From NCBI GenBank assembly GCA_964393275.1, contig CAYMTA010000009.1, positions 53,544 to 117,543 of the forward strand: a DNA stretch of 64,000 nucleotides, in the 5' to 3' direction. Source of the stretch: an uncultured Geminicoccaceae bacterium. GTDB taxonomy: Bacteria > Pseudomonadota > Alphaproteobacteria > Geminicoccales > Geminicoccaceae. Under the pieces are notes generated by a model. The model had not been told where the DNA came from. It ran no database searches and saw only the letters and a list, made by a program, of their open reading frames with translations. Positions 1 through 64,000 of the stretch are shown piece after piece. Within the stretch, counting starts at the first letter, position 1. Every line of letters starts with the position of its first letter. A program made the translations under genes and the position numbers.

Positions 1-150
1 GCCGCCCAGATCGACATCCGCGAAGGGCTCGCCGTCGCCTCGGACGGCTTCGTCGACGGCGATTTTCAGGTTCAGGTGGCCTCGACCGGCCTGGACGGCG
101 GCCTCTCGATCGGCTCCATGGTCAGCGAGGAGCCGGCCTTGGCCGCCTGA
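1..150 (+). CDS. 3' end of an unidentified CDS entering from the left edge
   Basis: Frame 1 is open from base 1 to TGA at 148-150 with GC-rich third positions. A hairpin terminator follows. Confidence 0.35.
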   Translation, partial: AAQIDIREGLAVASDGFVDGDFQVQVASTGLDGGLSIGSMVSEEPALAA

Positions 151-174
151 ACGGCCCAACGTCGCGGATCAAGG

Positions 175-206
175 GAAGGGCTGGCGCCACGCGCCGGCCC
201 TTTCGC
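175..206 (+). terminator. Rho-independent terminator candidate
   Basis: GGGCTGGCGC-cac-GCGCCGGCCC stem (one G.U pair) followed by TTT. Sits just after the stop at 150. Confidence 0.55.
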
Positions 207-449
207 CGTTCAGGGCAGGAACGGCCCCCATGAGGGCATCAGCCAAAAGGCTTAGTGTCGGAAGAACGCTGGCCCCGGCGCCCTGTCGCCATCCTCGATC
301 GACCTCGCGCTCTACCGCTAAGGATAGGTTGTCGCGTCGACTTGTTAATGTTAATCCTTAACCACTTGGCGCATCGCCCGTGGTCTACATGCTGTGGACT
401 AACTACAGTTGAGCGGGGATGGCTTCGACACGACCTAGGGAGTAAACGC

Positions 450-833
450 ATGCGTATGATTGCACTATCGCTCGTCTCGGGCGTTTGCCTGCTGGCCGCG
501 ACATCGGCCAATGCCGAAGGGGTAGCCCTCACCGATCACCAGCTCGACCAGGTGACCGCCGGCGCTCTCGAGCTTGGCGTCAGCCAATTGACGATGGGAA
601 CCATGTCTGCCAGCCGTTCGTTCGTCGCCTCGCCGCTGCTCCGCCAGGCAGTCAATGGCAGCCCAGCGCAACCTGACGAGAACCCACCCGTGCCTGCACA
701 GCCGGGCTTGCTGGAGATCATCTCGGGCGCATACTCCGATCAGAACAACGGCCAAGAGATTAGCAAGGCTCCTGTGCTAGGAAAGCTGTTCCTGTCACTC
801 CAGGTCTTCGGCCAGACTCCTTCTGCCCCATAG
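450..833 (+). CDS. Small secreted protein, VTAG-motif family paralog 1
   Basis: Internal ATG of the tracked ORF 255..833, preceded by GGGAG. Signal peptide MRMIALSLVSGVCLLAATSANA, then EGVALTDHQLDQVTAG (motif nt 528-563). Confidence 0.7.
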   Translation: MRMIALSLVSGVCLLAATSANAEGVALTDHQLDQVTAGALELGVSQLTMGTMSASRSFVASPLLRQAVNGSPAQPDENPPVPAQPGLLEIISGAYSDQNNGQEISKAPVLGKLFLSLQVFGQTPSAP

Positions 834-909
834 CCGCCGTCGGCGCATTGAACCTTGCTCGATGGGATCGAGCCGCTCTGACCAATGCAGAAAAAGGGGG
901 GAAGCCGTT

Positions 910-1356
910 ATGTCGCTCCTGAAAAAGGCGAGCGTTCTGTCAGCCTGTCTGCTGGCGACCGCCTCGATCGCCAACGCCGAGCAGGTCCGGTTGTCCATTG
1001 GCCAACTCGATCATGTCACAGCCGGCGCGATCTCGCCAATCTCGCCAATCTCGTCCATTTCGCCAATCCCGCCGATCGGTGGTGGGGCTGAGGCTCCCTC
1101 GCCCGGGGACCCGCCGGCGTCGACACCTGGACCGTCGGCACCCCCACCGGTTCGACTCACCCGGTCTGTGGGTGATGGCTCGGCTATGGCTTATGTGCCG
1201 ATAACGCCGGCCGGATCGATCACCGAGATCGGTCTCCGCGTCACACCCGGGCCCAATGGAACATCGGGCACCGCCTATGTCCGGGTGTCGTCGGAAGGCG
1301 GCGGCCCGATCACCTTGCCCGGCGTCAGCGCCACGGTTGTCCACAGCGGCAAGTGA
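910..1356 (+). CDS. Small secreted protein, VTAG-motif family paralog 2 (ISP-repeat, Pro-rich)
   Basis: Internal ATG of ORF 862..1356, preceded by GGGGGAAG. Signal peptide MSLLKKASVLSACLLATASIANA, then EQVRLSIGQLDHVTAG (nt 991-1026), followed by ISPISPISSISPIPPI. Confidence 0.7.
   Translation: MSLLKKASVLSACLLATASIANAEQVRLSIGQLDHVTAGAISPISPISSISPIPPIGGGAEAPSPGDPPASTPGPSAPPPVRLTRSVGDGSAMAYVPITPAGSITEIGLRVTPGPNGTSGTAYVRVSSEGGGPITLPGVSATVVHSGK
1030..1077 (+). repeat. Imperfect 9-bp tandem repeat (5 units, ATCTCGCCA-like) encoding (I-S-P)n
   Basis: Read directly: atctcgcca atctcgcca atctcgtcc atttcgcca atcccgccg atc. Confidence 0.8.
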
Positions 1357-1370
1357 GCTCGGATCAACCT

Positions 1371-3581
1371 CTACGTCGAAGCGCGTGATTGGGAGCAAAA
1401 GCGCTCCCACATCACGCGCAAGGCCCTTTCGATCTCGTGCCCAAAGAGCCGCTGATCGCAAAGCGCCGAGCTTGCCATGGCTTGGCGCTGGGCCGCGCGA
1501 TAATCGGCGAGACGCAATGGCTCCGTTGCCAGGCGGATGGCGATAGCAAGGTAGGCATCGGCGTTGCGCGCCACCCATTCCGGACGTCCGATAGCCCGAA
1601 GCAGGGTCTCGGTTTGCCTCGACACAGGCTGCCAGCCAGGCATGGTGACGATCGGCACTCCCATCCACAGGGCTTCGCAGCTCGTCGCCCCACCGCCGAA
1701 TGGAAACGGATCGAGGGCGATATCGACGTCGCCATACTGGCGCAGCACGGCAGCGTTGTCGGAAACACCACGCAGCTCGAGCCTGCCGTCCGAGACTCCG
1801 GCCCCGCGGATGGCCTCGCGTATCCTGGTCGCGACCGATGGATTGTCCAATGACGGCGACTTCAGGATAAGACGGGCAGTTGGCAACCGCTGGAGCAACC
1901 GGCACCAAAGCGCCAGCACTTCTCCTGTGAGCTTCGCCACATTGTTGAAGCTACCGAAGGTGATCCAGCCCTGGCGCAGCACGGGGGGCTCGGCGGGTTC
2001 CGGTGCGGTTGCCGGCGGCTCGTAGCAGAAGCGGCTGGGCGACAGGCGGATTACCCGTTCCGCGAAGAGCCCCTCCTCGCCCGGTGCAACGGCCACCTCG
2101 TCCATGATCGCATAATCGATCGCCTCCAGGCCGGTGGTGAACGGATAACCCAGCCAGGTTGCCTGGACCGGAGCCGGCTTGAGCGCGAAGCACCCGAGCC
2201 GGTTAAGCGCCGTGTGCCCGGATATGTCGATCAGGATGTCGATGCCGTCGGCGCGCACCTGCTCGGCCAAACGCCGATCCTCCATGCCGACGACCAAGCG
2301 CCAGCCATCCGCCAGCTCCTTGAACCGCGCGGTCATATTGTCTTCGCGGCCATTGCTCGAGTAGCAGATCACCGTGAAACGGCTGCGATTGAGCGCACGA
2401 AAAACAGCCATGAGCCAGTCACTTACCGCATGTCGGCAAAGCTCCGCCGAGACGATTCCGACCCGTAAGGGGCGAGTGGGGTCGGGGTCGTTCTGCCACT
2501 CCGTGAAACGGCCTGTCGGCTGGCCGAACCGTCGTCCCCACGCCGCGTGCTCCCGCGCGAGATCCTCCGGATGTTGGCTTGGATCGTAGAGGAGCGTGAG
2601 CAGCAGATTGCTATGGATGCGAGGATCATTCGGATCGATCGCGGAGGCACGCCGCAGGGCCGCCAGCGCATCGTCGATCAAACCCATGTCCCGCTTGATC
2701 TTGCCGATATTGTTGTAGGCGAAGGCGAAGTCGGGGCGTCGGGCCAGCACATCTTCATAACCTGCCAACGCTTCCTCGAAGCGGCCGAGCATCTCCAGCG
2801 TTTGAGCCCGATAGAAACGCGCGTCGAATTTCTCGGGGCTCAGCTCCAAGGCTCGGTCGAACGCAGCGAGCGCCGCCTGTCCCATCCCGTGGTCAATCTC
2901 GACCAGACCCAGCCCAATGAGAGCATAGACCGACTCCTCATGCTCCAGTGCCTGATCGAAGGCGTCCAACCCCTCCGCATAGCGGCCGAGCGCATGCAGG
3001 GCGTAACCCTTTTCGGCCCACGCACGACCGTGCTCCGGCGCACGCAGAAGAACAGCGTCGAGATCGGCGAGCGCGGCGTCGGGCTCTCCGGCGAGGCGCC
3101 GCGCCCCGGCTCGCGCAACGAGAATGTCGATGGAGCCCGGCACGGCCGCTAAGGCGGAATCGGCGGATGCAATGGCGGCTTCGTGTTGTCCGAGCTCCGC
3201 CAGGATGAGGATGCGCCATCGTTGGGCATCGATCATAGTCGGCTCGAGCTCAGTGAGCGACTCGAGCTTCGCCAGGGCGTCAGCACTGCGCCCAAAAGCG
3301 GTGAGGAGGATGGCAAGATTGTGCAAGGCCGAGACATAGCGCGGGTCCAAGGTGATTGCCCGCTCATAGGCTGCTATCGCCTCGGCCGGTTGCCCGATCG
3401 CGGTCAGGATGAACGCCTGAACACCATGGACGCGGGCGTACTCCGGATCCGCTTGGCTCGCCTCTCGCCAAAAGGCCTCGGCGCGGTCGTTCTCTCCCTG
3501 GTTGCACGCCGCCACGGCCAGATCGAGAAGCATGTCCAGCTCCGACCGTTCCCCGGACATCGCATGGCCAACCTCACGCAT
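1371..3581 (-). CDS. TPR-repeat protein with C-terminal GT41 (SPINDLY/O-GlcNAc-transferase-like) glycosyltransferase domain
   Basis: 736 aa with no signal peptide. The N-terminal half has many TPR-like repeats (AxxxYxxAlxldP pattern). The C-terminal half has the OGT/SPY-type pattern (GSFNNxxKL..., LDPFPFGGGATSCEALWMGVPIVT). Confidence 0.85.
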   Translation of the reverse strand: MREVGHAMSGERSELDMLLDLAVAACNQGENDRAEAFWREASQADPEYARVHGVQAFILTAIGQPAEAIAAYERAITLDPRYVSALHNLAILLTAFGRSADALAKLESLTELEPTMIDAQRWRILILAELGQHEAAIASADSALAAVPGSIDILVARAGARRLAGEPDAALADLDAVLLRAPEHGRAWAEKGYALHALGRYAEGLDAFDQALEHEESVYALIGLGLVEIDHGMGQAALAAFDRALELSPEKFDARFYRAQTLEMLGRFEEALAGYEDVLARRPDFAFAYNNIGKIKRDMGLIDDALAALRRASAIDPNDPRIHSNLLLTLLYDPSQHPEDLAREHAAWGRRFGQPTGRFTEWQNDPDPTRPLRVGIVSAELCRHAVSDWLMAVFRALNRSRFTVICYSSNGREDNMTARFKELADGWRLVVGMEDRRLAEQVRADGIDILIDISGHTALNRLGCFALKPAPVQATWLGYPFTTGLEAIDYAIMDEVAVAPGEEGLFAERVIRLSPSRFCYEPPATAPEPAEPPVLRQGWITFGSFNNVAKLTGEVLALWCRLLQRLPTARLILKSPSLDNPSVATRIREAIRGAGVSDGRLELRGVSDNAAVLRQYGDVDIALDPFPFGGGATSCEALWMGVPIVTMPGWQPVSRQTETLLRAIGRPEWVARNADAYLAIAIRLATEPLRLADYRAAQRQAMASSALCDQRLFGHEIERALRVMWERFCSQSRAST

Positions 3582-3643
3582 CCCGTTTCCGCAAGCCTTC
3601 CCAGCTTCCTGTCAAATATAGCAAACGGCAGACGCCCCACGCA

Positions 3644-3682
3644 CAAAAAAGAAGAGCCCCATCTTGTGATGAGGCTCTTCTG
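3644..3682 (-). terminator. Rho-independent terminator downstream of paralog 3
   Basis: On the minus strand: AGAAGAGCC-loop-GGCTCTTCT followed by TTTTTT. A second hairpin AACAGCG/CGCTGTT sits at 3688-3708. Confidence 0.75.
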
Positions 3683-3760
3683 ACTTCAACAGCGATGCAT
3701 CCGCTGTTCTAGGTCAGCCAGGCAACGCTTTCACGTCCCTGCCCGACCCGACAGGATGGC

Positions 3761-4135
3761 TCACGGTTGTGAGAACGACACCGAGCCGCTAACCGCCAAG
3801 GTGCCGCCCGAACGAACCCGACCGTTGTTGTTCAGGGAAGCGGCATCAATCTGGTTGGTGGCATAACCCTGCGTCGTGCGCACCGAGCTGAGCGAGGTGC
3901 CGATGGTGGCCGTGTTCGACGTGTTGCTCTTGCTCTCCGAAATCACGACCGCCTTGGTGGTGTTCCTGGTACGGACAGGACCGGTGATACCGAGGGCCAA
4001 ATCCAGATCCAGGTTGAGACCGGCGGTCACACCGTCCATCTGGCTGGCGCTGAGCTTCATGGGCTCGGCAGCCATGGCGCTGGTCGCCAGCAACGTGACG
4101 GCCGCACCGGCGAGAAACAGATTCTTCATCGACAT
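3761..4135 (-). CDS. Small secreted protein, VTAG-motif family paralog 3 (Ser/Thr/Asn-rich)
   Basis: AGGAGAAG RBS. Signal peptide MSMKNLFLAGAAVTLLATSAMA, then AEPMKLSASQMDGVTAG (nt 4019-4054). The mature part is rich in T/S/N/G/V. Confidence 0.75.
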   Translation of the reverse strand: MSMKNLFLAGAAVTLLATSAMAAEPMKLSASQMDGVTAGLNLDLDLALGITGPVRTRNTTKAVVISESKSNTSNTATIGTSLSSVRTTQGYATNQIDAASLNNNGRVRSGGTLAVSGSVSFSQP

Positions 4136-4212
4136 TGAGGCTTCTCCTAGGTTTTAGTCGGTACCGTCCACGACCGATCCATGTTTCGAAAGGTCAGTCG
4201 AGAACCTCGTGT

Positions 4213-4240
4213 GTCCGGCCGGGCCATTGCCCGGCCGGAC
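4213..4240 (-). terminator. GC-rich stem-loop at the stop of paralog 4 (no U-tract)
   Basis: GTCCGGCCGGG-ccattg-CCCGGCCGGAC, an 11-bp perfect stem abutting the TAG stop. Confidence 0.4.
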
Positions 4241-4593
4241 TAATTCGCAAAAACACCTGTGAGGACGCCACCACCACCAGCAGCCGAGGTGATGCCGACC
4301 CCGCTGGCCTTGACGGAGGTCTGAGAGATGGCGAGCGCCTGAAAGTCACCCGACGAGGACGGCGGCGTCAACAACACGCTTCCCTCCGTCTGGGTCAGCG
4401 AGACCTGATAGAGGGTGATCGACGCGCCGCGGGCTGTCGCCAGTCCCGTGCGAGAAATCGCAAAACCACTCCAGAGACCCGCCGCCGTGACCGAATCCAG
4501 CGATGCTGCATCCAGCCTGACCGGCTCGCCGGCAAGCGCCACGCTGCCGACGCCAAGGAGGGCGATGCCCACAAGTCCGTTCAAGATGCGCAT
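4240..4593 (-). CDS. Small secreted protein, VTAG-motif family paralog 4
   Basis: Internal ATG of ORF 4240..4743. Signal peptide MRILNGLVGIALLGVGSVALA, then GEPVRLDAASLDSVTAAG (nt 4477-4515). Confidence 0.65.
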   Translation of the reverse strand: MRILNGLVGIALLGVGSVALAGEPVRLDAASLDSVTAAGLWSGFAISRTGLATARGASITLYQVSLTQTEGSVLLTPPSSSGDFQALAISQTSVKASGVGITSAAGGGGVLTGVFAN

Positions 4594-4801
4594 GGGTTGA
4601 AACTTTCCTCTGGCACGATCGCAAAGCGACCACGAATTGCTTTCTGTTCCACCCTGACGCGGCCCAACCGCCCTGCAAGCACTGAATCGAAGCGGGAACT
4701 CCAATCCGAACAATAGCTTAGCTGGCTTCTTGGTCGCTGGCAACAGCCCTTTCGGATGATAGCCGAAGGTGGAACACCGGACATACAGGCTTCGAGGTCA
4801 G

Positions 4802-5254
4802 TTAAAAGATCGGGAACTCGCTGGCAACCGATGCCATGCCCACCGCGGCGACCTGCGCCGAGAAGAAGCCGGAGCCGTTAATTCTGACATTGATCGGAAT
4901 GGTCCAGACCTTCTGCCCGACGACATTGGTTGCGCCCACGCTCGCCGTTGCGGACGGCGGTGGTGCCACGCCACCAATGCCTATCGCCTTCGCCACGGCG
5001 ACGCCCTTCGTGACCGACAGCGACGGATTGCTGGTGCCCACCACGGTGCTCTCGAACGAGGCTTCCGAGCCCACGGTGCCCCAGGCTTGAGCGGCACCAT
5101 TCAGCGTGAAGCCGGAGACGGCGCCCGCGGTCACCGAGTCCATCTGGACCGCGTCGAGCCGCATGGGCTCGGCGGCCTGCGACGAGACGAGCGGCAGCGC
5201 CACACCCAAGGCGGCCAGCAGCGCCGCCCTCTTGGGGAAACCGGAAATCCGCAT
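4802..5254 (-). CDS. Small secreted protein, VTAG-motif family paralog 5
   Basis: Internal ATG of ORF 4802..5314. Signal peptide MRISGFPKRAALLAALGVALPLVSSQA, then AEPMRLDAVQMDSVTAG (nt 5123-5158). The C-terminus ends in ...EFPIF. Confidence 0.7.
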   Translation of the reverse strand: MRISGFPKRAALLAALGVALPLVSSQAAEPMRLDAVQMDSVTAGAVSGFTLNGAAQAWGTVGSEASFESTVVGTSNPSLSVTKGVAVAKAIGIGGVAPPPSATASVGATNVVGQKVWTIPINVRINGSGFFSAQVAAVGMASVASEFPIF

Positions 5255-5404
5255 CGCGTTCACCTCTCTATACTTCTCTGTCTCAGGCCGTCCTGGCCGA
5301 AGGAACCCATCCAACCGATCGCCCCGACATCTAAAATCCGGAGGCCGTGGTGATCAGAACCTTGTGTGGGGAAGATGCCAGCATTTTCCCCAATCGCGCA
5401 ACTT

Positions 5405-5431
5405 GTTCAAAAGGTCATACGACTTTTGAAC
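5405..5431. promoter_or_regulatory. Perfect 9-bp inverted repeat GTTCAAAAG-N9-CTTTTGAAC in the divergent low-GC intergenic region
   Basis: Read directly. Lies between paralog 5 (minus) and the C39 peptidase gene (plus). The TTAAGCTTAA palindrome at 5451-5460 is nearby. Confidence 0.5.
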
Positions 5432-5737
5432 CATTGAGCCGCGTCGAGGATTAAGCTTAACAGCCCGACACTTAATGGCTGGATGGAACAAGGAGTGATT
5501 TAAACTTATAGTTTAATCGCATCAGCCGCCGATGAACTTCTCGCATCGGGCTGGCACAGCCTGCCATGCCGGGAGCGCCGACGGACAGGCGATTCTTCGG
5601 GTCTGGGGCGCCAGATGGTTGCTTGGTCGCCCGGCGTGGCATTAGGGTAACGACCGGTCGCGTTCGCCATGAGCGGCATGCGCGGGAGTTGACCGTTTCG
5701 ACGGTTGATCTCTATCCCGCGTGGAGGAGGGAAAGTT

Positions 5738-6367
5738 TTGACGCACGCGAGCAGGCGGAGGTTTCTCGTCGGCGGTGCTCTTTTGGCGATGGGCGCTACC
5801 ACGCCGGGCTTAGCCGCGGCGCGGTCGGTCGAGAGCCTCAACGAGCGGCGCCACCATCAGGTCGTGATTCAGGAATTCGACATCAGTTGCGCCGCCGCCG
5901 CGCTGGCGACGCTGCTGACCTATCAGCATGGCGACCCCGTAACCGAGCGCCAGATCGCGCTGGGTCTGATCGATCGGCCGGAATACATCGAGAACCCGGC
6001 CTTGATCCGCCTGCGTCAGGGCTTCTCGCTGCTCGACCTGAAGCGCTTCGTGGATGGCCGTGGCTACGAGGGCATCGGCTTCGGCCAGCTCAGCTACAGC
6101 GATCTGCTCGAGCGGGCGCCGATCATCGTGCCACTCGACCTGCACGGCTTTCGACATTTCGTGGTTTTTCGTGGCGAGCTGGGCGACAGCGTCCTGCTCG
6201 CCGACCCGGCTTTCGGCAATCGCACCATGAGCCGGGAACGGTTCGAGCAGGCCTGGATCGATTTCCCGCAGATCGGCCGGGTCGGCTTTGTCGTCGAGCG
6301 GCGCGATGGCCTGATTCCGCCGAACCGCCTGGAGCCGACCTTGGCCGAGTTCCTCGTCATTCGCTGA
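5738..6367 (+). CDS. Stand-alone periplasmic C39-family cysteine peptidase (Tat signal)
   Basis: TTG start 6 nt after GGAGGAGGG. N-terminus is THASRRRFLVGGALLAMGATTPGLAAA (twin-arginine). Has the catalytic-type pattern QEFDISCAAAALATLL (Gln...Cys), and later HFVVF and ADP (His/Asp). Confidence 0.8.
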   Translation: MTHASRRRFLVGGALLAMGATTPGLAAARSVESLNERRHHQVVIQEFDISCAAAALATLLTYQHGDPVTERQIALGLIDRPEYIENPALIRLRQGFSLLDLKRFVDGRGYEGIGFGQLSYSDLLERAPIIVPLDLHGFRHFVVFRGELGDSVLLADPAFGNRTMSRERFEQAWIDFPQIGRVGFVVERRDGLIPPNRLEPTLAEFLVIR

Positions 6368-6391
6368 CCCTCATCAGAAGTGGTAGACTTC

Positions 6392-7570
6392 ATGCACCGT
6401 CGGCAACCGACCTCGACACGAGCACCGAACCTGCGGATCACGACCGTGGCGACGGCCGCCCTGCTGCTGCATTTGTCCGGCCCCGTCGCGGCCCAGGACA
6501 CAGGCACGGTCAGCGACCAGACCCTGCAGGAGGAGCTCAAGGCTCGCGACGCCGTGATCATCGAGCTGATGCACCGGGTCGACGAGCTCGAGCGGCGGCT
6601 GGGGGGAACGGAGGCGCCACCGGTCGCGGCGAAGGCCGCGCCGGCCCAGCCCGGGGAAGCACCGCCACCGGTCGAATCCGCCGAGGCGCCAGCCCCGGCA
6701 CCCGCCTCTCGTGGCCTGATCGATGTCGACGAGCTCGCCGCGGAGCGTGCGCTGGAGCGCACCCTGGTCGATGTGGGCGCGCTATTGCTGCCCGCCGGCC
6801 AGTCGGAGCTCGCGCCGGCGGCCGGCTTCACGCGACGCGATTCGAACTTCCCCACCCTCATCGGCGGGCAGGTCGTCAATGCGAACACCGAGCGCAACGA
6901 ATTCGCCTTCGACCTGGGCCTGAGCGTCGGACTGCCCTTCGATTCGCAGTTCGAGCTCAACCTGCCGTTCGATCTGGTCAACGAGCAGGGCAATCTGGAC
7001 ATCAACGGGGGCGTCGCGAGCTCAACCGAGCGCACCGGCTACGGGCTCGGTGACATCACGCTCGGCTTTGCCAAGACGCTGCTGCGCGAGGGTGAATGGC
7101 GGCCCGACCTCGTCGGCCGCGTCGTCTGGGACACGGCCACGGGCGATCAATTCGACGACGGGGTCTACCTCGGCAACGGCTTTCACCAGGTCAGCGGGCA
7201 GCTCGTCGCCGTCAAGCGCCAGGACCCGCTCGCCTTCGTCGGCGGCTTCACCTACAGCTACGCGTTCGAGGACGACGATATCAAGCTGGGCAGCGAGTAT
7301 GCCTTGTCGCTGGGCGCGGCCCTGGCCCTCAGCCCCGAGACATCGCTGAACGTCGCCCTCAATCAGACCTATTCCGACGATATCGAGGTCGACGGCGAGA
7401 AGGTCAACGGCAGCGATCAGCTGGCCGCCAGCTTCGACTTCGGCGGCTCGGCGATTATCGCGCCGCGCACGCTCTTCAGGTTGAACACCAGCATCGGCCT
7501 GACCGATGACGCGCCCGACTACTCCGTCCGCGCCACGGTTGCCTACCGCTTCAACACACCATTCTTCTGA
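6392..7570 (+). CDS. Outer-membrane beta-barrel protein with N-terminal coiled coil and Ala/Pro linker (FapF-like / MetA-pathway-type barrel architecture)
   Basis: Signal peptide ...LLLHLSGPVAAQD. Heptad-like segment DQTLQEELKARDAVIIELMHRVDELERRL, then an AP-rich linker. Alternating beta-strand pattern ending ...ATVAYRFNTPFF with a terminal Phe. A GTG at 6380 is an alternative start. Confidence 0.7.
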   Translation: MHRRQPTSTRAPNLRITTVATAALLLHLSGPVAAQDTGTVSDQTLQEELKARDAVIIELMHRVDELERRLGGTEAPPVAAKAAPAQPGEAPPPVESAEAPAPAPASRGLIDVDELAAERALERTLVDVGALLLPAGQSELAPAAGFTRRDSNFPTLIGGQVVNANTERNEFAFDLGLSVGLPFDSQFELNLPFDLVNEQGNLDINGGVASSTERTGYGLGDITLGFAKTLLREGEWRPDLVGRVVWDTATGDQFDDGVYLGNGFHQVSGQLVAVKRQDPLAFVGGFTYSYAFEDDDIKLGSEYALSLGAALALSPETSLNVALNQTYSDDIEVDGEKVNGSDQLAASFDFGGSAIIAPRTLFRLNTSIGLTDDAPDYSVRATVAYRFNTPFF

Positions 7571-8351
7571 CGGCCGCGAGGTGGCGTTGCGCCAGGAGCG
7601 CCACCTCGGTCCGGTTCTTGGCATTCAGTCGCCGCATGATCTGCCGGACATGCACCTTGACGGTGCTCTCGGTCATCCGCAGGCGGGTGGCGATCACCTT
7701 GTTCGGATGCCCTTCCTGGAGGATCTCCAGAACATCGACCTGCCGCGGCGTCAGCTCTTGTGACAGCGCCGGGCCGTCCGGGGCCGACTCGCTCGCCACG
7801 TCGCCGAGGGCGGGACGTCCCTCCTGCCTGAGCCACTGGCTGACGAGATCGCCCGGCACGAACATGCCGCCGGCCTGCACCAGGGACAGCGCCCTGCACA
7901 TCAGCGGCGCCTCCTCGGAGGTCGCGATGAAACCCATCGCACCGGCCGCCAGGGCGTTGCGCGCCTCCTCCGGCTCGGTGCGATCGGACAGCACGACCAC
8001 CGGCACCGAGTCGTGGTTGCCGACGAGGCGATCGAGGTCCGCGCGGGTGGCCGGGTCGTCGATCGACAGGCTGCCGACACTGTAGATGATCAGCGAGGGC
8101 CGGCCTTCCGGGGGCAGACCCTCGCGGGTCAGCTCGTCGACGGACACGGCGACGATCTGCTGGCTGAGCGCATCCGAGGCGCAGAGATAGCGCGAGATGC
8201 AAACCCGGCTGAACGGCCGGGGGTCGACGAGAGCCAGCCAGGGGTCGGGGCGCGGGGCAACCCCTGCTGGGACCGCACGAATCGCCCCGGAGGCTCTCGT
8301 TAGGGTGTCAGTGCCTGGCAGTGGATTGTTCGCTGATGACGTCGCTAACAT
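7551..8351 (-). CDS. LuxR/FixJ-type transcriptional regulator with degenerate receiver-like N-terminal domain
   Basis: C-terminal HTH: LTPRQVDVLEILQEGHPNKVIATRLRMTESTVKVHVRQIMRRLNAKNRTE. The ATG at 8351 is preceded by AAGGGGAG. The receiver-like region lacks an obvious DD pair or phospho-Asp context. Confidence 0.75.
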   Translation of the reverse strand: MLATSSANNPLPGTDTLTRASGAIRAVPAGVAPRPDPWLALVDPRPFSRVCISRYLCASDALSQQIVAVSVDELTREGLPPEGRPSLIIYSVGSLSIDDPATRADLDRLVGNHDSVPVVVLSDRTEPEEARNALAAGAMGFIATSEEAPLMCRALSLVQAGGMFVPGDLVSQWLRQEGRPALGDVASESAPDGPALSQELTPRQVDVLEILQEGHPNKVIATRLRMTESTVKVHVRQIMRRLNAKNRTEVALLAQRHLAAVRRMVC

Positions 8352-8741
8352 GATCGTCTCGCTCCCCTTCGATCCCGGCAACCAAAGTGGTAGGCGGAAC
8401 CCTTGCAGCTACGGGGCACTTAACCCTACCGATCGAGACGAGCATCTCCGGTAGAGTCTTTATGCTTAAGGCGCATTAATACAATCGATGAAATCGTCAT
8501 CTTTTGCAAGGGAGTATCGCTCACTCCCGCTGTAGAATAGTACCTACGGCGATGTTCAACCATCGGGCAATCGGCGCAATGACGCTGCGCCTTAATCGTC
8601 CATTAGCTTCATGGAATATCTCCGACTTAACCAAAGGTAGTGGGCCGCAGGTGAGAAAGCTCGCGGTACGATCGAATGCTCCTGCCGACGCACGTCGCCC
8701 GGCAATTGCCGCGTTCACGCTACGGTTGCTGTTTTCACATT

Positions 8742-9446
8742 TCAACGCTTGCAAAGCTCATGACGGCTCTTGAGCATGAACGGCCTGTCGACGGATTCTT
8801 GCGCAAAGACGGTGATCGCGTCGATAGCCAGCGCCCGGCTTTCGATCACCATGGCGTGATCGCGCAGGAACTCGAGCAATCGGCATCGCTCCTGCTCGCC
8901 CAGTCGTTCGGTCAAGGTCATGTGGAAACGGAAGTCGTCGAGGACGAAAGGATAGCCGTATTGCCTCAAATGGCTGTCCTGTCGCGGTGACAGCCCTCCT
9001 TGGCGTCGCCTCGCGATCTCGTCGACACTGGCGGGGGCCCGGAAGCAATCGAAGGATCGCACACAGTCGGCAGCGAGCTCGTCCAGGGCAGGAGCCGGCG
9101 CGCTCGGCGTGAGGGCGATGAAGCCGTCGAGATCGGTCACCTTCAAGGGTGGTGCCGCAACGGCCGAACGCAGGGATGCGAATTGGCCCGCTGCCGCCGC
9201 CAGGTCGTCCACCGTCCGTCCCTCGGCGAGCCGGAAGGGAGCCTTGAGCGTGGCGTGAAAGCCATAGTGTCTGGGCGACCTGGTGATCTCGCGCAGACGC
9301 GCGCTGGTGAACCCGGGCACACGTGGCTGCGACAGCGTCGTTTCTGTCCAACTGTGCCGCCCGAGCCACGTCGCGCCGAAACGCTCCAGCTCGCTCCCTG
9401 CTGCCGGCGCGAAATAGATGGCATATCGGCCACTCACGCTATCCAT
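8742..9446 (-). CDS. DUF1045 / 2H-phosphoesterase-type putative phosphonate metabolism protein
   Basis: N-terminus is RYAIYFAP...HYGFHATLKAPF with a second ...FRFHMTLT motif (two H-x-T-type motifs). Located next to phnM, as is typical for this family. Confidence 0.7.
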   Translation of the reverse strand: MDSVSGRYAIYFAPAAGSELERFGATWLGRHSWTETTLSQPRVPGFTSARLREITRSPRHYGFHATLKAPFRLAEGRTVDDLAAAAGQFASLRSAVAAPPLKVTDLDGFIALTPSAPAPALDELAADCVRSFDCFRAPASVDEIARRRQGGLSPRQDSHLRQYGYPFVLDDFRFHMTLTERLGEQERCRLLEFLRDHAMVIESRALAIDAITVFAQESVDRPFMLKSRHELCKR

Positions 9447-9455
9447 GCGTCCCGC

Positions 9456-10646
9456 TCAGGCAACGCGACGCCTCTCGACCAGAACTTCGCGAACGATCGG
9501 CCGCCCGCGGATCGGCTTGACGCGGAGAAGGTCAGCGCGCAGCCCCGGAGCGATCCTGCCACGATCCTCGAGCCCGGCGATGACGGCCGGTCGCCACGAC
9601 ACCATGGCGATGGCCCGGGCCAGCGGCAGGCCGAAAGGCGCCTCGGCCAGTGCAAAGGCGCCCTTGAGCAGGCTCGCCGGGATGTAGTCCGAAGCCAAAA
9701 GATCCAAAAGGCCGCCGGACACCAGATCCCCTGCGGCGACATTGCCTGAATGCGAGCCGCCACGCAGCAGGTTGGGAGCACCCATCAATGTCGGCAGGCG
9801 CAGCTCGTGCGCCGCCATGGCCGCCTCGATCGTGGTGGGGAATTCGCTGAAGGCCGCGCCGAGGGCGACCGCCTCCTCGACATGCGCCGCCCTGGCATCG
9901 TCATGCGTGGCAAGCGGGATCCGCCATTGGCGGGCCAGGGCGGCGAGGGCGCGGCGATTGGGTGGCGCAAAGGTCCGCGATCCCTCGAGCAGCCGCGCGA
10001 TATGCGCCTCGACCCGTTCCGCCTGCCCGAGGATGCGTCGATAGCGCCGACGGTAGGCCTCGATGTCGGGCGTCTGGCGGTCACCAGGCGCATGATCCAT
10101 GAGCGAGAGCATGGCGACCGGGTGCGCCCTGGCATGCTTCTCGAGCGTTTGGACGACATCCGGGTGGGTGACCTCGCAACGGAGGTGAACACGGTGATCG
10201 ACGCGCAGCATCCCGTGGACGCGCGCCTCGTCGAGACCCTCGAGCATCGGCTCGATCATCTCGGCGCGAACATCCCAACCTTCGGTCGCCCCGATGGTCA
10301 GGCTGTCATACACCGTCGTGATGCCTGCCGATGCCACTTGGCCGTCATGGGCAATGGCTGCCGCCACGGGATCCCAGGTCACCCCGGAGCGCGGCTGGAA
10401 ATGCTTCTCGAGATTGTCGGTGTGCAGATCGACGAGCCCGGGCAGCAGGTAATCGCCGTCGAGGTCGATGGCGCCGGGCAGCGACGTCCGGCCGGTGTCG
10501 ACAGCCTCGATCAGTCCACCTGCCAGAACGACGGTTCCCCGCTCGACGGTCTCTTCGAGAACGATCAGGGCGTTCGTCAGCACGATGGCTTCGGCAGCGC
10601 CGATGGACCGCCTCCGCGCCTCGTGGGTGATCGGGTCTGGTGCCAT
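9456..10646 (-). CDS. phnM: Alpha-D-ribose 1-methylphosphonate 5-triphosphate diphosphatase PhnM
   Basis: Strong motif identity to E. coli PhnM: LLPGLVDLHTDNLEKHF, HLRCEV, LSLMDHAPGDRQ, ATHDDA, EFPTT, LMGAPNLLRGGSHSGNVAA, LASDYIPASLL. Start is uncertain (10646, 10673 or 10736). Confidence 0.9.
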   Translation of the reverse strand: MAPDPITHEARRRSIGAAEAIVLTNALIVLEETVERGTVVLAGGLIEAVDTGRTSLPGAIDLDGDYLLPGLVDLHTDNLEKHFQPRSGVTWDPVAAAIAHDGQVASAGITTVYDSLTIGATEGWDVRAEMIEPMLEGLDEARVHGMLRVDHRVHLRCEVTHPDVVQTLEKHARAHPVAMLSLMDHAPGDRQTPDIEAYRRRYRRILGQAERVEAHIARLLEGSRTFAPPNRRALAALARQWRIPLATHDDARAAHVEEAVALGAAFSEFPTTIEAAMAAHELRLPTLMGAPNLLRGGSHSGNVAAGDLVSGGLLDLLASDYIPASLLKGAFALAEAPFGLPLARAIAMVSWRPAVIAGLEDRGRIAPGLRADLLRVKPIRGRPIVREVLVERRRVA

Positions 10647-10696
10647 GCTCACGTCCGTGCCGGTCGGCCTCATCCCGAGGGGACAGGCGGCCGTGG

Positions 10697-11047
10697 CTAG
10701 CGCTGGCGCCACTGCCCGTCGGCGCCGAGCACCCATTCACCCGGGCGTGCCCGCTCGACCAGCCTTTCGCCCGCCAACTGCGCCACGACCTCGAGCGCCA
10801 CGCCCTGCCGTTCGGCGATGGCGGCGTACTCGGCCCGACGGCCGGCGTTGATCTCCCCGGCAAGGGCCCGCACCTCGGGCGGGGCATCGGCCTTGACCAC
10901 GCCGACAAAGCCGTCGATCCGCTCACCGAGCTGACCGGCGGCCTTGGCCCCGGCCAGATCCTGGGCTCCGGCCGGCCCTGGCAGGCCGAGAAGCACGAGC
11001 ATGCCACCCCACACAACGATGGCACGGCGGGCGATCTTCCTGCGCAT
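10697..11047 (-). CDS. ydbL: YdbL-like periplasmic protein (DUF1318)
   Basis: Internal ATG followed by a signal peptide. AKAAGQLGERIDGFVGVV...INAGRRAEYAAIAERQGV is typical of YdbL/DUF1318. Sits in ynbE/ydbH context. Confidence 0.7.
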   Translation of the reverse strand: MRRKIARRAIVVWGGMLVLLGLPGPAGAQDLAGAKAAGQLGERIDGFVGVVKADAPPEVRALAGEINAGRRAEYAAIAERQGVALEVVAQLAGERLVERARPGEWVLGADGQWRQR

Positions 11048-11055
11048 CACGTGAT

Positions 11056-11241
11056 CTAGCCTCCGAAGAGCTCGGGATCTTCCAGGAGCTCGTCGAGGTC
11101 GCGCTCGACGCGGACCCGGACCTCCTGCTCGATCTTGACATTCAGGTTGATGACGATCGGATCCTTGGGCGCCTCGAGCTTGACGGTCGGCTGGCAGCCG
11201 AGAAGAGCGGCAACCAGTGGCGGGATGACCCAAAGCGAAAT
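11056..11241 (-). CDS. ynbE: YnbE-like small lipoprotein (start codon unresolved)
   Basis: Tail of the spurious long ORF 11056..12024: ISLWVIPPLVAALLGCQPTVKLEAPKDPIVINLNVKIEQEVRV..., with a lipobox LLGC. No in-frame ATG/GTG/TTG lies upstream of the lipobox; only ATT at 11239-11241 and CTG. Confidence 0.55.
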   Translation of the reverse strand: MSLWVIPPLVAALLGCQPTVKLEAPKDPIVINLNVKIEQEVRVRVERDLDELLEDPELFGG

Positions 11242-11275
11242 CCTGGTGCGTGGGGCGGCGAGACCGACCTGCCGT

Positions 11276-12352
11276 TCACCGTGCCAGCTCCCGCAAGGCG
11301 CGACGCAGCCGGATCGGCAGCTCGAACGCGTTTCGCCCGGCACTGACGAGGCCGAGGATCGGCGCTTCGAGGCTGAGATTGAGCTCAATGGGCTGGTCCT
11401 CGTAAAGCTCGGGATTGGCGCCATGCAGGTGCAACGCCACAGCGATGTCGCCGTCAAGGAAGCCCTCGAACGTCGCGACAGCCGCATCGTAGCGGAAATT
11501 GGCGAGGGCGGCGATGAGGAGATCGACGTTCGCCCCCTGGCTCTCCAGGAGAGGCGGCGGACTCTGCGGTCGATAGCGGATGATGCCCGGGCCTCGCGCC
11601 TCGAGGTGGCCCTGCTCGATATGCATCCGGCCCAACTCGTTGAAGCTGAAGACGAGATCGGCATCCATGATGCCTTCGACCGTGAGCTCGTCGATTTCGA
11701 GGCCATCGACCAGTCGTCCAAAATCGAGCCCCTCGACCCGAAGCTTCTGCGGCATGGCCGTCCGCGGCGGCCAGAGGCGATCGAGCCGGATCGACCCGTT
11801 GATCGGCCCGACCTCGCCATAGTCGGTGACGAATGCGAGCCCGGTGATGGTGAGCGCCAGATCGGCCGCTTCCGGCTGACCCCGCTGCCAGTCGAGGGCA
11901 AGATCGATCGTGCCTCGCGCATCACCGAGCACATCCTCGAAGCCGGACCAGAGACGGACCGGCTGCAGCGCGCCCGGCTCGAAGCGCAGCGGCTCCATCG
12001 CGATCGCAATCCGATCCAGAGCACCGCCGTCGCCGGCCCCGTTGAAGCGCAGCACGAGCTCCCCTTTGGCGCTCGCCATCACGCCGTCCATTCGCCAGCC
12101 GGTGGCCGCCGGGCCGATCCGCAGGCTGGCCCAGAGCGGGATTATGCCCGCTGGTCCCTCGATCCGATCGACGCTGAGCGCCAGGGGTGCGCCCGGTCGA
12201 CGCTCGAGCCCGACACGGGACAGCACCACCGACCACTCGTCATAGGCAATGCCGAGCCTGCCGATCCGCACGGTTTCCGGCAGCCAGGCGGCGCCAGCGG
12301 TCGAGGCGAGCAGCACCCAGCCGCCGAGCACGCCGCCGGCGAGAAGCCTCAA
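11276..12352 (-). CDS. Short YdbH-like (AsmA-family, dicarboxylate-transport-domain) protein
   Basis: The C-terminal region resembles YdbH family proteins, and the gene sits with ynbE and ydbL. The proposed TTG start at 12352 overlaps the ppk2 stop (TTGA) and gives an N-terminal TM segment MRLLAGGVLGGWVLLAS. About 358 aa. Confidence 0.6.
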   Translation of the reverse strand: MRLLAGGVLGGWVLLASTAGAAWLPETVRIGRLGIAYDEWSVVLSRVGLERRPGAPLALSVDRIEGPAGIIPLWASLRIGPAATGWRMDGVMASAKGELVLRFNGAGDGGALDRIAIAMEPLRFEPGALQPVRLWSGFEDVLGDARGTIDLALDWQRGQPEAADLALTITGLAFVTDYGEVGPINGSIRLDRLWPPRTAMPQKLRVEGLDFGRLVDGLEIDELTVEGIMDADLVFSFNELGRMHIEQGHLEARGPGIIRYRPQSPPPLLESQGANVDLLIAALANFRYDAAVATFEGFLDGDIAVALHLHGANPELYEDQPIELNLSLEAPILGLVSAGRNAFELPIRLRRALRELAR

Positions 12353-13386
12353 CCGCGACGGACGCGCTGCCGCCTCGGGTGCACGCTCGCGTCCAGAATA
12401 TGCGCCGCGGCGCCAATGACCTGTCCGCTCGCGCCAACGATCAGCGGGTCCGGCGCGTGCACCAGGGCGTCGTCCTTGTCCGGATAGGGCAGCAGATAGA
12501 GAAAATGCCGAAGCGTCTCCAGCCGCGCCCGCTTCTTGTCGTCCGACTTCACGACCGTCCATGGCGCGTCCGCGGTGTCCGTGTAGAAGAACATCGCCTC
12601 CTTCGCCTCGGTGTAGTCGTCCCATTTGTCGATCGATGCCACATCCATGGGTGAGAGCTTCCACTGCTTGAGCGGATCGTGCTCACGTGCGGCGAACCTG
12701 CGGCGCTGCTCCTCGCGGGTAACCGAGAACCAGTACTTGAACAGCCAGGTTCCCGTGCGGACCAGCATGCGCTCGAATTCCGGGCACTGCCGCATGAACT
12801 CGAGATAGTCGTTGGGCCTGCAGAAGCCCATGACCCGCTCGACGCCGGCCCGGTTGTACCAGGAGCGGTCGAAGAAGACGATCTCGCCGCCGGCCGGCAG
12901 ATGCTGGACATAGCGCTGGAAATACCACTGCGTCCGCTCCCGCTCGCTCGGCTTCTCCAGCGCCACGACCCGGGCACCCCTGGGATTGAGATGCTCCATG
13001 AAGCGCTTGATGGTGCCACCCTTGCCTGCCGCGTCGCGCCCTTCGAAGATGACCACCACCTTCTGCGCCGTCGCCTTGATCCAGGACTGCGCCTTGAGCA
13101 GCTCGGCCTGCAGCTCGAGCTTGTGCGCCTCGTAGGCGCGGCGCGCCATTCGGGTCTTGTAGGGATACTCGCCCGTCTCGAACAACCGCCGAACCGCACC
13201 GGGATCACGTTTTATCTCGGCGAGATGATGACGGGCGAGCGTTGCCCGGCTGATCCGCTCGTCACCGGACGCGACCGGCGCATCCTCATCCGTCGGGACA
13301 GCGGCGTCGGCCGTTTCCTCGGCCGTTTCCTCGGCCGTTTTGGACATCTCGCCCACGCCTGCCCGCACCGCATCCTTCGTCGTCAT
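12349..13386 (-). CDS. ppk2: Polyphosphate kinase 2
   Basis: VVIFEGRDAAGKGGTIKRFMEHLNPRG (Walker A), FDRSWYNRAGVERVMGF, LKQWKLSPMD. Confidence 0.9.
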   Translation of the reverse strand: MTTKDAVRAGVGEMSKTAEETAEETADAAVPTDEDAPVASGDERISRATLARHHLAEIKRDPGAVRRLFETGEYPYKTRMARRAYEAHKLELQAELLKAQSWIKATAQKVVVIFEGRDAAGKGGTIKRFMEHLNPRGARVVALEKPSERERTQWYFQRYVQHLPAGGEIVFFDRSWYNRAGVERVMGFCRPNDYLEFMRQCPEFERMLVRTGTWLFKYWFSVTREEQRRRFAAREHDPLKQWKLSPMDVASIDKWDDYTEAKEAMFFYTDTADAPWTVVKSDDKKRARLETLRHFLYLLPYPDKDDALVHAPDPLIVGASGQVIGAAAHILDASVHPRRQRVRRG

Positions 13387-13482
13387 GGCGCGCCGCCCCT
13401 TGCCGATCGCCAGCTCTTGGGTTTGCCCATCATGGCATCGTCACTGCCCCTTTGAGCGCGGTCGAGCCCGCATCGCCCGACG

Positions 13483-14058
13483 CTACTTCATGGGATCGAC
13501 CACGAGGGCGATGACCTCGACCAGCGTCACCTGCACGGTATCGCCCGGCTTCAGCGTCTCGACGAAGGCACGCATGTCCGGGTCCCGCACCGGCAATGAA
13601 CGCTCGGGCCCCTCCTGGGGCTTGAAGGTGACGCGGCCGGTGTCCGCGTCGAACGCCTCGAAGACGACGCTGGTGTCGAGGGTCGTCACCGTGGCGCCGG
13701 CCGGCCTCTCGCCCTCCGGCGCGCGCGCCAGGGCCGAATCGGCCTGAGGCGTGATCGGCGCGGCGCCGGGCGCGACGAGGCTCGCGATGAGGCCGCCATA
13801 ATAGCCGATGGTCACCGTGTCGCCGACCTTGACCTGCGGCAGGTTCCGCACCTCGGGGGGAGCCACGACGGTGACGAAACGGCCGTCCTCGGTCTCGAGC
13901 AGCACCTGCCTCGTCTTCAGGTCGACATCGTGCACCACGGCGCTGCTGATCGCCGTCTGCTCGACGACCGCGCCTTCCTGCGCCCAGCCGCTCGGGACAG
14001 CGAGGAGCCCGACACAAATGGCGGCGCAGATCGCATAAGCGTAACGAAGCTTCCACAT
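13483..14058 (-). CDS. Hypothetical secreted protein
   Basis: Internal ATG (MWKLRYAYAICAAICVGLLAVPSGWA signal peptide). No family recognised. Confidence 0.5.
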   Translation of the reverse strand: MWKLRYAYAICAAICVGLLAVPSGWAQEGAVVEQTAISSAVVHDVDLKTRQVLLETEDGRFVTVVAPPEVRNLPQVKVGDTVTIGYYGGLIASLVAPGAAPITPQADSALARAPEGERPAGATVTTLDTSVVFEAFDADTGRVTFKPQEGPERSLPVRDPDMRAFVETLKPGDTVQVTLVEVIALVVDPMK

Positions 14059-14089
14059 GATGCTTTCCTTGGTTGTCATTCGGCGGCTG

Positions 14090-15814
14090 TCATTCGGCCG
14101 GGACGGAATAGTCGCGATACTTGTCGAGCAGCCGGCGCGGCTTCTTCAGCGCGTCCCGGCGGAACGGCTCGCCCAGCTCCTGCGTCACCATGATCTCCAG
14201 GACCGAAGGCCGGTTGCTGGCGATGGCCTCCTTCAGCGCATCGCCGACCTGGTCGGGGCTGTCCACCTTGATGCCGTTCGCCCCCATCGCCTGGGCGATG
14301 CCGGCGAAGCTCGGATTCTCGAGGTTGGTGCCGACATAGCGGTCGGCGTAAAAGTCGATCTGGTTCTTCTTCTCCGCACCCCATTGCTGGTTGTTGAAGA
14401 CCACGGCCACCGCCGGGATGTTCTCGCGAACCGCCGTCAAGGTCTCCTGCAGGCTCATGCCCCAGGCGCCGTCGCCGACATAGGCGACGGCCGGCCGGTC
14501 GGGCCGGGCGACCTTGGCGCCGATCGCGGTCGGGTAGGCGTAGCCGCAATTGCCGAAGCTCATCGCGGCGAAGAAGCTCTGCGGCTGCTCGAAACGCAGA
14601 TACGAGTTCGCGACCGAGCAGATATTGCCGATGTCGGTCGTCACCATGGCGTTCTCGGGCAGCGCCTTCTCCAGCTCGCGCAGGGCCCGCCTCGGGCCGA
14701 TCGGCGAGCCGTCGGCCTGGCCCCATTCGTTGAGCTCCGCCTGCCACGCCGCCTTTTGCTTCTCGATCTCCGCAACGCGCGCGTCGCGGTTGCCATGCGC
14801 CGCGATGGCCCGGTTGGCGGTCGTCAGCCGCTCGTGGATCGCGGCAGTCGCGGCCCGCGCATCGCCGCACACCCCGACCGCCGCCTGTTTCACCAGCCCG
14901 ATCCGCCGCGGATTCGCCTCCACCTGGATCAGCTTCGCGTTCTTCGGCCAGTAGTCGATGCCGTGCTGCGGCAGCGTGCCGAAGGGGCCGAGCCGGGTGC
15001 CGAGCGCCAGCACCACGTCGGCCTGCGCCAGTAGCTTCATCGCCGCCTTCGAGCCCTGGTAGCCGATCGGCCCGCACCAGAGCGGATGCGACTGCGGGAA
15101 GCTGTCATTGTGCAGGTAGGTGTTGATGACGGGCGCCTGCAAATGCTCGGCGAGCCTGATCACCTCGCCCACGCCATCGCTCATCACCACACCCCCACCC
15201 GAGAGGATGACCGGGAACTTCGCATCGGCGATCAGCGCTGCCGCGGCATCGAGGCTTTCGGGGCCGCCCGGGCCACGCTCGACCCGGATCGGCTGCTGGA
15301 TCGTGTAGTCCGCCTCGCCGTAGAAGAGATCGCGCGGGATGTTGAACTGGGTCGGGCCACGTTCCAGCATGGCATAGTCGAAGCAGCGGCCGAGCAGCTC
15401 GGCCATCCGCCCCTGATGGCCGCAATGCACCTGATATTTGGTGATCCGCTCGAAGAAGGGCATCTGCTCGGCTTCCTGGAAGCCGCCGAGACCCTGCGTG
15501 TTCGAGCCCGTCTCCGGCGTGATGACGACCACCGGTGAATGCGCCCAGTAGGCGGCCGCCACCGAAGTCACGAAATTGGTGATGCCCGGGCCGTTCTGGG
15601 CGATGCAGACGCCATGCCGCCCGGATGCCCGGGCATAGCCGTCGGCCATGTGCCCGGCACCCTGCTCGTGCGCCACCGAGACGAAGCGGATTCCGGCCGG
15701 CTCGAAGATGTCGAGCGCGTCCATGTAGGCCGAGCCCACGATGCCGAAGACATGTGTCACACCCTGCGCCACCAGGGTCTCGACCATCGCCTCGGACGGC
15801 GTCATCAGCGTCAT
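14090..15814 (-). CDS. Thiamine-diphosphate enzyme, sulfoacetaldehyde acetyltransferase (Xsc)-like / acetolactate synthase family
   Basis: 574 aa. IAQNGPGITNFVT and GGFQEAEQM resemble Xsc as I recall it. Has a C-terminal TPP-binding GDGAW motif. Confidence 0.7.
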   Translation of the reverse strand: MTLMTPSEAMVETLVAQGVTHVFGIVGSAYMDALDIFEPAGIRFVSVAHEQGAGHMADGYARASGRHGVCIAQNGPGITNFVTSVAAAYWAHSPVVVITPETGSNTQGLGGFQEAEQMPFFERITKYQVHCGHQGRMAELLGRCFDYAMLERGPTQFNIPRDLFYGEADYTIQQPIRVERGPGGPESLDAAAALIADAKFPVILSGGGVVMSDGVGEVIRLAEHLQAPVINTYLHNDSFPQSHPLWCGPIGYQGSKAAMKLLAQADVVLALGTRLGPFGTLPQHGIDYWPKNAKLIQVEANPRRIGLVKQAAVGVCGDARAATAAIHERLTTANRAIAAHGNRDARVAEIEKQKAAWQAELNEWGQADGSPIGPRRALRELEKALPENAMVTTDIGNICSVANSYLRFEQPQSFFAAMSFGNCGYAYPTAIGAKVARPDRPAVAYVGDGAWGMSLQETLTAVRENIPAVAVVFNNQQWGAEKKNQIDFYADRYVGTNLENPSFAGIAQAMGANGIKVDSPDQVGDALKEAIASNRPSVLEIMVTQELGEPFRRDALKKPRRLLDKYRDYSVPAE

Positions 15815-15840
15815 CGCCTGCTCCCCCCAATGCCGCGCGT

Positions 15841-18285
15841 TCAGGCGCGAATTCTTTCATTGCGCGGGTCGTAGAAGGCCTCGAGACGAGTCTCGGCCCC
15901 AACCCGCCGCCAGCCGATCTCGATGGCGAAATCACGTCCCGGCGCCAGGTCTTTCGCCCCGCCCTGCAACTGCACATAACCCATGCCGAGCGAGGCGTCG
16001 ATCCGGTGGCCGTAGGCGCCCGAGGTGATCGAGCCGACGATCTCGGCGCCCGACCAGATAGGCTCCTCGTGGTGCAGGAGCTCGGCCGGATCCTCGAGCC
16101 TGAACTGGACGAGGCGCCGCTTCGGCCCACCTGCCTCGCGCTGCCGGAGCAGGGCATCGCGGCCGATGAAGGCCGGCTTGCGCCAGCCGACAGCGAAACC
16201 GAGCCCGGCCTCGAGCGGCGTGTCCATGACGGAGATGTCGTGGCCCCAGTGGCGGTAGGCCTTCTCCATGCGGCAGGCATTCATGGCGTGATAGCCGGCC
16301 ATGCGGAGGCCGAAATCGCGGCCCGCCTCGACCAGTGCATCGAAGACATGCACGGCGAACTCCGCCGGCACGTAGAGCTCGAAGCCGAGCTCGCCCACAT
16401 AGGTCAGGCGGCTCGCCCGCACCTGGGCACAGCCGATCTCCAGCTCCCGCGACGTGGCGAAGGGAAAATCGGCGTCGGCCAGGAGCTCGCCGGAGACCGC
16501 CTCGAGCAGGGCGCGGCTCTGCGGTCCCATGAGGCCGAGCATCGGCAGGCCGGACGTGACATCGACGACCGCGCAGCGGCAGTCGTCGGAAAGCTGCCGG
16601 CGCAGCCAGGCGAGGTCGCGGGTCTGGCCGGCCGCCGTGGTGACGACCATGAACTGGCACTCGCCGGTGCGGGTGACGGTGAGATCGGCCTCGATGCCGG
16701 CCCGCTCGTTCAGCCATTGGGTGTACACGACGTGGCCGACCGGAACGTCCATCTCGGCCGCCGAGACCCGGTTCAGCAGGGCCAGCGCGTCGCGGCCGGT
16801 GACCAGGTATTTCGTGAAGCTCGACTGGTCGAAGAGGGCAACGGCGTCGCGCACCACATGGCACTCATCCGCGCATGCCTCGAACCAGTTCTGCCGCCCC
16901 CAGGAGTAACGATACTCGCGCTCGGCGCCAGCCGGGGCGAACCAGTTGGGCCGTTCCCAGCCGGACTGCTCGCCCATCACGGCACCCTCTGCCAGCAGTC
17001 GGTCGTGGAACGGCGACCGCCGGATGCCGCGGGCCGTGGCGTATTGCCGGTGCGGCCAGTGCATGGCGTAGAGCAGGCCGAGGGTCTCGGTCGTCCGCTC
17101 GCGCAGATAGCGCCGATTGGCCTGGAAGGGCTGCAGCCGCCGCACATCGACGTCGACCAGGTCGCCCGGCATGTGCCGATCCCGGATCCATTCCGCCAGC
17201 ACCTTGCCGACCCCGCCCGAGGACTGGATGCCGATCGAGTTCATGCCGCAGGCGACGAAGAGATCACGAAGCTCGGCCGTCTCGCCGAGCAGGTAGCGGT
17301 CATCGGGCGTGAAGCTCTCGGGACCGTTGAAGAAGGTCTGGATGCCCGTCTCGGCCAGCACCGGGAGCCGCCTGATGGCCGCCTCGAGGATCGGCTCGAA
17401 ATGCTCGACATCGTCGGGCAGCGTCGTGAACTCGAAATCGTCCGGAATGCCCGCCATGCCCCAGGGCTTGGCGACCGGCTCGAAGGCGCCAAGCAGGAGC
17501 TTGCCGGCATCCTCCTTGACGTAGGCGCATTCGTCCTGGACCCGCAGCACCGGCAGGTCGCGGGGCAGGCCGGGGATGGGCTCGGTGACGATGTAGAAGT
17601 GCTCGGCCGCATGCAGCGGCACGGCGACGCCGACCTCGCGCGCGATGGCATGGCTCCACATGCCGGCGGCGAGCACGGTGGTGTGCGCGCGAAGCGGCCC
17701 CTGGGCGGTCACGACACCGGCCGCCCTGCCCTGCTCGACCAGGATCCGCTCGACCGCCACGTTCTCGTGGATCCGGGCGCCGTGGGATCTCGCACCCTTG
17801 GCGTAGGCCATGGCGACGTTGGCCGGATCGGCCTGCCCGTCCTTGGGCAGGAAGATGCCGCCCACCAGATCATCGGTTGATAGGAGAGGATAGCGGGCCT
17901 TGATGTCGCCCGGCGTCAGGAGCTCGACCGCGAGGCCGAAATTCTTCGCCATCGAGGCGCCGCGCTTGAGCTCCTCGAAGCGCTCGGCATGGGTCGCGAC
18001 GCTGATCGACCCGTTCTGGCGAAAGCCGGTCGAGAGGCCCGTCTCGGCCTCGAGCGACCAGAGCAGCTCGGAAGTGTACTTGGCGAGCTCGGTCATCTGC
18101 CGCGTGGCACGCAACTGGCCGATCAGCCCGGCCGCATGCCAGGTGGTGCCGGAGGTCAGCCGCTTGCGCTCCAGCACGACCACGTCGCGGATGCCGAGCC
18201 TGGTCAAATGGTAGGCGATCGAGCAGCCGATGATGCCGCCGCCGATGACAACGACATCGCAGGTCGAGGGCAGGTCGTTCGCCAT
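15841..18285 (-). CDS. FAD-dependent oxidoreductase fused to GcvT-type folate-binding domain (dimethylglycine/sarcosine dehydrogenase family)
   Basis: N-terminal DVVVIGGGIIGCSIAYHL Rossmann motif. 814 aa with an aminomethyltransferase-like C-terminal half. Confidence 0.85.
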   Translation of the reverse strand: MANDLPSTCDVVVIGGGIIGCSIAYHLTRLGIRDVVVLERKRLTSGTTWHAAGLIGQLRATRQMTELAKYTSELLWSLEAETGLSTGFRQNGSISVATHAERFEELKRGASMAKNFGLAVELLTPGDIKARYPLLSTDDLVGGIFLPKDGQADPANVAMAYAKGARSHGARIHENVAVERILVEQGRAAGVVTAQGPLRAHTTVLAAGMWSHAIAREVGVAVPLHAAEHFYIVTEPIPGLPRDLPVLRVQDECAYVKEDAGKLLLGAFEPVAKPWGMAGIPDDFEFTTLPDDVEHFEPILEAAIRRLPVLAETGIQTFFNGPESFTPDDRYLLGETAELRDLFVACGMNSIGIQSSGGVGKVLAEWIRDRHMPGDLVDVDVRRLQPFQANRRYLRERTTETLGLLYAMHWPHRQYATARGIRRSPFHDRLLAEGAVMGEQSGWERPNWFAPAGAEREYRYSWGRQNWFEACADECHVVRDAVALFDQSSFTKYLVTGRDALALLNRVSAAEMDVPVGHVVYTQWLNERAGIEADLTVTRTGECQFMVVTTAAGQTRDLAWLRRQLSDDCRCAVVDVTSGLPMLGLMGPQSRALLEAVSGELLADADFPFATSRELEIGCAQVRASRLTYVGELGFELYVPAEFAVHVFDALVEAGRDFGLRMAGYHAMNACRMEKAYRHWGHDISVMDTPLEAGLGFAVGWRKPAFIGRDALLRQREAGGPKRRLVQFRLEDPAELLHHEEPIWSGAEIVGSITSGAYGHRIDASLGMGYVQLQGGAKDLAPGRDFAIEIGWRRVGAETRLEAFYDPRNERIRA

Positions 18286-18405
18286 GAAAGCTCGCGGACA
18301 GGTTCGAGAACGTGTCGAGCATAGCAGCGGCGCGCACAGGACGACAGGCTTCCTGCGTGCTAGGCTCGAAAGCGTTCATCCGATAACGACTGCTGGAGAA
18401 CAGCA

Positions 18406-19524
18406 ATGCGGGTTGGCGTGCCGAAGGAGATCAAGAACCACGAGTATCGCGTGGGACTGTCGCCGGCGAGCGTCATGGAGTTCGTCGCCCACGGCCACGA
18501 GGTGATCGTCGAGACCGCGGCCGGAGTGGGAATCGGCTCGGACGACGCGGCCTACGAAGCAGCCGGCGCCAGCATTGCCGACAAGGCGGCGGAAGTCTTC
18601 GACACCGCGGAGATGATCGTCAAGGTCAAGGAGCCACAGGCGGCCGAGCGCGCCATGCTGCGCCAGGGCCAGATCCTCTTCACCTATCTCCATCTCGCCC
18701 CGGATCCGGAGCAGACGAAGGATCTCATGCGCAGCGGTGCCGTCTGCATCGCCTACGAGACGGTCACCGACAGCCATGGGCATCTGCCGCTCCTGGCGCC
18801 GATGTCGCAGATTGCCGGGCGTCTCGCCATCCAGGCCGGCGCCTACTGCCTCGAGCGGGCGCATGGCGGCTGCGGCATCCTGCTCGGCGGCGTGCCGGGC
18901 GTCGAGAGCGCCAGCGTGACGGTGATCGGCGGTGGCGTGGTCGGCGAGAACGCCGTCATGATGGCGCTCGGCATGGCCGCGGACGTGACTGTCCTCGATC
19001 GCAATGTCGACGCGCTCCAGCATCTCGCCGGCCGTTTCGGGCCCAGCCTGAACACCGTCTACTCGCACCGGGCGTCGCTCGACCGCTACGTGGTCGACGC
19101 GGATCTGGTGATCGGCGCCGTCCTCGTGCCGGGCGACAATGCGCCCAAGCTGGTGACCGCCGACATGGTCCGACGGATGCGCCCGGGCACGGTCCTGGTC
19201 GACGTCGCCATCGACCAGGGCGGCTGCTTCGAAACCTCGCACCCGACGACCCATGACGACCCGACCTTCATCGTCGACGACGTCGTCCATTATTGCGTCG
19301 CCAACATGCCGGGAGCGGTGCCCCGCACGTCGACCATGGCGCTCAACAACGTCACCCTGCCCTACGCGTTGGCCCTGGCCGACAAGGGCTACAAGGCGGC
19401 CTTGCGCGAGAACCCGCATTTTCGCGCCGGCCTCAACGTCCACGCGGGCAAGATCACCTATCGGGCCGTGGCCGAGGCTCAGGGCCACGCCTATGCCGAC
19501 CCCCTGGAGGTGCTCGCCGACTGA
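18406..19524 (+). CDS. ald: Alanine dehydrogenase
   Basis: [20 protein letters not shown]..., [16 protein letters not shown] motif, 372 aa. Confidence 0.92.
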
Positions 19525-19531
19525 GCGCCGT

Positions 19532-19954
19532 TCACCCGGGCAGGAGACCGAGCACCAGGGCGTAGCGGGCACCCTTGCCGATGGCGATCAGGACCAGGGT
19601 CGGCAGGAAGGTGGTGCGGCAGAGGCCGGCGACCAGCGTCAATGGATCGCCCACAACGGGGAGCCAGGCGAGGAGCAGCGACCAGATTCCCCAACGCTGG
19701 AACTGTCTGGTGGCGCGATCGAGCTGCTCCGGGCGAAACGGAAAGAATCGATGGTCGCGCCAGCGCCTTGCCCAGCGGCCGAGCGCCCAGTTGACCATCG
19801 AGCCCAGCGTGTTCCCGGCCGTCGCCGTGGCCCAGAGCGTCAGCCTCTCGCCCAGGCCTGCCACGGCCATGCCGACGAGCGTGAGCTCCGACGCAAACGG
19901 GACGAGGGTCGCGGCCAGCAAGGCCGAGGCGAAGAGCAGCGCCAGCTCGGCCAC
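19532..19954 (-). CDS. YqaA/DedA-related small membrane protein
   Basis: 140 aa, 4 TM segments, ...GNTLGSMVNWALGRW... pattern. Confidence 0.6.
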   Translation of the reverse strand: MAELALLFASALLAATLVPFASELTLVGMAVAGLGERLTLWATATAGNTLGSMVNWALGRWARRWRDHRFFPFRPEQLDRATRQFQRWGIWSLLLAWLPVVGDPLTLVAGLCRTTFLPTLVLIAIGKGARYALVLGLLPG

Positions 19955-19975
19955 GTCAGGCGAGCCGGGCGCCGG

Positions 19976-21073
19976 TCATCTGGAAGCCATGACGTCGCCG
20001 CCCGGGCCGGCGCGCAGCCCGCGCAGGAGCTCGAGCGTGAGACCTGTCGCCGTGGCGAACCACGCCGCCACCGCGACGAAGACGAAAAGCCGGGGAATCG
20101 GGTCCAAAAACGGCAGATCGAGGGCGCGCGCCATCTGCAGGGTGCTGGTCGTGTACATGCCGAGCGGGAAGACCATGCCCCAGAACTGCGGCTCATAGGC
20201 GAGACGATCCCGGCGAACGACATAGCGCCAGGCCATGAGGGCGAGGAGGAACGGGATCCACCAGCTCGCCACCGACCAGAAGAACAGGGTGAAGCCATGA
20301 AGGAACGGCTCGAACGGCTGCAGCACGGGCCACATCGGGACCCTCAGGATGAGCATCGAGCCGGCCAGGGCCGAGATCGCAACCGCCCCCATGTTGATCC
20401 AGTAGGGTGGACCGAAATCGCGTGCGGCGAGGTCGAGAAAGGTCAGCCGGTAGAAGATCAGGGGGATGATCGCGAGGTAGAGCATGCAGCCGACCATGAA
20501 CATCGCGAGGCAGAAGAACTGCACGGCAGGCAGCGGCGCCACCTCGACCCCGATGGCGCAGCGCAGCACGACAATGGATTGCGTCGCGACCGCCGCGATC
20601 AGCCAGGCGCCGTTGATGCCGGTGGCCAATGACGGCTTGTTGGTCCGCACGGTGACGGCGGTGAAGAAAGTGTACATCACGACGACCCAAAGGCCGAGGC
20701 CGAGATACCAGAGTGCGGTGGCGACGGCCGTGGCGCCGCTCACGATCATGGTCTGGGTGCCGAGCACGCAGGTGCCGGCGACGACGGTGAAGAAGCCCGG
20801 TGCCCGCTGATGGCTCGAGATGTCGGCCGCGATCTGCCGCGGGAAAACCCAGAGACGCGTGACGAGGAGGGCCACGAGGACCGCGTAGGCGAGCCAGTTG
20901 AGCAGGACCAGGGCCATGGCGAAGGTCGCATGGCCGAGCAGGCTAGTCGCGATCGAGATGACGCCGGTCGCCATGACGAGCGCGAAATAGCCGGGGAAGA
21001 GCCCTTTGGCCGCATGCAGGGCGAGCCGGCCGAGGCGTGTCGGAAAGTCGGAGCTGGGCCTGCCGATGATCAT
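19976..21073 (-). CDS. TDT-family (TehA/Mae1/Ssu1-type) anion transporter
   Basis: About 10 TM segments. FPGYFALVMATGVISIA is a typical N-terminal motif. Start trimmed to MIIGRP to avoid overlap with the upstream gene. Confidence 0.7.
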   Translation of the reverse strand: MIIGRPSSDFPTRLGRLALHAAKGLFPGYFALVMATGVISIATSLLGHATFAMALVLLNWLAYAVLVALLVTRLWVFPRQIAADISSHQRAPGFFTVVAGTCVLGTQTMIVSGATAVATALWYLGLGLWVVVMYTFFTAVTVRTNKPSLATGINGAWLIAAVATQSIVVLRCAIGVEVAPLPAVQFFCLAMFMVGCMLYLAIIPLIFYRLTFLDLAARDFGPPYWINMGAVAISALAGSMLILRVPMWPVLQPFEPFLHGFTLFFWSVASWWIPFLLALMAWRYVVRRDRLAYEPQFWGMVFPLGMYTTSTLQMARALDLPFLDPIPRLFVFVAVAAWFATATGLTLELLRGLRAGPGGDVMASR

Positions 21074-21077
21074 CGCC

Positions 21078-21413
21078 TCAGCCGCCGAACGCTGCCATGA
21101 GGAGATCGAGCTGGAGGAACAGCAGGACCAGCGTGGCATTGGCGCCCCAGGCAACCGTCAGCCAGCGGGCCAGCGTGCCCCAGTTGGGCTCCGCACGACC
21201 GGCGCAGCGCCAGACGGCAACCAGGATCCAGACCGTGTAGGCGGCGATGGCGATGAGCGAGAGCTGCTGGACTAGGGCCAGCCCCTGCCACATCAGGCTG
21301 GCATGGAAGGCCATCAGCAGGATGCTGACGCTGACCCCCTTGCCCCAGAAAAGGGGCCCGAGCGCCACCTCGCCGCGCCAGGCGCGAATCTCGGACGCGA
21401 AGAGCTGCGCCAA
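21078..21413 (-). CDS. Hypothetical 3-TM membrane protein (start uncertain)
   Basis: The C-terminal ~110 aa of ORF 21078..21650 is hydrophobic. The N-terminal part of the tracked ORF overlaps the DUF488 gene and is Arg/Gly-rich junk. Confidence 0.4.
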   Translation of the reverse strand: MAQLFASEIRAWRGEVALGPLFWGKGVSVSILLMAFHASLMWQGLALVQQLSLIAIAAYTVWILVAVWRCAGRAEPNWGTLARWLTVAWGANATLVLLFLQLDLLMAAFGG

Positions 21414-21472
21414 GAGCGACCGCTCGGGCAGCTCGCTCCCGGCACAGCGGCCGGTGCCGGTCGGCCCCGAGC

Positions 21473-21862
21473 TCAGGGTGACCTCGCCCGCTGGAGATAG
21501 GCCTGGAGCGCTCTTGCGTTGCTGTGCTCCGCGTCGTGCGCGGCAAAGACCAGGGTGACGACCGGCTTCCTGCAGAGCTCCAGCAGGGCCTCCACGCCGG
21601 CCCGGTTCGCGTCGAGCTCCCGCCAGTACCGAGCCTGAAACTCGTCCCACTTCTGCGGGTCGTGGCCGAACCAGCGTCGAAGCTCGGTGCTGGGTGCTAT
21701 CTCGGGTGTGCGGGCATCGAGCTCGAGCTCCGCCTTCGAGAGGCCGCGTGGCCAGATGCGGTCGACCAGCACCCGAAAGCCGTCGTCGGGCGACGGCGGC
21801 TCGTGCGCCCGCTTGATCCTGATGTCACCGAGCCTTGCGTCGTGCTCCTTCACTTTAGACAT
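21473..21862 (-). CDS. DUF488 (YeaO-like) protein
   Basis: GGAGGA RBS before MSKVKE. RIKRAHEPPSPDDGFRVLVDRIWPRGLSK and LRRWFGHDP are typical DUF488 motifs. Confidence 0.75.
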   Translation of the reverse strand: MSKVKEHDARLGDIRIKRAHEPPSPDDGFRVLVDRIWPRGLSKAELELDARTPEIAPSTELRRWFGHDPQKWDEFQARYWRELDANRAGVEALLELCRKPVVTLVFAAHDAEHSNARALQAYLQRARSP

Positions 21863-21953
21863 GGCCCTCCTCCAAAAGGGCGAGGATGCTCCTTCATGGC
21901 TGCGTCCGGCAAGCATCTCGGCCAGCGCTGCGACCATCGGAGCCCATGCGTCC

Positions 21954-22958
21954 TCAGACGCCGACCCAGCCGCCCGATTTCTCCGAGGCGAAGAGCGCAT
22001 CCAGCACCTTCATGTTGGCGATCGACTCGTCGAGGGTCATGGCGAGCTTTCCTTCGCCCCGGACGGCCTTCGAGAACATCTCGCCCTGCAGGCGGTACTG
22101 GTCGCAGGTCGGAAATTCGATCACCTCCCGGCCGCCGCCGACGAGATCGCGACCATCGTCGACGATGATCCGGCAGGGCCGGTCGTTCGGGGCGTTGCAG
22201 GGGATCTCGACCTCGAGCCGGCCCTTGGTGCCGAGCACGGTGAAGCGCTGCGCCGGTGCAAGCTGCGTCGAGGTCGTCCAGACCGAGCGCCGCCCGTCGC
22301 CGAAGTCGAGGATCGCGGATGCCAGCCGGTCGGTCCTGAAGCCCGGATCGCGCTCGATCAGGCCGACCACCCGCTTCGGCTCCGCGCCCAGCATCCAGCG
22401 CGAGAAGATCGTCATGTAGCAGCCGATATCCATGATCCCGCCACCGCCGATATCGGCCACGTTGCGGACGTTCCCTGGATCGGTGTTGTGGTAGCAGAAG
22501 AGACCGGACGCCGCCCTGGGCTCGCCGATCCGGCCTTCCTCGATCAGGGCCTTCGCCTTCAGCCATTGCGGGTGGCACTTGACCATGAAGGCTTCCTGCA
22601 CGAGCCGCCCGCTCCGGTCGCGCGCCGCCACCAGCGTCGCCGCCTCGGCGGCAGTCATGCCGAGCGGCTTCTCGCAGAGCACGTGCTTGCCCGCCTCGAG
22701 CGCCTTGACCGTCCAGGGCACATGCAGATGGTTTGGCAGGGGATTGTAGACCGCCTCGATCTCGGGATCGGCGAGCAGGTCCTCGTAGGAGCCATAGGCC
22801 CTGGCGACGCCGAGCTTGGCGCGGCCGGCCTCGGCCCTCTCCGCCGAGCGCGAGGCGACGCCAACGATGTCGCAGAGGTCGCTCCGCTGCATCGCCGGTA
22901 TGACCTTCTCCATGCCGATCCTGGCGATACCGAGCATCCCCCATTTGACGGGCTTCAT
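21954..22958 (-). CDS. Gfo/Idh/MocA family NAD(P)-dependent oxidoreductase
   Basis: MKPVKWGMLGIARIG..., EAVYNPLPNHLH, VLCEKPLG. Confidence 0.85.
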   Translation of the reverse strand: MKPVKWGMLGIARIGMEKVIPAMQRSDLCDIVGVASRSAERAEAGRAKLGVARAYGSYEDLLADPEIEAVYNPLPNHLHVPWTVKALEAGKHVLCEKPLGMTAAEAATLVAARDRSGRLVQEAFMVKCHPQWLKAKALIEEGRIGEPRAASGLFCYHNTDPGNVRNVADIGGGGIMDIGCYMTIFSRWMLGAEPKRVVGLIERDPGFRTDRLASAILDFGDGRRSVWTTSTQLAPAQRFTVLGTKGRLEVEIPCNAPNDRPCRIIVDDGRDLVGGGREVIEFPTCDQYRLQGEMFSKAVRGEGKLAMTLDESIANMKVLDALFASEKSGGWVGV

Positions 22959-23292
22959 CGCTCTGCTTCCCTTCATTCCCTTGATGCCATGCGTGGCGAA
23001 TGTCTCCCTGGTCCTGCGTAGCCGTTCAGCCGTCCGCCGTGAAGGGCCAGGGCTCGACCCGGACTGACCTGAAGGTCGCCTCATCCATCGGATCGCCGCC
23101 GCTTCTCCTTTGCGCATGCTCGGCCGCTTTCCCCACGGGGCGCCTGGCTGCTAAGGTGCTGGGAAGGTTCGGCGTGTTGAAGGACAGGCGAAGGTCGATG
23201 CGGTCGTCTGACGGTCGAAAGCGACTGCCGCCAGAGCCAGTCCACCCAAGCATTGCCGCCCGGCTGCCAACCACTCAACGAGAAGATGACCG

Positions 23293-26200
23293 ATGCGCGA
23301 TCCGGCCGATCTGAAGCGGCTGCGCGGCGACATCCGGGCCGCCTATCTGGCCGAGGAAAACGAGGTCGTGCGGCATTGCCTCGATGCGGCTCGCCTCACG
23401 CCCGAGGCCCGCGCCCGGATAAGTGCCGAGGCCGCCGAGCTGGTCCGGGGCATCCGCCGTGACCGCCGCCCCGGCATGATGGAGAGCTTCCTCGCCGAAT
23501 ACGGTCTCACGACCAGGGAAGGCGTGGCGCTGATGTGCCTCGCCGAGGCCATGCTGCGCGTTCCGGATACCACCACGCTCGATGCGCTGATCCACGACAA
23601 GATCACGCCCTCGGACTGGGGCAGGCATCTGGGCAGGTCCAGCTCGTCACTGGTCAACGCCTCGACCTGGGGGCTGATGCTGACCGGGCGGCTGCTCGAC
23701 ACCGAGGATCAGAGGGGCCTGGTCGGCAGCGTGCGCGGCCTGGTGCGCCGCATGGGCGAGCCGGTGGTGCGCACCGCCGTCGGGCAGGCGATGAAGGTCC
23801 TCGGCCAGCAATTCGTTCTGGGCCGCGATATCGACGAGGCGATGCAGCGTGGCTCCTCGATGGAGGAGCGCGGCTACACCTATTCCTTCGACATGCTGGG
23901 CGAGGCCGCACGGACGGCACCCGACGCCGAGCGCTATCTCGATGCCTACGCCCGCGCGATCGACTCGATCGCCAGCCATGCCATCCATCCGGACATTCGC
24001 CGCAATCCCGGCATCAGCGTCAAGCTCTCGGCCTTGTACCCGCGCTACGAGCACGGGCAGAAGGACCGCGCCGTGCCGGCCCTGGTGGAGCGGACCGTTG
24101 CCTTGGCGCGGCGGGCGAAAGCGGCTGCCATGGGCTTCAATATCGACGCGGAGGAGGCCGACCGGCTGGATATCTCGCTCGATATCATCGAGCAGGTGCT
24201 GGCCAATCCCGAGCTCGACGGCTGGGACGGCTTCGGCATCGTGGTGCAGGCCTACAGCCGCCGCTGCCTGCCGGTCCTGGATTGGCTCGGCGAGCTGGCG
24301 CGCGCGAAGGGCCGCCGGATCATGGTGCGGCTGGTCAAGGGTGCCTACTGGGACGCCGAGATCAAGCGCGCCCAGGTGCTGGGTCTGGGGGACTTTCCGG
24401 TCTTCACCCGCAAGGTCAACACCGACATCTCGTACCTTGCCGGCATGCGGCGACTCCTCGAGCTCGCGGATCGCATCTATCCGCAGTTCGCCACGCACAA
24501 TGCGCATAGCGCGACAGCAGGGCTGCATCTCGCGGCGGAAATGGGCATCGGTCATGACCGCTTCGAGTTCCAGCGCCTGCACGGCATGGGCGAGGGCCTG
24601 CACGATATCCTGCACGAGACCAGGGGCACCCAATGCCGCATCTACGCGCCCGTCGGCGTGCACGAGGACCTTCTGGCCTATCTCGTGCGGCGGCTTCTGG
24701 AGAACGGCGCCAACAGCTCCTTTGTGAACCAGATCGTGGACGAGAGCATCACGCCGGAGCGGATCGCGCTCGACCCGGTGACGGCGCTGGAATCGCGCCT
24801 TGCTTTGGGTGCTCCGGTCGCGAATCCGGTCATCAGGCCGCCTTCGCAACTCTACGCGCCGGATCGCCGCACCGCCAAGGGCTGGGACATCACCGACCCC
24901 GCCACGATGGCCGCGCTGGATCTTCTGCGCGACGCCTTCCGCGGCACCCAATGGCATGCCACGCCGCTCCTGGCGCGAGGCGGGACGCAAGGGCGGGTGC
25001 TGCCCTGCCGCAACCCGGCCGATCCCGACAATGTGGTCGGCAGCGTGCGGGAGACGAGCGACGAGGAGGTGGACGCGGCGGTCGAAGCCGCCCGCTTGGC
25101 CTTCCCCGACTGGAGCGCCCGCGCGGTCGAGGACCGCGCCGCCCTGCTGGAGCGGCTGGCCGATCTCCTGGAGGAGAATGCGCCCGAGCTCTTCGCGCTC
25201 ATGGCGCGCGAGGCCGGCAAGACCGTCCTGGATGCCGTGGGCGAGCTGCGCGAGGCGGTGGACTTCTGTCGCTACTACGCCGCCCAGGCGCGACATCTGC
25301 GGCAGGAGCAGGCGGCATCGGGGCGCGGCGTCTTCGTCTGCATCTCGCCCTGGAATTTCCCCTTGGCGATCTTCACGGGCCAGATCTCGGCGGCCCTCGT
25401 CACCGGCAACACCGTGCTGGCCAAGCCCGCCGAGCAGACCCCGCTGGTAGCCTGCCGGGCCGTGCAGCTGATGCATGAAGCGGGCATCCCGCGCGACGTG
25501 ATCCAGCTCCTGCCCGGCGACGGTGCGACGGTGGGTGCCCGTCTCACGGCGCAGGCCGGCGTCGACGGCGTGTGCTTCACCGGCTCGATCGCGACGGCCA
25601 GGATCATCCACCGGGCCATGGCCGACAACGCGCCGCCCGATGCACCGTTGATCGCGGAGACCGGCGGCCTCAACGCGATGATCGTCGACAGCACGGCCCT
25701 CCCCGAGCAGGCGGTGCGCGATATCATCGCCTCGGCGTTCCAATCCGCCGGGCAGCGCTGCTCGGCCCTGCGCATCCTCTATGTCCAAAAGGATGTCGAG
25801 GAGCGCACGATCGAGATGCTGGGGGGCGCCATGCAGACGCTGCGGCTCGGCGATCCCTGGGCCCTCTCGACGGATGTGGGCCCGGTGATCGACGCCGAGG
25901 CGAGGGGCGAGATCGAAGCCTATTGCGCCAGGATGGAGGCCGAAGGGCAGCTGATCAAGAAGCTCGAGGCGCCCGAGCAGGGCCTGTTCGTGGCCCCTGC
26001 CGCTTTCCGGGTCGCCGCGATCCGCGAGCTGGAACGCGAGATCTTCGGGCCGGTGCTGCATGTCGCGAGCTTCGAGGCCGATGAACTCCTCGACACCATA
26101 GCCGAGATCAACGCCGCCGGTTACGGGCTGACCTTCGGTCTCCACACCCGCATCGACGAGCGCGTGCAGGACGCGGTCGAGAACGCGCGCGTCGGCAACA

Positions 26201-27006
26201 TCTATGTCAACCGCAATCAGATCGGTGCCGTGGTCGGAACCCAGCCCTTCGGCGGCGAAGGCCTTTCCGGCACCGGGCCGAAGGCGGGCGGGCCGCTCTA
26301 TCTGCGGCGCTTCCGCAAGAGCGGGGAAGAGCCGGCGCTCGCGGTCGGCACGAAGCCGGTGGTGCCCCATGAGGCGAAACCGGTCGACGCCGAATCGATC
26401 GAGGAGGCGCTGCGCGCCATGAGCCATGCGGTCTGGGCCAAACGCTCCGATCGCGCCACGGTGCTGCGCGGCGCCATCGGTCAGGAGCCCCGGATGGAGG
26501 CCGCGATGGCGACGGCCTGGGCCGCCGATACCGACCCCATCGACCTGCCCGGCCCGACCGGCGAAAGCAATCGACTCTGGTTCTTCGCGCGCGGCATCGT
26601 CTTGTGCCTGGGCGAGATCGGCGCGCCTGATGCCGCCGATGTGGCGCTGGAGCAGGCCATTCCGGCGCTGGCGCTCGGCAATGCGGCATTGCTCGTGGCG
26701 CCGGGAGCGTTGCCGCGGATCGAGGCGCTGCGGGCCAGTGGCGTTCCCATTGCCGCCATCGACGGCACCTTGACGCCCGATGCCCTGCGAACCGCGCAAG
26801 GCATCGCGGCGGTTGCCGCACGCGGCGATGCCGGGCTGCTGCGCCCGCTGCGACAGGCCCTCGCCCGGCGCGAGGGGCCGATCCTGCCCTTCGTGTCCGA
26901 CCTGCGCAGCCCGCACATCTACCTGCACGAGCGCACGGTCTGCGTGGATACGACCGCCGCGGGCGGCAACGCATCGCTCCTGGCCGCTTCGGGTAGCGAC
27001 ATTTGA
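23293..27006 (+). CDS. putA: Bifunctional proline dehydrogenase / L-glutamate gamma-semialdehyde dehydrogenase PutA
   Basis: 1237 aa with a PRODH barrel region followed by an ALDH domain (FTGSIATARIIH, ETGGLNAMIVD, SAGQRCSALR). Confidence 0.93.
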   Translation: MRDPADLKRLRGDIRAAYLAEENEVVRHCLDAARLTPEARARISAEAAELVRGIRRDRRPGMMESFLAEYGLTTREGVALMCLAEAMLRVPDTTTLDALIHDKITPSDWGRHLGRSSSSLVNASTWGLMLTGRLLDTEDQRGLVGSVRGLVRRMGEPVVRTAVGQAMKVLGQQFVLGRDIDEAMQRGSSMEERGYTYSFDMLGEAARTAPDAERYLDAYARAIDSIASHAIHPDIRRNPGISVKLSALYPRYEHGQKDRAVPALVERTVALARRAKAAAMGFNIDAEEADRLDISLDIIEQVLANPELDGWDGFGIVVQAYSRRCLPVLDWLGELARAKGRRIMVRLVKGAYWDAEIKRAQVLGLGDFPVFTRKVNTDISYLAGMRRLLELADRIYPQFATHNAHSATAGLHLAAEMGIGHDRFEFQRLHGMGEGLHDILHETRGTQCRIYAPVGVHEDLLAYLVRRLLENGANSSFVNQIVDESITPERIALDPVTALESRLALGAPVANPVIRPPSQLYAPDRRTAKGWDITDPATMAALDLLRDAFRGTQWHATPLLARGGTQGRVLPCRNPADPDNVVGSVRETSDEEVDAAVEAARLAFPDWSARAVEDRAALLERLADLLEENAPELFALMAREAGKTVLDAVGELREAVDFCRYYAAQARHLRQEQAASGRGVFVCISPWNFPLAIFTGQISAALVTGNTVLAKPAEQTPLVACRAVQLMHEAGIPRDVIQLLPGDGATVGARLTAQAGVDGVCFTGSIATARIIHRAMADNAPPDAPLIAETGGLNAMIVDSTALPEQAVRDIIASAFQSAGQRCSALRILYVQKDVEERTIEMLGGAMQTLRLGDPWALSTDVGPVIDAEARGEIEAYCARMEAEGQLIKKLEAPEQGLFVAPAAFRVAAIRELEREIFGPVLHVASFEADELLDTIAEINAAGYGLTFGLHTRIDERVQDAVENARVGNIYVNRNQIGAVVGTQPFGGEGLSGTGPKAGGPLYLRRFRKSGEEPALAVGTKPVVPHEAKPVDAESIEEALRAMSHAVWAKRSDRATVLRGAIGQEPRMEAAMATAWAADTDPIDLPGPTGESNRLWFFARGIVLCLGEIGAPDAADVALEQAIPALALGNAALLVAPGALPRIEALRASGVPIAAIDGTLTPDALRTAQGIAAVAARGDAGLLRPLRQALARREGPILPFVSDLRSPHIYLHERTVCVDTTAAGGNASLLAASGSDI

Positions 27007-27052
27007 CTCACCGGCAACCAGAGCAGCCGCGTGCGTCGCCGACTGGCAGGAG

Positions 27053-27862
27053 ATGTTGATGTCCGAGGCCCATGATGCCCTCAGCCGCGTGTTGCACGAG
27101 ATCGGCGATTGCGCCGTGGCGCTGAGTGGCGGCGTGGACAGCGTGACCTTGGCCGCCGTGGCGCACGGAATCCTCGGCCGGCGGGTCGAGATGATCCATG
27201 CGGTGTCGCCCGCGGTGCCCCCGGCCGCGACGCGGCGCGTGCGCGAGCTGGCCCGGGACCGGGAGTGGCGGCTGACGGTCCTGGACGCCGGCGAGTTCGC
27301 CGATCCGCGCTATCGCGCCAACCCGGCCAATCGCTGCTTCTTCTGCAAGACCAATCTCTACGGCACCATGGCGGGTGCCACCGACGTTGTGCTGCTGTCC
27401 GGCACCAACCTGGACGATCTCGGCGATTGGCGACCGGGCCTGCAGGCCGCGCGTGACCACGGCGTGCGTCACCCCTATGTCGAGGCAGGCATCGACAAGG
27501 CGGGCGTGCGGGCCCTGGCGCGCGAGCTCGGGCTCCCGGACATCGCCGAGCTGCCCTCGGCACCGTGCCTGTCCAGCCGGGTCGAGACGGGGCTCAGGAT
27601 CGAGCCCGACATGCTACGGGCGATCGACGCCGTCGAGACCGATCTGCGGGACGCGCTCGGGCCAAGGACGGTCCGTGTGCGGCTGCGCGCGGAGCAGGTC
27701 GGCGTCGAGCTGGACGATGCGACGCTCGCGCGCCTGGAGGACGCCGACCGGAGGGCCTGGGCAAGCCGCATCGCCGATCGCTTCGGTGCGGCGCTGGGCG
27801 GCCGCCCGGTCGTCTTCGACGCCTACCGCCGCGGCAGCGCCTTCCTGCGGGGCACGTCCTGA
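27053..27862 (+). CDS. PP-loop ATP pyrophosphatase, LarE-like sulfur transferase family
   Basis: ALSGGVDSV PP-loop and APCLSSR cysteine motif (compare LarE ACLASR as recalled). ATG preceded by GGCAGGAG. Confidence 0.65.
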   Translation: MLMSEAHDALSRVLHEIGDCAVALSGGVDSVTLAAVAHGILGRRVEMIHAVSPAVPPAATRRVRELARDREWRLTVLDAGEFADPRYRANPANRCFFCKTNLYGTMAGATDVVLLSGTNLDDLGDWRPGLQAARDHGVRHPYVEAGIDKAGVRALARELGLPDIAELPSAPCLSSRVETGLRIEPDMLRAIDAVETDLRDALGPRTVRVRLRAEQVGVELDDATLARLEDADRRAWASRIADRFGAALGGRPVVFDAYRRGSAFLRGTS

Positions 27863-27985
27863 GCCGTCCCCCGGTCAAGTCGATCCGGCCCGACACTCAT
27901 GAAAGCCGCCCTTCGCCCGCCACGCCTTGCCATCCCCCATCGGACCTGCCACGCGCATCGAGCCACGCCACGTCGGAGCCCGCCC

Positions 27986-28600
27986 ATGACCGATAACCTC
28001 GCCGACCCCGCCACCCTCCGCGAACATTACGGCCAGGTGAGCCGGACCGCCTCCGGCAAGCAGATGGACCGGCTGGACAAGCACGGGCGCCGGTTCATCG
28101 AGCTCTCGCCCTTCCTGGTCATCGCCACGGCCGATGCCGAGGGCCGCTGCGACGCCTCGCCCAAGGGCGATGCGCCGGGCTTTGTCAAGGTGCTGGACGA
28201 CCGCACGCTCCTGATCCCGGACCGCCCCGGCAACAACCGGGTCGACAGCCTCATCAACATCGCGGCCAACCCCAGGATCGGGCTGATCTTCTTCCTGCCG
28301 GGCTACAAGGAGACCTTCCGCGCCAACGGCACTGCCCGGATCAGCACCGACCCGGCGCTGCTCGAGGCCACCGCCCATGGCGGCAAGCCGCCCCGGTCGG
28401 TCATCGTGGTCAGCGTCGAGGAGGCCTTCATGCATTGCGGCAAGGCCCTGATCCGCTCGAAGCTCTGGGACCCTACGCGGCACATCGCCAAGGGCGAGTT
28501 CCCGAGCCTCGCCCGGATTCTCGCCGACCAGATCGAGGGCATCGAGGAGAAGGCGACCGATGCCTTGATCGAGGACGCCTACCAGCGCGAGCTCTACTGA
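27986..28600 (+). CDS. PPOX-class FMN-dependent flavoprotein (pyridoxamine 5'-phosphate oxidase family)
   Basis: FLVIATADAEGRCDASPKGD...DRPGNNRVDSL...NPRIGLIFFLPG pattern. Confidence 0.7.
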   Translation: MTDNLADPATLREHYGQVSRTASGKQMDRLDKHGRRFIELSPFLVIATADAEGRCDASPKGDAPGFVKVLDDRTLLIPDRPGNNRVDSLINIAANPRIGLIFFLPGYKETFRANGTARISTDPALLEATAHGGKPPRSVIVVSVEEAFMHCGKALIRSKLWDPTRHIAKGEFPSLARILADQIEGIEEKATDALIEDAYQRELY

Positions 28601-28609
28601 CCGGGCCCC

Positions 28610-29536
28610 ATGCTCCAGAGGCTCGACCCGGCCGCCCTCGTCAGGCTCGCCGCCAAGGCCAGCCTGACGGTCGCGGTGCTGCTGACCATGGCCAAGCTCG
28701 CCGCCGCCCTGGTCTCCGATTCGCTCGCCATCCTGGCCTCGATGGTCGACAGCCTCGCCGACATCGCGGGCTCGCTCATCACCTTCCTCGCCGTCCGGGT
28801 CAGCCAGCAGCCGCCGGACCACGCCCACCGCTTCGGCCACGGCAAGGCCGAGAGCCTCTCCGCGCTGGCCCAGGCGTCCCTGGTCATGGGCTCCGCCCTG
28901 TTCGTCCTGATCGGCGCCGGCGAGCGGCTGCTCAATCCCAGGGTCATCGAGCCCGGGTGGTTCGAGCTTCTGGTCCTGGCCGGCGCCATCGGCCTGACCC
29001 TGGCGCTCGTCACCTTGCAGAGCTGGGTCGTCCGGCGGACGGGCTCGACCGCGATCGCCGCCGATCGGCTGCACTACACGGCCGATCTCGCGACCAACCT
29101 CCTGGTCCTCGCTGCCCTGCTCCTGATGGCCCGGCTCGACATCGCCTGGCTCGACCCGCTGGCCGGGGCGCTCGTCGCCCTCTACCTCGCCTGGCAGGCC
29201 GCCCGGCTGGGCCGATCGGCGATCGACACGCTCATGGACCGCGAGCTCGACGCGAGCGAGCGGCACCGCATCGAGATTCTGGTGCGCGCCCATCCCGACG
29301 TCGTCGATCTGCACGACCTGCGCACCCGCCGGGCCGGCACCACCACCTTCATCGAGCTGCATGTCGAGATCGACGGGGCGATGACCGTGCGCCGCGCCCA
29401 CCGCGTCACCGACGCCCTCGAGGCACGTCTCGCGGAAGCCTTCGGCGAGACCGAGATCATCATCCACCAGGAGCCCGCCGGGCTCGAGGACGATCGCCTC
29501 GACCACCGTATCGCCGACGTCAAGGCTGCGCCTTGA
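28610..29536 (+). CDS. Cation diffusion facilitator family transporter
   Basis: SLAILASMVDSLADI, HRFGHGKAESL. Six TM segments plus a C-terminal cytoplasmic domain. Confidence 0.88.
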   Translation: MLQRLDPAALVRLAAKASLTVAVLLTMAKLAAALVSDSLAILASMVDSLADIAGSLITFLAVRVSQQPPDHAHRFGHGKAESLSALAQASLVMGSALFVLIGAGERLLNPRVIEPGWFELLVLAGAIGLTLALVTLQSWVVRRTGSTAIAADRLHYTADLATNLLVLAALLLMARLDIAWLDPLAGALVALYLAWQAARLGRSAIDTLMDRELDASERHRIEILVRAHPDVVDLHDLRTRRAGTTTFIELHVEIDGAMTVRRAHRVTDALEARLAEAFGETEIIIHQEPAGLEDDRLDHRIADVKAAP

Positions 29537-29542
29537 AGGCCG

Positions 29543-30115
29543 TCAGCCAGCAATCGGCGGGTCGGCCGGAATCAGCGCCTTGATCGCCGAGATCAGCGTC
29601 TTGAAGGCCGGCCCCTCGGCCCGTTCCAGCCATTCGAAGACGACCATCTCGGCGGTCACGATCGAAACCCCCTGATCGCGCAGCCGCGCCAGCGCCAGGG
29701 CACGGTCCTCCTCCCGCCTCGAGCCGGCGGCGTCGGCCGCGAGGTGCACGGCGAAGCCTGCTTTCTGCAGATCGAGGGCCGTCTGCAGCACGCAGACATG
29801 GGTCTCCATGCCCGTGACGACGATCTGCCGCCGGCCGGCACCTTCGAGCGCCGCCCGGAGCGCGGGCTCGCGCCAGCAGGAGAAGGCGAGCTTGGGCAGG
29901 ACCGCGGCGCCATCCGGCAGCGGCAGCAGGCGCGGATCGGTCGCTCCCAGGCCCTTGGGGTACTGCTCCGAGACGATCACCGGCACCTCCAGCACCGCTG
30001 CCGCGTGCAGCAGCAGCCTTAGCCGGGCGATCCGCGAGCCGGCATCCTGGACGGCTCGCGCCAACCCTGCCTGCGCGTCGACAATCAAGAGCAGCGACTC
30101 TGTCCGGCGCAACAT
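29543..30115 (-). CDS. Isochorismatase-family hydrolase
   Basis: LLIVDAQ..., VTGMETHVCVLQTALDL. Confidence 0.8.
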   Translation of the reverse strand: MLRRTESLLLIVDAQAGLARAVQDAGSRIARLRLLLHAAAVLEVPVIVSEQYPKGLGATDPRLLPLPDGAAVLPKLAFSCWREPALRAALEGAGRRQIVVTGMETHVCVLQTALDLQKAGFAVHLAADAAGSRREEDRALALARLRDQGVSIVTAEMVVFEWLERAEGPAFKTLISAIKALIPADPPIAG

Positions 30116-30295
30116 CGTCCCGTCTCCTCCGTTTTCCTGGCCCCGTACCTGCGACCTCGGCGCCGATCGGTCGATTTTTTCGCACGAGATGGCATGCCGC
30201 CGCCATGCTTGTCATTGACTTCACAACGATCGTCTATACATGCAGGCGCGGCATTCTATGTCACTCACCCCTGTGGCTCCGACCAAGGACTGTTC

Positions 30296-31996
30296 TTGAC
30301 CACCGAACCATCGACCATCACCTTCGCGGAGCTCGGGCTGCGCGAGGAAATTCAGCGTGCCATCGCCGACGCCGGCTATGTGCATCCGACCCCGATTCAG
30401 GCCGCCGCCATTCCGGCGGTGCTCGATGGGCGGGATGTCGTCGGCATCGCCCAGACCGGCACCGGCAAGACCGCCGGCTTCGTCCTGCCGATGCTGCACA
30501 AGCTCGCCGCCGGCCGCGCCCGAGCCCGGATGCCGCGCTCGCTCATCCTCAGCCCGACGCGCGAGCTGGCGACGCAGAGCTCGCAGAGCTTCGACGCCTA
30601 CGGCAAGCACCTCAACCTGACCATGGCGCTCCTGATCGGCGGTGTCGGCATGGGCGAGCAGGAGAAGCTGCTCGAGAAGGGTGTGGACGTCCTCATCGCC
30701 ACGCCCGGCCGGCTGCTCGACTGGTTCGATCGCGGTCGCATCCTGCTAAACGGGGTCGAGATCTTCGTCATCGACGAGGCCGACCGGATGCTCGACATGG
30801 GCTTCATCCCCGACGTCGAGCGCATCTTCCAGCTCCTGACCAAGCGCGGCCAGACCCTGCTCTTCTCGGCCACCATGCCGAAGGAGGTGCGCCGTCTCGC
30901 CGAGCGCTTCCTGCGCGATCCCGCCGAGATCGAGGTCGCCCGCCCGTCGACCAGGGCTGAGAAAGTCAAGGACGTCGTCGTGCCGATCAGCGGCATCGAG
31001 CGCCGTGTGGCTCTCGATCGTCTGCTCGACGTGGAGAAGATCGAGAACGCGATCATCTTCTGCAACCGCAAGCGTGACGTCTCGACCGTCAACAAGTTCC
31101 TGCAACGCCAGGGCCGCAACGCCCAGGATATCCACGGCGATCTCGACCAGAGCCAGCGCCAGGCGACCCTCGACGCCTTCAAGGCCGGCACGGTCGACTA
31201 TCTCGTCGCCACCGACGTGGCGGCGCGCGGCCTCGACATCGTCGATCTGCCCGTGGTCATCAATCTCGACGTCCCGATCCATCCCGACGACTACGTCCAC
31301 CGCATCGGCCGCACCGGGCGCGCCGGCAAGGAGGGCCGCGCCTTCACCCTGGCCGACCCGGACGACGGCAAGTATCTGGCGGCGATCGAGCGGCTGCTCG
31401 GCACCAAGCTCGACCGTCAGCTGATCGAGAGCCTGAGCGACCAGGCCGAAGCACCTCGCCGCTCGAGTCGGGCGAGGTCGGCGAAGCGTGCTCCGGCGCC
31501 CGATCAGCCGGCCGAGCATAAGCCGGCGCCGGTCGCCACGGCAACGACCGACGACAGCGGAGAGGCACCGGCCCCGCGGCGGCGCAAGCGGCGCAGCGAG
31601 CCCGACACCGCCCCGGCGGCCGTCGGGGAGGTCGTCGAACCCGCGACCGCGAATGCCGCATCGATCGAACCCGCCACCGAGCCAGCCGGCACCCGCCGGC
31701 GCCGTCGGCGCCCCGAGCCGGCCGAAGCCGAGTCCGCGACGGCGGCGGAACCTGCCGCCCTTGCGGCGGCCGAGGAGCCGGCGGCATCCGACGACACGCC
31801 GGAGCCTGAGAAAAGCCGGCCGCGCCGGCGCAAGGCCGCTGCCGAAACGCCGTCGGCCGGCGCCGCCAAGGCAGCGCCACCGGCTTCGAAGCCGCAGCGG
31901 GGTCGGGGCGAGCCGCGCGACGAGCCGGTGATCGGGCTCGGCGATCACGTCCCCGCCTTCCTCCTGCGCCCGGTGCCGATCAAGGCCGTGGCCTGA
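30296..31996 (+). CDS. DEAD-box ATP-dependent RNA helicase (RhlE-like) with long low-complexity C-terminal tail
   Basis: Q-motif PTPIQ, AQTGTGKT, DEAD, SAT, HRIGRTGRAG. A TTG at 30296 is the likely start (ATG at 30194 is the alternative). Confidence 0.9.
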   Translation: MTTEPSTITFAELGLREEIQRAIADAGYVHPTPIQAAAIPAVLDGRDVVGIAQTGTGKTAGFVLPMLHKLAAGRARARMPRSLILSPTRELATQSSQSFDAYGKHLNLTMALLIGGVGMGEQEKLLEKGVDVLIATPGRLLDWFDRGRILLNGVEIFVIDEADRMLDMGFIPDVERIFQLLTKRGQTLLFSATMPKEVRRLAERFLRDPAEIEVARPSTRAEKVKDVVVPISGIERRVALDRLLDVEKIENAIIFCNRKRDVSTVNKFLQRQGRNAQDIHGDLDQSQRQATLDAFKAGTVDYLVATDVAARGLDIVDLPVVINLDVPIHPDDYVHRIGRTGRAGKEGRAFTLADPDDGKYLAAIERLLGTKLDRQLIESLSDQAEAPRRSSRARSAKRAPAPDQPAEHKPAPVATATTDDSGEAPAPRRRKRRSEPDTAPAAVGEVVEPATANAASIEPATEPAGTRRRRRRPEPAEAESATAAEPAALAAAEEPAASDDTPEPEKSRPRRRKAAAETPSAGAAKAAPPASKPQRGRGEPRDEPVIGLGDHVPAFLLRPVPIKAVA

Positions 31997-32037
31997 GCCG
32001 GCGCCCGTTCCAGCCCGCGATTTCCCGGGAACCGCCC

Positions 32038-32280
32038 ATGCAGACGATCTTCGTCATGGTCAAATGCGAGCTCGGCCGCTCCTACGAGGTCGCCGGCGAG
32101 GCGGTCGAGACCATCGAGGAGGTCTCCGAGGTCTATTCGGTCTCCGGCCAGTATGACCTGATCATGAAGTTCCATCTCGGCGCCGATGTCGATATCGGCC
32201 GCTTCGTCAACAACGCGGTGCAGACCCTGCCAGGGGTGAAGGACACCTTCACCCTCATCACCTTCAAGGCCTTCGCTTGA
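32038..32280 (+). CDS. Lrp/AsnC ligand-binding-domain-only protein
   Basis: 80 aa with an AsnC_trans_reg-type fold pattern (VMVKCE...VYSVSGQYDLIMKF). No HTH. Confidence 0.65.
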   Translation: MQTIFVMVKCELGRSYEVAGEAVETIEEVSEVYSVSGQYDLIMKFHLGADVDIGRFVNNAVQTLPGVKDTFTLITFKAFA

Positions 32281-32948
32281 CCGACCGGCTGGAGATGCTC
32301 GGGCCAGCGGCCGACGAGACCCCGGGCGAGACCACTCCCGAGGTGCGGATCGTCCAGAGCCGCGACGCCTATCGGGGCTTCTTCCGCTTCGAGGTCGTCG
32401 ATTTGGTGCATCGCCGCTTCGACGGTGCGATGAGCCCGACCATCAGGCGCGAGATCCTGCACATTCCACAGGCGGCTGTGGTCCTGCCCTATGATCCCGT
32501 CACCGACAGCGTCGTGCTGATCGAGCAGTTCCGCGCCGGCTGCATGCGCCATCCGACCGGCGCCTGGCTGCTCGAGGTGGTGGCGGGCCTCGTCGGGCCC
32601 GGCGAGAGCGCCGCCGAGACGGCCTTGCGCGAGCTCGTCGAGGAGGCGGGGCTCGAGGCCCGAAGGCTCGAGCAGATCGCGACATATGTCGCATCGCCAG
32701 GAGCGGTGACGGAGCGCAGCAGCGTGTTCATCGCGGAGGTCGATGCCGGCCGTGCCGGCGGCGTGCACGGCGTGCCGGACGAGGCGGAGGACATCAAGAG
32801 CCACGTCGTTCCGCTGCCGACCGCCCTCGATTGGGTCGAGAGCGGCCGCATTCTCGCCGTCAATGCCGTGATTCCGCTCCGCTGGCTGCAGGTGCACCAT
32901 GCGGATGTGCGTCGCCGCTGGCTTGCGGAGCCGGCGAAAAACGCCTAG
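32277..32948 (+). CDS. Nudix hydrolase (ADP-ribose pyrophosphatase-like)
   Basis: Nudix box GLVGPGESAAETALRELVEEAGL. The TTG start overlaps the upstream stop (TTGA). Confidence 0.8.
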   Translation: MTDRLEMLGPAADETPGETTPEVRIVQSRDAYRGFFRFEVVDLVHRRFDGAMSPTIRREILHIPQAAVVLPYDPVTDSVVLIEQFRAGCMRHPTGAWLLEVVAGLVGPGESAAETALRELVEEAGLEARRLEQIATYVASPGAVTERSSVFIAEVDAGRAGGVHGVPDEAEDIKSHVVPLPTALDWVESGRILAVNAVIPLRWLQVHHADVRRRWLAEPAKNA

Positions 32949-32987
32949 CTCCAAGGCATTCTCCAGGCGACCGCACGGATAACCGCC

Positions 32988-33275
32988 ATGCAGGCACGGA
33001 TCTATCGACCAGCCAAGACCGCGATCCAGTCGGGTCGACGCAAGACCAAGGAGTGGCTCGTCGAGTTCGAGCCACGCTCGCGCGTCGAGGCCGACAGGCT
33101 GATCGGCTGGAACGGCTCGGACGACACCGCCCGGCAGGTTCAGTTGCGCTTCCCCACCAAAGAAGCCGCGATCGCCTATTGCCGGCGCGAGAACCTCACC
33201 TTCCAGGTCTTCGAGCCACACACCCGAGTGGTCGTCCCCAAGTCCTACGCCGAGAACTTCATCCGCCGGAGCTGA
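32988..33275 (+). CDS. NDUFS4-like 'ETC complex I subunit conserved region' protein
   Basis: ARIYRPAKTAIQSGRRKTKEWLVEFEP...IGWNGSDDT, typical of the alphaproteobacterial NDUFS4 homologue. Confidence 0.8.
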   Translation: MQARIYRPAKTAIQSGRRKTKEWLVEFEPRSRVEADRLIGWNGSDDTARQVQLRFPTKEAAIAYCRRENLTFQVFEPHTRVVVPKSYAENFIRRS

Positions 33276-33333
33276 GCGCCGCTGCCGGCCATGCGTTCCC
33301 CCATTCCGTCGGCCCTGCTATAGCCGAACGGAG

Positions 33334-33410
33334 GCGCCCTTAGCTCAGCTGGATAGAGCAGCTGCCTTCTAAGCAGCAGGTCGCAGGTTCGAGTCCTGCA
33401 GGGCGCGCCA
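33334..33410 (+). tRNA. tRNA-Arg (anticodon UCU)
   Basis: Cloverleaf read by hand: acceptor GCGCCCT/AGGGCGC, D arm GCTC..GAGC, anticodon stem GCTGC/GCAGC with loop CTTCTAA, T arm GCAGG-TTCGAGT-CCTGC, encoded CCA. Confidence 0.9.
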
Positions 33411-33439
33411 TCTCCAGGGGTCGCCTGGCGCGCCGCGCG

Positions 33440-34228
33440 CTAGCCTTTCGGTGCGCAGGCCGAAGTCCGTCCGCCGGGCTGCATTCGCGCCGCGCCGTCA
33501 CCGCTGCAAAAACGTTGCAGCGCTGCGATATTGGCGACCTCCACCTGGTTGCCCTGCGCGCGCACGCCGATCGACTTGAGACGCGACAGGCATCGGGAGA
33601 AGGTCTCGGGTTGCATGCCGAGGGCCCCGGCGATGAGCTGCTTGTCGAGCGGCAGCTCGAAGGCGGTTGCTGCCGTGTCCTCCGGGCAGAGCTGCAGGAG
33701 GAAGCGGCCGAGGCGCTCGGTCGACGAGCTCGACGTGCGCTGCTCGATCTGCTCGACCAGCCGGCGCAACTGGCGCGACATCGACGCCAGGATGTTGAGC
33801 GCCAGGGCCGGGTCGGACAAGAGCCGGCGGCGGAACGACTGGGCGGTGACGACCAGCAGCCGCGCGTCGGCGATGACCGTCGCCGTGACCGGGAAGTCGG
33901 CGCAGTCGAACATCGCCGCCTCGGCGAAGGATTCGCCGCGGTTGATCAGGCTGATGACGCTCTGGTGACCGTTGGCGCTCACCCGGTGCAGCATCACGCA
34001 ACCGTCGAGCACGACGTAGAAGCGCGAGGCGGCCTCACCTTGGTAGAAGAGCACGGTGCGGCGCGAGGCGGCGACGACGCTGGCCTCGCCGATGATCTCG
34101 GCCCGCCTCGCCGGCGCCAGATCGGCGAACATCGGCAGCCGGGCGAGGCGCGCCGCATCTGTCGGGCCGAGCTCGCGCGACGGTGGCGAGGCGCCCTGAC
34201 CCGCGGCTGGTCGACACGCCTGCGCCAT
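33440..34228 (-). CDS. Crp/Fnr-family transcriptional regulator (NnrR/Dnr-type candidate)
   Basis: cNMP-binding-like domain plus a C-terminal HTH (LPLDKQLIAGALGMQPETFSRCLSRLK). No N-terminal Cys cluster. ATG preceded by GGGGGGAGG. Flanked by denitrification genes. Confidence 0.85.
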   Translation of the reverse strand: MAQACRPAAGQGASPPSRELGPTDAARLARLPMFADLAPARRAEIIGEASVVAASRRTVLFYQGEAASRFYVVLDGCVMLHRVSANGHQSVISLINRGESFAEAAMFDCADFPVTATVIADARLLVVTAQSFRRRLLSDPALALNILASMSRQLRRLVEQIEQRTSSSSTERLGRFLLQLCPEDTAATAFELPLDKQLIAGALGMQPETFSRCLSRLKSIGVRAQGNQVEVANIAALQRFCSGDGAARMQPGGRTSACAPKG

Positions 34229-34306
34229 GACCTCCCCCCATGTGCCGACCGGTCGTGCCCAGGGGGCGGACAAGAACCGGCGGTCCGCCGATGCTTGCCC
34301 ACATCC

Positions 34307-34320
34307 TTGACCACGGTCAA
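34307..34320. promoter_or_regulatory. FNR/NNR-type box TTGACCACGGTCAA, core of a 26-bp palindrome (34301-34326)
   Basis: Read directly: ACATCCTTGAC-CACG-GTCAAGGATGT. About 85 bp from both divergent start codons. Confidence 0.75.
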
Positions 34321-34397
34321 GGATGTGCGCCCGCTTTGCCCGCTTACTCGGGCTTCGCCATCGAGGCCCGTTGCGGCCGGGCATCCGGGAGGGGCGC

Positions 34398-34580
34398 ATG
34401 GAAATCGTTCTCTTCACCGCCGTCGCCGCGCTGCTCTATCTCGCGGCCGACAGGCTCCTCGTCCTCATCGAGCGGCGGCGGGGCGGCCCCTTGGCGAACC
34501 GCTCGGTTGTCTTCTTCCTCCTGCTTCTCGGGCTGGCGCTGCCGGCCTTCGCGTTGATCCGGTCGTTGCTGGGCACTTGA
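34398..34580 (+). CDS. Hypothetical small 2-TM membrane protein
   Basis: Internal ATG after GGGAGG. MEIVLFTAVAALLYLAADRLLVLIERRR...VVFFLLLLGLALPAFALI. Confidence 0.45.
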   Translation: MEIVLFTAVAALLYLAADRLLVLIERRRGGPLANRSVVFFLLLLGLALPAFALIRSLLGT

Positions 34581-34652
34581 CCGGGTCGATGCGAACGACT
34601 GAGATAGCCGATAATCGTGTCGCGATCCGTCCGTGCATGAAAGGGAGAGATC

Positions 34653-35165
34653 ATGAAAACGCGTCAGTGGCGTGACAATTCGCTGCAATCGCCGAAGGGC
34701 GCTTCAAATCCGGTGCTGGCGCTGGCGCTCGTGGGCGGCCTCGCGGCCATGGCGCCGACCTCGCCGGCGCTTGCCGGCGAGGCCGTCGGCCCCCTGTTGC
34801 CGCCGAACGTGCGCGCCATGCTGCTCGAGGAGATGGCGGCGGTGCTCGGCGCCACCCAGATGATCCTCGACGCCCTGGTGCGCGGCGAGGACGCCACCGT
34901 GGCCGAGGAGGCACAGGCGATCCACGACAGCTTCATTCTCGAGCAGCAGATGACGGATGCGGATATGCAGGCCCTGCTGGCCGCCGCTCCGCCGGAATTT
35001 GTCGAGCTCGACGGTGCCTTCCACCAGCTGGCCGCCGACCTTGCCGAAGCCGCCCGCGCGGGCGAGCAGGCCCGCCAGCGCGGGCTGTTCGGGGAGATGG
35101 TCGAGGCCTGCGCCGTCTGCCACGCGCGCTTCGCGGCCAACCTCTTTCCGGGCTTCACCCAATGA
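34653..35165 (+). CDS. Class II c-type cytochrome (cytochrome c'-like)
   Basis: AGGGAGAG RBS and a signal peptide. Helical, Ala/Glu-rich body with a single CAVCH heme motif near the C-terminus. Confidence 0.6.
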   Translation: MKTRQWRDNSLQSPKGASNPVLALALVGGLAAMAPTSPALAGEAVGPLLPPNVRAMLLEEMAAVLGATQMILDALVRGEDATVAEEAQAIHDSFILEQQMTDADMQALLAAAPPEFVELDGAFHQLAADLAEAARAGEQARQRGLFGEMVEACAVCHARFAANLFPGFTQ

Positions 35166-35220
35166 CCTCGCCCGAGATGTGTCCGGGCCTCGGCATCACA
35201 TCGCGTGCGCTCGCCGCCAC

Positions 35221-35234
35221 TTGACTGCGGTCAA
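35221..35234. promoter_or_regulatory. FNR/NNR-type box TTGACTGCGGTCAA
   Basis: Perfect palindrome upstream of the heme-copper oxidase-like operon. Confidence 0.7.
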
Positions 35235-35386
35235 GGACAGCGCCGCCGGCGCGGCCCTAGCGTTGATCATCAGTCTATCCACGCACGTCGGCAGAGCAAC
35301 GCCTGCTGGCGGTCGTGACCGGAGAGGGGAGCTCGGTCTTGGCACACCAAGGGACGGAAGAGGATCAAGGGGGACGGCCGCACGTC

Positions 35387-35506
35387 ATGCAGCGGCTGCT
35401 CGACAACCCGTTCCTCCTGGTTTTCATCGGCGTCACCATGCCGACGGTTCTCTACCTGATCTGGGGGGTCATGGAGATCACCCAGATTCCCCTCTCTCCG
35501 TCCTAG
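35387..35506 (+). CDS. 39-aa single-TM peptide, ba3-oxidase subunit IIa-like by position and size
   Basis: MQRLLDNPFLLVFIGVTMPTVLYLIWGVMEITQIPLSPS, immediately upstream of the subunit II gene. Confidence 0.45.
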   Translation: MQRLLDNPFLLVFIGVTMPTVLYLIWGVMEITQIPLSPS

Positions 35507-35547
35507 CACGCCGTCCCGGCCCCCCTTCAAAGACCTAGGAGATCGCC

Positions 35548-36129
35548 ATGGCGCTCCTGCCGCCGAAGAACCGCCTCTGGTGGAACGAGCCGCTGCATCG
35601 CATGGAGATCGTCTGGATCGCCATCGCCTTTCTCTGGGGCGTCGCGATGTTCTGCACCATGATCTGGTGGCACATCTACGGCCATCAGAACCTCTCCAAC
35701 GAGTCCTACCGGATCCTGCCCGACGTCTATGCCGAGCGGGTGGACGCCATGATCGACGAATACGAGGTCGGCGAGGACGAGTTCGGCATGCCGATCGTCC
35801 GACCGCCGGTCGGCTCCGACGTCTATTTGCAGGCTCGCTTGTGGGACTGGTCGCCGATCCTCGAGCTGGTCGAGGGCGAGACCTACCGCCTGCACATCTC
35901 CTCGATCGACTGGCAGCACGGCTTCTCGCTGCAGCCGACCAACATCAACCTGCAGGTCCATCCCGGCTACGAGATGGTGGTGACGCTGACCCCCAACGCA
36001 TCGGGTGACTTCGGCATCGTCTGCAACGAATTCTGCGGCATCGGCCATCACCTGATGACCGGCCGGATCAAGGTCCTCGACCGAGAGGCGGCCAAGGCCG
36101 CCGGCATGCAACTGGCGGCGGGAGAGTAG
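35548..36129 (+). CDS. Heme-copper oxidase superfamily subunit II with CuA site (single TM, B-family-like)
   Basis: HGFSL...CNEFCGIGHHLM matches the CuA pattern H..C-x-E-x-C-G-x-x-H-x-x-M. One N-terminal TM helix. Confidence 0.85.
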   Translation: MALLPPKNRLWWNEPLHRMEIVWIAIAFLWGVAMFCTMIWWHIYGHQNLSNESYRILPDVYAERVDAMIDEYEVGEDEFGMPIVRPPVGSDVYLQARLWDWSPILELVEGETYRLHISSIDWQHGFSLQPTNINLQVHPGYEMVVTLTPNASGDFGIVCNEFCGIGHHLMTGRIKVLDREAAKAAGMQLAAGE

Positions 36130-36131
36130 TC

Positions 36132-37850
36132 ATGGCGAGCATTGCGATCCCGGGACGCCAGGTGGCGGAAGAGCTCTTTCGCACCTGCCCCGACACTGGC
36201 CTCAAGGTGCACGCCAAGGCCGAGACGCTGATCCGCGTCAACGTCCTGACCGCGGTCGCCTTTCTCGCCGTGGGCGGGCTTTTCGGCCTCATGGTGGCCC
36301 TCACCCGCTGGCCGGTGATCCACCTCCTGCCAGCCGAGTGGTTCTACCTGGTCCTGACCGCGCACGGTGCCGCCGTGCTGCTCTTCTGGATCATGTTCTT
36401 CGAGGTGGCGATCTTCTACTTCACCTCGGCCGTCGTTCTGAACTCCCGATTGGCGACGCCCATGATGGCCTGGGTCGCCTATTTCATGATGCTGATCGGC
36501 GCCATCATCGCCACCGTCGCGGTGCTGCAGGGCAACTCCACGGTGATGTTCACCTCCTACCCGCCCCTGATGGCGGCCCCGCACTTCTATCTCGGCCTGA
36601 TCCTCTTCGCGGTCGGCACGCTGATCACCTGCTTCATCTTCCTCGGCACGCTGGTCGTCGCCAAGGACGAGGGGACCTACGAGGGCTCGATCCCGCTCGC
36701 CGCCTTCGGCGGGCTCACCGGTGCGATCATCATGATCTTCACTCTGGCCTCGGGTGCCATCATCCTGGTCCCGACCTTCCTCTGGTCGCTCGGCATCATC
36801 GGCACCATCGATCCGCTGACCTACAAGCTCGTCTGGTGGGGCCTCGGCCATTCCTCGCAGCAGGTGAACGTCACCCTGCACGTGGTCGTCTGGTACACCA
36901 TCGCCGCCCTCCTCCTGGGGGCCCGGCCGCTCTCGGAGAAGGTCAGCCGGTTCGCCTTCCTGCTCTACATCTTCTTCCTGCAGCTCGCCTCGGCCCACCA
37001 CCTCCTGGTCGAGCCGGGCCTGAGCTCGTCCTGGAAGATCTTCAACACCAGCTACGCCATGTACCTGGCGGTCCTGGGCTCGATGATCCACGGCATGAGC
37101 GTGCCGGGCGCCGTCGAGGCGGCGCAGCGCCGGCTCGGCCACACCAAGGGCATCTTCGGCTGGCTCAGGGACGCGCCCTGGGGCAACCCGGCCTTCTCCG
37201 GCATGTTCCTCTCGCTCGTCATGTTCGGCTTCTTGGGCGGCATCAGCGGCGTCATCCTCGGCACCGAGCAGATTAACATCCTGATGCACAACACCCTCTA
37301 CGTGCCGGGTCACTTCCACGCCACCGTGGTCTGCGGCACCACGCTCGCCTTCATGGCCGTCACCTACCTCCTGATCCCGATCTTCTTCCAGCGTGACCTC
37401 GTCTTCCCCCGGATGGCGAAGTGGCAGCCTTATGTCTTCGGCGCCGGGGCCGCCGGCATCTCGCTCTTCATGATGGGCGCCGGCACGCTCGGCGTGGCCA
37501 GGCGGCATTGGGACATCACCTTCACGGACGCGCTCATCACCTTCGACTACCCGGCCACCGCCTTCCTCATGCTCGGCCTGAACGGCCTCTCGGCCCTGGT
37601 CGCGGCGACCGGCGGCGTGATGTACGTCCTCGTCGTCTTCGGCTCGGTTTTCTGGGGCAAGCGGCGGACCGCGGCGGATGCCTTGTCGAACCCCATCGCC
37701 CCGGGTGCCGAGGCCCTCAGGACCTACGGCAGCGAGGGAACGCTGAAGCTGCCGGGCACCCTCGTGCTGATCACGGTCTTCTTCATCGCCTTCGCCCTCT
37801 ACTACTTCATCAACTGGCGCTTCCTGGCGGGCATCTGGGGCATGAGCTGA
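36132..37850 (+). CDS. Heme-copper oxidase superfamily subunit I, B-family (ba3)-like, lacking the cross-link Tyr (NO-reductase-type candidate)
   Basis: Aligns by eye to Thermus ba3 CbaA (IDPL..WWGLGH.., SAHHLL, GIFGWLRDAPWGNPAF, YVPGHFHATV). All six His ligands are present, but GHPIVY is GHSSQQ. Confidence 0.8.
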   Translation: MASIAIPGRQVAEELFRTCPDTGLKVHAKAETLIRVNVLTAVAFLAVGGLFGLMVALTRWPVIHLLPAEWFYLVLTAHGAAVLLFWIMFFEVAIFYFTSAVVLNSRLATPMMAWVAYFMMLIGAIIATVAVLQGNSTVMFTSYPPLMAAPHFYLGLILFAVGTLITCFIFLGTLVVAKDEGTYEGSIPLAAFGGLTGAIIMIFTLASGAIILVPTFLWSLGIIGTIDPLTYKLVWWGLGHSSQQVNVTLHVVVWYTIAALLLGARPLSEKVSRFAFLLYIFFLQLASAHHLLVEPGLSSSWKIFNTSYAMYLAVLGSMIHGMSVPGAVEAAQRRLGHTKGIFGWLRDAPWGNPAFSGMFLSLVMFGFLGGISGVILGTEQINILMHNTLYVPGHFHATVVCGTTLAFMAVTYLLIPIFFQRDLVFPRMAKWQPYVFGAGAAGISLFMMGAGTLGVARRHWDITFTDALITFDYPATAFLMLGLNGLSALVAATGGVMYVLVVFGSVFWGKRRTAADALSNPIAPGAEALRTYGSEGTLKLPGTLVLITVFFIAFALYYFINWRFLAGIWGMS

Positions 37851-37856
37851 GCCGAC

Positions 37857-38732
37857 ATGCGTCCGACCCAGCCACTCGTCCAACACATCGTCTCGGTCTT
37901 CAAGCTCCGGATCGCCGTCGTCATCGCCTTGAGCGCCCTGGCGGGCGTGGCGGTGACGCCCGGAGCACCTCTCTCGCCGGCCCAGATCACAGTGCTGACC
38001 TTGGCGGTGCTGCTCTCCTCGGGTGCCGCGGGCGCCTTCAACCAGCTCTTCGAGCGCGATCTCGACGCCCGCATGATGCGCACCCGACGACGGCCATTCG
38101 CCAGCGGCGAATGGCGGGGCGGCCCCGCCTGGTGGGCGCTCATCGTCGCCATCCTGGCGCTCGGCGTGAGCATGGCGGCCGTTGTCCTCAACGTCACCAC
38201 CGCCGTGCTCCTCTTCCTCGGCGCCTTCACCTACGGCGTCGTCTACACGGTCTGGCTCAAGCGCCGCACGGTCTGGAACATCGTCATCGGCGGCCTCGCC
38301 GGCAGCTTCGCGGTCCTCGCCGGTGCCGCGGCCGTCGATCCGGCCATGAGCGCGGCACCCCTCGTCCTCGCCGTCGTGCTCTTCCTCTGGACGCCACCAC
38401 ATTTCTGGTCCCTGGCGCTCATGGCCAAGGACGACTACGCCGCCAACGGCGTGCCGATGCTGCCGGCGGTCAAGGGCGACGCCTTCACCGCCTGGGCGAT
38501 CCTCCTCCATGCCGTGGCCCTCGCGGTGCTCGCGGTGGTGCCCTTCTTCCTCGGCATGGGCTGGATCTACCTCCTGGCCGCGGTCGTCGGCGGCGCGTAT
38601 TTCGTCAAGACCAGCGTCGCCCTGGTGCTGCGGCCGAGCCGCGCCGCCGCCTTCGCCAACTTCAAGAGCTCGCTCCTGCAGCTTTCGCTCCTCCTGTTCG
38701 GCGCCATGGGCGATGCGGCGCTCCTGGGCTAG
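37857..38732 (+). CDS. ctaB: Protoheme IX farnesyltransferase (heme O synthase)
   Basis: UbiA-family: NQLFERDLDARMMRTRRRP..., 8-9 TM segments. Confidence 0.88.
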   Translation: MRPTQPLVQHIVSVFKLRIAVVIALSALAGVAVTPGAPLSPAQITVLTLAVLLSSGAAGAFNQLFERDLDARMMRTRRRPFASGEWRGGPAWWALIVAILALGVSMAAVVLNVTTAVLLFLGAFTYGVVYTVWLKRRTVWNIVIGGLAGSFAVLAGAAAVDPAMSAAPLVLAVVLFLWTPPHFWSLALMAKDDYAANGVPMLPAVKGDAFTAWAILLHAVALAVLAVVPFFLGMGWIYLLAAVVGGAYFVKTSVALVLRPSRAAAFANFKSSLLQLSLLLFGAMGDAALLG

Positions 38733-39549
38733 GGGGCGTCTGCTCGGCGCCCTCCTCTGCTTCTTGCCTGCGTTCCCGGCCGTCGCCGAGGATGCGCCCA
38801 ATCCCTTCGACGAGCGCGCCGCCCTTGCCTACAGCCAGGCCGCCATTGGCCGCGCCGTCTCCGACCACACCTTCCTGGACAGCGCCCGCCAGCCGGTGAA
38901 TCTCGCCGATTATCGCGGCAAGCCGCTGATCTTGAACCTTGTCTTCACCGCCTGCTCGACGACCTGCCCGATCATCGTCCAGTCGCTGCATCGCGGCGTG
39001 CGGATCGCCAACGGCGCCCTCGGTCCCGACGCCTTCTCCGTCGTCACCATCGGCTTCGACACCGATCGCGACACGCCCGAGCAGATGCGCGCCTTTGCCG
39101 CCGATCAGGGCGTGCGGATGCCGAACTGGACCTTCCTCAGCGCCGACAAGGCCACCATCGACGCCCTTTCGGCCGAGGTCGGCTTCATCTACTTCCCCTC
39201 GCCGCGCGGCTTCGACCACCTGACGACCACCACCATCCTCGACGCCGATGGCACGGTCTTCCGCCACGTCTATGGCGACCTCTTCGAGCCGCCAGCGGTG
39301 GTCGAGCCCTTGAAGGACCTCGTCTGGAGCCGCTTCAGCCCGATCACGGACCTCGAGGGCGTGTGGAATCGGGTCCGGCTGCTCTGCACCCTTTACGATC
39401 CGAAGAACGACCGCTACCGCTTCGATTACGGAATTTTCTTCGGCATCTTCGCCGGCATCCTTTGCCTCGGCGGCATCGCCGTTGTCCTGGTGCGCGCCTG
39501 GCTCACCACGCGGCGGCGACCGGACGTGGCCTTGCCGGCGCGGCGGTAG
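38713..39549 (+). CDS. SCO1/SenC-related thioredoxin-fold protein, atypical (CSTTC motif, C-terminal TM anchor)
   Basis: Internal ATG overlapping the ctaB end. Signal peptide, NLVFTACSTTCP, DTPEQMRAFA, FDHLTTTTILD. Has an extra C-terminal segment with a TM helix (FFGIFAGILCLGGIAVVLV). Confidence 0.65.
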   Translation: MRRSWARGRLLGALLCFLPAFPAVAEDAPNPFDERAALAYSQAAIGRAVSDHTFLDSARQPVNLADYRGKPLILNLVFTACSTTCPIIVQSLHRGVRIANGALGPDAFSVVTIGFDTDRDTPEQMRAFAADQGVRMPNWTFLSADKATIDALSAEVGFIYFPSPRGFDHLTTTTILDADGTVFRHVYGDLFEPPAVVEPLKDLVWSRFSPITDLEGVWNRVRLLCTLYDPKNDRYRFDYGIFFGIFAGILCLGGIAVVLVRAWLTTRRRPDVALPARR

Positions 39550-39560
39550 CGGGAATCGGC

Positions 39561-41150
39561 ATGGATCTTCTTCGTCGCACCTTGCGCGCGGGCTTCGCCC
39601 GCATCGAGGCGCTGCTCGACCGCGTGTTCCCGCCGGCCTGGCAGCCTCTCTACCACCTCGGCGCATTGTCCTTCTTCTGCCTCTGGATCGTCTTCGTCAG
39701 CGGCCTCTACGTCTACGCCTTCTTCGACACCGGCACGATCGACGCCTTCCAGTCGGTCGAGAGCATGAGCACCCGCTACTGGTGGCACGCCGGCGTCATG
39801 CGCAGCCTGCACCGCTACGCCTCGGCCGGCATGGTGCTCTTCATGTTCCTGCACCTGCTGCGCGAGTTCTCCCTCGACCGCTACCGGGGGTCCCGCTGGT
39901 TCACCTGGGTCACCGGCGTCATCATCATCTGGTTCGTCTACATCTCCGGCATCACCGGCTACTGGCTGGTCTGGGACCAGCTCGCCCAGTTCGTCGCGAT
40001 CCGGACATCCGAGCTGATCGACGCCATCGGCATTTTCGGCGAGCCCATCGCCCGCAACTTCCTGACGCCCGGCAGTCTCGACGACCGCTTCTTCTCGCTG
40101 ATGCTGTTCCTGCACATCGCCATCCCGCTGATCCTCCTCATGGTCATGTGGATCCATCTGCAGCGGGTGACCCGGCCCGAGATCAACCCGGCGCGCGGCC
40201 TCGCCATTCTCATGCTGGTCGCTTTCGTCGCCCTGGCGCTGGTCATGCCCGCGACCAGCCAGGCTCCGGCCGACCTCGGGCGCGTGCTGGGGAGGATCGG
40301 CCTCGACTGGTACTATCTCGGCACCTACCCCCTGGCCGACGTCATCGGTGCCCGGGGCCTCCTGGGTCTGCTCGGCGTCATCACGATCATCCTCGTCGCC
40401 CTGCCGCTCATGCCGCCCATGCGGCGCCCGCCGGCGGCCACCGTCAATCTCGAGTTCTGCAACGGCTGCGAGCGCTGCGTCCACGACTGCCCCTACGAAG
40501 CCGTGGTCCTGGTGCCACGCACCGATAACCTGCCCTTTCAGCACGAGGCCCGGGTCAACCCCTCGCTCTGCGTGAGCTGCGGCATCTGCACCGGCGCCTG
40601 CCCGACCGCGACACCGTTCCGCCAGCGCGGCCGGATGATCGCCGGCATCGAGCTGCCGCATCTGGCGCTCAAGGATCTGCGCGCCCTCACCGACAAGGCG
40701 GCCCAGGGCCTGACCGGCGACCGGCGGGTCATCGCCATCGGCTGCGATCACGGCGTCGACCTGAAAGGACTGGCCGAGCAGGGCGTCGGCATCGTCCGCC
40801 TCCCCTGCACCGGCATGCTGCCGCCGCCCTTCATCGACTACATCCTCAGCCGCGATCTCGCCGACGGCGTGGTGCTGACCGGCTGCGCCGAGGAAGCCTG
40901 CCAGAACCGCAACGGCATCGCCTGGACCGAGGCCCGGATCGAGGGCGAGCGCGACCCCCATCTGCGCAAGCGCGTGCCGCGTGAGCGAATCCTGCGCTTC
41001 TGGCCGGGCAGGACGGGTGCCACGGCCCTCGCTCGGGCAATCGAGGCCTTCCGCGCCACCCTGCCGGACCAGCCGAGCGCCAAGGCGGCGCCGCGCAAGG
41101 CCGCACCGGCGGCCGAGCCGGTCCAGACAGCGGCCTCCGGCAATGAGTAG
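39561..41150 (+). CDS. Fusion protein: di-heme cytochrome b (6 TM) + 2x[4Fe-4S] ferredoxin + MvhD/FlpD-like domain
   Basis: HRYASAGMVLFMFLH and FLHIAIPLILLMVMWIH (two H-x13-H pairs). CNGCERCVHDCP and CVSCGICTGACP. RLPCTGMLPPPFIDYILSRDLADGVVLTGCAEEACQNRNG resembles the MvhD motif. Confidence 0.75.
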   Translation: MDLLRRTLRAGFARIEALLDRVFPPAWQPLYHLGALSFFCLWIVFVSGLYVYAFFDTGTIDAFQSVESMSTRYWWHAGVMRSLHRYASAGMVLFMFLHLLREFSLDRYRGSRWFTWVTGVIIIWFVYISGITGYWLVWDQLAQFVAIRTSELIDAIGIFGEPIARNFLTPGSLDDRFFSLMLFLHIAIPLILLMVMWIHLQRVTRPEINPARGLAILMLVAFVALALVMPATSQAPADLGRVLGRIGLDWYYLGTYPLADVIGARGLLGLLGVITIILVALPLMPPMRRPPAATVNLEFCNGCERCVHDCPYEAVVLVPRTDNLPFQHEARVNPSLCVSCGICTGACPTATPFRQRGRMIAGIELPHLALKDLRALTDKAAQGLTGDRRVIAIGCDHGVDLKGLAEQGVGIVRLPCTGMLPPPFIDYILSRDLADGVVLTGCAEEACQNRNGIAWTEARIEGERDPHLRKRVPRERILRFWPGRTGATALARAIEAFRATLPDQPSAKAAPRKAAPAAEPVQTAASGNE

Positions 41151-41643
41151 GGGGCTGAAATGGCTCGGCCAGGGGCTCGTCCTGGCGCTGATCATGCTGG
41201 CGATCGGCTACCTCGCCAATCGGCCGGCCTACACCAACTTTCCCGAGGACCAGGCAATGATCCGCCTCAGCTTCAGCCATGGCGGCGGCCGGCCCGATTG
41301 CCGTCGGCGCACGCCGGAGGAGCTGGCGGCCCTGCCTCCCAACATGCGAGCGCCCATGGACTGCCCGCGCGGCCGCCTGCCGGTCACGGTCGAGCTCGAT
41401 CTCGACGGCTCCCCGCTCTATCATGCCCTTTTGCCGCCTGGCGGGCTCCAGGGTGACGGGCCGTCCCGCGTGCACCGGGGCTTCGCCGTATCACCGGGCA
41501 CGCACACGATCACCGCCCGACTGCGCGACAGTGACCGGACGGAGGGCTTCGACTACACCAAGGAGGTCACCCTCGACCTCGCCCCCCGGCAGAACCTGGT
41601 GATCGATTTCAAGACCGACGCCGGCGGCTTCATCGTTCATTGA
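41143..41643 (+). CDS. Hypothetical single-TM protein
   Basis: The ATG overlaps the upstream stop (ATGAGTAG). N-terminal TM helix WLGQGLVLALIMLAIGYL. No family recognised. Confidence 0.5.
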   Translation: MSRGLKWLGQGLVLALIMLAIGYLANRPAYTNFPEDQAMIRLSFSHGGGRPDCRRRTPEELAALPPNMRAPMDCPRGRLPVTVELDLDGSPLYHALLPPGGLQGDGPSRVHRGFAVSPGTHTITARLRDSDRTEGFDYTKEVTLDLAPRQNLVIDFKTDAGGFIVH

Positions 41644-41670
41644 GCAGGTATCGAGGAAGGAGCGACGCCG

Positions 41671-42324
41671 ATGCGCCAGCATACCGGATCACCCAGGCTG
41701 CTGACCGGCGGCGGGCGCGGCCTCCTGCTGCCGCTTCTCGTCGTCGTCTTCATCGGCGCCACCGGCTGGCTCGCCTCGACGATCCTGCCCTGGCGCGACT
41801 TCTTCTCCGAAGCTCCGGCCGTGCCGGTGATCGAGACCGAAAGCCTCCTCGCCCTCGTCGACCATCATGGCCAGAAGCTTGCCCCGGCCGCGCTCCAGAA
41901 CCCCGTCAACCTGGTTTTTTTCGGCTATACCCACTGTCCCGACGTCTGCCCCCTCGAGCTCGCCACCATGGCGGCGGCCCTCGACCGGCTGGGTGACGCG
42001 GCTGGCCGGGTCGGCGCCTTCTTCGTCAGCGTCGATCCGGAGCGCGACACGCCGGAACAGCTCGCCAGCTATGTCGCCCTCTTTCACCCGGGGATCACCG
42101 GGCTCACCGGCACGCCGGAGGAGGTCGCCGCCACGGCTGGCGCCTTTCATGCCTATTATGCTAGGGTCGATCAGGAGGACGGTTCCTACACGATGGACCA
42201 CTTCGCCCGCACGATGGTCCTCGACCGGGACGGGCATCTGATCGCAGCCATCCCCTTCGACCAGTCGCCCGAGACCCTGGAGAAGGCCATCCGGCCGCTT
42301 CTCGAAAGCGAGGAGGCTGGCTGA
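41671..42324 (+). CDS. SCO1/SenC copper chaperone
   Basis: FGYTHCPDVCP, DPERDTPEQL, DHFARTMVLD. Confidence 0.88.
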   Translation: MRQHTGSPRLLTGGGRGLLLPLLVVVFIGATGWLASTILPWRDFFSEAPAVPVIETESLLALVDHHGQKLAPAALQNPVNLVFFGYTHCPDVCPLELATMAAALDRLGDAAGRVGAFFVSVDPERDTPEQLASYVALFHPGITGLTGTPEEVAATAGAFHAYYARVDQEDGSYTMDHFARTMVLDRDGHLIAAIPFDQSPETLEKAIRPLLESEEAG

Positions 42325-42343
42325 ACGCGCAAAGGAGACGACC

Positions 42344-42787
42344 ATGCCGCTCTTGCCCTGGTCCGAGAGGTTCAAGCTCGGCATTCCCTCGGTCGATTTC
42401 GAGCATAAGGAGCTGGTCGACCTGATCAACGAGCTCTACGACAGCCTCGGCCACACGCCCACGAAGGACGCGGTCATGGCTTTCCTCGAGGAGATCAACG
42501 CCAAGATCCACGCGCATTTCGCGCTCGAGGAGAAGGTCATGCGCGGCATGCGCTATGACGAGCTCGATGACCACAAGGACGAGCACGAGGATCTCCTGGA
42601 CGGCATCCGCGATATCATGGAGAGGACCGAGGCCGGCGGCTTCGTCGACCTCGAGGCCGAGCTCGGGCCGCGGCTCAAGGCCTGGTTCGGCAATCATTTC
42701 GCTACCAAGGATGCCCGCCTGCATCACTTCATGGAGGAGCAGGGCATCGACGAGGAAAGCTTCGCCCGCCAGCATCCCGATGCCTGA
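42344..42787 (+). CDS. Bacteriohemerythrin-like protein
   Basis: W-x3-F-x-LGIPSVDFEHKELV..., HFALEE, H-x3-H/E pattern. Confidence 0.85.
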   Translation: MPLLPWSERFKLGIPSVDFEHKELVDLINELYDSLGHTPTKDAVMAFLEEINAKIHAHFALEEKVMRGMRYDELDDHKDEHEDLLDGIRDIMERTEAGGFVDLEAELGPRLKAWFGNHFATKDARLHHFMEEQGIDEESFARQHPDA

Positions 42788-42792
42788 GCGCC

Positions 42793-42806
42793 TTGACTTG
42801 GATCAA
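42793..42806. promoter_or_regulatory. FNR/NNR-type box TTGACTTGGATCAA
   Basis: Read directly. Lies 6 nt after the hemerythrin stop and about 70 bp upstream of the TrpD-like gene. Confidence 0.6.
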
Positions 42807-42871
42807 GGCCGAAGCGGTCATGCCGTGGCATAGTTATCCTGAAGGCCGAGTAGATCAGGGAGCCATCGACC

Positions 42872-43903
42872 ATGAGCCTTCATACGGCCACGCATGAGCG
42901 CGGCCCGGTCCTGGCCGATGCCCGGGAGCACCCGTTCGCCGCCACCCTTCGCGTCGTCGCCAAGGGCGAGAAGCTCGGCCGCAGCCTGACCATGGAGGAG
43001 GCGCACGAGGCAATGCGCCTCGTCCTCGAGGGTCGGGTCGAGCAGGTCCAGCTCGGCGCCTTCCTCGCCGTGCTGCGCTATCGCAAGGAGACCGGGGCCG
43101 AGCTTGCCGGCTTCGCGCTGGCCGCCCGCGACTGCCTGACCTGGGATGCCCTGCCGGCCGCGGCGCTCGACTGGCCGTCCTATGCCGACCGGCACCGCCA
43201 GCTTCCGTATTTTGTCCTCTCGGCCCTGCTGGTGGCCGGCGCCGGCGTTCGCGTCCTGATGCACGGTGTCGAGGGCGAGGGACCGGCCGGCACGCGCGCC
43301 ATGCTGCGCGCCCTGGACGTGCCCATGGCCACGAGCTCGGACGACGCCGAGCGGCACATGGCGGAACGCGCGTTCGCCTACCTGCCGCTCGAAGCCATCT
43401 GCCCGGCGCTCGACCGGCTGCTCGAGCTCCGCCCGCTCCTGGGATTGCGCTCGCCGGCCAACACCTACGCCCGCGAGTTGAACCCGGCCGCCGCACCCTG
43501 CCAGATCCAGGGCGTCTTCCACCCCAACTACGCCGACCTGCATGCCCATGCCGCGAGCCGTCTCGGCCAGCCCCGGGCCGCCATCTTCAAGGGCGGTGGC
43601 GGCGAAGGTCAGATCAACCCGCTGAAGCCCATCGCCCTGACCCTGGTCGAGGATGGCCAGGTGCGCCGCGAGACCTGGCCCGCCCTCCTCGAAGCGGACG
43701 ACGCCGGCTGGCGGGACGAGCCCCTGGAGCTGTCGCGCGTCCTCGAGCTCTGGCGTGGGACGCGCACCGCCCCCGGACCCGAGGCCGCGATCATCGGCAC
43801 GACCGCCATAGCCCTGCACCTCACCGGCAGCGCTCCCACACCCGAGAGTGCCCTGGCCGCTGCCAGCGATCTTTGGCAGAGCCGCGACCGCTCGCGCTAC
43901 TAG
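42872..43903 (+). CDS. Glycosyltransferase family 3 / anthranilate phosphoribosyltransferase-like (TrpD2-type) protein
   Basis: N-terminal helical bundle pattern LTMEEAHEAMRLVLEGRVEQVQLGAFLAVLRYRKETGAELAGF. Confidence 0.65.
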   Translation: MSLHTATHERGPVLADAREHPFAATLRVVAKGEKLGRSLTMEEAHEAMRLVLEGRVEQVQLGAFLAVLRYRKETGAELAGFALAARDCLTWDALPAAALDWPSYADRHRQLPYFVLSALLVAGAGVRVLMHGVEGEGPAGTRAMLRALDVPMATSSDDAERHMAERAFAYLPLEAICPALDRLLELRPLLGLRSPANTYARELNPAAAPCQIQGVFHPNYADLHAHAASRLGQPRAAIFKGGGGEGQINPLKPIALTLVEDGQVRRETWPALLEADDAGWRDEPLELSRVLELWRGTRTAPGPEAAIIGTTAIALHLTGSAPTPESALAAASDLWQSRDRSRY

Positions 43904-44631
43904 AGCGTGGCCGCCTCGACGATCAGCGGCAGCAGCGCCGGATCGGGGCCGATCGGGCCAAAATAGACACCCGCACGGCCCGTCTCGGCCAGGAGCCTCG
44001 CCACATCGCTCGCCCCGTGCTGGCCGGCGTCGGTGAGGAACCCCACGGCAGCGATGAAGGGCGCCTCGAACCGTGCGGCGGCTTCGGCCACGGCGGGCGC
44101 CTCGTCGAGAAAGGCCACGCCCACCTCGGCGAAGAGCCCCAGATCGAGAATCGCCGCGGCATGGCGTTTTGCCGTCAAGGCCGAATCCGGATGCCGCGTG
44201 GTGCCGTGGCCGACCAGCAGCAGTGCCGTCTCGGCCGGCCCCTGGCCGTGGGCGGCGAGGCCCTTGAGCGCTCGTGCCACCAGGAGATCGGCCAGCCCCT
44301 CATGGGCACCCAAGGCAGGTGCCAACCGGGCGCCGGGCCGAGACGCCCTGAGCCGCTCCTCCAGCACCCGCAGCGTGTAGCCTTCGGCCATCATGAAGGG
44401 CAGCACGGTCAAGGGACCGGGCGGCATGCCGGCGAGCACCGTCTCGAGCCGCGGCGTGCCGAAGAGCGCGCAGGCCTCGACCTTGGCGAAAAGCCCCTGC
44501 CGCCGCAGCACGCCCGCATGCCGGGCCGCCGCCCCGGCCACGCCACGCGCCCCGTGGGCGCAGAGCACCAGCGCCGGCCCGATTGCCGGGGCCCGCTCAG
44601 TCGCCGGCAGTGGCGAGACGATTGTGGACAT
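43900..44631 (-). CDS. CbiX/SirB-type sirohydrochlorin chelatase
   Basis: Two-lobed, about 240 aa. LVLCAHGARG and LLLVGHGTTRH motifs. Terminal gene of the nir/heme d1 string. Confidence 0.7.
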   Translation of the reverse strand: MSTIVSPLPATERAPAIGPALVLCAHGARGVAGAAARHAGVLRRQGLFAKVEACALFGTPRLETVLAGMPPGPLTVLPFMMAEGYTLRVLEERLRASRPGARLAPALGAHEGLADLLVARALKGLAAHGQGPAETALLLVGHGTTRHPDSALTAKRHAAAILDLGLFAEVGVAFLDEAPAVAEAAARFEAPFIAAVGFLTDAGQHGASDVARLLAETGRAGVYFGPIGPDPALLPLIVEAATL

Positions 44632-46135
44632 TGTACTTGCCTACCGGGTTGCGCATCGGGATGCGCTTGACCTCTTCCAGCGTATGGGCGTCGTAGACCA
44701 CCACCGCACCATCGTCCGCCCACACACTGACCAGCGCGTAGCGGCCGTCCTTGGTGAACTCGACATGGCCGGCGGTGGTGCCGGGACTCGGCCGGATGGT
44801 CCTCACGAGCTCGAGCGTGCGCGTGTCCAGCACCTGCACCGCATCGGCGTCGGGGCCGAAGAAGACATCGACCCAGGCATAGGGTGTCGCCGGATGGGCG
44901 CGGAGAAAAAAGCCGGGACCAAGGGTCTCGATCTCCTTGACCACCTCGAGCTTCTCGACGTCGATGACGCTGACCGCCGCGTCGCGCAGATGCGGTGTTG
45001 CCATGACCTGCCGTCCCTGCCACTCGAAAGCCGCGGCCGAGCCCAGATGCGGCATCCCCGGCAGTGGCAGCTCGGCGATCTCGCGGCCGACATCGAGCTG
45101 GATGGCCACCACATGGTCGCCGCTGCGGGCCGACCCCAGAAGCACGCGATAGTCGGGGGTGAAGAAGAAATCGTCGACCGGCTCGTCCAGGAGAATGCGG
45201 CGAACCGGGAAGGGGTCGGAGGAATCCACGACCTCCTCCATCCCGCTCTCGTTGCTGTGGGCGAGCCCGCTGACCTTGACGGCCCTCGGGCCGATCGGGA
45301 TCTCCCAGATCTCGGCCACGTCCTTCAAGGCGACGATGAAGCTCTGGCGCGGCGGGGCGGCGTAGACAGCACTCACCCTGGAGCCGGTGCCCCGGATGTC
45401 GGCGACCGGGATCACGGCGAGCGGCCGGAGGTCCTCCGCATCGAGCACGACGAGGCTGTTGGGCAGGTAGTTGCCGACGAGGACGAAGCGGCCATCGTGC
45501 GAAAGGGCCAGATTGCGCGTGTTGATCCCCGCCCTGACCTTGGCGAGCTTCTGCAGCCCCCACATGTCCACCTTCTCGATCCAGCCGTCGCGCGAGGCGA
45601 GGTAGACGAAGCGGCCCTCCGGGCTGAACTTGGGGCCGCCATGCAGCGCGAAGGCGGTGGGCAGGCGACGCAAGGGCTCGAAGCTGTCGCCATCCAGGAT
45701 GGTGATGTGGTGATCGCCGGTCTCGACCACGACGAAGAGGTTCATCGGATCGCCGTCGAAAACCGGCGCCTCGGCCGGAACGGCGCCGGTCATCTCGTGC
45801 GACGCCGAGATCTCCGCCATGCCCCAGGTCGGCACTGTCGCAGGGGGCGTGTAGACGAGGGCCACCAGGGCCTCGATCTCCGCCTCGTCCAGCACGTGCT
45901 CGAAGGCTGGCATCTGCGTCTGCCCCCGGCCGCTTCGAATGACCTCCGCCGCCGCCTTGGGCTTCAGCCGGCCGAGATTGTCCGGCAGGAGGGCCGGCCC
46001 CGTGCCGCCGAGCCGTGCCTCGCCATGGCATTCCGCGCAATTCTCCGCATAGAGCGCGTCGCCGTCCGGCGCGGCCTGGGCCATGCCCGCCCAGCCGAGG
46101 GCCAGAGCCAGGAGCGCTGCCCTATTCCGCGGCAT
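44597..46135 (-). CDS. nirN: NirN (cytochrome c + d1-type beta-propeller; dihydro-heme d1 dehydrogenase)
   Basis: Internal ATG followed by a signal peptide. CAECH heme c motif followed by a cd1-type propeller. Positioned after nirJ. Confidence 0.85.
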   Translation of the reverse strand: MPRNRAALLALALGWAGMAQAAPDGDALYAENCAECHGEARLGGTGPALLPDNLGRLKPKAAAEVIRSGRGQTQMPAFEHVLDEAEIEALVALVYTPPATVPTWGMAEISASHEMTGAVPAEAPVFDGDPMNLFVVVETGDHHITILDGDSFEPLRRLPTAFALHGGPKFSPEGRFVYLASRDGWIEKVDMWGLQKLAKVRAGINTRNLALSHDGRFVLVGNYLPNSLVVLDAEDLRPLAVIPVADIRGTGSRVSAVYAAPPRQSFIVALKDVAEIWEIPIGPRAVKVSGLAHSNESGMEEVVDSSDPFPVRRILLDEPVDDFFFTPDYRVLLGSARSGDHVVAIQLDVGREIAELPLPGMPHLGSAAAFEWQGRQVMATPHLRDAAVSVIDVEKLEVVKEIETLGPGFFLRAHPATPYAWVDVFFGPDADAVQVLDTRTLELVRTIRPSPGTTAGHVEFTKDGRYALVSVWADDGAVVVYDAHTLEEVKRIPMRNPVGKYNVHNRLATAGD

Positions 46136-47309
46136 GGGCGGGCTCACGGCTCGCGGCTCGACCGGCTGCGAGCCCGATCTCGGCGTCGGTGAGATAGCAG
46201 CCGGGATCGGCCGCCCAGGGATCGTCCAGCGTGCGGGCCGCCCGGACCCGGGTGTTGCCGTTGCAGATCTGAAGGTAGTGGCAGGCACCGCAGCGCCCGG
46301 TGACCGGCCGGGGCCGCTCCTTGAGCCCGGCGAAGACGGGATCGGTGGACGTGTCGGTCCAGATCTCGCTGAACGGCCGCTCCCTGACATTGCCGAGCTT
46401 GTGGTGCCACCAGTAGGTGTCCGGATGGACGAAGCCTCGATTGTCGATATTGGCGACATTCACGCCGGACGCATTGCCGCCCCAGCGCTCGAGCAGGGCC
46501 TGGATATGGGCGGCCTTGGCCGGGAAGTGGCGGCGCACCCAGTGCAGAAGGAAGACGCCGTCGGCGTCGTTGTTGCCGGTGACGAACTCGGTGTTCCTGC
46601 CCTCGTTCAGGTGGCGAAGGCAGGTCTCGAAGATCAGCTCGAGAGCATCCCGGGTCATGACGTCCTGCGCGTCCTCGCCTCTGACCTTGAATCCGCGCCC
46701 GCCGTAATTCAGGTGCGAGAGGTAGAACTTGTCGATGCCGCGCTGGTCGATGAGATCGAGGATGGTCGAGAGCTCGGCCGCGTTGTCGCGGGTCAGCGTG
46801 AAGCGGAGCCCGACCTTGATGCCGATCGCCTGGCAGTGCTCGACGCCACGCATCGCGGCCTTGAAGGCGCCGGGCTCGCCCCGGAGATGGTCATGGGTCG
46901 GCTCGGTGCCGTCGAGGCTGATGCCGACATAGTTGTAATCGAGCTCGGCGATCCGGCCGATATTCGTCTCGTCGATCTGCGTGCCGTTGGTCGACAGCGC
47001 CACGTAGAAGCCCAGCCGCTTGGCCTCGGCCGAGATCTCGAAGATGTCCGGGCGGAGCAAAGGCTCGCCGCCGGAGAGAATCAGCGCCGGCACGCGAAAG
47101 CGGCGCAGATCCTCCATCACCGTCACGACCTCCTCGGTCGAGAGCTCACCCGAATAGGCGACATTGGCCGAGCCCGAGTAGCAGAAGCGGCAACGCAGGT
47201 TGCAGCGGCGCGTCAGGTTCCAGATGACCACGGGCCCAGGCGGTTGGCGCGCCGGGCCGATGCGGCTCGGGTTGACGACCTCGCGCATGAAATTGGTGAT
47301 CCGGAACAT
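46122..47309 (-). CDS. nirJ: Radical SAM heme d1 biosynthesis protein NirJ
   Basis: NLTRRCNLRCRFC (CxxxCxxC) with a SPASM-like C-terminus. GGGAGA RBS. Confidence 0.9.
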   Translation of the reverse strand: MFRITNFMREVVNPSRIGPARQPPGPVVIWNLTRRCNLRCRFCYSGSANVAYSGELSTEEVVTVMEDLRRFRVPALILSGGEPLLRPDIFEISAEAKRLGFYVALSTNGTQIDETNIGRIAELDYNYVGISLDGTEPTHDHLRGEPGAFKAAMRGVEHCQAIGIKVGLRFTLTRDNAAELSTILDLIDQRGIDKFYLSHLNYGGRGFKVRGEDAQDVMTRDALELIFETCLRHLNEGRNTEFVTGNNDADGVFLLHWVRRHFPAKAAHIQALLERWGGNASGVNVANIDNRGFVHPDTYWWHHKLGNVRERPFSEIWTDTSTDPVFAGLKERPRPVTGRCGACHYLQICNGNTRVRAARTLDDPWAADPGCYLTDAEIGLAAGRAASREPAHAAE

Positions 47310-47335
47310 GGGCGTCTCCCGTTGCTTCTCGACTG

Positions 47336-47836
47336 CTACCGGGCGAGCCGGAGCCCGGTCTTCTTGAGGATGCGGCGGCTGTAGAGGATCGTCCCGCCGT
47401 GACAGGCGGAGCCCAGGCGGCTCCTGATCTGCCGTACCTTGGCCTCGACCGCGGGGCGTGTCTTGGCGTGGACCATGGCGAAGAGATTGTAGGGCCAAAG
47501 CGGCGGATGGCGAGGCCGGCGGTAGCAGTGGGTGACGAACTCGAAAGCGCCGATGATCGGCCCGAGCTCGGCCACCATGTCGTCGTCGACATCGAAGACC
47601 GCCATGCCGTTGGCCCGATAGCCCAGCGCATAGTGGTTCGGCACGGCGCCGATGCGACGGATGGCACCGCGCGCCAGCATGGCCTCGAGCGTGGCGATGA
47701 CCGTTGCCTCGTCGGTGCTGAGCTCGGCGGCGACCGCGGCATAAGGTTCGGCGACTAGCGGCAGCCCGGTGCCGATCGCCTTCACGAGCCGGCGCTCGAG
47801 CTCGTCAGCGGGGCCGGTCCCTCCCCCGGCCTTCAT
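47336..47836 (-). CDS. nirH: Siroheme decarboxylase subunit NirH
   Basis: AsnC-like NirDLGH family (WPYNLFAMVH). ATGA overlap with nirG. Confidence 0.85.
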   Translation of the reverse strand: MKAGGGTGPADELERRLVKAIGTGLPLVAEPYAAVAAELSTDEATVIATLEAMLARGAIRRIGAVPNHYALGYRANGMAVFDVDDDMVAELGPIIGAFEFVTHCYRRPRHPPLWPYNLFAMVHAKTRPAVEAKVRQIRSRLGSACHGGTILYSRRILKKTGLRLAR

Positions 47837-48276
47837 GGCTGGAGCCTCAGGCCGATGAAATATTCCTCGAGCTTCGGCATCGAAAGAACCTCGATGCCGG
47901 TCTCCGCCGCGATCTCGTCCAGCACCGCCAGGGCCCGCTCCGGCGTCTCGGCCGCCACCACGAACCACATGTTCAAGAGATGCTCGCGCTCGTAGTTGTG
48001 GGCCACCTCGACATGGGCGTTGACCAGCTCGGTCACCCGGTCGAACGCGTCCTCCGGCACTGCCATGGCCGCCAGGATGTAGGTGCCGCCCATGGCCTCG
48101 ACATTGAAGAGGGGACCGAAGCGGCTGAGCACGCCGGTCTCCAGGAGCCGCCCCAGGCGACGGATCAGCTCGCCCTCGTCGAGCCCCAGTGCCCGGGCGG
48201 CCTCTTCGTAGGGACGCGGGCTCAGGGGAAAACCGCCCTGCAGCCCGGCCACAATGCGTCGGTCCGTGGCATCCAT
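47833..48276 (-). CDS. nirG: Siroheme decarboxylase subunit NirG
   Basis: NirDLGH family (VAHNYEREHLLNMWFVV). Confidence 0.85.
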   Translation of the reverse strand: MDATDRRIVAGLQGGFPLSPRPYEEAARALGLDEGELIRRLGRLLETGVLSRFGPLFNVEAMGGTYILAAMAVPEDAFDRVTELVNAHVEVAHNYEREHLLNMWFVVAAETPERALAVLDEIAAETGIEVLSMPKLEEYFIGLRLQP

Positions 48277-48764
48277 CAGGCGGCCTCCGCACGATAGCGC
48301 GCACCGCGCTGCTTGAAGCGTCGTGTGCTGAACAGCACGGCATGCGGCAGATCGGCGAGCCCGTGCTCCGTCAGAAGCTGGTCGATGCGAGCGAGCACCG
48401 CGCTTCGCTCGCGGCCGTGCACCATGGCGAAGAGATTGTAGGGCCAGTCCGGCAGGCGGCGCGGCCGGCGGTAGCAGAGGGTCACGTCCGCCGCCCGGGT
48501 CAGCCGCCCGCCGACCGCGTCGACCACCTCGTCCGGCACGTCGATCACCGTCATCGCATTGGCCCGGTAGCCTATCTCGTGATGCCGCACGACGAGGCCG
48601 AGCCGCTTGACCACGCCGGCTGCCTGCAGGGCGGCGAGCCGCTCGATCACCTCGCCCTCGCCGAGGCCGGCGCGCTCGCCGAGGGCGGCATAGGGATGCG
48701 CCACGAGCGGCAGCCCGCCCTCGAGCGCCTCGAGCAGGCGATGATCTTCTGGCGTCAGCTCCAT
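48276..48764 (-). CDS. nirL: Siroheme decarboxylase subunit NirL
   Basis: NirDLGH family (WPYNLFAMVH). Confidence 0.85.
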   Translation of the reverse strand: MELTPEDHRLLEALEGGLPLVAHPYAALGERAGLGEGEVIERLAALQAAGVVKRLGLVVRHHEIGYRANAMTVIDVPDEVVDAVGGRLTRAADVTLCYRRPRRLPDWPYNLFAMVHGRERSAVLARIDQLLTEHGLADLPHAVLFSTRRFKQRGARYRAEAA

Positions 48765-49228
48765 GACGGCTTGAACCCGAGATCGATGCCGTAGGCGTGC
48801 TCGAGCGGCAGGTCGAGCACCTCGAGCCCGCTTTCCAGGGCAATTCCGGCCAACACCTCCGCCACCCGTTCAGGGCTCCCCGCCGTGACCACGAACCAGA
48901 GATTGAGCCGGTGCTCGCGCGCGTAGTTGTGGTTGACCTCCGGACGGGCGCTCACCAGCGCCGCCACCGCCTCGAGCCGCTTCTCGGGCACCGCCATGGC
49001 GGCGAGCGTGCTCCAGCCGGTGCGGTGCGGAGCGATCACCGCCCCGACGCGGCTGAGCACACCCCGCTCCTGGAGCCGGGCGAGCCGGTCGAGCACAACC
49101 TCCCCGCTCACCCCGAGCCTTCGCCCCATGGCCGCATAGGGCTCCGGACAGAGCGGCAGGTCGCGCTGGAAATCCTCGATCAGCCGGCGGTCGAGAGCGT
49201 CGAGCGGCACTTCCTGGATGTCGATCAC
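48755..49228 (-). CDS. nirD: Siroheme decarboxylase subunit NirD
   Basis: NirDLGH family (VNHNYAREHRLNLWFVV). Confidence 0.85.
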   Translation of the reverse strand: MIDIQEVPLDALDRRLIEDFQRDLPLCPEPYAAMGRRLGVSGEVVLDRLARLQERGVLSRVGAVIAPHRTGWSTLAAMAVPEKRLEAVAALVSARPEVNHNYAREHRLNLWFVVTAGSPERVAEVLAGIALESGLEVLDLPLEHAYGIDLGFKPSWS

Positions 49229-49230
49229 GG

Positions 49231-50415
49231 TCAGTAGCCGAGCCGGTGCGCGCGGGCGGTGAAGAAGATGCCGCTCGGTGCCTCGGCCTCGATCGATCCC
49301 ACCGTCTCGAAGGTCTCCGTGTCGACGATATCGACGCGATTGGCGTCGCGCACCGAGATCCAGACCTCCTCCCCCTTGGGCGTGAACTCCATGTGCAGGA
49401 CGCCGGGACCGGGTCGCAATTCCTTGACGATCCTGTCGGTCGGCACGTCGATCACCTGGACGACATCGTTGTCGGGATGGGCGAAATTGACCCAGACCTG
49501 CCGGCCGTCCGGGCGGGCGATGGCGAAGACCGGCTGGCCGTGAACCTGGATGCGGTCGATCTCCTCGAGGCTCGCCCGATCCACCACCAAAAGCTCGTGC
49601 CGGCCGATGGCGGGCAAGAAGAGCCGGTCGCCGGCGACGCTCCAGCCTTCGAGGTGCGGCATCTTGTAGACCGGCAGGGGTGCCTCGCCCTTGCCGTAGC
49701 CACCGAGGATGCGGCGGGGTGCCGGGTCTTCGTCCCAGAGGTCGAGCGCGACCAGGCCGTCCTCGCCGAAGAGCCCGGTGATGTAGGTGCGTCCGTCCGG
49801 CGTGAGCAGCGCGTCGTAGGGCAGCTTGCCCACATCGGCGAACCGCTCGACCTCCGGCTCCGCGCCATCCTCGAGCCCGACCGTCCAGATCGCACCGGCA
49901 TCGTAGAGGGCGAAGATGAAGCGGTTGTCCGCCAGCTCCTCGATCCCGACAACCTTCGAGCGGGCGCCATCGGCCCCGTAGGTCGAGGGCACCTCGGCGA
50001 TGGGCGAGAGATCGTCGGTGCTGAAGAAGCGCACCCCACCCGGCTCGTAGTTGGCGACGGCGACGATGCGGCCGTCCTGCGAGATGGCGCCGCCGATGCT
50101 GTTGCCGGCCTGGATGATCCGTGCCGCGATCTCGCCGGTCAAAAGGTCGACCTTGCTGAGCCCGCCATCCCGGCCGAAGATGAAGGCGTAGCGGCCATCG
50201 CGCGAGAAGACGACGGAGGCATGGCTCAGATCGCCCAGCCCCTCCACCCGGTCGATTGCCCGCTTCTCCGTCGTGTCGACGATCAGGATCGATCCCGAGG
50301 CTCGCTCGACGACGACGCCGAGATCGCCGGTCCCCCGCAAGGGCGGGCTCGTGGCGCAGGCGGCGAGACCCATGGCGAAGGCCAGAGCTGCGAAGGTCCG
50401 TCGCTCAAGGCGCAT
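49231..50415 (-). CDS. nirF: Heme d1 biosynthesis protein NirF (d1-type propeller, lipobox LAAC)
   Basis: cd1-propeller homologue without a heme c domain, positioned between nirC and nirD. Confidence 0.88.
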   Translation of the reverse strand: MRLERRTFAALAFAMGLAACATSPPLRGTGDLGVVVERASGSILIVDTTEKRAIDRVEGLGDLSHASVVFSRDGRYAFIFGRDGGLSKVDLLTGEIAARIIQAGNSIGGAISQDGRIVAVANYEPGGVRFFSTDDLSPIAEVPSTYGADGARSKVVGIEELADNRFIFALYDAGAIWTVGLEDGAEPEVERFADVGKLPYDALLTPDGRTYITGLFGEDGLVALDLWDEDPAPRRILGGYGKGEAPLPVYKMPHLEGWSVAGDRLFLPAIGRHELLVVDRASLEEIDRIQVHGQPVFAIARPDGRQVWVNFAHPDNDVVQVIDVPTDRIVKELRPGPGVLHMEFTPKGEEVWISVRDANRVDIVDTETFETVGSIEAEAPSGIFFTARAHRLGY

Positions 50416-50746
50416 CGTCGATCCCCTCCTGCAGGCGACCGACCAGCCAGATCACCTCGTCCTCGGGCAAAAGCCCCCGCCAGGGCGGCATCGGCCGGCC
50501 CGGCACCCCGTCCAGGATGATGTGGACGAGACTTTCGCCGGGCTGGCCATCGAGCGCCTCGGGCAGGAGCGGCGGCCCGAGCCCGCCCTTCAGCGTGAGG
50601 CCGTGGCAGGAGCCGCAATCGTGGCGCAAGAGGTGGATGAGCTCGCCCTGCCGCTGAGCGGACGGCTCGGCGGCGGCGGCGAGGCCGGCCAGGGCCGCGA
50701 TCCCGAGGCCGAGCGCCAGGCGCTCAGCCCAGATGCCGGCGGGCAT
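50405..50746 (-). CDS. nirC: Cytochrome c55X NirC
   Basis: Small signal-peptide protein with CGSCH, positioned between nirE and nirF. Confidence 0.8.
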   Translation of the reverse strand: MPAGIWAERLALGLGIAALAGLAAAAEPSAQRQGELIHLLRHDCGSCHGLTLKGGLGPPLLPEALDGQPGESLVHIILDGVPGRPMPPWRGLLPEDEVIWLVGRLQEGIDDAP

Positions 50747-51527
50747 CCGCCTCCTCCTGCAAGGTGTCATCGGCACGACTGGTCGAGCCGGCCGCCAGGA
50801 TGTCGCCGAGGGCCACGACCGCACCCACCGCGACCAGCACCGGGGCCGCGAGCCCGGCGGCCGCCACGGCCTCCGGCAGGTTGGCCAGCGTCGCCCGGCA
50901 GACCTGCTCACCGGGCTGGGTGCCGGATGCCACGGCCACGGAAGGGGTCGAGGGGTCGAGGCCGGCGCCGATCAGCCCGTCCCTGAACCGACCGAGGCTG
51001 GCGAGCGCCATGTAGACGACGAGCGTGGTCTTGGGGTCGGCCAGGGCCGCCCAGTCGATATCGAGCTCGCCCACCTCGCAGCTGTGACCGGTGATCAGGC
51101 GCACCCCGGTCGCCATGCCGCGATGGGTCAAAGGAATGCCGGCGGCGGCGAGAACGCCCGAGGCCGCGGTGATGCCGGGCACCACCTCGAACGGGATGCC
51201 GTGCGCCACGAGGTGCAAGGCCTCCTCGCCACCTCGGCCGAAAACGTAAGGGTCGCCGCCCTTGAGCCGCACCACCCGCCGGCCGGAGCGGGCCAGACGG
51301 ACGAGCAGCGCGTTGATGGAATCCTGCGAGAGCAGGTGCTCGCCCGCCGCCTTGCCGGCACAGATCCGCTGCACGCCGGCCGGCACGAGCGCCAGGATTT
51401 CGGCCGAGACGAGCCGGTCGTAGACGACCACGTCGGCCGTCTCCAGATGGCGGAGCGCCTTGAGCGTCAGGAGCTCCGGGTCACCCGGTCCGGCGCCGAC
51501 CAGGGCGACTGAGGCTTTCTCGGGCAT
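50724..51527 (-). CDS. nirE: Uroporphyrinogen-III C-methyltransferase NirE
   Basis: VGAGPGDPELLTLKA, LKGGDPYVFGRGGEE, VVPGITAA. Confidence 0.9.
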   Translation of the reverse strand: MPEKASVALVGAGPGDPELLTLKALRHLETADVVVYDRLVSAEILALVPAGVQRICAGKAAGEHLLSQDSINALLVRLARSGRRVVRLKGGDPYVFGRGGEEALHLVAHGIPFEVVPGITAASGVLAAAGIPLTHRGMATGVRLITGHSCEVGELDIDWAALADPKTTLVVYMALASLGRFRDGLIGAGLDPSTPSVAVASGTQPGEQVCRATLANLPEAVAAAGLAAPVLVAVGAVVALGDILAAGSTSRADDTLQEEADARRHLG

Positions 51528-51597
51528 GCCAGAGGCTCCGCCGGACAAAACGAGCCGGCCGGAGCGGCGGCAGAAGCACCACCGCTCCGGCAATTGA

Positions 51598-53436
<1,839 letters not shown>

Positions 53437-53457
53437 CTACCCGGTCGCTATCGGTCC

Positions 53458-53471
53458 TTGACCTGCGTCAA
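53458..53471. promoter_or_regulatory. FNR/NNR-type box TTGACCTGCGTCAA in the nirS-nirI divergent region
   Basis: Perfect palindrome, about 100 bp from the nirS start and about 40 bp from the nirI start. Confidence 0.75.
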
Positions 53472-53506
53472 GGAGTCGTCAGTCGAAGACACCTAGAGTC
53501 GAAGTG

Positions 53507-55723
53507 ATGCGCAAGGGACGGATCTCGGTGGCAGGAACCGCGGAATGGCAGGGTCAATGGCGGGTGCGTTCGCTCGCTCTTCTTGCGCTCGTCCTGCTCG
53601 TCTGCTGCATCGCCATCCTGGTCGGCCCGACGGGTGGCCGGGCGGCCGAGGCCCCCTCCCTGGCGCTGGCCCGGGACGTCTTTCCAGGTGCCGAGGGCAT
53701 CGGCGCCTACGCTGGCGAGCCGCCAGCAGCGGAGGTCCTGATCGGCGGCCGCCTCGCGGGCTATCTGCTCTCGACCCGAGGCGTCCTGGGCTCGGTCGGC
53801 TATAGCGGGCGGCCCTTCGATGTCGTCCTCGGGCTCGACCTCGAGGGCCACATCACCGGGGCGAAGCTCATCGCGCACAACGAGCCGGTGCTCGTCGTCG
53901 GCGTCGCTCCGGCCGACCTCGAGGCCTTCATCGCCCAGTTCCGGGGACTTCCGGTCGACGCCACGACGCACCTGCGAGGCAGCTCGGGCGAAGCCGGCGT
54001 CGACGTGATCAGCCGGGCCACCGTCTCCTCCGTCCTCTTCGCCGACGCCATCCTCCGGGCCGCCAAGGCGGTGGCGCTGAGCCGCGGCATCATCGAGCCC
54101 ACCACCCCGGCGAGCGGCCTCGATCTCGACCGCTTCGAGCCTTTGGACTGGGCAGGGCTCAACCAGGCCGGCCTCATCAGCCGTCTCCTCCTGACCAATG
54201 GCGACATCGCCAAGGCGCTGGTCGAGCGCGGCCGGCCGGAGCCGACCGAGCCCGGCTTCGACGATCCGGATGCCACCTTCGTCGATCTTTATGCCACCCT
54301 CGCCACCCCGGCCATGGTTGGCCGCAACCTCCTCGGCGAGGCGCATTATCTGGCCCTCGCCCACGCCCTCGAGCCGGGCGACCAGGCGATCATCGTCCTC
54401 GCCAGCGGGCGCTACTCCGTCAAGGGCACGGGCTTCGTCAAGAACGGCTTCTTCGACCGCCTGCAGGTGCTGCAGGGCAGCAAGGTCATCCGGCTCGAGT
54501 CCCGGGGCCATACCCGCATCGACGAGCTCGAGATCGAGGGTGCTCCCGACTTTCGCGAGATGGGCTGGTTCGTGCTGCCGGCCGCGAGCGGCTTCGACCC
54601 GCTCCAGCCCTGGAGCCTCAGGCTGGTCGTCGAGCAGAAGACGTCAGGGGGCGAGGCACTGCTCGATTTCGTCCTGCCGGTGACGGCGCCGACAGCGCTC
54701 GTCGCCCGGCCCCGCGAGGAGAAGCCGGAAGGCTGGCTCGCCAGCCTCCTCGACGCCGCCGCCGAGCCCGATGGATCGCTCGTCGTCAGCCCCGGCCTCT
54801 GGCTCGAGGTTTGGGCCGCCCGCTCGCTCGATATCGGGCTGCTGATCGTGCTGCTCGCCGTGCTCTCGGTGGCGCTGGTCTTCCAGGACGCGCTGGTGCG
54901 CCGAATAAAACTCTATCGCCGCTTCCGCGTCGGCTTTCTCGCCGTCACCCTGGTCTGGCTCGGCTTCGCCATGGGTGCCCAGCTCTCGGTCGTCAACATC
55001 CTCACCTTCTTCAACAGCCTGCTCACCGGCTTCAGTTGGCAGGTCTTCCTGATGGAGCCCTTAATCTTCATCCTCTGGTGCTATGTCGCCCTGGCGCTGC
55101 TCTTCCTCGGGCGCGGCGTCTTCTGCGGCTGGCTCTGCCCGTTCGGTGCCCTGCAGGAGCTGACCAACAAGCTCGCCCGCCTCTTCCGCGTGCCGCAGCT
55201 CGCCCTGCCCTTCGGGCTGCACGAGAAGCTGTGGCCCACCAAGTACATCATCTTCCTCGGCCTCCTCGCCCTCTCGCTCCATGCGATGAGCGCTGCCACC
55301 CTCGCCGCCGAGGTGGAGCCCTTCAAGACGTCGATCATTTTGATGTTCCTGCGCGACTGGCCCTTCGTCGTCTATGCGCTGCTGCTGCTCGGCGCCGGGC
55401 TCTTCATCGAGCGCTTCTTCTGCCGCTATGTCTGCCCGCTCGGCGCGGCGCTCGCCATCCCGGCCCGGCTCAGCACCTTCCGCTGGCTCAAGCGGCGGCC
55501 GCAATGCGGCCGCGAATGCCGGATCTGCGAAATCAAGTGCCCGGTCCAGGCGATCCACCCTTCCGGCGAGATCAACCCGAACGAGTGCATCTACTGCCTC
55601 GATTGCCAGGAGCACTACCACGACGCCTGGACCTGCCCGCCCTTGATCAAGGGCAGGAAGCGGCGCGAGGCATCCGCCGCCCTGCATGCGCCAGGGGCGG
55701 CAGCCGACGGAGCGACACCATGA
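53507..55723 (+). CDS. nirI: NosR/NirI-family membrane FMN-binding iron-sulfur regulator
   Basis: Periplasmic N-terminal domain and multiple TM segments. CPFGALQE and CRYVCPLGA motifs. C-terminal CxxCxxCxxxCP ferredoxin motifs. Confidence 0.88.
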   Translation: MRKGRISVAGTAEWQGQWRVRSLALLALVLLVCCIAILVGPTGGRAAEAPSLALARDVFPGAEGIGAYAGEPPAAEVLIGGRLAGYLLSTRGVLGSVGYSGRPFDVVLGLDLEGHITGAKLIAHNEPVLVVGVAPADLEAFIAQFRGLPVDATTHLRGSSGEAGVDVISRATVSSVLFADAILRAAKAVALSRGIIEPTTPASGLDLDRFEPLDWAGLNQAGLISRLLLTNGDIAKALVERGRPEPTEPGFDDPDATFVDLYATLATPAMVGRNLLGEAHYLALAHALEPGDQAIIVLASGRYSVKGTGFVKNGFFDRLQVLQGSKVIRLESRGHTRIDELEIEGAPDFREMGWFVLPAASGFDPLQPWSLRLVVEQKTSGGEALLDFVLPVTAPTALVARPREEKPEGWLASLLDAAAEPDGSLVVSPGLWLEVWAARSLDIGLLIVLLAVLSVALVFQDALVRRIKLYRRFRVGFLAVTLVWLGFAMGAQLSVVNILTFFNSLLTGFSWQVFLMEPLIFILWCYVALALLFLGRGVFCGWLCPFGALQELTNKLARLFRVPQLALPFGLHEKLWPTKYIIFLGLLALSLHAMSAATLAAEVEPFKTSIILMFLRDWPFVVYALLLLGAGLFIERFFCRYVCPLGAALAIPARLSTFRWLKRRPQCGRECRICEIKCPVQAIHPSGEINPNECIYCLDCQEHYHDAWTCPPLIKGRKRREASAALHAPGAAADGATP

Positions 55724-56118
55724 CCGGCAACGTCACGCTGAAGATCCTCGCCGTCATTGCCATTCTCTTCGGTGCCGTCACCCTCAAGGCCGGCGGCACG
55801 GCGCTCTTCGGCGGACCGGAGGCCCGGGCTGCGGTCGGCGACGCCGTGCCCTTCGTCCTCTGGTTCAACACGCTGGCCGGCATCGCCTACATCCTGGCCG
55901 GCATCGGCCTCTGGCTCGCCCGGCGCTGGGCCGCCCACCTCGCCTGGCTGATCGCCGTGGCCACCCTCGCCGTCTTCGCCGCCTTCGGCGTCCACGCCTT
56001 GACGGGCGGCGCCTTCGAAATGCGCACCGTGGGTGCCATGACGCTCCGCAGCCTCGTCTGGCTCGCCATCGCCGGACTTGCCTGGCGCAGCCTCTTGGCC
56101 CGGGGAAGGCCCGCATGA
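55720..56118 (+). CDS. Hypothetical 4-TM membrane protein inserted between nirI and nirX
   Basis: ATGA overlaps at both ends (55720-55723 and 56115-56118). Strongly hydrophobic, 132 aa. Confidence 0.6.
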   Translation: MTGNVTLKILAVIAILFGAVTLKAGGTALFGGPEARAAVGDAVPFVLWFNTLAGIAYILAGIGLWLARRWAAHLAWLIAVATLAVFAAFGVHALTGGAFEMRTVGAMTLRSLVWLAIAGLAWRSLLARGRPA

Positions 56119-57047
56119 GACAGCTTGGCCGCCGGCGCTGCCTGAGCATCCTCGCGGCCTCCACCCTGGGCCTGGCGCTGCCGGCCGAGGCCAGCAGCGC
56201 CCTTGCGACCCATCGCTGGTCGGGCGTGGCGCTCGGCGCCCCGGCCGAGCTCCTCGTTCGTCACGACGACCCGATCCGGGCCGCCGGCCTGATCGAGGCC
56301 GCGGTCGCCGAGCTTCGCAGGCTCGAGCGCATCTTCAGCCTGTTCGACGCCGAAAGCGCCCTCGTCCGGCTGAATCGCCAAGGCCGACTTTCGGAGCCGC
56401 CGCTCGAGCTGGTCGATCTCCTGCAGCAGGCGAGAGCCATTCACCTCGCCACCACTGGCGCCTTCGATCCGACCATCCAGCCGCTCTGGCGGCTCCATGC
56501 CGACGCTGCCGCCGCCGGTCACATCCCCAAGGGCGAGGCCCTGGAGGCAGCCCGGAAGGCGGTCGGGCTGGAGCGGGTCGCCGTCGGCTACGACGAGATC
56601 GCCTTCAGCCGGCCGGGCATGGCGCTGACCCTGAACGGCATCGCCCAGGGCTACCTTACCGACCGCATCGCCGATTTGCTGCGCGCCGGCGGCCTCGCCC
56701 ATGTGCTGGTCGATCTGGGCGAGATCCGGGCCCTGGGCGAGCGGGCACCGGGGGAGCCCTGGCGCATTGGTCTTGGCACGACCGAGGAAGTGATGTCCCT
56801 CGCCGACGGTGCCGTCGCCACCTCGGCCCCCTTCGGCACGGTGCTCGATGCGGCCGGCAGCATCGGCCACATCATCGACCCGCGCCTCGGCCGACCGAGC
56901 GCCGGACAATGGCGTCGCGTCTCCGTCCTGCACCCGCGCGCCACCATCGCCGACGGTCTCTCGACCGCCTTCGTCCTCCTGACAGAGCCCGAGATCGAGA
57001 AGGCGCTCGAAGCCTTTCCGACGGCACGGGTCCGCACGGCCGCCTGA
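56115..57047 (+). CDS. nirX: ApbE-family FAD:protein FMN transferase (NirX/NosX-like), Tat signal
   Basis: MRQLGRRRCLSILAAS... twin-arginine signal. TGAFDPTIQPLW and LNGIAQGYLTD motifs. Confidence 0.85.
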   Translation: MRQLGRRRCLSILAASTLGLALPAEASSALATHRWSGVALGAPAELLVRHDDPIRAAGLIEAAVAELRRLERIFSLFDAESALVRLNRQGRLSEPPLELVDLLQQARAIHLATTGAFDPTIQPLWRLHADAAAAGHIPKGEALEAARKAVGLERVAVGYDEIAFSRPGMALTLNGIAQGYLTDRIADLLRAGGLAHVLVDLGEIRALGERAPGEPWRIGLGTTEEVMSLADGAVATSAPFGTVLDAAGSIGHIIDPRLGRPSAGQWRRVSVLHPRATIADGLSTAFVLLTEPEIEKALEAFPTARVRTAA

Positions 57048-57087
57048 GCCACCGCCGATTGACAGGCCCGCCGTTCGCACCTAGCGT

Positions 57088-57105
57088 ACTAACCAATTGG
57101 TTAGT
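57088..57105. promoter_or_regulatory. 18-bp perfect palindrome ACTAACCAATTGGTTAGT (operator candidate)
   Basis: Read directly. Sits 16 bp upstream of the hyuA start codon. Confidence 0.65.
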
Positions 57106-57120
57106 TAGGGATGGCAGCCA

Positions 57121-59232
57121 ATGGGCTTGGCGGACGCGAGCGGGCGGACGGTCAGGATCGCCGCGGACATCGGCGGCACCTTCACCGACCTCGTGCTCGT
57201 CAAGGGCGAGGGTGAGGTTTTCACGGCCAAAATCTCGTCCACCGGAACGGCTCCCGAGGCTGCGGTCCTGAACGGCATCGGCGCCATCATGGCCGAGGCC
57301 GGGGTCGATGGCAGCCAGGTGATCGAGGTGCTGCACGGCACCACCATCGGCTCGAACACGCTTCTCGAGCGCACCGGTGCCCCGACCGGCCTGATCACCA
57401 CGAAGGGCTTTCGCGATATCCTCGAGATCGGCCGGGTGCGCACGCCCGAGATGTTCGATCTCGCCTGGACCAAGCCCGAGCCTTTGGTGCCGCGCCGCGC
57501 CCGGCTCGAGGTGACCGAGCGGATCGCCGCCGACGGCACCGTCCTGACCCCACTCGCCGAGGCGGAGGTGCTGGAGGCCGGCCAACGGCTCCAGCGGCAG
57601 GGCATCACCTCCGTCGCCGTCTGCTTCATCAACAGCTATCGCAACGGCGCCCACGAGCGCCGCGTCGGCGAGCTGCTGGCCGAGCACTTCCCGGACATGG
57701 AGGTCACCCTCTCGGCAGCCTTGCAGCCCGAGGCCAAGGAGTACGAGCGGACCAGCACCGCCGTCGTCAACGCCTATGTCCTCCCGGTCATGCGGGGCTA
57801 TCTGGCGCGGCTCGCCGCCGGGCTCGAAGGGCTCGGAATCGAGGCCCCGCTCCTCGTCGTGAGCTCGAGCGGCGGCCTCGCACGGGCGTCCGTGGCGGAA
57901 GCGCAGCCCGTCCTCTTCATCTCCTCCGGCCCGGCCGCCGGGGTCACGGGTGCCGCCCGGCTGGGTGCCGCCAACAGAATCGACGATCTGATCGTCTTCG
58001 ACATGGGCGGCACCACGGCCAAGGCAGCGCTGGTCGAGGGCGGGCGCATCTCGCGCACCAGCGAGTACGAGTTCCGCGCCGGCATCTCGACACCCAGCCG
58101 CTTCATCAAGGCCGGCGGCTTCCTCATGCGTGCCCCCACCATCGACATCGCCGAGGTCGGCGCCGGCGCCGGCTCGATCGCCACGGTCGATGCCGGCGGG
58201 CTCATCCATGTGGGCCCGCGCTCCGCCGGCGCGGAGCCCGGCCCCGCCTGCTACGGCAAGGGTGGCACCAGCGCCACGGTGACCGACGCCAACGTGGTCC
58301 TGGGCTACCTGAACCCGAGGGAGCTCGCCGGCGGCACGCTCGCGATCGACGCCGCCCTCTCCAAGCAGGCTGTCACCACCCACGTCGCGGCACCGCTCGG
58401 CGTCGGTGCCGCCGAGGCGGCGCTCGGCGTGCGCGAGATCGCCAATCTCAACATGGCCCGCGCCATCCGCGCCGTGACCGTCGAGCGCGGTGTCGACCCG
58501 AGGGACTTCACCCTCGTCGCCTTCGGCGGCAGCGGCCCCGTCCATGCGTGCGACCTCGCCCGGATGCTCGGCATCCGCCACATCCTGCTGCCCAATCTCG
58601 CCGGTGTCTTCACCGCCGCCGGCATGCTGGCCGGCGACATCGAGCGCCAGCTCGTCCAGCCTTTGCCGGCAACACTCGAGGAAGAGCTCGGCCCGAGGCT
58701 CCAGTCGGCGCTCGGCCAGCTCGAAGCCGAGGCCCGCGCGGCGCTCGCCGAGGAAGGCTTCGACAGCCACCAGATGGCGATCGAGCGGCAGATCGATCTC
58801 CGCTTCGAGAACCAGGACACCGAGCTCGGCGTGGTCGTCGACGCGAGTTTCGAGCCGGGCTTCGCCGCCCCCTTGCGCGAGCGCTTCCTCGAAGCCTACG
58901 AGCGCGTCTACGAGTACCGCGCCCGGGACCGGGTCGAGGTGGTGGCCGTTCGCGTCGTCGGAACGGGCCACCGCCAGGGCAAGCTCGACTTCAGGCGCTA
59001 CAGCACCAGGGACGGCAGTGGCACGAAAGGCAGCCCGGAGCGCCAGGTGATGTTCGAGAAGGACCAGGGCTTCGTCGCCACCCCCGTGATCGACCGCTCC
59101 GCCTTGCCGCAGGTCGCCCGGGGGCCCTTGATCATCGAGAGCCTGGACACGACCGCCGTCATCCCGCCCGGTGCCCTCGTCCGCGCGGACGAGGCGGGCA
59201 ATCTGCGCATCGAGCTGGAGGGCCGGGCATGA
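57121..59232 (+). CDS. Hydantoinase/oxoprolinase family, A (beta) subunit
   Basis: IAADIGGTFTDLV, GFRDILEIGR. 703 aa. Confidence 0.88.
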   Translation: MGLADASGRTVRIAADIGGTFTDLVLVKGEGEVFTAKISSTGTAPEAAVLNGIGAIMAEAGVDGSQVIEVLHGTTIGSNTLLERTGAPTGLITTKGFRDILEIGRVRTPEMFDLAWTKPEPLVPRRARLEVTERIAADGTVLTPLAEAEVLEAGQRLQRQGITSVAVCFINSYRNGAHERRVGELLAEHFPDMEVTLSAALQPEAKEYERTSTAVVNAYVLPVMRGYLARLAAGLEGLGIEAPLLVVSSSGGLARASVAEAQPVLFISSGPAAGVTGAARLGAANRIDDLIVFDMGGTTAKAALVEGGRISRTSEYEFRAGISTPSRFIKAGGFLMRAPTIDIAEVGAGAGSIATVDAGGLIHVGPRSAGAEPGPACYGKGGTSATVTDANVVLGYLNPRELAGGTLAIDAALSKQAVTTHVAAPLGVGAAEAALGVREIANLNMARAIRAVTVERGVDPRDFTLVAFGGSGPVHACDLARMLGIRHILLPNLAGVFTAAGMLAGDIERQLVQPLPATLEEELGPRLQSALGQLEAEARAALAEEGFDSHQMAIERQIDLRFENQDTELGVVVDASFEPGFAAPLRERFLEAYERVYEYRARDRVEVVAVRVVGTGHRQGKLDFRRYSTRDGSGTKGSPERQVMFEKDQGFVATPVIDRSALPQVARGPLIIESLDTTAVIPPGALVRADEAGNLRIELEGRA

Positions 59233-60980
59233 CCGTCAAGAGCGATGGCTCGCCCTTCGGCGACCCGATCACCTTCGCCGTCATCAAGAACGCCTTCGAC
59301 ACCATCGTCGACGAGATGGCCTACAACGTCATGCGCACGGCGCGCTCGCACATCGTCCGCGACGTGCTCGACTACTCGACCACCCTCTGTGACCGCCAGG
59401 GCCGCATCATCGCCCAGGCGAAGACGGTGGCCCTGCATCTGGGCGCCGTCCCCGATGCCATCGAAGCGGTCCAGGCCGCTTTCGGCGACGATCTCCATCC
59501 TGGCGACGTGGTGATCATGAACGACCCCTACGAGGGCGGCATGCATCTCCCGGACATCTTCATGTTCAAGCCGGTCTTTCACGCGGACCGGCTCCAGGGC
59601 TTCACCGTCGTCGTGGCGCATCACTGCGACATGGGCGGCCGGGTGCCGGGCTCCAACGCCTCCGATTCGACCGAGATCTTCCAGGAAGGCTTCCGCGTCC
59701 CGCCGCTCAAGCTCTACGAGCGAGGCGAGCCGAACAGAACGCTCTTTCGCCTGTTCGAGAAGAACGTCCGCGTCCCCGATCTGGTGATCGGCGACCTGCT
59801 CTCGCAATACGCCACCTGCCGGATGGGCGAGCGGCAATATCTTCGGCTGATTGAGCGCTACGGGGCGGCGACCATCGAGAGCTACATCGAGGGCCTGCTC
59901 GATTACGCCGAGACCATGACCCGGCGCGAGATCGAGGCCTGGCCCGACGGCACCTACAGCTTCACCGACCACATCGACGGCGACGGCTTCACCGAGGAAG
60001 CCATCCCGATCAAGGTGACGATCACCGTCAAGGGCGGCCATCTCGAGGTCGATTTCGAGGGCAGCGCGCCCCAGGTCAAGGGTGCGATCAACTCCACCCT
60101 CTCGTTCGTCAAGTCCGCGAGCTACCTCAGCGTCCGCTGCGTCATGGAGACGGACGCCCCCAACAATGCCGGCGTCTTTCGCTGCATCGACGTCAAGGCG
60201 CCCTTGGGCTCCATGCTCAACCCGCGCCTACCTGCGGCGGTCGCCGCCCGGGCCCTTACCGGCTATCGCATCGTCGACACCATGCTCGGCTGCCTCGCCC
60301 AGATCGTGCCGGCCAAGGTCATGGCGGCCGGCGAGGGTGGCAACACGGTCGTCTGCCTCGGCGGCTACGACAAGGCGACGGGCGAGCCGTTCATCCTGGT
60401 CGACATGATCAATGGCGCCTGGGGCGGCCGAGTCGATCAGGACGGCATCGAAGGCGTGACCAATCCTTCGCAGAACATGTCGAACCTGCCGGTCGAGACG
60501 CTTGAAGCGCGCTATCCCGTGCGCATCGAGGCCTTCGGCTACCGCCAGGACTCCTGCGGCGCCGGCCGCTGGCGGGGCGGGCTCGGCCTCTCCCGCACCT
60601 ACCGCCTGCTCGCCCCCGAGGCGATGCTGCAGCTCCGCTCCGACCGCACCGTACATGCGCCCTACGGCCTCTTCGGCGGCGAGCCGGGGGCGCTCACGGT
60701 CAATATCCTGAACCCCGACCGCAATGCCGAGGCGGTGCCCGGCAAGCTCACCCGCACCATCCTGGCCGGCGACAGCCTCTGCCACCACCAGGCCGGCGGC
60801 GGCGGCTACGGCGATCCTTTGCAGCGCGACCCCGACCTCGTCGCCAGGGACGCGCTGGACGAGAAGATCAGCAGCGACTACGCCCGCGAGCGGCACGGCG
60901 TCGTCCTGACGGAGGCATGCGCACCGGACGCCGCCGCCACGGCGGCGCTCCGCGCCGAGCTTCGCGCCCAAAGGACTTGA
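59229..60980 (+). CDS. Hydantoinase B/oxoprolinase family subunit
   Basis: DPITFAVIKNAFDTIVDEM, NDPYEGGMHLPD. ATGA overlap with the A subunit. Confidence 0.88.
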   Translation: MTVKSDGSPFGDPITFAVIKNAFDTIVDEMAYNVMRTARSHIVRDVLDYSTTLCDRQGRIIAQAKTVALHLGAVPDAIEAVQAAFGDDLHPGDVVIMNDPYEGGMHLPDIFMFKPVFHADRLQGFTVVVAHHCDMGGRVPGSNASDSTEIFQEGFRVPPLKLYERGEPNRTLFRLFEKNVRVPDLVIGDLLSQYATCRMGERQYLRLIERYGAATIESYIEGLLDYAETMTRREIEAWPDGTYSFTDHIDGDGFTEEAIPIKVTITVKGGHLEVDFEGSAPQVKGAINSTLSFVKSASYLSVRCVMETDAPNNAGVFRCIDVKAPLGSMLNPRLPAAVAARALTGYRIVDTMLGCLAQIVPAKVMAAGEGGNTVVCLGGYDKATGEPFILVDMINGAWGGRVDQDGIEGVTNPSQNMSNLPVETLEARYPVRIEAFGYRQDSCGAGRWRGGLGLSRTYRLLAPEAMLQLRSDRTVHAPYGLFGGEPGALTVNILNPDRNAEAVPGKLTRTILAGDSLCHHQAGGGGYGDPLQRDPDLVARDALDEKISSDYARERHGVVLTEACAPDAAATAALRAELRAQRT

Positions 60981-60996
60981 GCTCGAAAAGGGAGGA

Positions 60997-61986
60997 ATGA
61001 CGATGGCAGCCCGACGGACGATCCTCGCAAGCACCCTGGCGACAGCACTGCTCGCCGCCTCGGCCAGTGTGGCCCTGGCGCAGGAGCCCCTGACGGTCCG
61101 GCTCGATTTCTCGCCCTGGGGGGTGCATGCCGGCATGCATTATGCCATGAGCCAGGGCTGGTTCGAGGAGGCGGGCCTCGACGTCGATCTCCAGGACGGC
61201 CGCGGCTCCGGCAACACGCTGCAGCTCGTCAATGCCGGCCAGGTCGATGTCGGCCAGATCCAGCTCGGCCTCTTGGGCGCCGCGCGCGAGCAGGGGGCCA
61301 AGATCAAGTCTTTCGCCGGCTTCCAGCGCAAGACCGACCTCTGCATCCTGGTCGATCGGGATTCGCCGATCCAGAAGATCGCCGATCTGAAGGGCAAGAC
61401 GCTCGTCGTCTTCGCGGCCAGCCCCTGGGCTCCCTATATCGACGAATATCTGGCGGCGGGCGGCCTCGACCAGACCACGGTCGAGGTCCTCTTCGTCGAT
61501 CCGGCGGCCCTTTGGGGCACCTACACCGCCGGTCGCGCCGACGGGCTGATGTCGACCATCGGCTCCGCCATCCCCGTCGCCGAGAAGTCCCGGCCGTCCA
61601 AGTGCCTGATGCTGGACGAGGCCGGCCTCACCTTCCCGAGCTACGGCCTGATCGCGACCGAGGAGACCATCGCCTCGCGGGCCGAGGAGCTGGCGAAGCT
61701 GGTCGCCGTCGAGCAGCGCGCCTGGGCCGCCATCAAGGAAGATCCGGATCTCGGCGTCCAGGCGATCATCGCGGAACGACCGGACGCCAACCTCGACCCC
61801 GACATCCTGCGTGGCCAGATCGAGATCACCCTCGACTACTTCGACACCCCCGCCACCGAAGGCAAGCCGATCGGCTGGCAGGCGCGCGAGGACTGGGAAA
61901 AAGCGCTCCAGGGCATGGAGAAGGCCGGCCTGATCAGCCCGGGCTGGGACCCCGACGACTACTACACCAACGACCTGGTGCACTAG
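60997..61986 (+). CDS. ABC transporter substrate-binding protein (NMT1/THI5, NitT/TauT family)
   Basis: Signal peptide, FSPWGVHAGMHYA..., operon context. Confidence 0.75.
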   Translation: MTMAARRTILASTLATALLAASASVALAQEPLTVRLDFSPWGVHAGMHYAMSQGWFEEAGLDVDLQDGRGSGNTLQLVNAGQVDVGQIQLGLLGAAREQGAKIKSFAGFQRKTDLCILVDRDSPIQKIADLKGKTLVVFAASPWAPYIDEYLAAGGLDQTTVEVLFVDPAALWGTYTAGRADGLMSTIGSAIPVAEKSRPSKCLMLDEAGLTFPSYGLIATEETIASRAEELAKLVAVEQRAWAAIKEDPDLGVQAIIAERPDANLDPDILRGQIEITLDYFDTPATEGKPIGWQAREDWEKALQGMEKAGLISPGWDPDDYYTNDLVH

Positions 61987-61991
61987 GACCG

Positions 61992-62786
61992 GTGAGCCAC
62001 CAGGACCGGGGCACCGAGCCTTATGTGGCGCTCGACCGCGTGGCGAAGGTCTATCCCTCGCCACGCGGCGACGTCGAAGCGCTGGCCGACATCGACCTGC
62101 GGATAGCGCCCAGCACCTTCGTCAGCGTCGTGGGTCCGAGCGGCTGCGGCAAGAGCACGCTGATGAAGTGCCTGGCCGGTCTGGTGCCGATCACACGAGG
62201 CACAATCGCCATCAATGGCCGCAAGCTGGACGGCCCGCCCGACGCCATGGGCATCGTCTTCCAGCGCGACGTGCTGCTCGACTGGCGAACCATCCTCGAC
62301 AACGTGCTCCTGCAGGCGGAGCTCCATCGCCTGCCCCGCGCCGACTATCGGGACAGGGCCATGCAGCTCCTCGCGCGCTTCGGCCTCGAGGGGTTCGAGG
62401 ACCGCCACCCCTGGGAGCTTTCGGGCGGCATGCGCCAGCGCGCCGCCATCTGCCGCGCCCTCCTCTGCGATCCCGAGCTGCTCTTGATGGACGAGCCCTT
62501 CGGCGCCCTCGACGCCATGACCCGCGACGACCTCAACGTGGAGCTCACGCGCATCTGGCAGGGCACGGGCAAGACGGTCCTCTTCATCACCCACTCGATC
62601 GTCGAGGCGGTCTATCTGGCCGACCGTGTGGTGATGATGTCGCGCGGCCCCGGGCGGATCGTCGAGGTGATCGACATCGATCTTCCCCGCCCGCGCGCCC
62701 TCGCCATCCGCGAGACGCCGGCCTTCGGCGCCTATGTGCACCAGATCCGCCACCACTTCGCCGAGCTCGGGATCCTGAAGGAATGA
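61992..62786 (+). CDS. ABC transporter ATP-binding protein (NitT/TauT family)
   Basis: GPSGCGKST, LSGGMRQR, LLMDEPFGALD. GTG start after AGGA. Confidence 0.88.
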   Translation: MSHQDRGTEPYVALDRVAKVYPSPRGDVEALADIDLRIAPSTFVSVVGPSGCGKSTLMKCLAGLVPITRGTIAINGRKLDGPPDAMGIVFQRDVLLDWRTILDNVLLQAELHRLPRADYRDRAMQLLARFGLEGFEDRHPWELSGGMRQRAAICRALLCDPELLLMDEPFGALDAMTRDDLNVELTRIWQGTGKTVLFITHSIVEAVYLADRVVMMSRGPGRIVEVIDIDLPRPRALAIRETPAFGAYVHQIRHHFAELGILKE

Positions 62787-63586
62787 CCGGCTGGCGAAGG
62801 CTCCTGATGGGCGAGAGCCGCACCCGCGACGTCCTGCTCGTGCTGGCGGCCCTGGTCGTCCTTTGGGAGCTCGGCGTCTGGTACTGGCAACCGCCTGCCA
62901 TCTTCCTGCCGCCGCCGAGCGCCATCCTGGCGGAGTTCCTGACCACGCCGGAGCTCTTCGTCCGCCACATGGGCTACACGCTCTGGACGACACTCCTCGC
63001 CTTCACGATCTCGGTCGTCCTCGGCGTCGCCCTGGCAGTCGCCATCGTCTATTCGCGCCTTTTGGAGCGGACCATCTACACGCTGCTCGTCGCCCTCAAC
63101 AGCGTGCCCAAGGTGGCCTTGGCACCCCTCTTCGTCATCTGGCTCGGCACCGGCATGGAGCCCAAGATCGCGGTCGCCGTGATGCTCGCCCTCTTCCCCA
63201 TCGTCATCGACATGGTCCTGGGGCTCCGCTCGGTCGATCCCGACATGATCAACCTCGCCCGCGCCGCCCGTGCCTCGCCCTTGCGAATTCTGGCGAAGAT
63301 CCGCTTTCCCAATGCCCTTCCCAGCCTCTTCGCCGGCATGAAGGTGGCCATCTCCTTCGCCCTCGTCGGCGCCATCGTCGGCGAGTTCGTGGCCGGCGGC
63401 AACGGCCTCGGCTTCCTCGTCCTCGTGGCCCAGGGCCAGTTCGATACCACCCGCGTCTTCGTCTCGCTGGTGCTGCTCGGGCTCATGGGCACCGCCCTCT
63501 TCTACGTCATCGACTTCGCCGAGCGGCTGATGCTCCCCTGGCACGTCTCGCAACGCGGCGACGGCGGCGGCCGGCAAGTCGGCTGA
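62783..63586 (+). CDS. ABC transporter permease (NitT/TauT family)
   Basis: Six TM segments with an EAA-like loop (ARAARASPLRILAKIRFPNALP). ATGA overlap with the ATPase gene. Confidence 0.85.
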   Translation: MTGWRRLLMGESRTRDVLLVLAALVVLWELGVWYWQPPAIFLPPPSAILAEFLTTPELFVRHMGYTLWTTLLAFTISVVLGVALAVAIVYSRLLERTIYTLLVALNSVPKVALAPLFVIWLGTGMEPKIAVAVMLALFPIVIDMVLGLRSVDPDMINLARAARASPLRILAKIRFPNALPSLFAGMKVAISFALVGAIVGEFVAGGNGLGFLVLVAQGQFDTTRVFVSLVLLGLMGTALFYVIDFAERLMLPWHVSQRGDGGGRQVG

Positions 63587-63615
63587 GATCCGGCCTGATG
63601 GCTCTGCCCTGCTCG

Positions 63616-64000
63616 TCAGCCGGGCGCAGTGGACACCCTTGGCCGCCCGCTGACCGCGTCATCCGCCCGGCCCGCCTCGAGATAGCCCAGCACCACCTCG
63701 ACGATATGCTCCTCGCGCCGGGCGAGCCGCTCCTCGGCCAAAAGATTCTCGTTGAAGATGAAGGTCAGCGTGTGGGCGTTCGCGATGTAGAAATAGGAGA
63801 GCCCGCTGATGGTGATGTAGAGATCGACCGGATCGACCCCCCGGCGAAAGACCCCGGCCACCGAGCCCCGCTCCAGGATGTCGATCAGCGCTTCCAGAAG
63901 CGGGTTGTAGAGTGTCTTGATGGTCGCCGACTTCGCGATATGCGTCGCCTTGTGCAGGTTCTCGCTGTTGAGCAGCGTGATGATCTCCGGCCGCTCGACG
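63616..64000 (-). CDS. TetR/AcrR-family regulator, C-terminal part (5' end beyond window)
   Basis: The frame stays open to base 64000 (hand translation ...ITLLNSENLHKATHIAKSATIKTLYNPLLEALIDILERGSVAGVFRRGVDPVDLYITISG...). This looks like a typical TetR ligand-domain helix pattern. Confidence 0.6.
   Translation of the reverse strand, partial: VERPEIITLLNSENLHKATHIAKSATIKTLYNPLLEALIDILERGSVAGVFRRGVDPVDLYITISGLSYFYIANAHTLTFIFNENLLAEERLARREEHIVEVVLGYLEAGRADDAVSGRPRVSTAPG

Follow-up and report, generated by a model that had tools for sequence, protein, structure and literature searches.

A stand-alone C39 peptidase with a Tat-like signal and leader-bearing candidate substrates in a FapD/FapF-type locus of a Geminicoccaceae bacterium

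Introduction

How would a cysteine peptidase of family C39 be used when it is encoded alone and begins with a twin-arginine motif, and which proteins would it cleave? These questions are raised by a gene in the 64-kb stretch of DNA from an uncultured Geminicoccaceae bacterium that was analyzed here as a whole (the window). C39 domains recognize leaders of the double-glycine type (PMC6363468). FapD, the only tested relative of the peptidase, is periplasmic, and its C38A mutation abolishes secretion through FapF (PMC5557850). FapD-type peptidases are required for this secretion, and the question of their substrate dates to 2013–2017 (PMC5557850). The substrate may be FapE or FapF itself (PMC5557850, PMC12822426); a review of December 2025 still words this as "thought to" be (PMC12822426). 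Here, we describe the locus as a variant of the FapD/FapF-type secretion module and propose candidate substrates encoded next to the peptidase. We regard these neighbors as the larger point and the Tat-like signal as the smaller one.

Start site and upstream region of the peptidase gene

The peptidase gene and its upstream elements are as follows.

5738–6367, forward strand: C39 cysteine peptidase gene of the FapD/FilB/NapP type, 209 aa, TTG start, TGA stop (6365–6367)
5723–5731, forward strand: Shine–Dalgarno sequence GGAGGAGGG, 6 nt ahead of the start codon; GGAGG core conserved in orthologues
5689–5717, forward strand: promoter-like element, TTGACC (5689–5694), 17-nt spacer, CTATCC (5712–5717), conserved upstream

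The start proposed by the sequence-only reading, TTG 5738 at 6 nt after GGAGGAGGG (spacer AAAGTT), was supported by three observations. In a DNA alignment of the window with four orthologous loci, the start column holds a valid codon in all five sequences (TTG, TTG, GTG, TTG, and ATG), each located 5–8 nt past the conserved GGAGG. The in-frame GC3 rises from 0.45 (5705–5737) to 0.76 (5738–5788) and 0.84 (remainder of the gene). Orthologues called at 208–209 aa open with M..[SN]RRxFL. Because of the conserved start column, the GC3 step, and these N termini, TTG 5738 was taken as the start. Translation from this codon reads (M)THASRRRFLVGGALLAMGATTPGLAAA/RSVES..., followed by QEFDISC, His140, and Asp156. 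The upstream TTG 5705 was rejected; it would place the Shine–Dalgarno sequence inside the coding region, in a segment of GC3 0.45 with no protein-level conservation.

In public databases, the gene begins at the internal ATG 5789 (192 aa, MGATTPGL...), a start picked by gene callers in four database entries of the peptidase and its relatives. A start there, downstream of the arginine pair, would give a cytoplasmic protein with no signal peptide. We consider this very improbable, since the ATG is not conserved as a start and reads GCG or GCC in two orthologues, whereas the upstream start column and Shine–Dalgarno sequence are conserved. The GC3 is coding-like already from 5738, the segment ahead of ATG 5789 shows protein-level conservation, and signals are present in all full-length family members. 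The public gene call omits the signal peptide and thus leads to a false cytoplasmic prediction.

Further upstream, all five orthologous regions share TTGACCG and CTATC without change, suggesting a promoter-like function for the element. A strict sigma-70 scan of 5300–7800 returned no promoter, this element included. The terminator scan of the same interval gave one terminator-like site, inside the peptidase gene and not above shuffled sequences, and Rfam and tRNA scans gave nothing of relevance to the peptidase locus.

Catalytic residues, fold, and family

The following active-site segments were located in the peptidase gene.

5870–5890, forward strand: QEFDISC, with oxyanion-hole Gln45 (5870–5872) and nucleophile Cys51 (5888–5890)
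6155–6205, forward strand: catalytic His140 (6155–6157) and Asp156 (6203–6205)

The assignment of the 209-aa protein to family C39 is solid (Pfam PF03412, 41.3 bits against a cut-off of 22, aa 41–173). All four of the Gln/Cys and His/Asp residues named in the sequence-only reading are invariant in an alignment of 20 diverse homologues, with no loss of the catalytic Cys or His. Gln45 and Cys51 align with the Q...C of LahT (Protein Data Bank ID: 6mpz), whose catalytic triad is Cys27/His101/Asp117 (PMC6363468). His140 and Asp156 also aligned to LahT, where "rhfvvfrG...lladpa" of the peptidase is matched by "NHFVVLKG...INDPA." In the AlphaFold2 (AF2) model, the core has a pLDDT of >90, and the top Foldseek matches were the peptidase domains of PCAT1 (PEP; 7n87), LahT (6mpz), and ComA (3k8u) with E values of 1.6e-6 to 1e-5 and a target-normalized TM score of ~0.7, in line with the ComA/LahT superposition that had been suggested as a check. 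The sequence and the model thus describe a papain-fold C39 "double-glycine" peptidase with an intact Gln/Cys/His/Asp set, and catalytic activity is predicted. That it stands alone, with no fused ABC transporter, is also borne out: the 209-aa frame closes at the TGA stop, the next gene encodes a β-barrel protein, and the NHLM ABC profile covers just 47 residues of the peptidase. The protein has a conserved 35-residue C-terminal tail (ERRDGLIPPNRL...EF..LR).

The best NCBIfam models were FilB (NF050078; 98.8 bits against a cut-off of 475) and FapD (NF058616; 89.5 bits against an equivalog cut-off of 330). FapD had been named as the closest parallel, and it is an actual homologue; the neighboring gene encodes a homologue of FapF. 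The accompanying view that periplasmic export of such a peptidase with no fused ABC transporter is unusual does not hold. Stand-alone exported C39 peptidases form a large family: one homologue search gave 3961 matches, and another gave 265 clusters (50% identity, E≤1e-30). JGI labels these proteins "predicted double-glycine peptidase," and every full-length member inspected has an N-terminal signal. The peptidase belongs to this periplasmic family, which includes FapD, FilB, and NapP. Peptidase–barrel fusions exist among database proteins. The idea that all long members (at least 330 aa) are fusions to the channel was rejected, as a barrel was matched in just 6 of 40; other long members have different C-terminal extensions, some with Sel1 repeats.

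An earlier report describes colocalized fapD/fapF homologues in further phyla (PMC6173800), and the description of the Neisseria NapP/NapF pair dates from 2025 (PMC11798529). Our literature search on a Tat-exported C39 peptidase, a substrate rule for periplasmic C39 peptidases, and the characterization of FilB/FilC turned up no specific work other than the papers on Fap and Nap. Peptidase–channel pairs are therefore already known, and the unreported features are the twin-arginine-type signal and the clearly tagged candidate substrates.

The FapF-like channel and other neighboring genes

Three further genes accompany the peptidase gene and the small genes described below.

6392–7570, forward strand: FapF-like outer-membrane channel, starting 24 nt past the peptidase stop (PF13557)
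7551–8381, reverse strand: LuxR/GerE-type regulator (PF00196, 62 bits) with a weak receiver-like N-terminal domain
1371–3581, reverse strand: cytoplasmic TPR plus GT41 glycosyltransferase (PF13844, 150 bits, and TPR repeats), between two groups of small genes

In its AF2 model, the channel protein consists of a signal, a coiled-coil helix (aa 42–70), a disordered Pro/Ala linker (72–109), a plug helix (114–128), and a β-barrel. The model matched FapF by Foldseek (E 6.5e-19, TM 0.80–0.83), and FapF structures (5o65/67/68) were its only significant sequence relatives in the PDB (E≤1e-6). Because its NCBIfam FapF score (55.5 bits) does not reach the equivalog cut-off of 700, the protein is a homologue and not an orthologue of FapF. 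The modeled architecture and fold match those of FapF, a trimeric channel with a 12-strand barrel, and a trimer is predicted. The channel gene adjoins the peptidase gene in 70 of 80 related genome loci. This context, which helps to explain the peptidase gene, had not been mentioned in the sequence-only reading.

The regulator gene is convergent with the channel gene, which it overlaps by 20 nt, and 35/80 loci have a homologue of it close to the peptidase. Its match to Response_reg reached 17.4 bits against a cut-off of 30.2. The glycosyltransferase was found in 16 of the 80 loci, mostly from Geminicoccaceae and other alphaproteobacteria, and is conserved in two related loci that were compared; as a speculation, it may modify the small proteins.

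Small secreted proteins with a shared propeptide

Two groups of small genes encode five secreted proteins, which are listed as candidate substrates.

4802–5254, reverse strand: 150 aa, Sec signal, propeptide AEPMRLDAVQMDSVTAG, 106-aa mature part
4240–4593, reverse strand: 117 aa, Sec signal, GEPVRLDAASLDSVTAAG, 78-aa mature part
3761–4135, reverse strand: 124 aa, Sec signal, AEPMKLSASQMDGVTAG, 85-aa mature part
450–833, forward strand: 127 aa, Sec signal, EGVALTDHQLDQVTAG, 89-aa mature part
910–1356, forward strand: 148 aa, Sec signal, EQVRLSIGQLDHVTAG, 109-aa Pro/Gly/Ser-rich mature part

In all five proteins, the Sec signal is followed by the motif L-x4-[LM]-D-x-V-T-A-G. The full propeptide of ~16 residues, (E)-P-x-x-L-x-x-x-Q-[LM]-D-x-V-T-A-G, ends in Ala-Gly, and its hydrophobic residues line up with L-12, L-7, and V-4 of classical double-glycine leaders. 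The published consensus is L-12 xxx E-8 L-7, and LahT has pockets for V-4, L-7, and L-12 (PMC6363468). A scan of the 80 related genome loci for the motif, written as a regular expression and required to follow a hydrophobic signal, gave 241 matches in 72 loci, and 209 of these matches lay no farther than 5 kb from the peptidase. A control on reversed sequences yielded a single match, and the other 44 kb of the window yielded none. Among the 241 matches, the hydrophobic positions L-12, M/L-7, and V/I-4 were each occupied in 74%, and G-1 in 100%. Position -8 was Q in 44% and E in 10%, where the published consensus has E, and position -2 was Ala, rather than Gly, in 81%.

Pfam and NCBIfam scans of the five proteins matched no family, and no Asn/Gln repeat was found in them. 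A homologue search with the 124-aa protein gave 9 matches, all hypothetical. The mature parts (78–109 aa) contain 47% Ala+Gly+Ser+Thr and are not cationic. Related genomes preserve the order of the five paralogues, and the mature-domain subfamilies, which contain repeats of short strand-like motifs, reappear in different proteobacterial classes. From the in-register propeptide, the five proteins are likely substrates of the peptidase. The sequence-only reading had not mentioned these neighbors.

Tat or Sec export of the peptidase

The N-terminal signal of the peptidase lies at the following position.

5738–5821, forward strand: signal peptide, aa 1–28 (MTHASRRRFLVGGALLAMGATTPGLAAA), with the twin-arginine motif SRRRFL at 5750–5767

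The description of this region as a "textbook Tat signal" in the sequence-only reading can be kept in part. The motif is present and conserved in the clade: S5-R6-R7-R8-F9-L10 agrees with the consensus S/T-R-R-x-F-L-K, with V at the K position, and the signal peptide ends in A-A-A (AxA-type cleavage site). "Textbook" overstates the case, because both Tat profiles stayed below threshold and most family members have plain Sec signals. PF10518 (cut-off 22.7) gave 16.9 bits for this peptidase and 17.6–21.2 bits for its orthologues; TIGR01409 (cut-off 16.7) gave no match for this peptidase and 13.4–15.6 bits for the orthologues. Neither profile matched the N terminus of one Sec-type homologue used as a control, even below threshold. 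In the 64-kb window, no TatA-like ORF or other tat gene was found, and the peptidase alone has a Tat-type N terminus.

The signal might instead be an ordinary Sec signal that is arginine rich because of the 68% GC, so that the peptidase would be exported unfolded and SRRRFL would be fortuitous or vestigial; the rest of the proposed module would stand. This is a real possibility, although we would not favor it. Besides the subthreshold profile scores, it gains from the classical Sec signals of most homologues and from the frequency of arginine-rich n-regions among the Sec signals of genomes with a high GC content (0.68 in the window). Some relatives combine RR with a strongly hydrophobic h-region of the Sec kind, KR stands in place of RR in ~30% of the near clade, and the signal is short (28 aa), with a c-region lacking a conserved basic "Sec-avoidance" residue (Q in orthologues). 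Against a chance motif stands its distribution: the strict twin-arginine motif occurs in 24 of 46 near-clade sequences and in none of 60 distant relatives, which bear ordinary Sec signals. [RK]R is found in 44/46 near-clade sequences, of which 77% have F/L at +2 and 45% have L at +3. Besides the arginine pair, the flanking positions -1 (S), +2 (F/L), and +3 (L) are thus conserved across the ~46 diverged sequences. The h-region is less hydrophobic in the near clade (mean best 12-residue Kyte–Doolittle value of 2.02) than in the distant Sec-type relatives (2.47), which also speaks against a plain Sec signal. Tat motifs with KR are also known to function, and KR in the near clade is compatible with Tat.

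Judged by its sequence, the N terminus is Tat-like (SRRRFL, weakly hydrophobic h-region, and AAA), and Tat is the probable export route of the peptidase, which would then cross the membrane already folded. The C39 fold does not need Tat, because most of the family clearly uses Sec. If the Tat signal is real, this would be the first case of folded export among FapD-type peptidases and, within a single protein family, a clean natural switch from Sec to Tat.

Proposed secretion pathway

Here, we propose a Fap-like two-step secretion module in which the exported FapD/FilB/NapP-type peptidase processes the small neighboring proteins, which are then sent through the FapF-like channel (probability roughly 0.7). 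The peptidase would enter the periplasm via its 28-residue signal peptide, probably by Tat, and the five small proteins would cross the inner membrane by Sec. Behind their signal peptides, the exported proteins carry the ~16-residue propeptide ending in Ala-Gly, which the peptidase would bind and cleave after Gly. The mature Ala/Gly/Ser/Thr-rich proteins of 78–109 residues could then exit via the predicted trimeric channel, and they probably form an extracellular fiber or matrix. Two caveats accompany this model. In principle, a peptidase that was already folded and active in the cytoplasm could cleave the pre-proteins prior to their export, and the predicted cleavage site is Ala-Gly, where Gly-Gly/Ala/Ser is canonical.

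Instead of processing the small proteins, the peptidase could gate secretion by acting on the plug or Pro/Ala linker of the channel or on some other factor in the periplasm. For the Fap system, whose proteins have no canonical leaders, Rouse et al. proposed cleavage of the FapF linker by FapD (PMC5557850), and the channel described here has a disordered linker at aa 72–109. We judge this quite improbable for the present locus: the small neighbors bear the in-register leader, which co-occurs with the peptidase in 72 of the 80 loci, and leaders of exactly this kind are recognized by C39 domains (PMC6363468). No leader motif was seen in the translated linker, which was read by eye, as the regular-expression scan covers only signal-preceded motifs. 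An unlikely, although less remote, explanation is that the module exports bacteriocin-like, microcin-like, or autolysis peptides, as proposed for the Neisseria nap island, and that the peptidase matures toxins. Class II microcins are rich in Gly/Ala/Ser and have GG leaders, and the composition of the mature parts resembles theirs. NapP/NapF homologues are associated with GG-motif peptides (PMC11798529), and the small proteins evolve fast, as seen from the few homologues of the 124-aa protein. The cluster, however, has no small membrane "immunity" genes, for which the intergenic gaps are too short. The conserved order of the paralogues and the recurrence of their strand-repeat subfamilies across proteobacterial classes also disagree with a toxin, as do the length and charge of the mature parts (Naps have 16–36 aa and pI 9–10) and the linkage of a CsgD/NarL-like regulator and a glycosyltransferase to the cluster.

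Under the proposed processing of the small neighbors, the leader-bearing proteins of the 72 loci are the likely substrates, which makes the substrate question directly testable, and the module suggests a general two-step route for the outer-membrane export of small proteins. Loci of this type occur in Alpha-, Beta-, and Gammaproteobacteria, Acidobacteriota, and Gemmatimonadales, and cultivable carriers of the module include Methylobacter, Nitrosospira, and Noviherbaspirillum. A broader conjecture, whose chances we place just short of even, is that these loci represent a widespread, undescribed route. A Sec signal plus the propeptide (EP-x-x-L-x3-Q-[LM]-D-x-V-T-A-G) would direct small proteins, once delivered by Sec, to a C39 peptidase in the periplasm and its FapF-type channel, with the propeptide serving as the outer-membrane export signal, and the Geminicoccaceae peptidase would have switched from Sec to Tat. 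If true, this would supply the missing substrate-recognition rule for FapD-type peptidases.

Comparison with known systems

The ORFs of the Acinetobacter, Cupriavidus, and Neisseria comparison loci were read by hand. The ABC transporter domains of the PCAT/AMS type (ComA, LahT, and PCAT1) share the fold and the catalytic Gln/Cys/His/Asp with the peptidase, and their substrates have amphipathic leaders with hydrophobic -12, -7, and -4 positions and a small-residue pair at the end (PMC6363468). These domains are cytoplasmic, are fused to an ABC exporter, and cut during one-step export, whereas the peptidase described here is free-standing and exported, and has the conserved C-terminal tail and an outer-membrane barrel partner. 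The leaders in the present locus end in Ala-Gly and follow a Sec signal.

The filABCDEF locus of Acinetobacter baumannii, a putative pilus locus, resembles the present one in its peptidase gene followed by a gene for a barrel protein with a long N-terminal region. FilB is the best NCBIfam model and 41% identical to the peptidase, which falls below the cut-off of that model. In FilA, the signal peptide precedes a related acidic motif, MQSMDDAALSAATGQDG, which differs from L-x4-[LM]-D-x-V-T-A-G. The FilD/E/F-like ORFs of the Fil locus (556, 425, and 649 aa) have no counterparts of that size here.

The nap island of Neisseria also combines a signal-bearing C39 peptidase, a FapF homologue, and double-glycine small proteins, for which periplasmic cleavage followed by export of the GG-motif peptides was proposed (PMC11798529). 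NapP shows 35% identity to the peptidase over 69% of the query. An ORF scan of the Neisseria locus did not recover the Nap peptide genes. The mature Nap peptides are cationic and have 16–36 aa (PMC11798529), whereas the candidate substrates described here are uncharged and have 78–109 aa. No Sec signal was described for the Nap peptides, and a holin-like protein was invoked for the inner membrane; in the present locus, an explicit Sec signal precedes the leader. The function proposed for Nap is autolysis, and that of the present module may be structural.

The likeness to FapD/FapF of the Pseudomonas fapABCDEF functional amyloid system lies in the stand-alone exported C39 peptidase with a catalytic Cys and a homologous sequence, and in the adjacent gene for a FapF-type channel with a coiled coil, linker, plug helix, and barrel. 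The peptidase stays under the FapD equivalog cut-off, the gene order differs, and the locus has neither FapA/B/C/E homologues nor an Asn/Gln-rich amyloid repeat protein. FapD has a Sec signal, whereas that of the present peptidase is Tat-like, and the Fap proteins have no canonical GG leader, whereas five neighbors of the present peptidase bear one in register.

Gene start, fold, and catalytic residues of the peptidase

Genes and elements of the peptidase locus (window positions, strand, description)
450–833, +, small secreted protein gene (Sec signal and leader motif)
910–1356, +, small secreted protein gene (Sec signal and leader motif)
1371–3581, −, cytoplasmic TPR and GT41 glycosyltransferase (O-GlcNAc-transferase-like, weakly HMW1C/NGT-like)
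3761–4135, −, small secreted protein gene (Sec signal and leader motif)
4240–4593, −, small secreted protein gene (Sec signal and leader motif)
4802–5254, −, small secreted protein gene (Sec signal and leader motif)
5723–5731, +, Shine–Dalgarno sequence GGAGGAGGG, followed by 6 nt and TTG 5738
5738–6367, +, stand-alone C39 peptidase gene
6392–7570, +, FapF-like channel gene (392 residues), starting 24 nt 3′ of the peptidase gene
7551–8381, −, LuxR/GerE regulator gene (receiver match far below threshold, 17 versus 30 bits)

The G+C content of the window is 68%. The peptidase frame is uninterrupted from TTG 5738 to TGA 6365–6367 and encodes 209 residues, with the N terminus (M)THASRRRFLVGGALLAMGATTPGLAAA|RSVESLNERRHHQVVIQEFDISC... 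(the bar marks the signal end). Three independent lines support this start. In a DNA alignment of the window locus with four orthologous loci (Geminicoccaceae and other alphaproteobacterial MAGs), all five have a valid start codon in one column (TTG, TTG, GTG, TTG, and ATG), 5–8 nt 3′ of a conserved GGAGG. The in-frame GC3 is 0.45 at 5705–5737, 0.76 at 5738–5788, and 0.84 in the remainder of the gene, and orthologues annotated at 208–209 residues open with M..[SN]RRxFL. The start thus lies upstream of the RR motif, as the sequence-only reading had proposed. In public databases, the identical protein (P0001, 192 residues) is called from ATG 5789 and loses the signal; two of the four orthologues have no start codon at that position, and we consider this call a miscall. 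The same internal-ATG call, yielding 192 residues and no signal peptide, applies to the peptidase and three close relatives (P0001–P0003 and P0010). Immediately 5′ of the Shine–Dalgarno sequence, TTGACC, a 17-nt spacer, and CTATCC (5689–5717) form an element that is nearly invariant in the five orthologous loci, with divergent flanking DNA. This element may serve as a promoter or bind a regulator; as a promoter, it would leave a 5′ UTR of just ~15 nt.

The Pfam Peptidase_C39 model matches the protein at 41.3 bits (cut-off 22). An alignment of 20 homologues (58–90% identity) shows no variation at Gln45, Cys51, His140, or Asp156; the catalytic Cys and His recognized from the sequence are thus conserved. 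A profile from this alignment retrieves LahT (6mpz) in the PDB and lines up the Q...C, H, and D motifs with its catalytic residues; the LahT triad is Cys27/His101/Asp117 (PMC6363468). The AlphaFold2 model (mean pLDDT 78.6; core >90, signal region low) best matches the peptidase domains of PCAT1, LahT, and ComA (E = 1.6e-6 to 1e-5; target-normalised TM ~0.7). The C-terminal tail (residues 175–209, window 6260–6364; ...GRVGFVVERRDGLIPPNRL.P...EF..LR) is strongly conserved family-wide, with P194, P195, L198, and F205 invariant, and PCAT C39 domains have no such tail. It might dock onto the channel.

A conserved Tat-like signal

The segment S5-R6-R7-R8-F9-L10 matches the Tat consensus S/T-R-R-x-F-L-K; Gly, Ala, and Thr abound in the h-region, and the signal ends in AAA. 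We compared 46 full-length sequences of the near clade, the closest homologues (about ≥64% identity; P0004–P0052 and loci L005–L012), with 60 more distant ones. [RK]R occurs at the equivalent position in 44 of the 46, with Phe/Leu at +2 in 77% and Leu at +3 in 45%. The strict pattern [STN][RK]R.[FL][LAGSV] is present in 24/46 near-clade and 0/60 distant sequences; the latter have classical, more hydrophobic Sec signals (mean best 12-residue hydropathy 2.47 versus 2.02 in the near clade). Because of this distribution, the Tat-like signal is, at the sequence level, a conserved trait of the near clade rather than an isolated case.

The earlier description of a textbook Tat signal holds for the conserved S-R-R-x-F-L motif but not for the word textbook: PF10518 scores 16.9 bits (cut-off 22.7), TIGR01409 does not match the peptidase and gives 13.4–15.6 (cut-off 16.7) for orthologues, and KR replaces RR in 30% of the near clade. 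RR is also found in some relatives with Sec-like signals. The window contains no tat gene, and a literature search found no paper on a Tat-exported C39 peptidase. As a conserved motif, the signal is real, but Tat-dependent export is a hypothesis, toward which we lean slightly on the sequence evidence.

Family and FapF-like partner

Stand-alone exported C39 peptidases had been called unusual, a view that does not hold up against the many family members and the papers already published on Fap and Nap. A homologue search yielded 3961 proteins (E ≤ 1e-3), many labeled by JGI as "predicted double-glycine peptidase," and a profile run against 1.84 billion representatives gave 265 clusters with E ≤ 1e-30 and 1331 with the looser limit of E ≤ 1e-10. 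The top NCBIfam models, FilB (98.8 bits) and FapD (89.5 bits), both score far under their equivalog cut-offs; by these scores, therefore, the peptidase is a homologue of both and an orthologue of neither. About one quarter of the best family representatives (P0261–P0383, representative search) have 330–760 residues. A FapF-like barrel lies C-terminal to the peptidase in 6/40 long proteins (fusions or merged gene calls), and others carry unrelated C-terminal extensions, some with Sel1 repeats.

With each species represented by a single genome, a scan confirmed 281 loci, and the best 80 are used in the locus counts. These 80 cover Geminicoccaceae and other Rhodospirillales, Methylobacter and other Methylococcales, Nitrosospira, Nitrosomonas, Noviherbaspirillum, Acidobacteriota, Gemmatimonadales, and others. 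A channel homologue adjoins the peptidase in 70 of the best 80, and several channel-less loci lie on short contigs. The channel matches PF13557 and the NCBIfam FapF model (55.5 bits), and among PDB sequences it has significant relatives (E ≤ 1e-6) only in the FapF structures 5o65/67/68. Its AlphaFold2 model comprises a signal, a coiled-coil helix (residues 42–70), a disordered Pro/Ala linker (72–109), a plug helix (114–128), and the barrel; FapF is the best structural match (E = 6.5e-19, TM 0.80–0.83), ahead of the COG4313 channel 4rl8. Peptidase and channel form a FapD/FapF pairing, previously seen in five further phyla by Rouse and colleagues (PMC6173800).

Candidate substrates and other neighboring genes

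Each of the five small genes has a Shine–Dalgarno sequence and an ATG start. The encoded paralogues have a classical Sec signal with an AxA end, followed by the motif (E/G)-(E/P)-x-x-L-x-x-x-Q/S-[LM]-D-x-V-T-A(A)-G, with the common core L-x4-[LM]-D-x-V-T-A-G, and mature parts of 78–109 Ala/Gly/Ser/Thr-rich residues. The motif has L at −12, L or M at −7, V at −4, and small residues at −2/−1, spaced as in the classical double-glycine leader. Behind a hydrophobic signal, the motif has 241 matches in 72 of the best 80 loci, 209 of them within 5 kb of the peptidase and mostly upstream; reversed sequence gave one match and the other 44 kb of the window none. Position −2 is Ala (81%) or Gly (19%), with an invariant Gly at −1. 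The mature parts form recurring subfamilies common to different proteobacterial classes, some with short repeated strand-like motifs (e.g., TVNFDTNVxKxVDIxKTVxL). The five proteins have no Pfam or NCBIfam match, and a homologue search with a small protein found just nine proteins, all hypothetical; such leader-bearing proteins are unannotated wherever databases were checked. Judged by their leaders, the five are likely substrates of the peptidase.

The TPR-GT41 gene lies between the two small-gene groups, a position kept in Geminicoccaceae relatives, and is present in 16 of the best 80 loci; its product might glycosylate the Ser/Thr-rich small proteins. The regulator gene converges on the channel gene with a 20-nt overlap of their 3′ ends, and a LuxR-type homologue is close to the peptidase in 35 of the best 80 loci. 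Given its sub-threshold receiver match, the regulator N terminus may be a pseudo-receiver. In two orthologous loci (L001 1617–4448 and L004 598–3516), a ~950-residue protein with Cadherin_4, Cadherin_5, and Big_9 repeats is encoded directly upstream of the small-protein genes; its equivalent would fall just before window position 1. It may be a further surface component of the same locus. The sole Rfam or ARAGORN match in the window, tRNA-Arg (TCT) at 33334–33410 (+), is unrelated to the peptidase locus.

Proposed secretion pathway

A Fap-like two-step secretion pathway is the best-supported reading of the locus. The analysis establishes the fold and catalytic residues of the peptidase, its gene start, the conserved motifs, the kind of partner channel, and the genomic co-occurrence. 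We infer that the small proteins would cross the inner membrane via Sec, that the exported peptidase (probably Tat-exported in the near clade) would cut the ~16-residue propeptide after Ala-Gly, and that the mature proteins would exit through the FapF-like channel. As to product function, a structural fibre or matrix is favored by analogy with Fap, by the absence of immunity-like genes at the locus, by the five paralogous genes keeping their order in relatives, and by the linked regulator and glycosyltransferase. A bacteriocin-like or autolysin-like function, of the kind suggested for the Nap peptides of Neisseria (PMC11798529), is a less likely alternative.

Comparison with known systems

FapD, a C39 peptidase of the periplasm, carries a Sec signal, and its Cys is needed for FapC secretion; the Fap proteins have no canonical leaders (PMC5557850). 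The FapD substrate was open in that study and is still open in PMC12822426. The leader-bearing neighbors make the substrate question of FapD-type peptidases directly testable, which is the most valuable outcome of this analysis. A more Fap-like relative occurs on the Cupriavidus metallidurans CH34 chromid (L086 5692–7227), where the C39 peptidase gene lies between those for a 511-residue Asn/Thr/Gln-rich secreted protein and a 490-residue coiled-coil barrel, in that order. Screening the first 80 residues of each ORF there (minimum length 70 residues) for the motif flagged no small leader-bearing ORF. This Fap-like order without a flagged leader is consistent with a division of the family into "Fap-type" and "leader-type" loci.

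FilB/FilC of Acinetobacter are known at the annotation level only. In A. baumannii, the signal peptide of FilA (L085 6663–7532) is followed by MQSMDDAALSAATGQDG, an acidic motif related but not identical to the window leader, which suggests that FilB may process FilA. Neisseria NapP/NapF are associated with cationic GG-motif peptides of 16–36 residues, for which no Sec signal is described and the inner-membrane step is ascribed to a holin (PMC11798529); the window candidates are larger and uncharged. The Tat-like signal on its peptidase sets the window locus apart from FapD/FapF, NapP/NapF, and FilB/FilC, as does the explicit bipartite N terminus of its candidate substrates, a Sec signal plus a double-glycine-type propeptide.

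Follow-up and report, generated by a model that had tools for sequence, protein, structure and literature searches.

The gene at positions 6392 to 7570 of a 64,000-nucleotide stretch of DNA from an uncultured Geminicoccaceae bacterium (the window, meaning the whole stretch analysed) raises a question of transport: what would pass through a FapF-like outer-membrane barrel in this organism, and which partners would the barrel work with? An original prediction had proposed that the protein shares its order of parts with FapF, the amyloid secretion channel. The analysis presented here supports that proposal, and the barrel is probably the outer-membrane translocon of a two-step, Fap-like secretion module that has five small proteins as its cargo.

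The barrel gene and the parts of its product are as follows.

6392..7570, plus strand: FapF-like outer-membrane channel gene, 392 aa, with an alternative GTG start at 6380 (ORF list)
6392..6505, plus strand: signal peptide, residues 1-38 (sequence reading), predicted cleavage between V-A-A and Q
6515..6604, plus strand: periplasmic coiled-coil helix, residues 42-71 (DQTLQEELKARDAVIIELMHRVDELERRL), helix in the AlphaFold2 model, pLDDT about 80-87
6605..6730, plus strand: Ala/Pro/Glu-rich flexible linker, residues 72-113, pLDDT <50 (AlphaFold2)
6731..6775, plus strand: candidate plug helix, residues 114-128 (DELAAERALERTLVD), AlphaFold2 helix preceding the first strand
6800..7567, plus strand: beta-barrel domain, residues 137-392, C-terminal PFF; strands at 137-388, pLDDT >90 (AlphaFold2)

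The open reading frame and its alternative start, both given in the original prediction, were confirmed by the ORF list and by orthologue gene calls, which use the ATG at 6392 and yield 392 aa (orthologue P0001 is 99% identical and has 392 aa). The stop codon occupies 7568-7570. A scan of positions 5250-7800 for promoters and terminators returned nothing above shuffle expectation. The signal peptide consists of an Arg-rich n-region and the hydrophobic TTVATAALLLHLSG, followed by PVAA and QD with the inferred cleavage site between them; in the AlphaFold2 monomer model (mean pLDDT 82.6) its helix spans residues 14-28. The model also recovers each part that had been read from the sequence: a heptad-like helix after the signal peptide, an Ala/Pro/Glu linker of about 45 residues, a short helix after the linker and a beta-barrel ending ...YRFNTPFF. 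These segments agree with the layout of FapF, which comprises a coiled coil (D3-Q40), a disordered linker (P41-L82) and a plug and barrel (K83-F406) (PMC5557850). Across homologues, the linker is composed of 25% Ala, 23% Pro and 10% Glu, and is 31-80 residues long (median 46). The region of the candidate plug helix is the most conserved stretch of the family, with invariant D113, R119, A120, L121, E122, L125, G129 and L132, and Phe is the final residue in 42 of 69 homologues.

By sequence and by structural model, the barrel protein is homologous to FapF. Searches of the PDB retrieved FapF with both the single sequence (phmmer, E 4.9e-7) and the family profile (E 6.5e-19 across the whole barrel), and hhalign against full-length Pseudomonas FapF gave a probability of 99.5% and an E value of 5.5e-23, aligning residues 125-391 with 119-430. 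In Foldseek searches of the PDB, the best 18 matches are all FapF chains (5o65, 5o67 and 5o68; E 2.4e-18 to 2.9e-14), with TM scores normalised to the target of 0.76-0.84 and rmsd values of 2.5-5.3 A; for FapF-beta (5o65), the values are E 2.4e-18, TM 0.81 and rmsd 2.9 A. The next match is the COG4313 channel 4rl8 (E 1.9e-13, TM 0.74). The barrel aligns end to end with that of FapF, a GxTDDAPD[YF] motif is common to both, and the C-terminal end of helix 114-128 aligns with the FapF stretch that holds plug residue F103 (mature numbering, mapped here). Comparison with Pfam PF13557 (Phenol_MetA_deg), also suggested in the original prediction, gave a match above the gathering threshold of 22 bits (41.6 bits, E 2e-10, residues 150-387), which covers model positions 6-242 of 242.

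The heptad pattern of helix 42-71 exceeds chance. In a hydrophobicity profile of 69 sequences, the power at period 3.5 was 47.7, a value reached by 27 of 5000 shuffles, and the a and d positions are L45, L49, R52, I56, L59, V63, L66 and L70. Near the C-terminal end of the coiled coil, as in FapF, lies an R-h-x-x-h-E motif (R62-V-D-E-L-E67), with R62, L66 and E67 conserved in 96% or more of 69 homologues. In FapF, the same motif is reported to trimerise the coiled coil, and its mutation destabilises the trimer (PMC6173795). By analogy, the barrel protein is predicted to form a trimeric coiled coil. A regular expression for the plug and R-h-x-x-h-E motifs matched 50 of the 83 distinct barrel ORFs; the pattern was over-strict, and the count is not taken as evidence. 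Gln layers in the coiled-coil core have been reported for all FapF homologues (PMC6173795); the barrel protein has no Gln at the a and d positions and carries an invariant R52-D53 instead. The FapF-like reading is upheld, since structural similarity to FapF was found and the N-terminal region is helical rather than disordered, as judged by the AlphaFold2 helix, the heptad periodicity and the R-h-x-x-h-E motif.

Sequence comparison nevertheless identifies the barrel protein as a distant relative of FapF and not as its orthologue. The NCBIfam FapF equivalog NF058560 matches only residues 165-387 (55.5 bits, E 4e-15), and this score of 55 bits against a cutoff of 700, the missing Gln layers and the lack of FapA, FapB, FapC and FapE homologues in the window (Pfam and NCBIfam scans) together argue against orthology. 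The two proteins are about 22% identical, and the window barrel has shorter extracellular loops than FapF.

A putative partner is encoded just upstream.

5705..6367, plus strand: stand-alone exported C39 cysteine peptidase (PF03412, E 2e-10)

The placement of this gene, upstream and ending at 6367, stands as originally described; the spacing of 25 nt stated there is a coordinate difference, and the true gap is 24 bases (6368-6391). The likely start is the TTG at 5738; GGAGGAGG lies upstream of it, and translation from there yields a Tat-like SRRRFL signal. Among curated models, the best match is NCBIfam FilB (NF050078; E 4e-28, 98.5 bits, below the cutoff of 475); the FapD model matches at E 2e-25, below its 330-bit cutoff. 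The LahT peptidase domain 6mpz matches at E 2e-3. Residues Q56, C62, H151 and D167 are 97-100% conserved in 78 homologues, with C62 and H151 invariant. As a stand-alone exported C39 peptidase encoded beside a barrel, with conserved Cys and His, the protein resembles FapD. Secretion through FapF needs the catalytic Cys of FapD, a C39 peptidase located in the periplasm (PMC5557850), and a December 2025 review describes FapD as 'thought to' process FapE and FapF (PMC12822426). In fap operons, fapE separates the peptidase gene from the barrel gene, whereas here no gene lies between the two. This arrangement is conserved: of 85 sources (84 fetched homologous loci and this window), 73 have a co-oriented C39 gene immediately upstream of the barrel. 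About 12 of the 85 have no adjacent C39 gene and about 12 have no match to the leader described below, part of these contigs being incomplete.

Five small proteins encoded in the window are the predicted cargo.

450..833, plus strand: predicted cargo 1, 127 aa; signal peptide, leader GVALTDHQLDQVTAG and mature part; leader HMM 27.6 bits
910..1356, plus strand: predicted cargo 2, 148 aa, Pro-rich mature part; leader QVRLSIGQLDHVTAG; leader HMM 28.6 bits
3761..4135, minus strand: predicted cargo 3, 124 aa; leader PMKLSASQMDGVTAG; leader HMM 29.7 bits
4240..4593, minus strand: predicted cargo 4, 117 aa; leader PVRLDAASLDSVTAAG; leader HMM 27.2 bits
4802..5254, minus strand: predicted cargo 5, 150 aa; leader PMRLDAVQMDSVTAG; leader HMM 33.2 bits

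In these five proteins, and in about 200 more small proteins of the related loci, a 16-residue leader, E-P-V-x-L-[ST]-x-x-Q-[ML]-D-x-V-T-A-G, in each case directly follows a Sec-type signal peptide. An HMM of this leader, built from 17 seeds from four sources and searched at 8 bits or more against 1.83 million residues of ORFs, found 203 matches, compared with one in the reversed-sequence control. At least one match occurs in 73 of the 85 sources, 157 of the 179 strong matches lie upstream of the barrel gene (median distance 1.8 kb), and across the 64-kb window only the five cargo ORFs, at 234-5353, match. A logo of 173 non-redundant sequences is dominated by L-12 (in 161), Q-8 (110), D-6 (160), V-4 (147), A-2 (168) and G-1 (141), with M or L at -7, Q or E at -8 and G or A at -1. 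The double-glycine leader consensus is L-S-x-x-E-L-x-x-I-x-G-G; the conserved positions of the new leader (-12, -11, -8, -7, -4, -2 and -1) reproduce its spacing, with Ala rather than Gly at -2. A leader peptide with the A-G bond, EPMRLDAVQMDSVTAGAVSG, is a candidate substrate of the mature C39 peptidase. Such recognition is proposed by analogy only, because the leader ends in A-G instead of G-G and is placed after a Sec signal peptide.

Among orthologues of cargo 3, the mature part diverges, whereas the signal peptide and the leader do not vary, which is the pattern expected of a processing signal. Mature cargo parts have a median length of 83 aa, are rich in Ala, Gly, Ser and Thr (together 47% of residues) and contain exactly two Cys in 39 of 173 cases; the C-terminal residue of several cargo proteins is aromatic (…EFPIF, …VFLF), and a locus can encode up to seven paralogues. 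The five window proteins have no Pfam or NCBIfam match at E up to 0.1, FapBC included; scans of both databases gave no family for 10 cargo proteins from other loci, nor did a Pfam-only scan of a 49-member cargo set; the sole exception in these scans was a sub-threshold match to DUF6160 (E 0.0075). The AlphaFold2 model of cargo 3, from a nine-sequence alignment, has a pLDDT of 41.8 and no confident fold, and is uninformative on fibre or amyloid structure; residues 30-37 of its leader are helical at a pLDDT of only about 50-55.

Leader-like features of the barrel proteins themselves were also considered. In four barrel paralogues (at loci L017, L034, L040 and L044), a full cargo leader follows immediately on the coiled coil of the barrel protein itself. 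In the window protein, a G-G pair at residues 71-72 was rejected as a self-cleavage site, as it is unconserved in the family and is not accompanied by the -4 and -12 residues.

The explicit leader separates these loci from canonical fap systems, which have none, whereas every predicted cargo protein of the window carries one of double-glycine type. HMMs of the whole 16 residues and of the first 13 found nothing significant in the 439,120 residues of 67 canonical fap loci; the best scores were 5.1 bits for the former (reversed control 4.5) and 4.4 bits for the latter (reversed control 5.4). A conserved segment, FKPIE[ILMV]KDxE[LM]xELRG[RK], does occur in FapE orthologues at the corresponding place behind the signal peptide, with a hydrophobic spacing similar to that of the leader; homology between the two is not claimed, because the resemblance has no statistical support. 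Sec-dependence of the cargo, suggested here by the signal peptides, would be shared with Fap.

Two further groups of systems offer partial parallels. In the Fil system of Acinetobacter, the FilC barrel is likewise paired with a C39 peptidase, FilB, the best curated match of the window peptidase. The window proteins fall far below the Fil cutoffs, however, at 98.5 against 475 bits for FilB and 23 against 630 for FilC (NF050079, residues 299-379 only). Fil fimbriae are surface fibres of FilA (PMC3498257, PMC11784438). With peptidase-containing ABC transporters (PCATs) such as LahT, ComA and PCAT1, the locus shares the C39 fold with its Gln, Cys, His and Asp residues, and the spacing of leader residues. 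Unlike in PCATs, where the C39 peptidase forms the cytoplasmic N-terminal domain of the ABC exporter, the window peptidase is free and exported; the leader stands behind a Sec signal peptide rather than at the protein start and has A-G as its last two residues. To cross the outer membrane, the cargo would pass through a FapF-type barrel in place of TolC.

Two other genes lie close to the module.

1371..3581, minus strand, among the cargo genes: TPR and GT41 glycosyltransferase (PF13844, E 7e-44, plus TPR families)
7551..8381, minus strand: LuxR/GerE-type regulator (PF00196, E 4e-17), which converges on the barrel gene and overlaps the last 20 nt of that gene

The GT41 gene occurs in 16 of the 85 sources, in the same position in two related loci (L001 and L002), and appears to be a clade-specific accessory. 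A LuxR-type regulator, with a weak match to CsgD, adjoins the barrel in L001 and L002 as well. A large cadherin-like repeat adhesin (~980 aa) is a conserved neighbour in these two loci and is found in a minority of loci overall. The first 14 kb of the window encode no other exporter of the ABC/PCAT, usher or T2SS types.

Relatives of the barrel are widely distributed. They were detected in at least 191 GTDB species genomes and form 348 clusters at 50% identity (E up to 1e-30). Relatives occur in Nitrosomonas, Nitrosospira, Methylobacter, Nitrococcus, Sulfuriferula, Thiocapsa, Defluviicoccus and Geminicoccaceae, and cultured carriers include Nitrosomonas communis, Sulfuriferula sp. GW1 and Pseudohalioglobus sediminis. 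In Alpha-, Beta- and Gammaproteobacteria alike, the peptidase-barrel pair is accompanied by small ORFs with the leader. No account of a peptidase-barrel-leader module was found in the literature on Fil, FapF-like proteins, PF13557 and periplasmic C39 peptidases.

From homology and gene neighbourhood we infer secretion, cleavage, trimer formation and gating, which could be combined as follows. The five small proteins would cross the inner membrane via Sec and lose their signal peptides. The periplasmic C39 peptidase would then bind the leader and cut after A-G, and the unfolded mature chain, rich in Gly, Ala, Ser and Thr, would thread through the barrel. Helix 114-128 may gate the barrel, with the linker tethering it to the periplasmic trimeric coiled coil, which may in turn dock the peptidase or the cargo. 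Because the periplasm has no ATP source, the driving force for export would come from extracellular folding or assembly, the mechanism proposed for Fap and curli. The secreted products would most likely be subunits of a surface fibre or matrix. This is the weakest step, proposed because of the analogy with Fap amyloid and Fil fimbriae and the several paralogous cargo genes per locus.

The same machinery could instead release diffusible antimicrobial or signalling peptides resembling microcins or class II bacteriocins. Double-glycine spacing typifies the bacteriocin and microcin precursors that C39 peptidases process, the peptidase matches LahT (6mpz), and the mature parts fit such products in being short, rich in small residues, sometimes equipped with two Cys, and fast-evolving. 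Yet no immunity-like gene, ABC exporter or bacteriocin-type modification enzyme was seen in the window, L001 or L002, and both characterised peptidase-channel relatives, Fap (PMC5557850) and Fil (PMC3498257), build fibres. The presence of up to seven cargo paralogues, the cadherin-like adhesin and the LuxR regulator is more like a surface-structure locus, so that diffusible products are considered unlikely.

A different division of labour would have the small proteins processed by the C39 peptidase and kept in the periplasm or outer membrane, with the barrel exporting another substrate or serving only as a scaffold. That the genes lie together is in itself no proof of the small proteins being channel substrates, the aromatic ends of several of them resemble an outer-membrane targeting signal, and the large cadherin-repeat protein of L001 and L002 could be the substrate instead. 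However, the cadherin-like and GT41 neighbours are present in a minority of loci, while the co-occurrence of peptidase, barrel and leader spans proteobacterial classes. Unfolded chains pass through the FapF-type 12-strand pore (PMC5557850), to which a folded adhesin of ~980 aa is ill-suited. Retention of the small proteins is therefore very improbable.

The COG4313 channel Pput2725 of Pseudomonas putida (4rl8) is a small-molecule uptake channel; it shares the PF13557 family and a similar barrel with the window protein, and it is not known to have a coiled coil, a linker or a C39 partner. That the barrel is likewise a passive uptake channel for hydrophobic small molecules, with the adjacent peptidase functionally unrelated, would agree with the family's name, taken from 'MetA-pathway of phenol degradation' proteins, and with the rank of 4rl8 second only to FapF in structure, but it is the least credible of the explanations, given that FapF matches better in both sequence and structure, that 4rl8 is absent from both PDB sequence searches, that the C39 gene is so consistently adjacent, that no aromatic-catabolism genes lie nearby in the window, L001 or L002, and that a coiled coil with R-h-x-x-h-E and a long linker fit FapF (PMC5557850, PMC6173795).

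Secretion of the five small proteins through the barrel remains the preferred reading. It is an even call whether these loci represent a widespread, undescribed proteobacterial pathway that joins Sec, a free periplasmic C39 peptidase, a FapF-type trimeric channel and cargo with a double-glycine-type propeptide after the signal peptide. FapF and FapD form the only structurally characterised exporter of this kind, and the recognition target of FapD has been an issue since 2017 (PMC5557850). The leader would, if the pathway exists, provide a recognition code for peptidases of the FapD/FilB class. The question of recognition and coupling is directly testable, because the putative tag is explicit, conserved in three proteobacterial classes and amenable to synthetic peptides. 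A compact, ATP-independent, tag-directed exporter could also serve the secretion of small recombinant proteins. Hundreds of small secreted proteins outside any Pfam or NCBIfam family are flagged by this leader, and they may include many new families, possibly fibre-forming, in nitrifiers, methanotrophs, sulfur oxidisers and Geminicoccaceae. Fap-like secretion would then extend well past the Pseudomonas amyloid and into environmentally important groups of bacteria.

The barrel and its neighbours occupy the following positions in the window:

450–833 (+), cargo 1, small predicted secreted protein
910–1356 (+), cargo 2, small predicted secreted protein
1371–3581 (-), TPR and GT41 glycosyltransferase protein
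3761–4135 (-), cargo 3, small predicted secreted protein
4240–4593 (-), cargo 4, small predicted secreted protein
4802–5254 (-), cargo 5, small predicted secreted protein
5705–6367 (+), stand-alone C39 cysteine peptidase
6392–7570 (+), outer-membrane barrel, 392 aa
7551–8381 (-), LuxR/GerE-type regulator

The original prediction of a FapF-like channel stands, both as an observation and in its interpretation, at the level of sequence and of predicted structure, and all the peptide segments it quoted lie within the ORF. The barrel scores 41.6 bits with PF13557, above the threshold of 22, and FapF is its sole significant match in a PDB sequence search (E 4.9e-7). The match of the barrel family profile to FapF spans the entire barrel domain, final residue included (E 6.5e-19), and the motifs GD and GxTDDAPD[YF] are common to both. 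Comparison by hhalign with full-length Pseudomonas FapF aligns residues 125–391 with 119–430 (99.5% probability, E 5.5e-23). The anticipated structural similarity is also present: FapF chains take all of the first 18 places when the barrel model is compared with the PDB by Foldseek (E 2.4e-18 to 2.9e-14; TM 0.76–0.84; rmsd 2.5–5.3 Å). The next match is the COG4313 channel 4rl8; all further matches have E-values worse by six or more orders of magnitude and TM less than 0.6.

The ORF at 6392–7570 was confirmed. It has an alternative GTG start at 6380, and the ATG is favoured because orthologues (83–99% identical) are called at 390–393 aa. An AlphaFold2 model built from a 69-sequence alignment (mean pLDDT 82.6) comprises these segments:

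Residues 14–28, signal-peptide helix
Residues 42–71, helix (pLDDT about 80–87)
Residues 72–113, unstructured linker (pLDDT <50)
Residues 114–128, helix, candidate plug
Residues 137–388, beta strands (pLDDT >90)

FapF consists of a coiled coil (D3–Q40), a disordered linker (P41–L82), and a plug and barrel (K83–F406), in the same order as the segments predicted here (PMC5557850), as had been proposed from the sequence. The Ala/Pro/Glu character of the linker extends to homologues (25% Ala, 23% Pro, 10% Glu; 31–80 residues), and Phe is the last residue in 42 of 69. The candidate plug helix is the best-conserved stretch of the family alignment, and its end aligns by hhalign with the FapF segment holding the plug residue mutated in 5o67 (the numbering is a mapping made here).

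The N-terminal region is predicted to be helical, as expected of a coiled coil, and not disordered. The alignment hydrophobicity profile of residues 42–71 has a strong 3.5-residue period, reached in 27 of 5000 shuffles, with L45, L49, R52, I56, L59, V63, L66, and L70 at a/d positions. The segment R62-V-D-E-L-E67 matches R-h-x-x-h-E, with R62, L66, and E67 in at least 96% of aligned sequences. FapF has this motif too, towards the C-terminus of its coiled coil, and its trimer is destabilised when the Arg is mutated (PMC6173795). In contrast, Gln layers are reported for all FapF homologues (PMC6173795), whereas no Gln was found at a or d of the barrel helix, which has an invariant R52-D53 at its middle instead.

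Despite this shared architecture, the barrel is, judged by sequence, a separate branch and not a FapF orthologue. This is because it falls below the NCBIfam cutoffs for FapF (55.5 bits vs 700) and FilC (23 vs 630), because Pfam/NCBIfam scans of the 64-kb window found no FapA, FapB/C, or FapE, and because fapE sits between fapD and fapF in the one fap operon examined. A search of 1.84 billion cluster representatives returned 348 clusters at E <=1e-30, 710 at 1e-10, and 1324 at 1e-3, and a scan covering a single genome for each GTDB species returned 191 relatives. Those in Geminicoccaceae are 82–87% identical; further genera include Defluviicoccus, Methylobacter, Nitrosomonas, Nitrosospira, Nitrococcus, Sulfuriferula, Thiocapsa, Pseudohalioglobus, and Porphyrobacter, with taxonomic labels provisional since many loci come from metagenome bins. 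The diderm outer-membrane module also turns up in two contigs assigned to ‘Bathyarchaeota archaeon’ (L055) and ‘Mycobacteriaceae’ (L072), which are probably proteobacterial contigs placed in the wrong bin.

The C39 peptidase ORF ends 24 intergenic bases before the barrel ORF. The same order, directly 5' and on the same strand, recurs in 73 of 85 sources (the window and 84 homologous loci), with reading frames often overlapping or near-touching. Among curated families the peptidase comes closest to FilB (E 4e-28) and FapD (E 2e-25) and reaches neither cutoff; it also matches PF03412 and the double-glycine protease domain of LahT (6mpz). The catalytic set is intact: Q56, C62, H151, and D167 are kept in 97–100% of 78 homologues from related loci. 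The probable start codon is TTG 5738, 7 nt after GGAGGAGG; translation from it gives the N-terminus MTHASRRRFLVGG and a Tat-like signal (twin-arginine-like SRRRFLVGG). The RR motif occurs in just 14 of the 78 homologues; Tat export is thus not a general property, and members of the peptidase family seem to differ in whether they use Tat or Sec.

All five small ORFs beside the peptidase–barrel pair encode a Sec-type signal peptide followed directly by a common leader (GVALTDHQLDQVTAG, QVRLSIGQLDHVTAG, PMKLSASQMDGVTAG, PVRLDAASLDSVTAAG, and PMRLDAVQMDSVTAG). At a threshold of 8 bits, an HMM seeded with 17 segments from the window and three related loci gave 203 matches in the 14,808 ORFs of 85 sources (1.83 million residues), against one in the reversed-sequence control. 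At least one match, usually two to seven, occurs in 73 of 85 sources; the seeds are from the same family, and 69 of the 73 contributed none. The five cargo ORFs are the sole matches in the window, and 157 of 179 strong matches lie upstream of the barrel (median distance 1.8 kb). Across 173 non-redundant sequences, the leader has V/L/M/I at -14, L at -12 (161), T/S at -11, Q (110) or E at -8, M/L at -7, D at -6 (160), V at -4 (147), T/S at -3, A at -2 (168), and G (141) or A at -1. These positions follow the spacing of the consensus L-S-x-x-E-L-x-x-I-x-G-G, found in the double-glycine leaders of class II bacteriocins and PCAT substrates.

Cargo 3 orthologues are nearly invariant over their first 39 residues (signal peptide and leader) and divergent thereafter. 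Mature parts have a median of 83 aa, 47% of residues being Ala, Gly, Ser, or Thr, and no Pfam/NCBIfam family was matched among the cargo proteins scanned. Unlike this majority, several cargo proteins (window 910–1356 (+); L002 1624–2876; L008 3482–4927) have long proline runs or I-S-P repeats, then Gly runs and a short hydrophobic tail; the longest Pro run, of about 14 residues, is in L002 2430–2876. A distinct, well-conserved subclass occurs in distant genomes (L016 8517–8894, L018 382–750, L024 4063–4539, L027 8692–9174, L051 8764–9162, L055 3617–3982). In this subclass, V[DE]xVDGFVCPVI…TDYTAIW comes after a leader with AAGG at its end; a scan of the L016 member matched no Pfam/NCBIfam family.

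Four barrel paralogues (L017 5742–7763, L034 9386–10966, L040 1183–3030, L044 1461–3344) carry the leader motif directly after their own coiled coil, as V-A/V-L-S-S-G-D-L-D-R-V-T/V-A-G; only one of them has a C39 gene next to it. The motif suggests that the peptidase is able to remove the coiled coil from such channels, much as FapD has been proposed to cleave the linker of FapF (PMC5557850). The literature covered treats the substrate of FapD as unsettled. In one fap operon (L085, fapE at 6205–6951) and 66 further fapE loci (L086–L151), all FapE orthologues have FKPIE[ILMV]KDxE[LM]x[EDQ]LRG[RK][YF]VMPG right after the signal peptide (45 distinct N-termini, 55–94% identical). This segment resembles the cargo leader in position and hydrophobic spacing and could be the long-sought FapD recognition segment, although the resemblance is only a lead. 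The leader HMM gave it no score above reversed controls in these loci, and the explicit tag is therefore a feature of this barrel family and not of canonical Fap.

Several neighbouring genes may bear on the locus. Window 1–150 (+, frame 1) encodes the C-terminal end of a large protein (…IDIREGLAVASDGFVDGDFQVQVA…), matching the end of a cadherin/Big_9-repeat protein of about 980 aa in the same place in L001 (1092–4022) and L002 (1–752); this very large, adhesin-like protein may be a further component of one surface-structure locus with the cargo genes. The GT41 gene between the cargo genes (PF13844, E 7e-44) weakly matches an HMW1C-type N-glucosyltransferase model (1e-12) and recurs in 16 of 85 sources. 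N-x-S/T sequons occur in the mature part of four of the five window cargo proteins, which the enzyme may glycosylate before Sec export. The LuxR/GerE-type regulator, with a weak NCBIfam match to CsgD (5e-10), is convergent with the barrel gene, and the two ORFs share the final 20 nt of the barrel ORF; this arrangement recurs in L001 and L002. A 9-bp inverted repeat (GAGGTGGCG…CGCCACCTC, 7578–7607) lies just past the barrel stop codon.

Homology to FapF, domain architecture, conserved gene order, the catalytic set, and the leader tag are observed; the functional steps are inferred from them. In the proposed mechanism, the five precursors would be exported through Sec, and the periplasmic peptidase would remove the propeptide after A-G. 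The barrel would act as a plug-gated trimer through which the unfolded chain passes, and its coiled coil may be a docking site for peptidase or cargo. Assembly would follow outside the cell. By analogy with Fap and Fil (PMC5557850, PMC3498257), the cargo proteins would probably be fibre subunits. Further grounds for this reading are the presence of several paralogous cargo genes and of the adjoining LuxR-type regulator and cadherin-like protein. A bacteriocin-like role for the cargo is rather unlikely. It is highly improbable that a barrel whose best structural matches are FapF chains is a small-molecule uptake channel.

No description of a module of barrel, peptidase, and tagged cargo was found in the literature on Fil, FapF-like proteins, PF13557, and periplasmic C39 peptidases. 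Taken by itself, the barrel adds a new, distant member to the FapF kind of channel; seen with the peptidase and the tagged cargo, it represents a Fap/Fil-type secretion module in a new form.

Follow-up and report, generated by a model that had tools for sequence, protein, structure and literature searches.

Does the heme-copper enzyme encoded close to a cd1 nitrite reductase cluster in this Geminicoccaceae-like alphaproteobacterium reduce oxygen, as its database name would suggest, or nitric oxide, and if the latter, to which enzyme family does it belong? The original prediction, made from the letters of the window (the whole stretch of DNA analysed, 64,000 nucleotides), described a B-family-derived enzyme without the active-site tyrosine as a candidate non-canonical NO reductase of the eNOR, sNOR or gNOR kind, and left the subfamily open. 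That idea agrees with all sequence-level tests, and the subfamily can be given as eNOR, on the basis of the Gln at the tyrosine site and a place in a clade of GHxxQQ enzymes with 100% support that includes a Thermus eNOR. Judged from its sequence, the locus is an eNOR-type nitric oxide reductase operon, a typical member of a heme-copper NO reductase family that has been described before (Hemp & Gennis 2008; Murali et al. 2024, PMC11214002, PNAS). Its product is very probably an eNOR-family respiratory NO reductase, which would detoxify or respire the NO released by the adjoining cd1 nitrite reductase. The features of the locus are listed below; the related loci are the 80 closest genome matches, which are without exception proteobacterial and no less than 66% identical.

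33440..34150, − strand: Crp/Fnr-family regulator whose recognition helix has the E-x2-SR pattern (PETFSRCL); start uncertain, ORF reaches 34417
34653..35165, + strand: cytochrome c'-like gene with a C-terminal CAVCH (PF01322, E 3e-6)
35221..35234, no strand: FNR/NNR/Dnr-type box TTGACTGCGGTCAA, some 150 bp upstream of the operon's first gene
35387..35506, + strand: 39-aa single-helix membrane peptide, conserved across related loci
35548..36129, + strand: eNOR subunit II, 193 aa, a single transmembrane helix and, in the periplasm, a cupredoxin domain whose CuA site is complete
36132..37850, + strand: eNOR subunit I, 572 aa (from Pfam COX1, alignments and tree)
37857..38732, + strand: heme o synthase (CtaB/CyoE), separated from subunit I by 6 bp (TIGR01473, E 3e-76, above cutoff; 72/80 loci)
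38713..39549, + strand: SCO1/SenC-like protein with a C-terminal membrane anchor and a CSTTCP motif (PF02630, E 5e-12; 76/80 loci)
39561..41150, + strand: fusion of a cytochrome b N-terminal domain, two more helices, a pair of [4Fe-4S] motifs and an MvhD/FlpD-like domain
41143..41643, + strand: conserved protein of 166 aa, anchored in the membrane at its N terminus; its start overlaps the preceding stop (ATGA)
41671..42324, + strand: second SCO1/SenC copper chaperone (PF02630, E 8e-45; only 22/80 loci)
42344..42787, + strand: hemerythrin-domain protein, closing the putative operon (PF01814, E 1.5e-10; 64/80 loci)
44597..53385, − strand: cd1 nitrite reductase cluster with nirS (51598-53385), nirE, nirF, nirD/L-type genes, nirJ and nirN (44597-46459)

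Active site and family placement of subunit I

Subunit I matches Pfam COX1 with an E-value of 5e-62, and its best solved-structure matches are those of Thermus thermophilus ba3 subunit I (E about 1e-43, phmmer). The resemblance to ba3 CbaA with six His ligands, first noticed by eye, was confirmed by phmmer and by our own alignments: H78 (TAHG), H240 (GLGH), H289/H290 (SAHH) and H394/H396 (GHFH) are all kept and align with ba3 H72, H233, H282, H283, H384 and H386 (phmmer, MAFFT). The ligands of the low-spin heme are H78 and H396, i.e., a His/His pair, unlike the His/Met pair of nNOR. The proposed change of GHPIVY into GHSSQQ was likewise recovered, with Gln243-Gln244 standing opposite ba3 Val236-Tyr237 in the phmmer and MAFFT alignments; since the two motifs align, ba3 Tyr237 corresponds to Gln244, and the B-family O2 reductase hallmark GHP[ILV]VY of helix VI is absent. 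GH[SA]SQQ is present in 128/128 close homologues, and none of the roughly 240 clade members examined has the cross-link tyrosine. At the alternative helix VII tyrosine position of the C family, the alignment has Leu283/Gln284 and no Tyr. Tyr308 in helix VIII is invariant and eNOR-specific in the alignment; if this residue were to act as a substitute tyrosine, it would count against the NO reductase reading. No substitute tyrosine was found in the structural models and sequences of eNOR (PMC11214002).

In the literature, eNOR is diagnosed by Gln at the tyrosine site (PMC8756737, section 2.7.1 and Table A4); sNOR has Asn there (Table A4), and cNOR and qNOR have Glu. No specific NCBIfam model was found for subunit I, subunit II or the 39-aa peptide, all matches being far below cutoff. 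The original prediction had proposed a phylogenetic placement, and in a tree made by neighbour joining only, without the Rhodothermus marinus eNOR or curated HCO reference sets, subunit I falls inside the GHxxQQ clade, apart from the B-family oxidases, with 100% bipartition support (300 bootstraps). The clade also holds haloarchaeal, Chloroflexi and Armatimonadota sequences and a Thermus NAR1 homologue, which is 84% identical to WP_015717644.1 (P0323), a Thermus protein treated as eNOR in PMC8756737. Over 292 aa, our subunit I shares 52% identity with WP_015717644.1; with the eNORs of other phyla its identity is only 38-53%. When the Thermus homologue was used as query, Thermus, Armatimonadota, Chloroflexi and Burkholderiales were represented among the matches and Rhodothermus was not; GHxxQQ was found in 113 of the 118, and 21 have Lys replacing the low-spin heme His, a substitution described for some eNORs (PMC11214002).

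The nearest tyrosine-containing relatives form a 'GHxxQY' group (P0138, P0139, P0144 and P0157, from Asgard and Thermoproteota MAGs), which is the nearest outgroup at 33-43% identity. This group is probably the K family, which clusters close to eNOR (bioRxiv 10.1101/592808). Its members have Gln243, Glu91, His320 and Ser317 in common with our enzyme, but keep the cross-link tyrosine and lack the eNOR-specific Asn/Gln284 and Tyr308.

The ba3 oxidase of T. thermophilus (B family; PDB 1EHK, 3S8F) is the closest solved structure, at about 25% identity; a literature search found no solved structure of an eNOR. The two systems are laid out alike, with a small peptide, a subunit II that carries CuA and a subunit I that carries the six His ligands, and the ba3 K-channel residues Y248, S261 and S309 are matched by Y255, S268 and S317. 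The remaining K-channel-like positions are H320 (T312 in ba3), S323 (T315) and II-E20 (II-E15). Y255, S317, H320 and II-E20 are invariant, and the other positions are polar in most members. Whereas ba3 reduces O2 and has the His233-Tyr237 cross-link, our enzyme has Gln at the Tyr237 site, and it further differs in His at T312, Val at Y244 and an extra Glu (E91) in helix II.

Subunit II, the small peptide and the accessory genes

Subunit II aligns with its ba3 counterpart (E 7e-14), and the complete CuA site claimed for it is borne out: the ligands H124, C159, E161 (the backbone carbonyl position), C163, H167 and M170 are all present and invariant across 79-80 related loci. E20, which takes the position of ba3 II-Glu15 at the K-channel entrance, is invariant in 79/79. 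The small peptide reported ahead of subunit II proved to be a genuine gene, kept in 78-79 of the best 80 related loci at 59-97% identity (consensus MQRLLDNPFLLLFLGVTVPTVLYLIWGVMEIAQIP), and Thermus NAR1 has a recognisable version (LLDNPWLLLL...LYLIWGWLDITRIP) upstream of its homologue. The peptide matched no Pfam family. It is likely a third subunit, placed like subunit IIa of the Thermus ba3 operon, a likeness that is positional.

The order subunit II, subunit I, heme o synthase, sco is kept in 72-79 of the best 80 related loci, and the operon order including the accessory genes is conserved in most of the 80 genomes. The same four-gene order is very common for eNOR (bioRxiv 10.64898/2026.01.22.701106). 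The SCO1/SenC-like protein at 38713..39549, for which a gene of 278 aa is called on two further contigs, is likely the copper chaperone for CuA. The cytochrome b/Fe-S fusion matches Pfam Cytochrome_B (1e-22), Fer4 and FlpD (6e-9) and is found in 67/80 loci; the 166-aa protein has no Pfam match, and its homologues in 67 related loci show a median identity of 49%. Characterised eNORs carry heme a-type cofactors (heme As) and many eNOR operons have CtaA, whereas the present operon encodes heme o synthase, and a Pfam scan of the window ORFs detected no heme a synthase (COX15/CtaA) in the operon or the window. CtaA may sit elsewhere in the genome, as it does in Ferrigenium (bioRxiv 10.64898/2026.01.22.701106).

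The locus adds no new kind of enzyme and leaves family-level knowledge unchanged; it extends a known family by one more ordinary member, because eNOR has been characterised biochemically in Rhodothermus marinus and has relatives in at least 556 species genomes. The original prediction needs correcting in that the family is not obscure: the eNOR of R. marinus DSM 4252 has been purified and reduces NO and not O2, with a low turnover of 0.68 NO per s (PMC11214002). The family and our enzyme have in common a B-family-derived subunit I, six His, Gln for Tyr, a CuA subunit II, K-channel-like residues, an association with nir genes, and heme o synthase and sco in the operon. The Thermus homologues (WP_015717644.1 of T. 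scotoductus and that of the T. thermophilus NAR1 megaplasmid, NZ_LR027520.1) are 44-52% identical to ours and share GHxxQQ, the CuA subunit II and the upstream small peptide; their locus adjoins nirS, nirJ and nirK. They belong to the His/Lys type, with Lys in place of the second GHFH His, whereas our low-spin heme site is His/His, and their locus lacks the downstream heme o synthase, SCO, cytochrome b-FeS and hemerythrin genes that are present here.

The 'cytochrome a1-like hemoprotein' of M. magnetotacticum resembles our enzyme in its alphaproteobacterial host and conserved His ligands, and it is without cytochrome c oxidase activity. Its gene order is reportedly subunit II, subunit I, heme o synthase. 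No Magnetospirillum locus occurs among the best 80 genome matches, all of which are at least 66% identical. The hemoprotein is an eNOR that had been purified earlier and whose function was never determined (PMC11214002).

Promoter boxes and the denitrification neighbourhood

The NNR-type box expected before the operon lies at 35221-35234. The window contains four TTGA-N6-TCAA sites against 0.25 expected by chance, all of them in denitrification promoter regions; a further FNR-type box is at 34307-34320, and another, at 53458-53471, lies between nirS and a divergent nirI/nosR-like gene. In 55/74 related loci, an exact box precedes the small-peptide gene by 110-250 bp, a figure that rises to 63/74 when up to one mismatch is allowed. 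The Crp/Fnr-family regulator of the window is NNR/Dnr-like, since the Fnr Cys cluster is absent, and a homologue is encoded within 10 kb in 36/80 related loci. nirS itself is within 10 kb in 24/80. Scanning 34200-44000 for promoters and terminators yielded no more of them than expected from shuffled sequence.

Pfam was run on each sizeable ORF with coding-like GC3/GC2, and ORFs of at least 150 aa in 1-6000 were read by eye; neither norC nor norB nor a second COX1-family gene was found in the window, in line with the claim that norCB is missing from it. The siting of the operon between a cytochrome c' gene and the nirS cluster is correct as to positions, but the cytochrome c' is no conserved partner: no homologue was detected in the 80 related loci, and the closest relative (L003) lacks 34582-35214. 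It was rejected as a conserved part of the system, and the gene is a lineage-specific insertion.

Proposed mechanism and competing readings

From these features we infer the following route of NO reduction. A periplasmic donor, either cytochrome c or a cupredoxin, would deliver electrons to the binuclear CuA centre of subunit II, from which they would pass through the low-spin heme (His78/His396) to a binuclear site predicted to consist of a high-spin heme on His394 and a non-heme metal on His240, His289 and His290. At this site, two NO would be converted into N2O and water. Because Gln244 replaces the cross-linked tyrosine, the supplier of the fourth electron for O2 reduction, the enzyme should not act as an oxidase. 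The K-channel-like polar chain of II-Glu20, Ser323, Tyr255, His320, Ser317 and Ser268 suggests proton uptake from the cytoplasm, and we propose that NO reduction would consequently be electrogenic. If eNOR protons do come from the cytoplasm, denitrification here would conserve more energy than the textbook cNOR pathway. The heme o synthase and the SCO proteins, presumably co-transcribed, would supply prenylated heme and copper, and the operon would be induced along with nirS by an NNR/Dnr-type regulator that acts on the TTGA-N6-TCAA boxes.

FNR-type boxes drive high-affinity oxidases in many bacteria, and the box found here could serve a specialised low-oxygen terminal oxidase of a B/K-family lineage that uses a modified O2 mechanism and answers to O2 scarcity, not to NO. 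The database name cytochrome c oxidase, the ba3 oxidases as closest solved structures and the nearest GHxxQY sisters, which keep the tyrosine and are presumably oxidases, would all suit such an enzyme. However, nirS is preceded by the identical box type, the cross-link tyrosine is lost throughout the roughly 240 clade members, and no tyrosine occupies the C-family helix VII position. The R. marinus eNOR did not reduce O2 with several donors tried (PMC11214002), and the M. magnetotacticum hemoprotein lacked cytochrome c oxidase activity (PMC11214002, via its cited reference), so that we consider an oxidase very improbable. The SenC/SCO gene after the structural genes recalls norSY-senC of ammonia oxidisers and raises the question of another tyrosine-less family, sNOR, bNOR, nNOR or gNOR, all of which, like eNOR, derive from B-type oxidases (PMC11214002). 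sNOR was ruled out by the clustering and by Gln at the site where it has Asn (Table A4, PMC8756737), and the published descriptions set our enzyme apart from both sNOR and bNOR, the latter having an active site in common with sNOR (PMC11214002). gNOR, in which one active-site His has become Asp and subunit II lacks CuA ligands, was ruled out by the three intact metal-site His and the complete CuA site, and nNOR, with cNOR-like active-site residues and low-spin heme ligands His and Met, by H78/H396 and the Gln. cNOR and qNOR were also discarded, the tyrosine site lacking their Glu, the best structural relatives being ba3 and not NorB, and the partner being a CuA cupredoxin and not NorC. The enzyme groups with eNOR-labelled sequences at 100% support, and we consider membership in one of the other tyrosine-less families very improbable.

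A different role for the same enzyme would be that of an NO detoxifier or a sensor-linked sink under micro-oxic conditions, or a different nitrogen-oxide reaction, with a canonical cNOR or qNOR elsewhere carrying the respiratory flux. Hemerythrins are a protein class often linked to NO or iron stress, as known from the RIC/NorA type, and a hemerythrin-domain protein is encoded in this operon. The visible part of the genome is 64 kb, nirS is nearby in only 24 of the 80 related loci, the turnover of the R. marinus enzyme is slow, and many organisms carry several NOR families (PMC11214002). Yet the window combines a full nir cluster with the lack of norCB, R. marinus and Ferrigenium seem dependent on eNOR alone (PMC11214002; bioRxiv 10.64898/2026.01.22.701106), and the conserved K-channel residues favour an energy-conserving respiratory enzyme; we regard such a different role as improbable.

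Returning to the reading as a respiratory eNOR, we tentatively offer an extension of it that we hold to be rather unlikely. The proteobacterial eNOR might be the core of a larger respiratory module, including the third subunit, the cytochrome b/2x[4Fe-4S]/MvhD-like protein, the 166-aa protein and the hemerythrin, in which NO reduction would be coupled with the quinol pool or with a redox partner in the cytoplasm and would conserve energy, perhaps as the only NOR of these nirS denitrifiers.

With this locus, a Geminicoccaceae-like alphaproteobacterium joins the eNOR-bearing nirS denitrifiers, and across the 80 genomes the proteobacterial eNOR operons have a conserved FNR/NNR box, the small peptide and the accessory genes (cytochrome b-FeS fusion, 166-aa protein and hemerythrin). 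Bradyrhizobium liaoningense SZCCT0420 and Defluviimonas sp. SAOS-178_SWC are culturable carriers. The practical value is chiefly one of annotation. Databases mislabel the protein as cytochrome c oxidase; therefore, genome surveys would count such nirS organisms as having no NO reductase and would misjudge their potential for producing N2O. Among the accessory genes, PGAP names the cytochrome b/Fe-S fusion only 'cytochrome b N-terminal domain-containing protein', and the counterpart of the hemerythrin in a Defluviimonas plasmid operon is annotated 'hemerythrin family protein'.

Subunits, metal ligands and proton pathway

The operon opens with three tightly spaced ORFs, the third of which starts 2 bp past the stop codon of the second:

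35387–35506 (+): 39-aa peptide, first ORF
35548–36129 (+): 193-aa protein, subunit II, second ORF
36132–37850 (+): 572-aa protein, subunit I (the query), third ORF

Subunit I matches the Pfam family COX1 (E 5e-62). Among all solved structures compared, it is nearest to subunit I of Thermus thermophilus ba3 (E about 1e-43), followed by the Aquifex B-type oxidase, with A-type oxidases far weaker. Ligands were mapped with a HMMER alignment and two MAFFT alignments anchored on a ba3 sequence that carried the expected residue at each landmark position. The alignments show that all six metal/heme ligands are kept and that ba3 K-channel residues are mostly kept or conservatively swapped.

Residues of ba3 and their counterparts in the query complex
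H72: H78, ligand
H233: H240, ligand
H282/H283: H289/H290, ligands
H384/H386: H394/H396, ligands
Y248: Y255, K-channel, invariant in the family
S309: S317, K-channel, invariant in the family
T312: H320, K-channel, invariant in the family
S261: S268, K-channel, mostly polar in the family
T315: S323, K-channel, Ser, Thr or Ala in the family
Subunit II Glu15: subunit II Glu20, K-channel, invariant (79/79 loci)

The query motif GHSSQQ lies opposite GHPIVY of ba3, so that the cross-link Tyr237 corresponds to Gln244 and Val236 to Gln243. Subunit II aligns with its ba3 counterpart (E 7e-14) and contains all CuA ligands (H124, C159, C163, H167 and M170, with E161 at the backbone-carbonyl position). The original prediction, which described a ba3-like enzyme with six His ligands, Gln in place of the cross-link Tyr and a complete CuA site, was thus right in every particular of what it had observed. 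The K-channel residues agree with the published retention of the B-type K-channel in eNOR, and their retention suggests that protons would be taken up from the cytoplasm.

Family assignment and phylogeny

The residue at the Tyr site is Tyr in O2 reductases, Glu in cNOR/qNOR, Asn in sNOR and Gln in eNOR (PMC8756737, section 2.7.1 and Table A4). In gNOR, an active-site His is replaced by Asp and CuA is absent, while nNOR has a low-spin heme with His/Met ligation (PMC11214002). With Gln at this site, six His and CuA, the query matches eNOR and does not show the defining marks of any other family. GH[SA]SQQ is present in 128/128 of its close homologues. Two positions set the eNOR clade apart from its Tyr-containing sisters: 284 (Asn/Gln), five residues ahead of the His-His pair and near the location of the C-family oxidase tyrosine, and 308 (Tyr) in helix VIII. 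Both are invariant in the clade but not in those sisters, and they are candidates for active-site or channel residues particular to eNOR.

Searching 1.84 billion representatives clustered at 50% identity returned 1343 matches. The tree was built from the full-length ones together with ba3, Thermus and Defluviimonas plasmid homologues, and Chloroflexi, Armatimonadota and Burkholderiales sequences. The GHxxQQ sequences (Q clade) form one bipartition in 300/300 NJ bootstraps; closest to them in the tree stand sequences from archaea with a GHxxQY motif, in which Tyr is retained (QY group). The two are joined with 90% NJ bootstrap support, and classical B-type oxidases, with GHP[LIV]VY, branch at a greater distance. 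eNOR is reported to adjoin a ‘K family’ of O2 reductases (bioRxiv 10.1101/592808), to which the QY group probably belongs. This group is paraphyletic around the Q clade, which fits the view that NORs derived from oxidases (PMC11214002).

Sequence kinship, taxonomic membership and a ligand variant tie the Q clade to eNOR as described in the literature. It includes a haloarchaeal Natrarchaeobius member and Anaerolineae/Caldilinea members, the taxa of the first eNOR report. WP_015717644.1, treated as an eNOR in PMC8756737, is 84% identical to the Thermus NAR1 member of the clade and 52% identical to the query over 292 residues. Of 118 sequences, 21 carry Lys in place of the second GHFH His, and a His/Lys low-spin heme is found in some eNORs (PMC11214002). 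Placing subunit I phylogenetically, as originally proposed, located it in the Q clade, and this position and the diagnostic Gln both agree with the predicted non-canonical, Tyr-less NO reductase derived from the B family.

The NAR1 enzyme is encoded on T. thermophilus NAR1 plasmid 4 (L084, NZ_LR027520.1, 8325–10686), a denitrification megaplasmid. It carries GHGAQQ, Lys in place of a low-spin heme His and a 41-aa peptide upstream; nirS, nirJ and a multicopper nirK-like gene adjoin it, and an Rrf2 regulator follows it. Enzymes of this type are labelled as cbb3-type or b(o/a)3-type oxidases on at least ten Thermus plasmids. Separately, four proteins encoded outside the window (P0175, P0193, P0231 and P0272, one of them from a Dehalococcoidia MAG) form a distinct heme-copper group with 100% bootstrap support, sister to eNOR plus the QY group. 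In this group, metal-site His282 is replaced by Tyr (PPTFLYHLF), as is the proximal high-spin heme ligand His384 (VP[GA]Y[FLV]H), and helix VI carries FHxxHY; no match was found among the families described in the HCO literature compared.

Operon conservation, regulation and neighbouring genes

Up to 41643 the genes are spaced by 2–41 bp or overlap; the second SCO1 gene follows after 27 bp and then, 19 bp further on, the hemerythrin gene:

37857–38732 (+): heme o synthase (TIGR01473, E 3e-76)
38713–39549 (+): SCO1/SenC-like, membrane-anchored
39561–41150 (+): fusion protein joining a cytochrome b N-terminal domain to two additional helices, a pair of CxxCxxCxxxCP [4Fe-4S] motifs and an MvhD/FlpD-like domain
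41143–41643 (+): 166-aa protein with N-terminal membrane anchor, no family; ATG over the preceding stop
41671–42324 (+): second SCO1
42344–42787 (+): hemerythrin-domain protein, last gene of the operon

A survey with one genome per GTDB species revealed relatives in at least 556 genomes. The best 80 of these are 66–97% identical to the query and belong to Alpha- and Gammaproteobacteria, Bradyrhizobium liaoningense SZCCT0420 among them; the closest is an uncultured Geminicoccaceae MAG. Window proteins were compared with these 80 loci by tblastn, and since many contigs are short the counts are lower bounds: at least 78 loci have a homologue of the small peptide, 79 of subunit II, 72 of heme o synthase, 76 of the SCO-like protein, 67 of the 166-aa protein (median identity 49%), 64 of the hemerythrin (including the Defluviimonas plasmid), 36 of the Crp/Fnr regulator, and 24 each of nirS and the nirI/nosR-like gene.

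Such conservation marks the 39-aa peptide (consensus MQRLLDNPFLLLFLGVTVPTVLYLIWGVMEIAQIP in related loci) as a real gene, and a version is recognisable in Thermus too. It had been described as IIa-like: it occupies the subunit IIa slot of the Thermus cbaDBA operon and has the length of one transmembrane helix, but no sequence evidence of homology to IIa was found. In Magnetospirillum magnetotacticum, mcaII-mcaI-hosA likewise runs from subunit II through subunit I to heme o synthase. The ‘cytochrome a1-like’ protein of this organism has been identified as an eNOR (PMC11214002), and the same order followed by sco is ‘very common’ in eNOR operons according to the 2026 Ferrigenium straubiae preprint.

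That preprint terms cytochrome b/Fe-S genes in an eNOR operon ‘rather unusual’, whereas in the proteobacterial loci analyzed here the fusion is the rule (at least 67/80). No curated family covers it, and its Fe-S part is predicted to be cytoplasmic; we raise as a question whether it might serve electron input or cofactor reduction. The 166-aa gene, whose product has no Pfam match, overlaps the fusion gene via ATGA and is translationally coupled to it; the product is a candidate for the ‘eNOR scaffold protein of unknown function’ that the Ferrigenium preprint mentions. The hemerythrin-domain protein may serve to bind NO or O2, or to manage iron for the non-heme metal site.

TTGA-N6-TCAA occurs four times in the window against 0.25 expected by chance, always in promoter regions:

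34307: in the gap that separates the Crp/Fnr gene from the genes diverging from it
35221: ahead of the eNOR operon by about 150 bp
42793–42806: ahead of a glycosyltransferase-family-3 gene
53458: in the gap that separates nirS from the nirI/nosR-like gene diverging from it

The NNR-type box originally noted at the operon is the one at 35221. Among 74 related loci, 55 have an exact match to the box pattern 110–250 bp ahead of the gene for the small peptide (63 with one mismatch). In the adjacent Crp/Fnr regulator, the recognition motif is of the E-x2-SR type (PETFSRCL) and the cysteine cluster of Fnr is missing, features that point to a resemblance to NNR/Dnr-type NO-responsive regulators. The flanking genes are:

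34653–35165 (+): cytochrome c'-like gene
44597–53385 (−): nir cluster (nirS, nirE, nirF, nirD/L-type genes, nirJ, nirN, CbiX-like gene)

Genes for nirI/nosR-like and ApbE proteins lie beyond the nir cluster. When all sizeable ORFs of coding-like composition in the window were scanned against Pfam, no gene for NorC, NorB, CtaA or another COX1-family protein came up, in line with the original observation that the window lacks norCB. The cytochrome c' gene and nirS cluster, originally named as flanking the operon, are both present, but the former is outside the conserved system: it has no homologue in the 80 related loci, and in comparison with L003, the closest relative and a Geminicoccaceae MAG, 34582–35214 is inserted DNA that lies between two FNR-type boxes. 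An NO-binding cytochrome thus seems to have been acquired recently beside the eNOR promoter. The glycosyltransferase-family-3 gene (42872–43903, anthranilate phosphoribosyltransferase-like), located after the eNOR operon and before the nir cluster, has homologues in only the three closest of the best 80 loci.

Proposed function

The original finding is real and its interpretation right: the query is a regular member of the known eNOR family, which is present in hundreds of genomes and has been named since 2008. Biochemical characterization followed in 2024 with the R. marinus enzyme (0.68 NO per s, no O2 reduction; PMC11214002), and functional transfer to the query would rest on this one characterized enzyme. 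In the best-supported reading, the complex would be a CuA-dependent, probably electrogenic NO reductase under joint regulation with the cd1 nitrite reductase, and its maturation would be carried out by the operon's heme o synthase and SCO proteins.

A modified oxidase is disfavoured, as Tyr is absent in all of about 240 clade members and the published eNOR lacks oxidase activity. Membership in another B-derived group (sNOR, bNOR, gNOR or nNOR) was considered and rejected, as the query does not have the residues that define these groups. A less likely reading gives the enzyme a secondary or detoxifying role, with a further NOR encoded outside the 64 kb analyzed. For the eNOR assignment, the remaining interest lies in the systematic mis-annotation of the family and in the conserved, unexplained accessory genes of the proteobacterial operon.

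At the left end of the window, positions 1–5400 have a G+C content of 0.62–0.64, compared with about 0.68, and encode several small secreted-looking proteins with a common N-terminal motif …LD.VTAG… (ORFs 255–833, 862–1356, 4240–4743 and 4802–5314). A TPR/GT41 glycosyltransferase (1371–3581) and a C39 peptidase-domain protein (5705–6367) are also encoded at this end; the genes in 1–5400 are unrelated to the eNOR finding.
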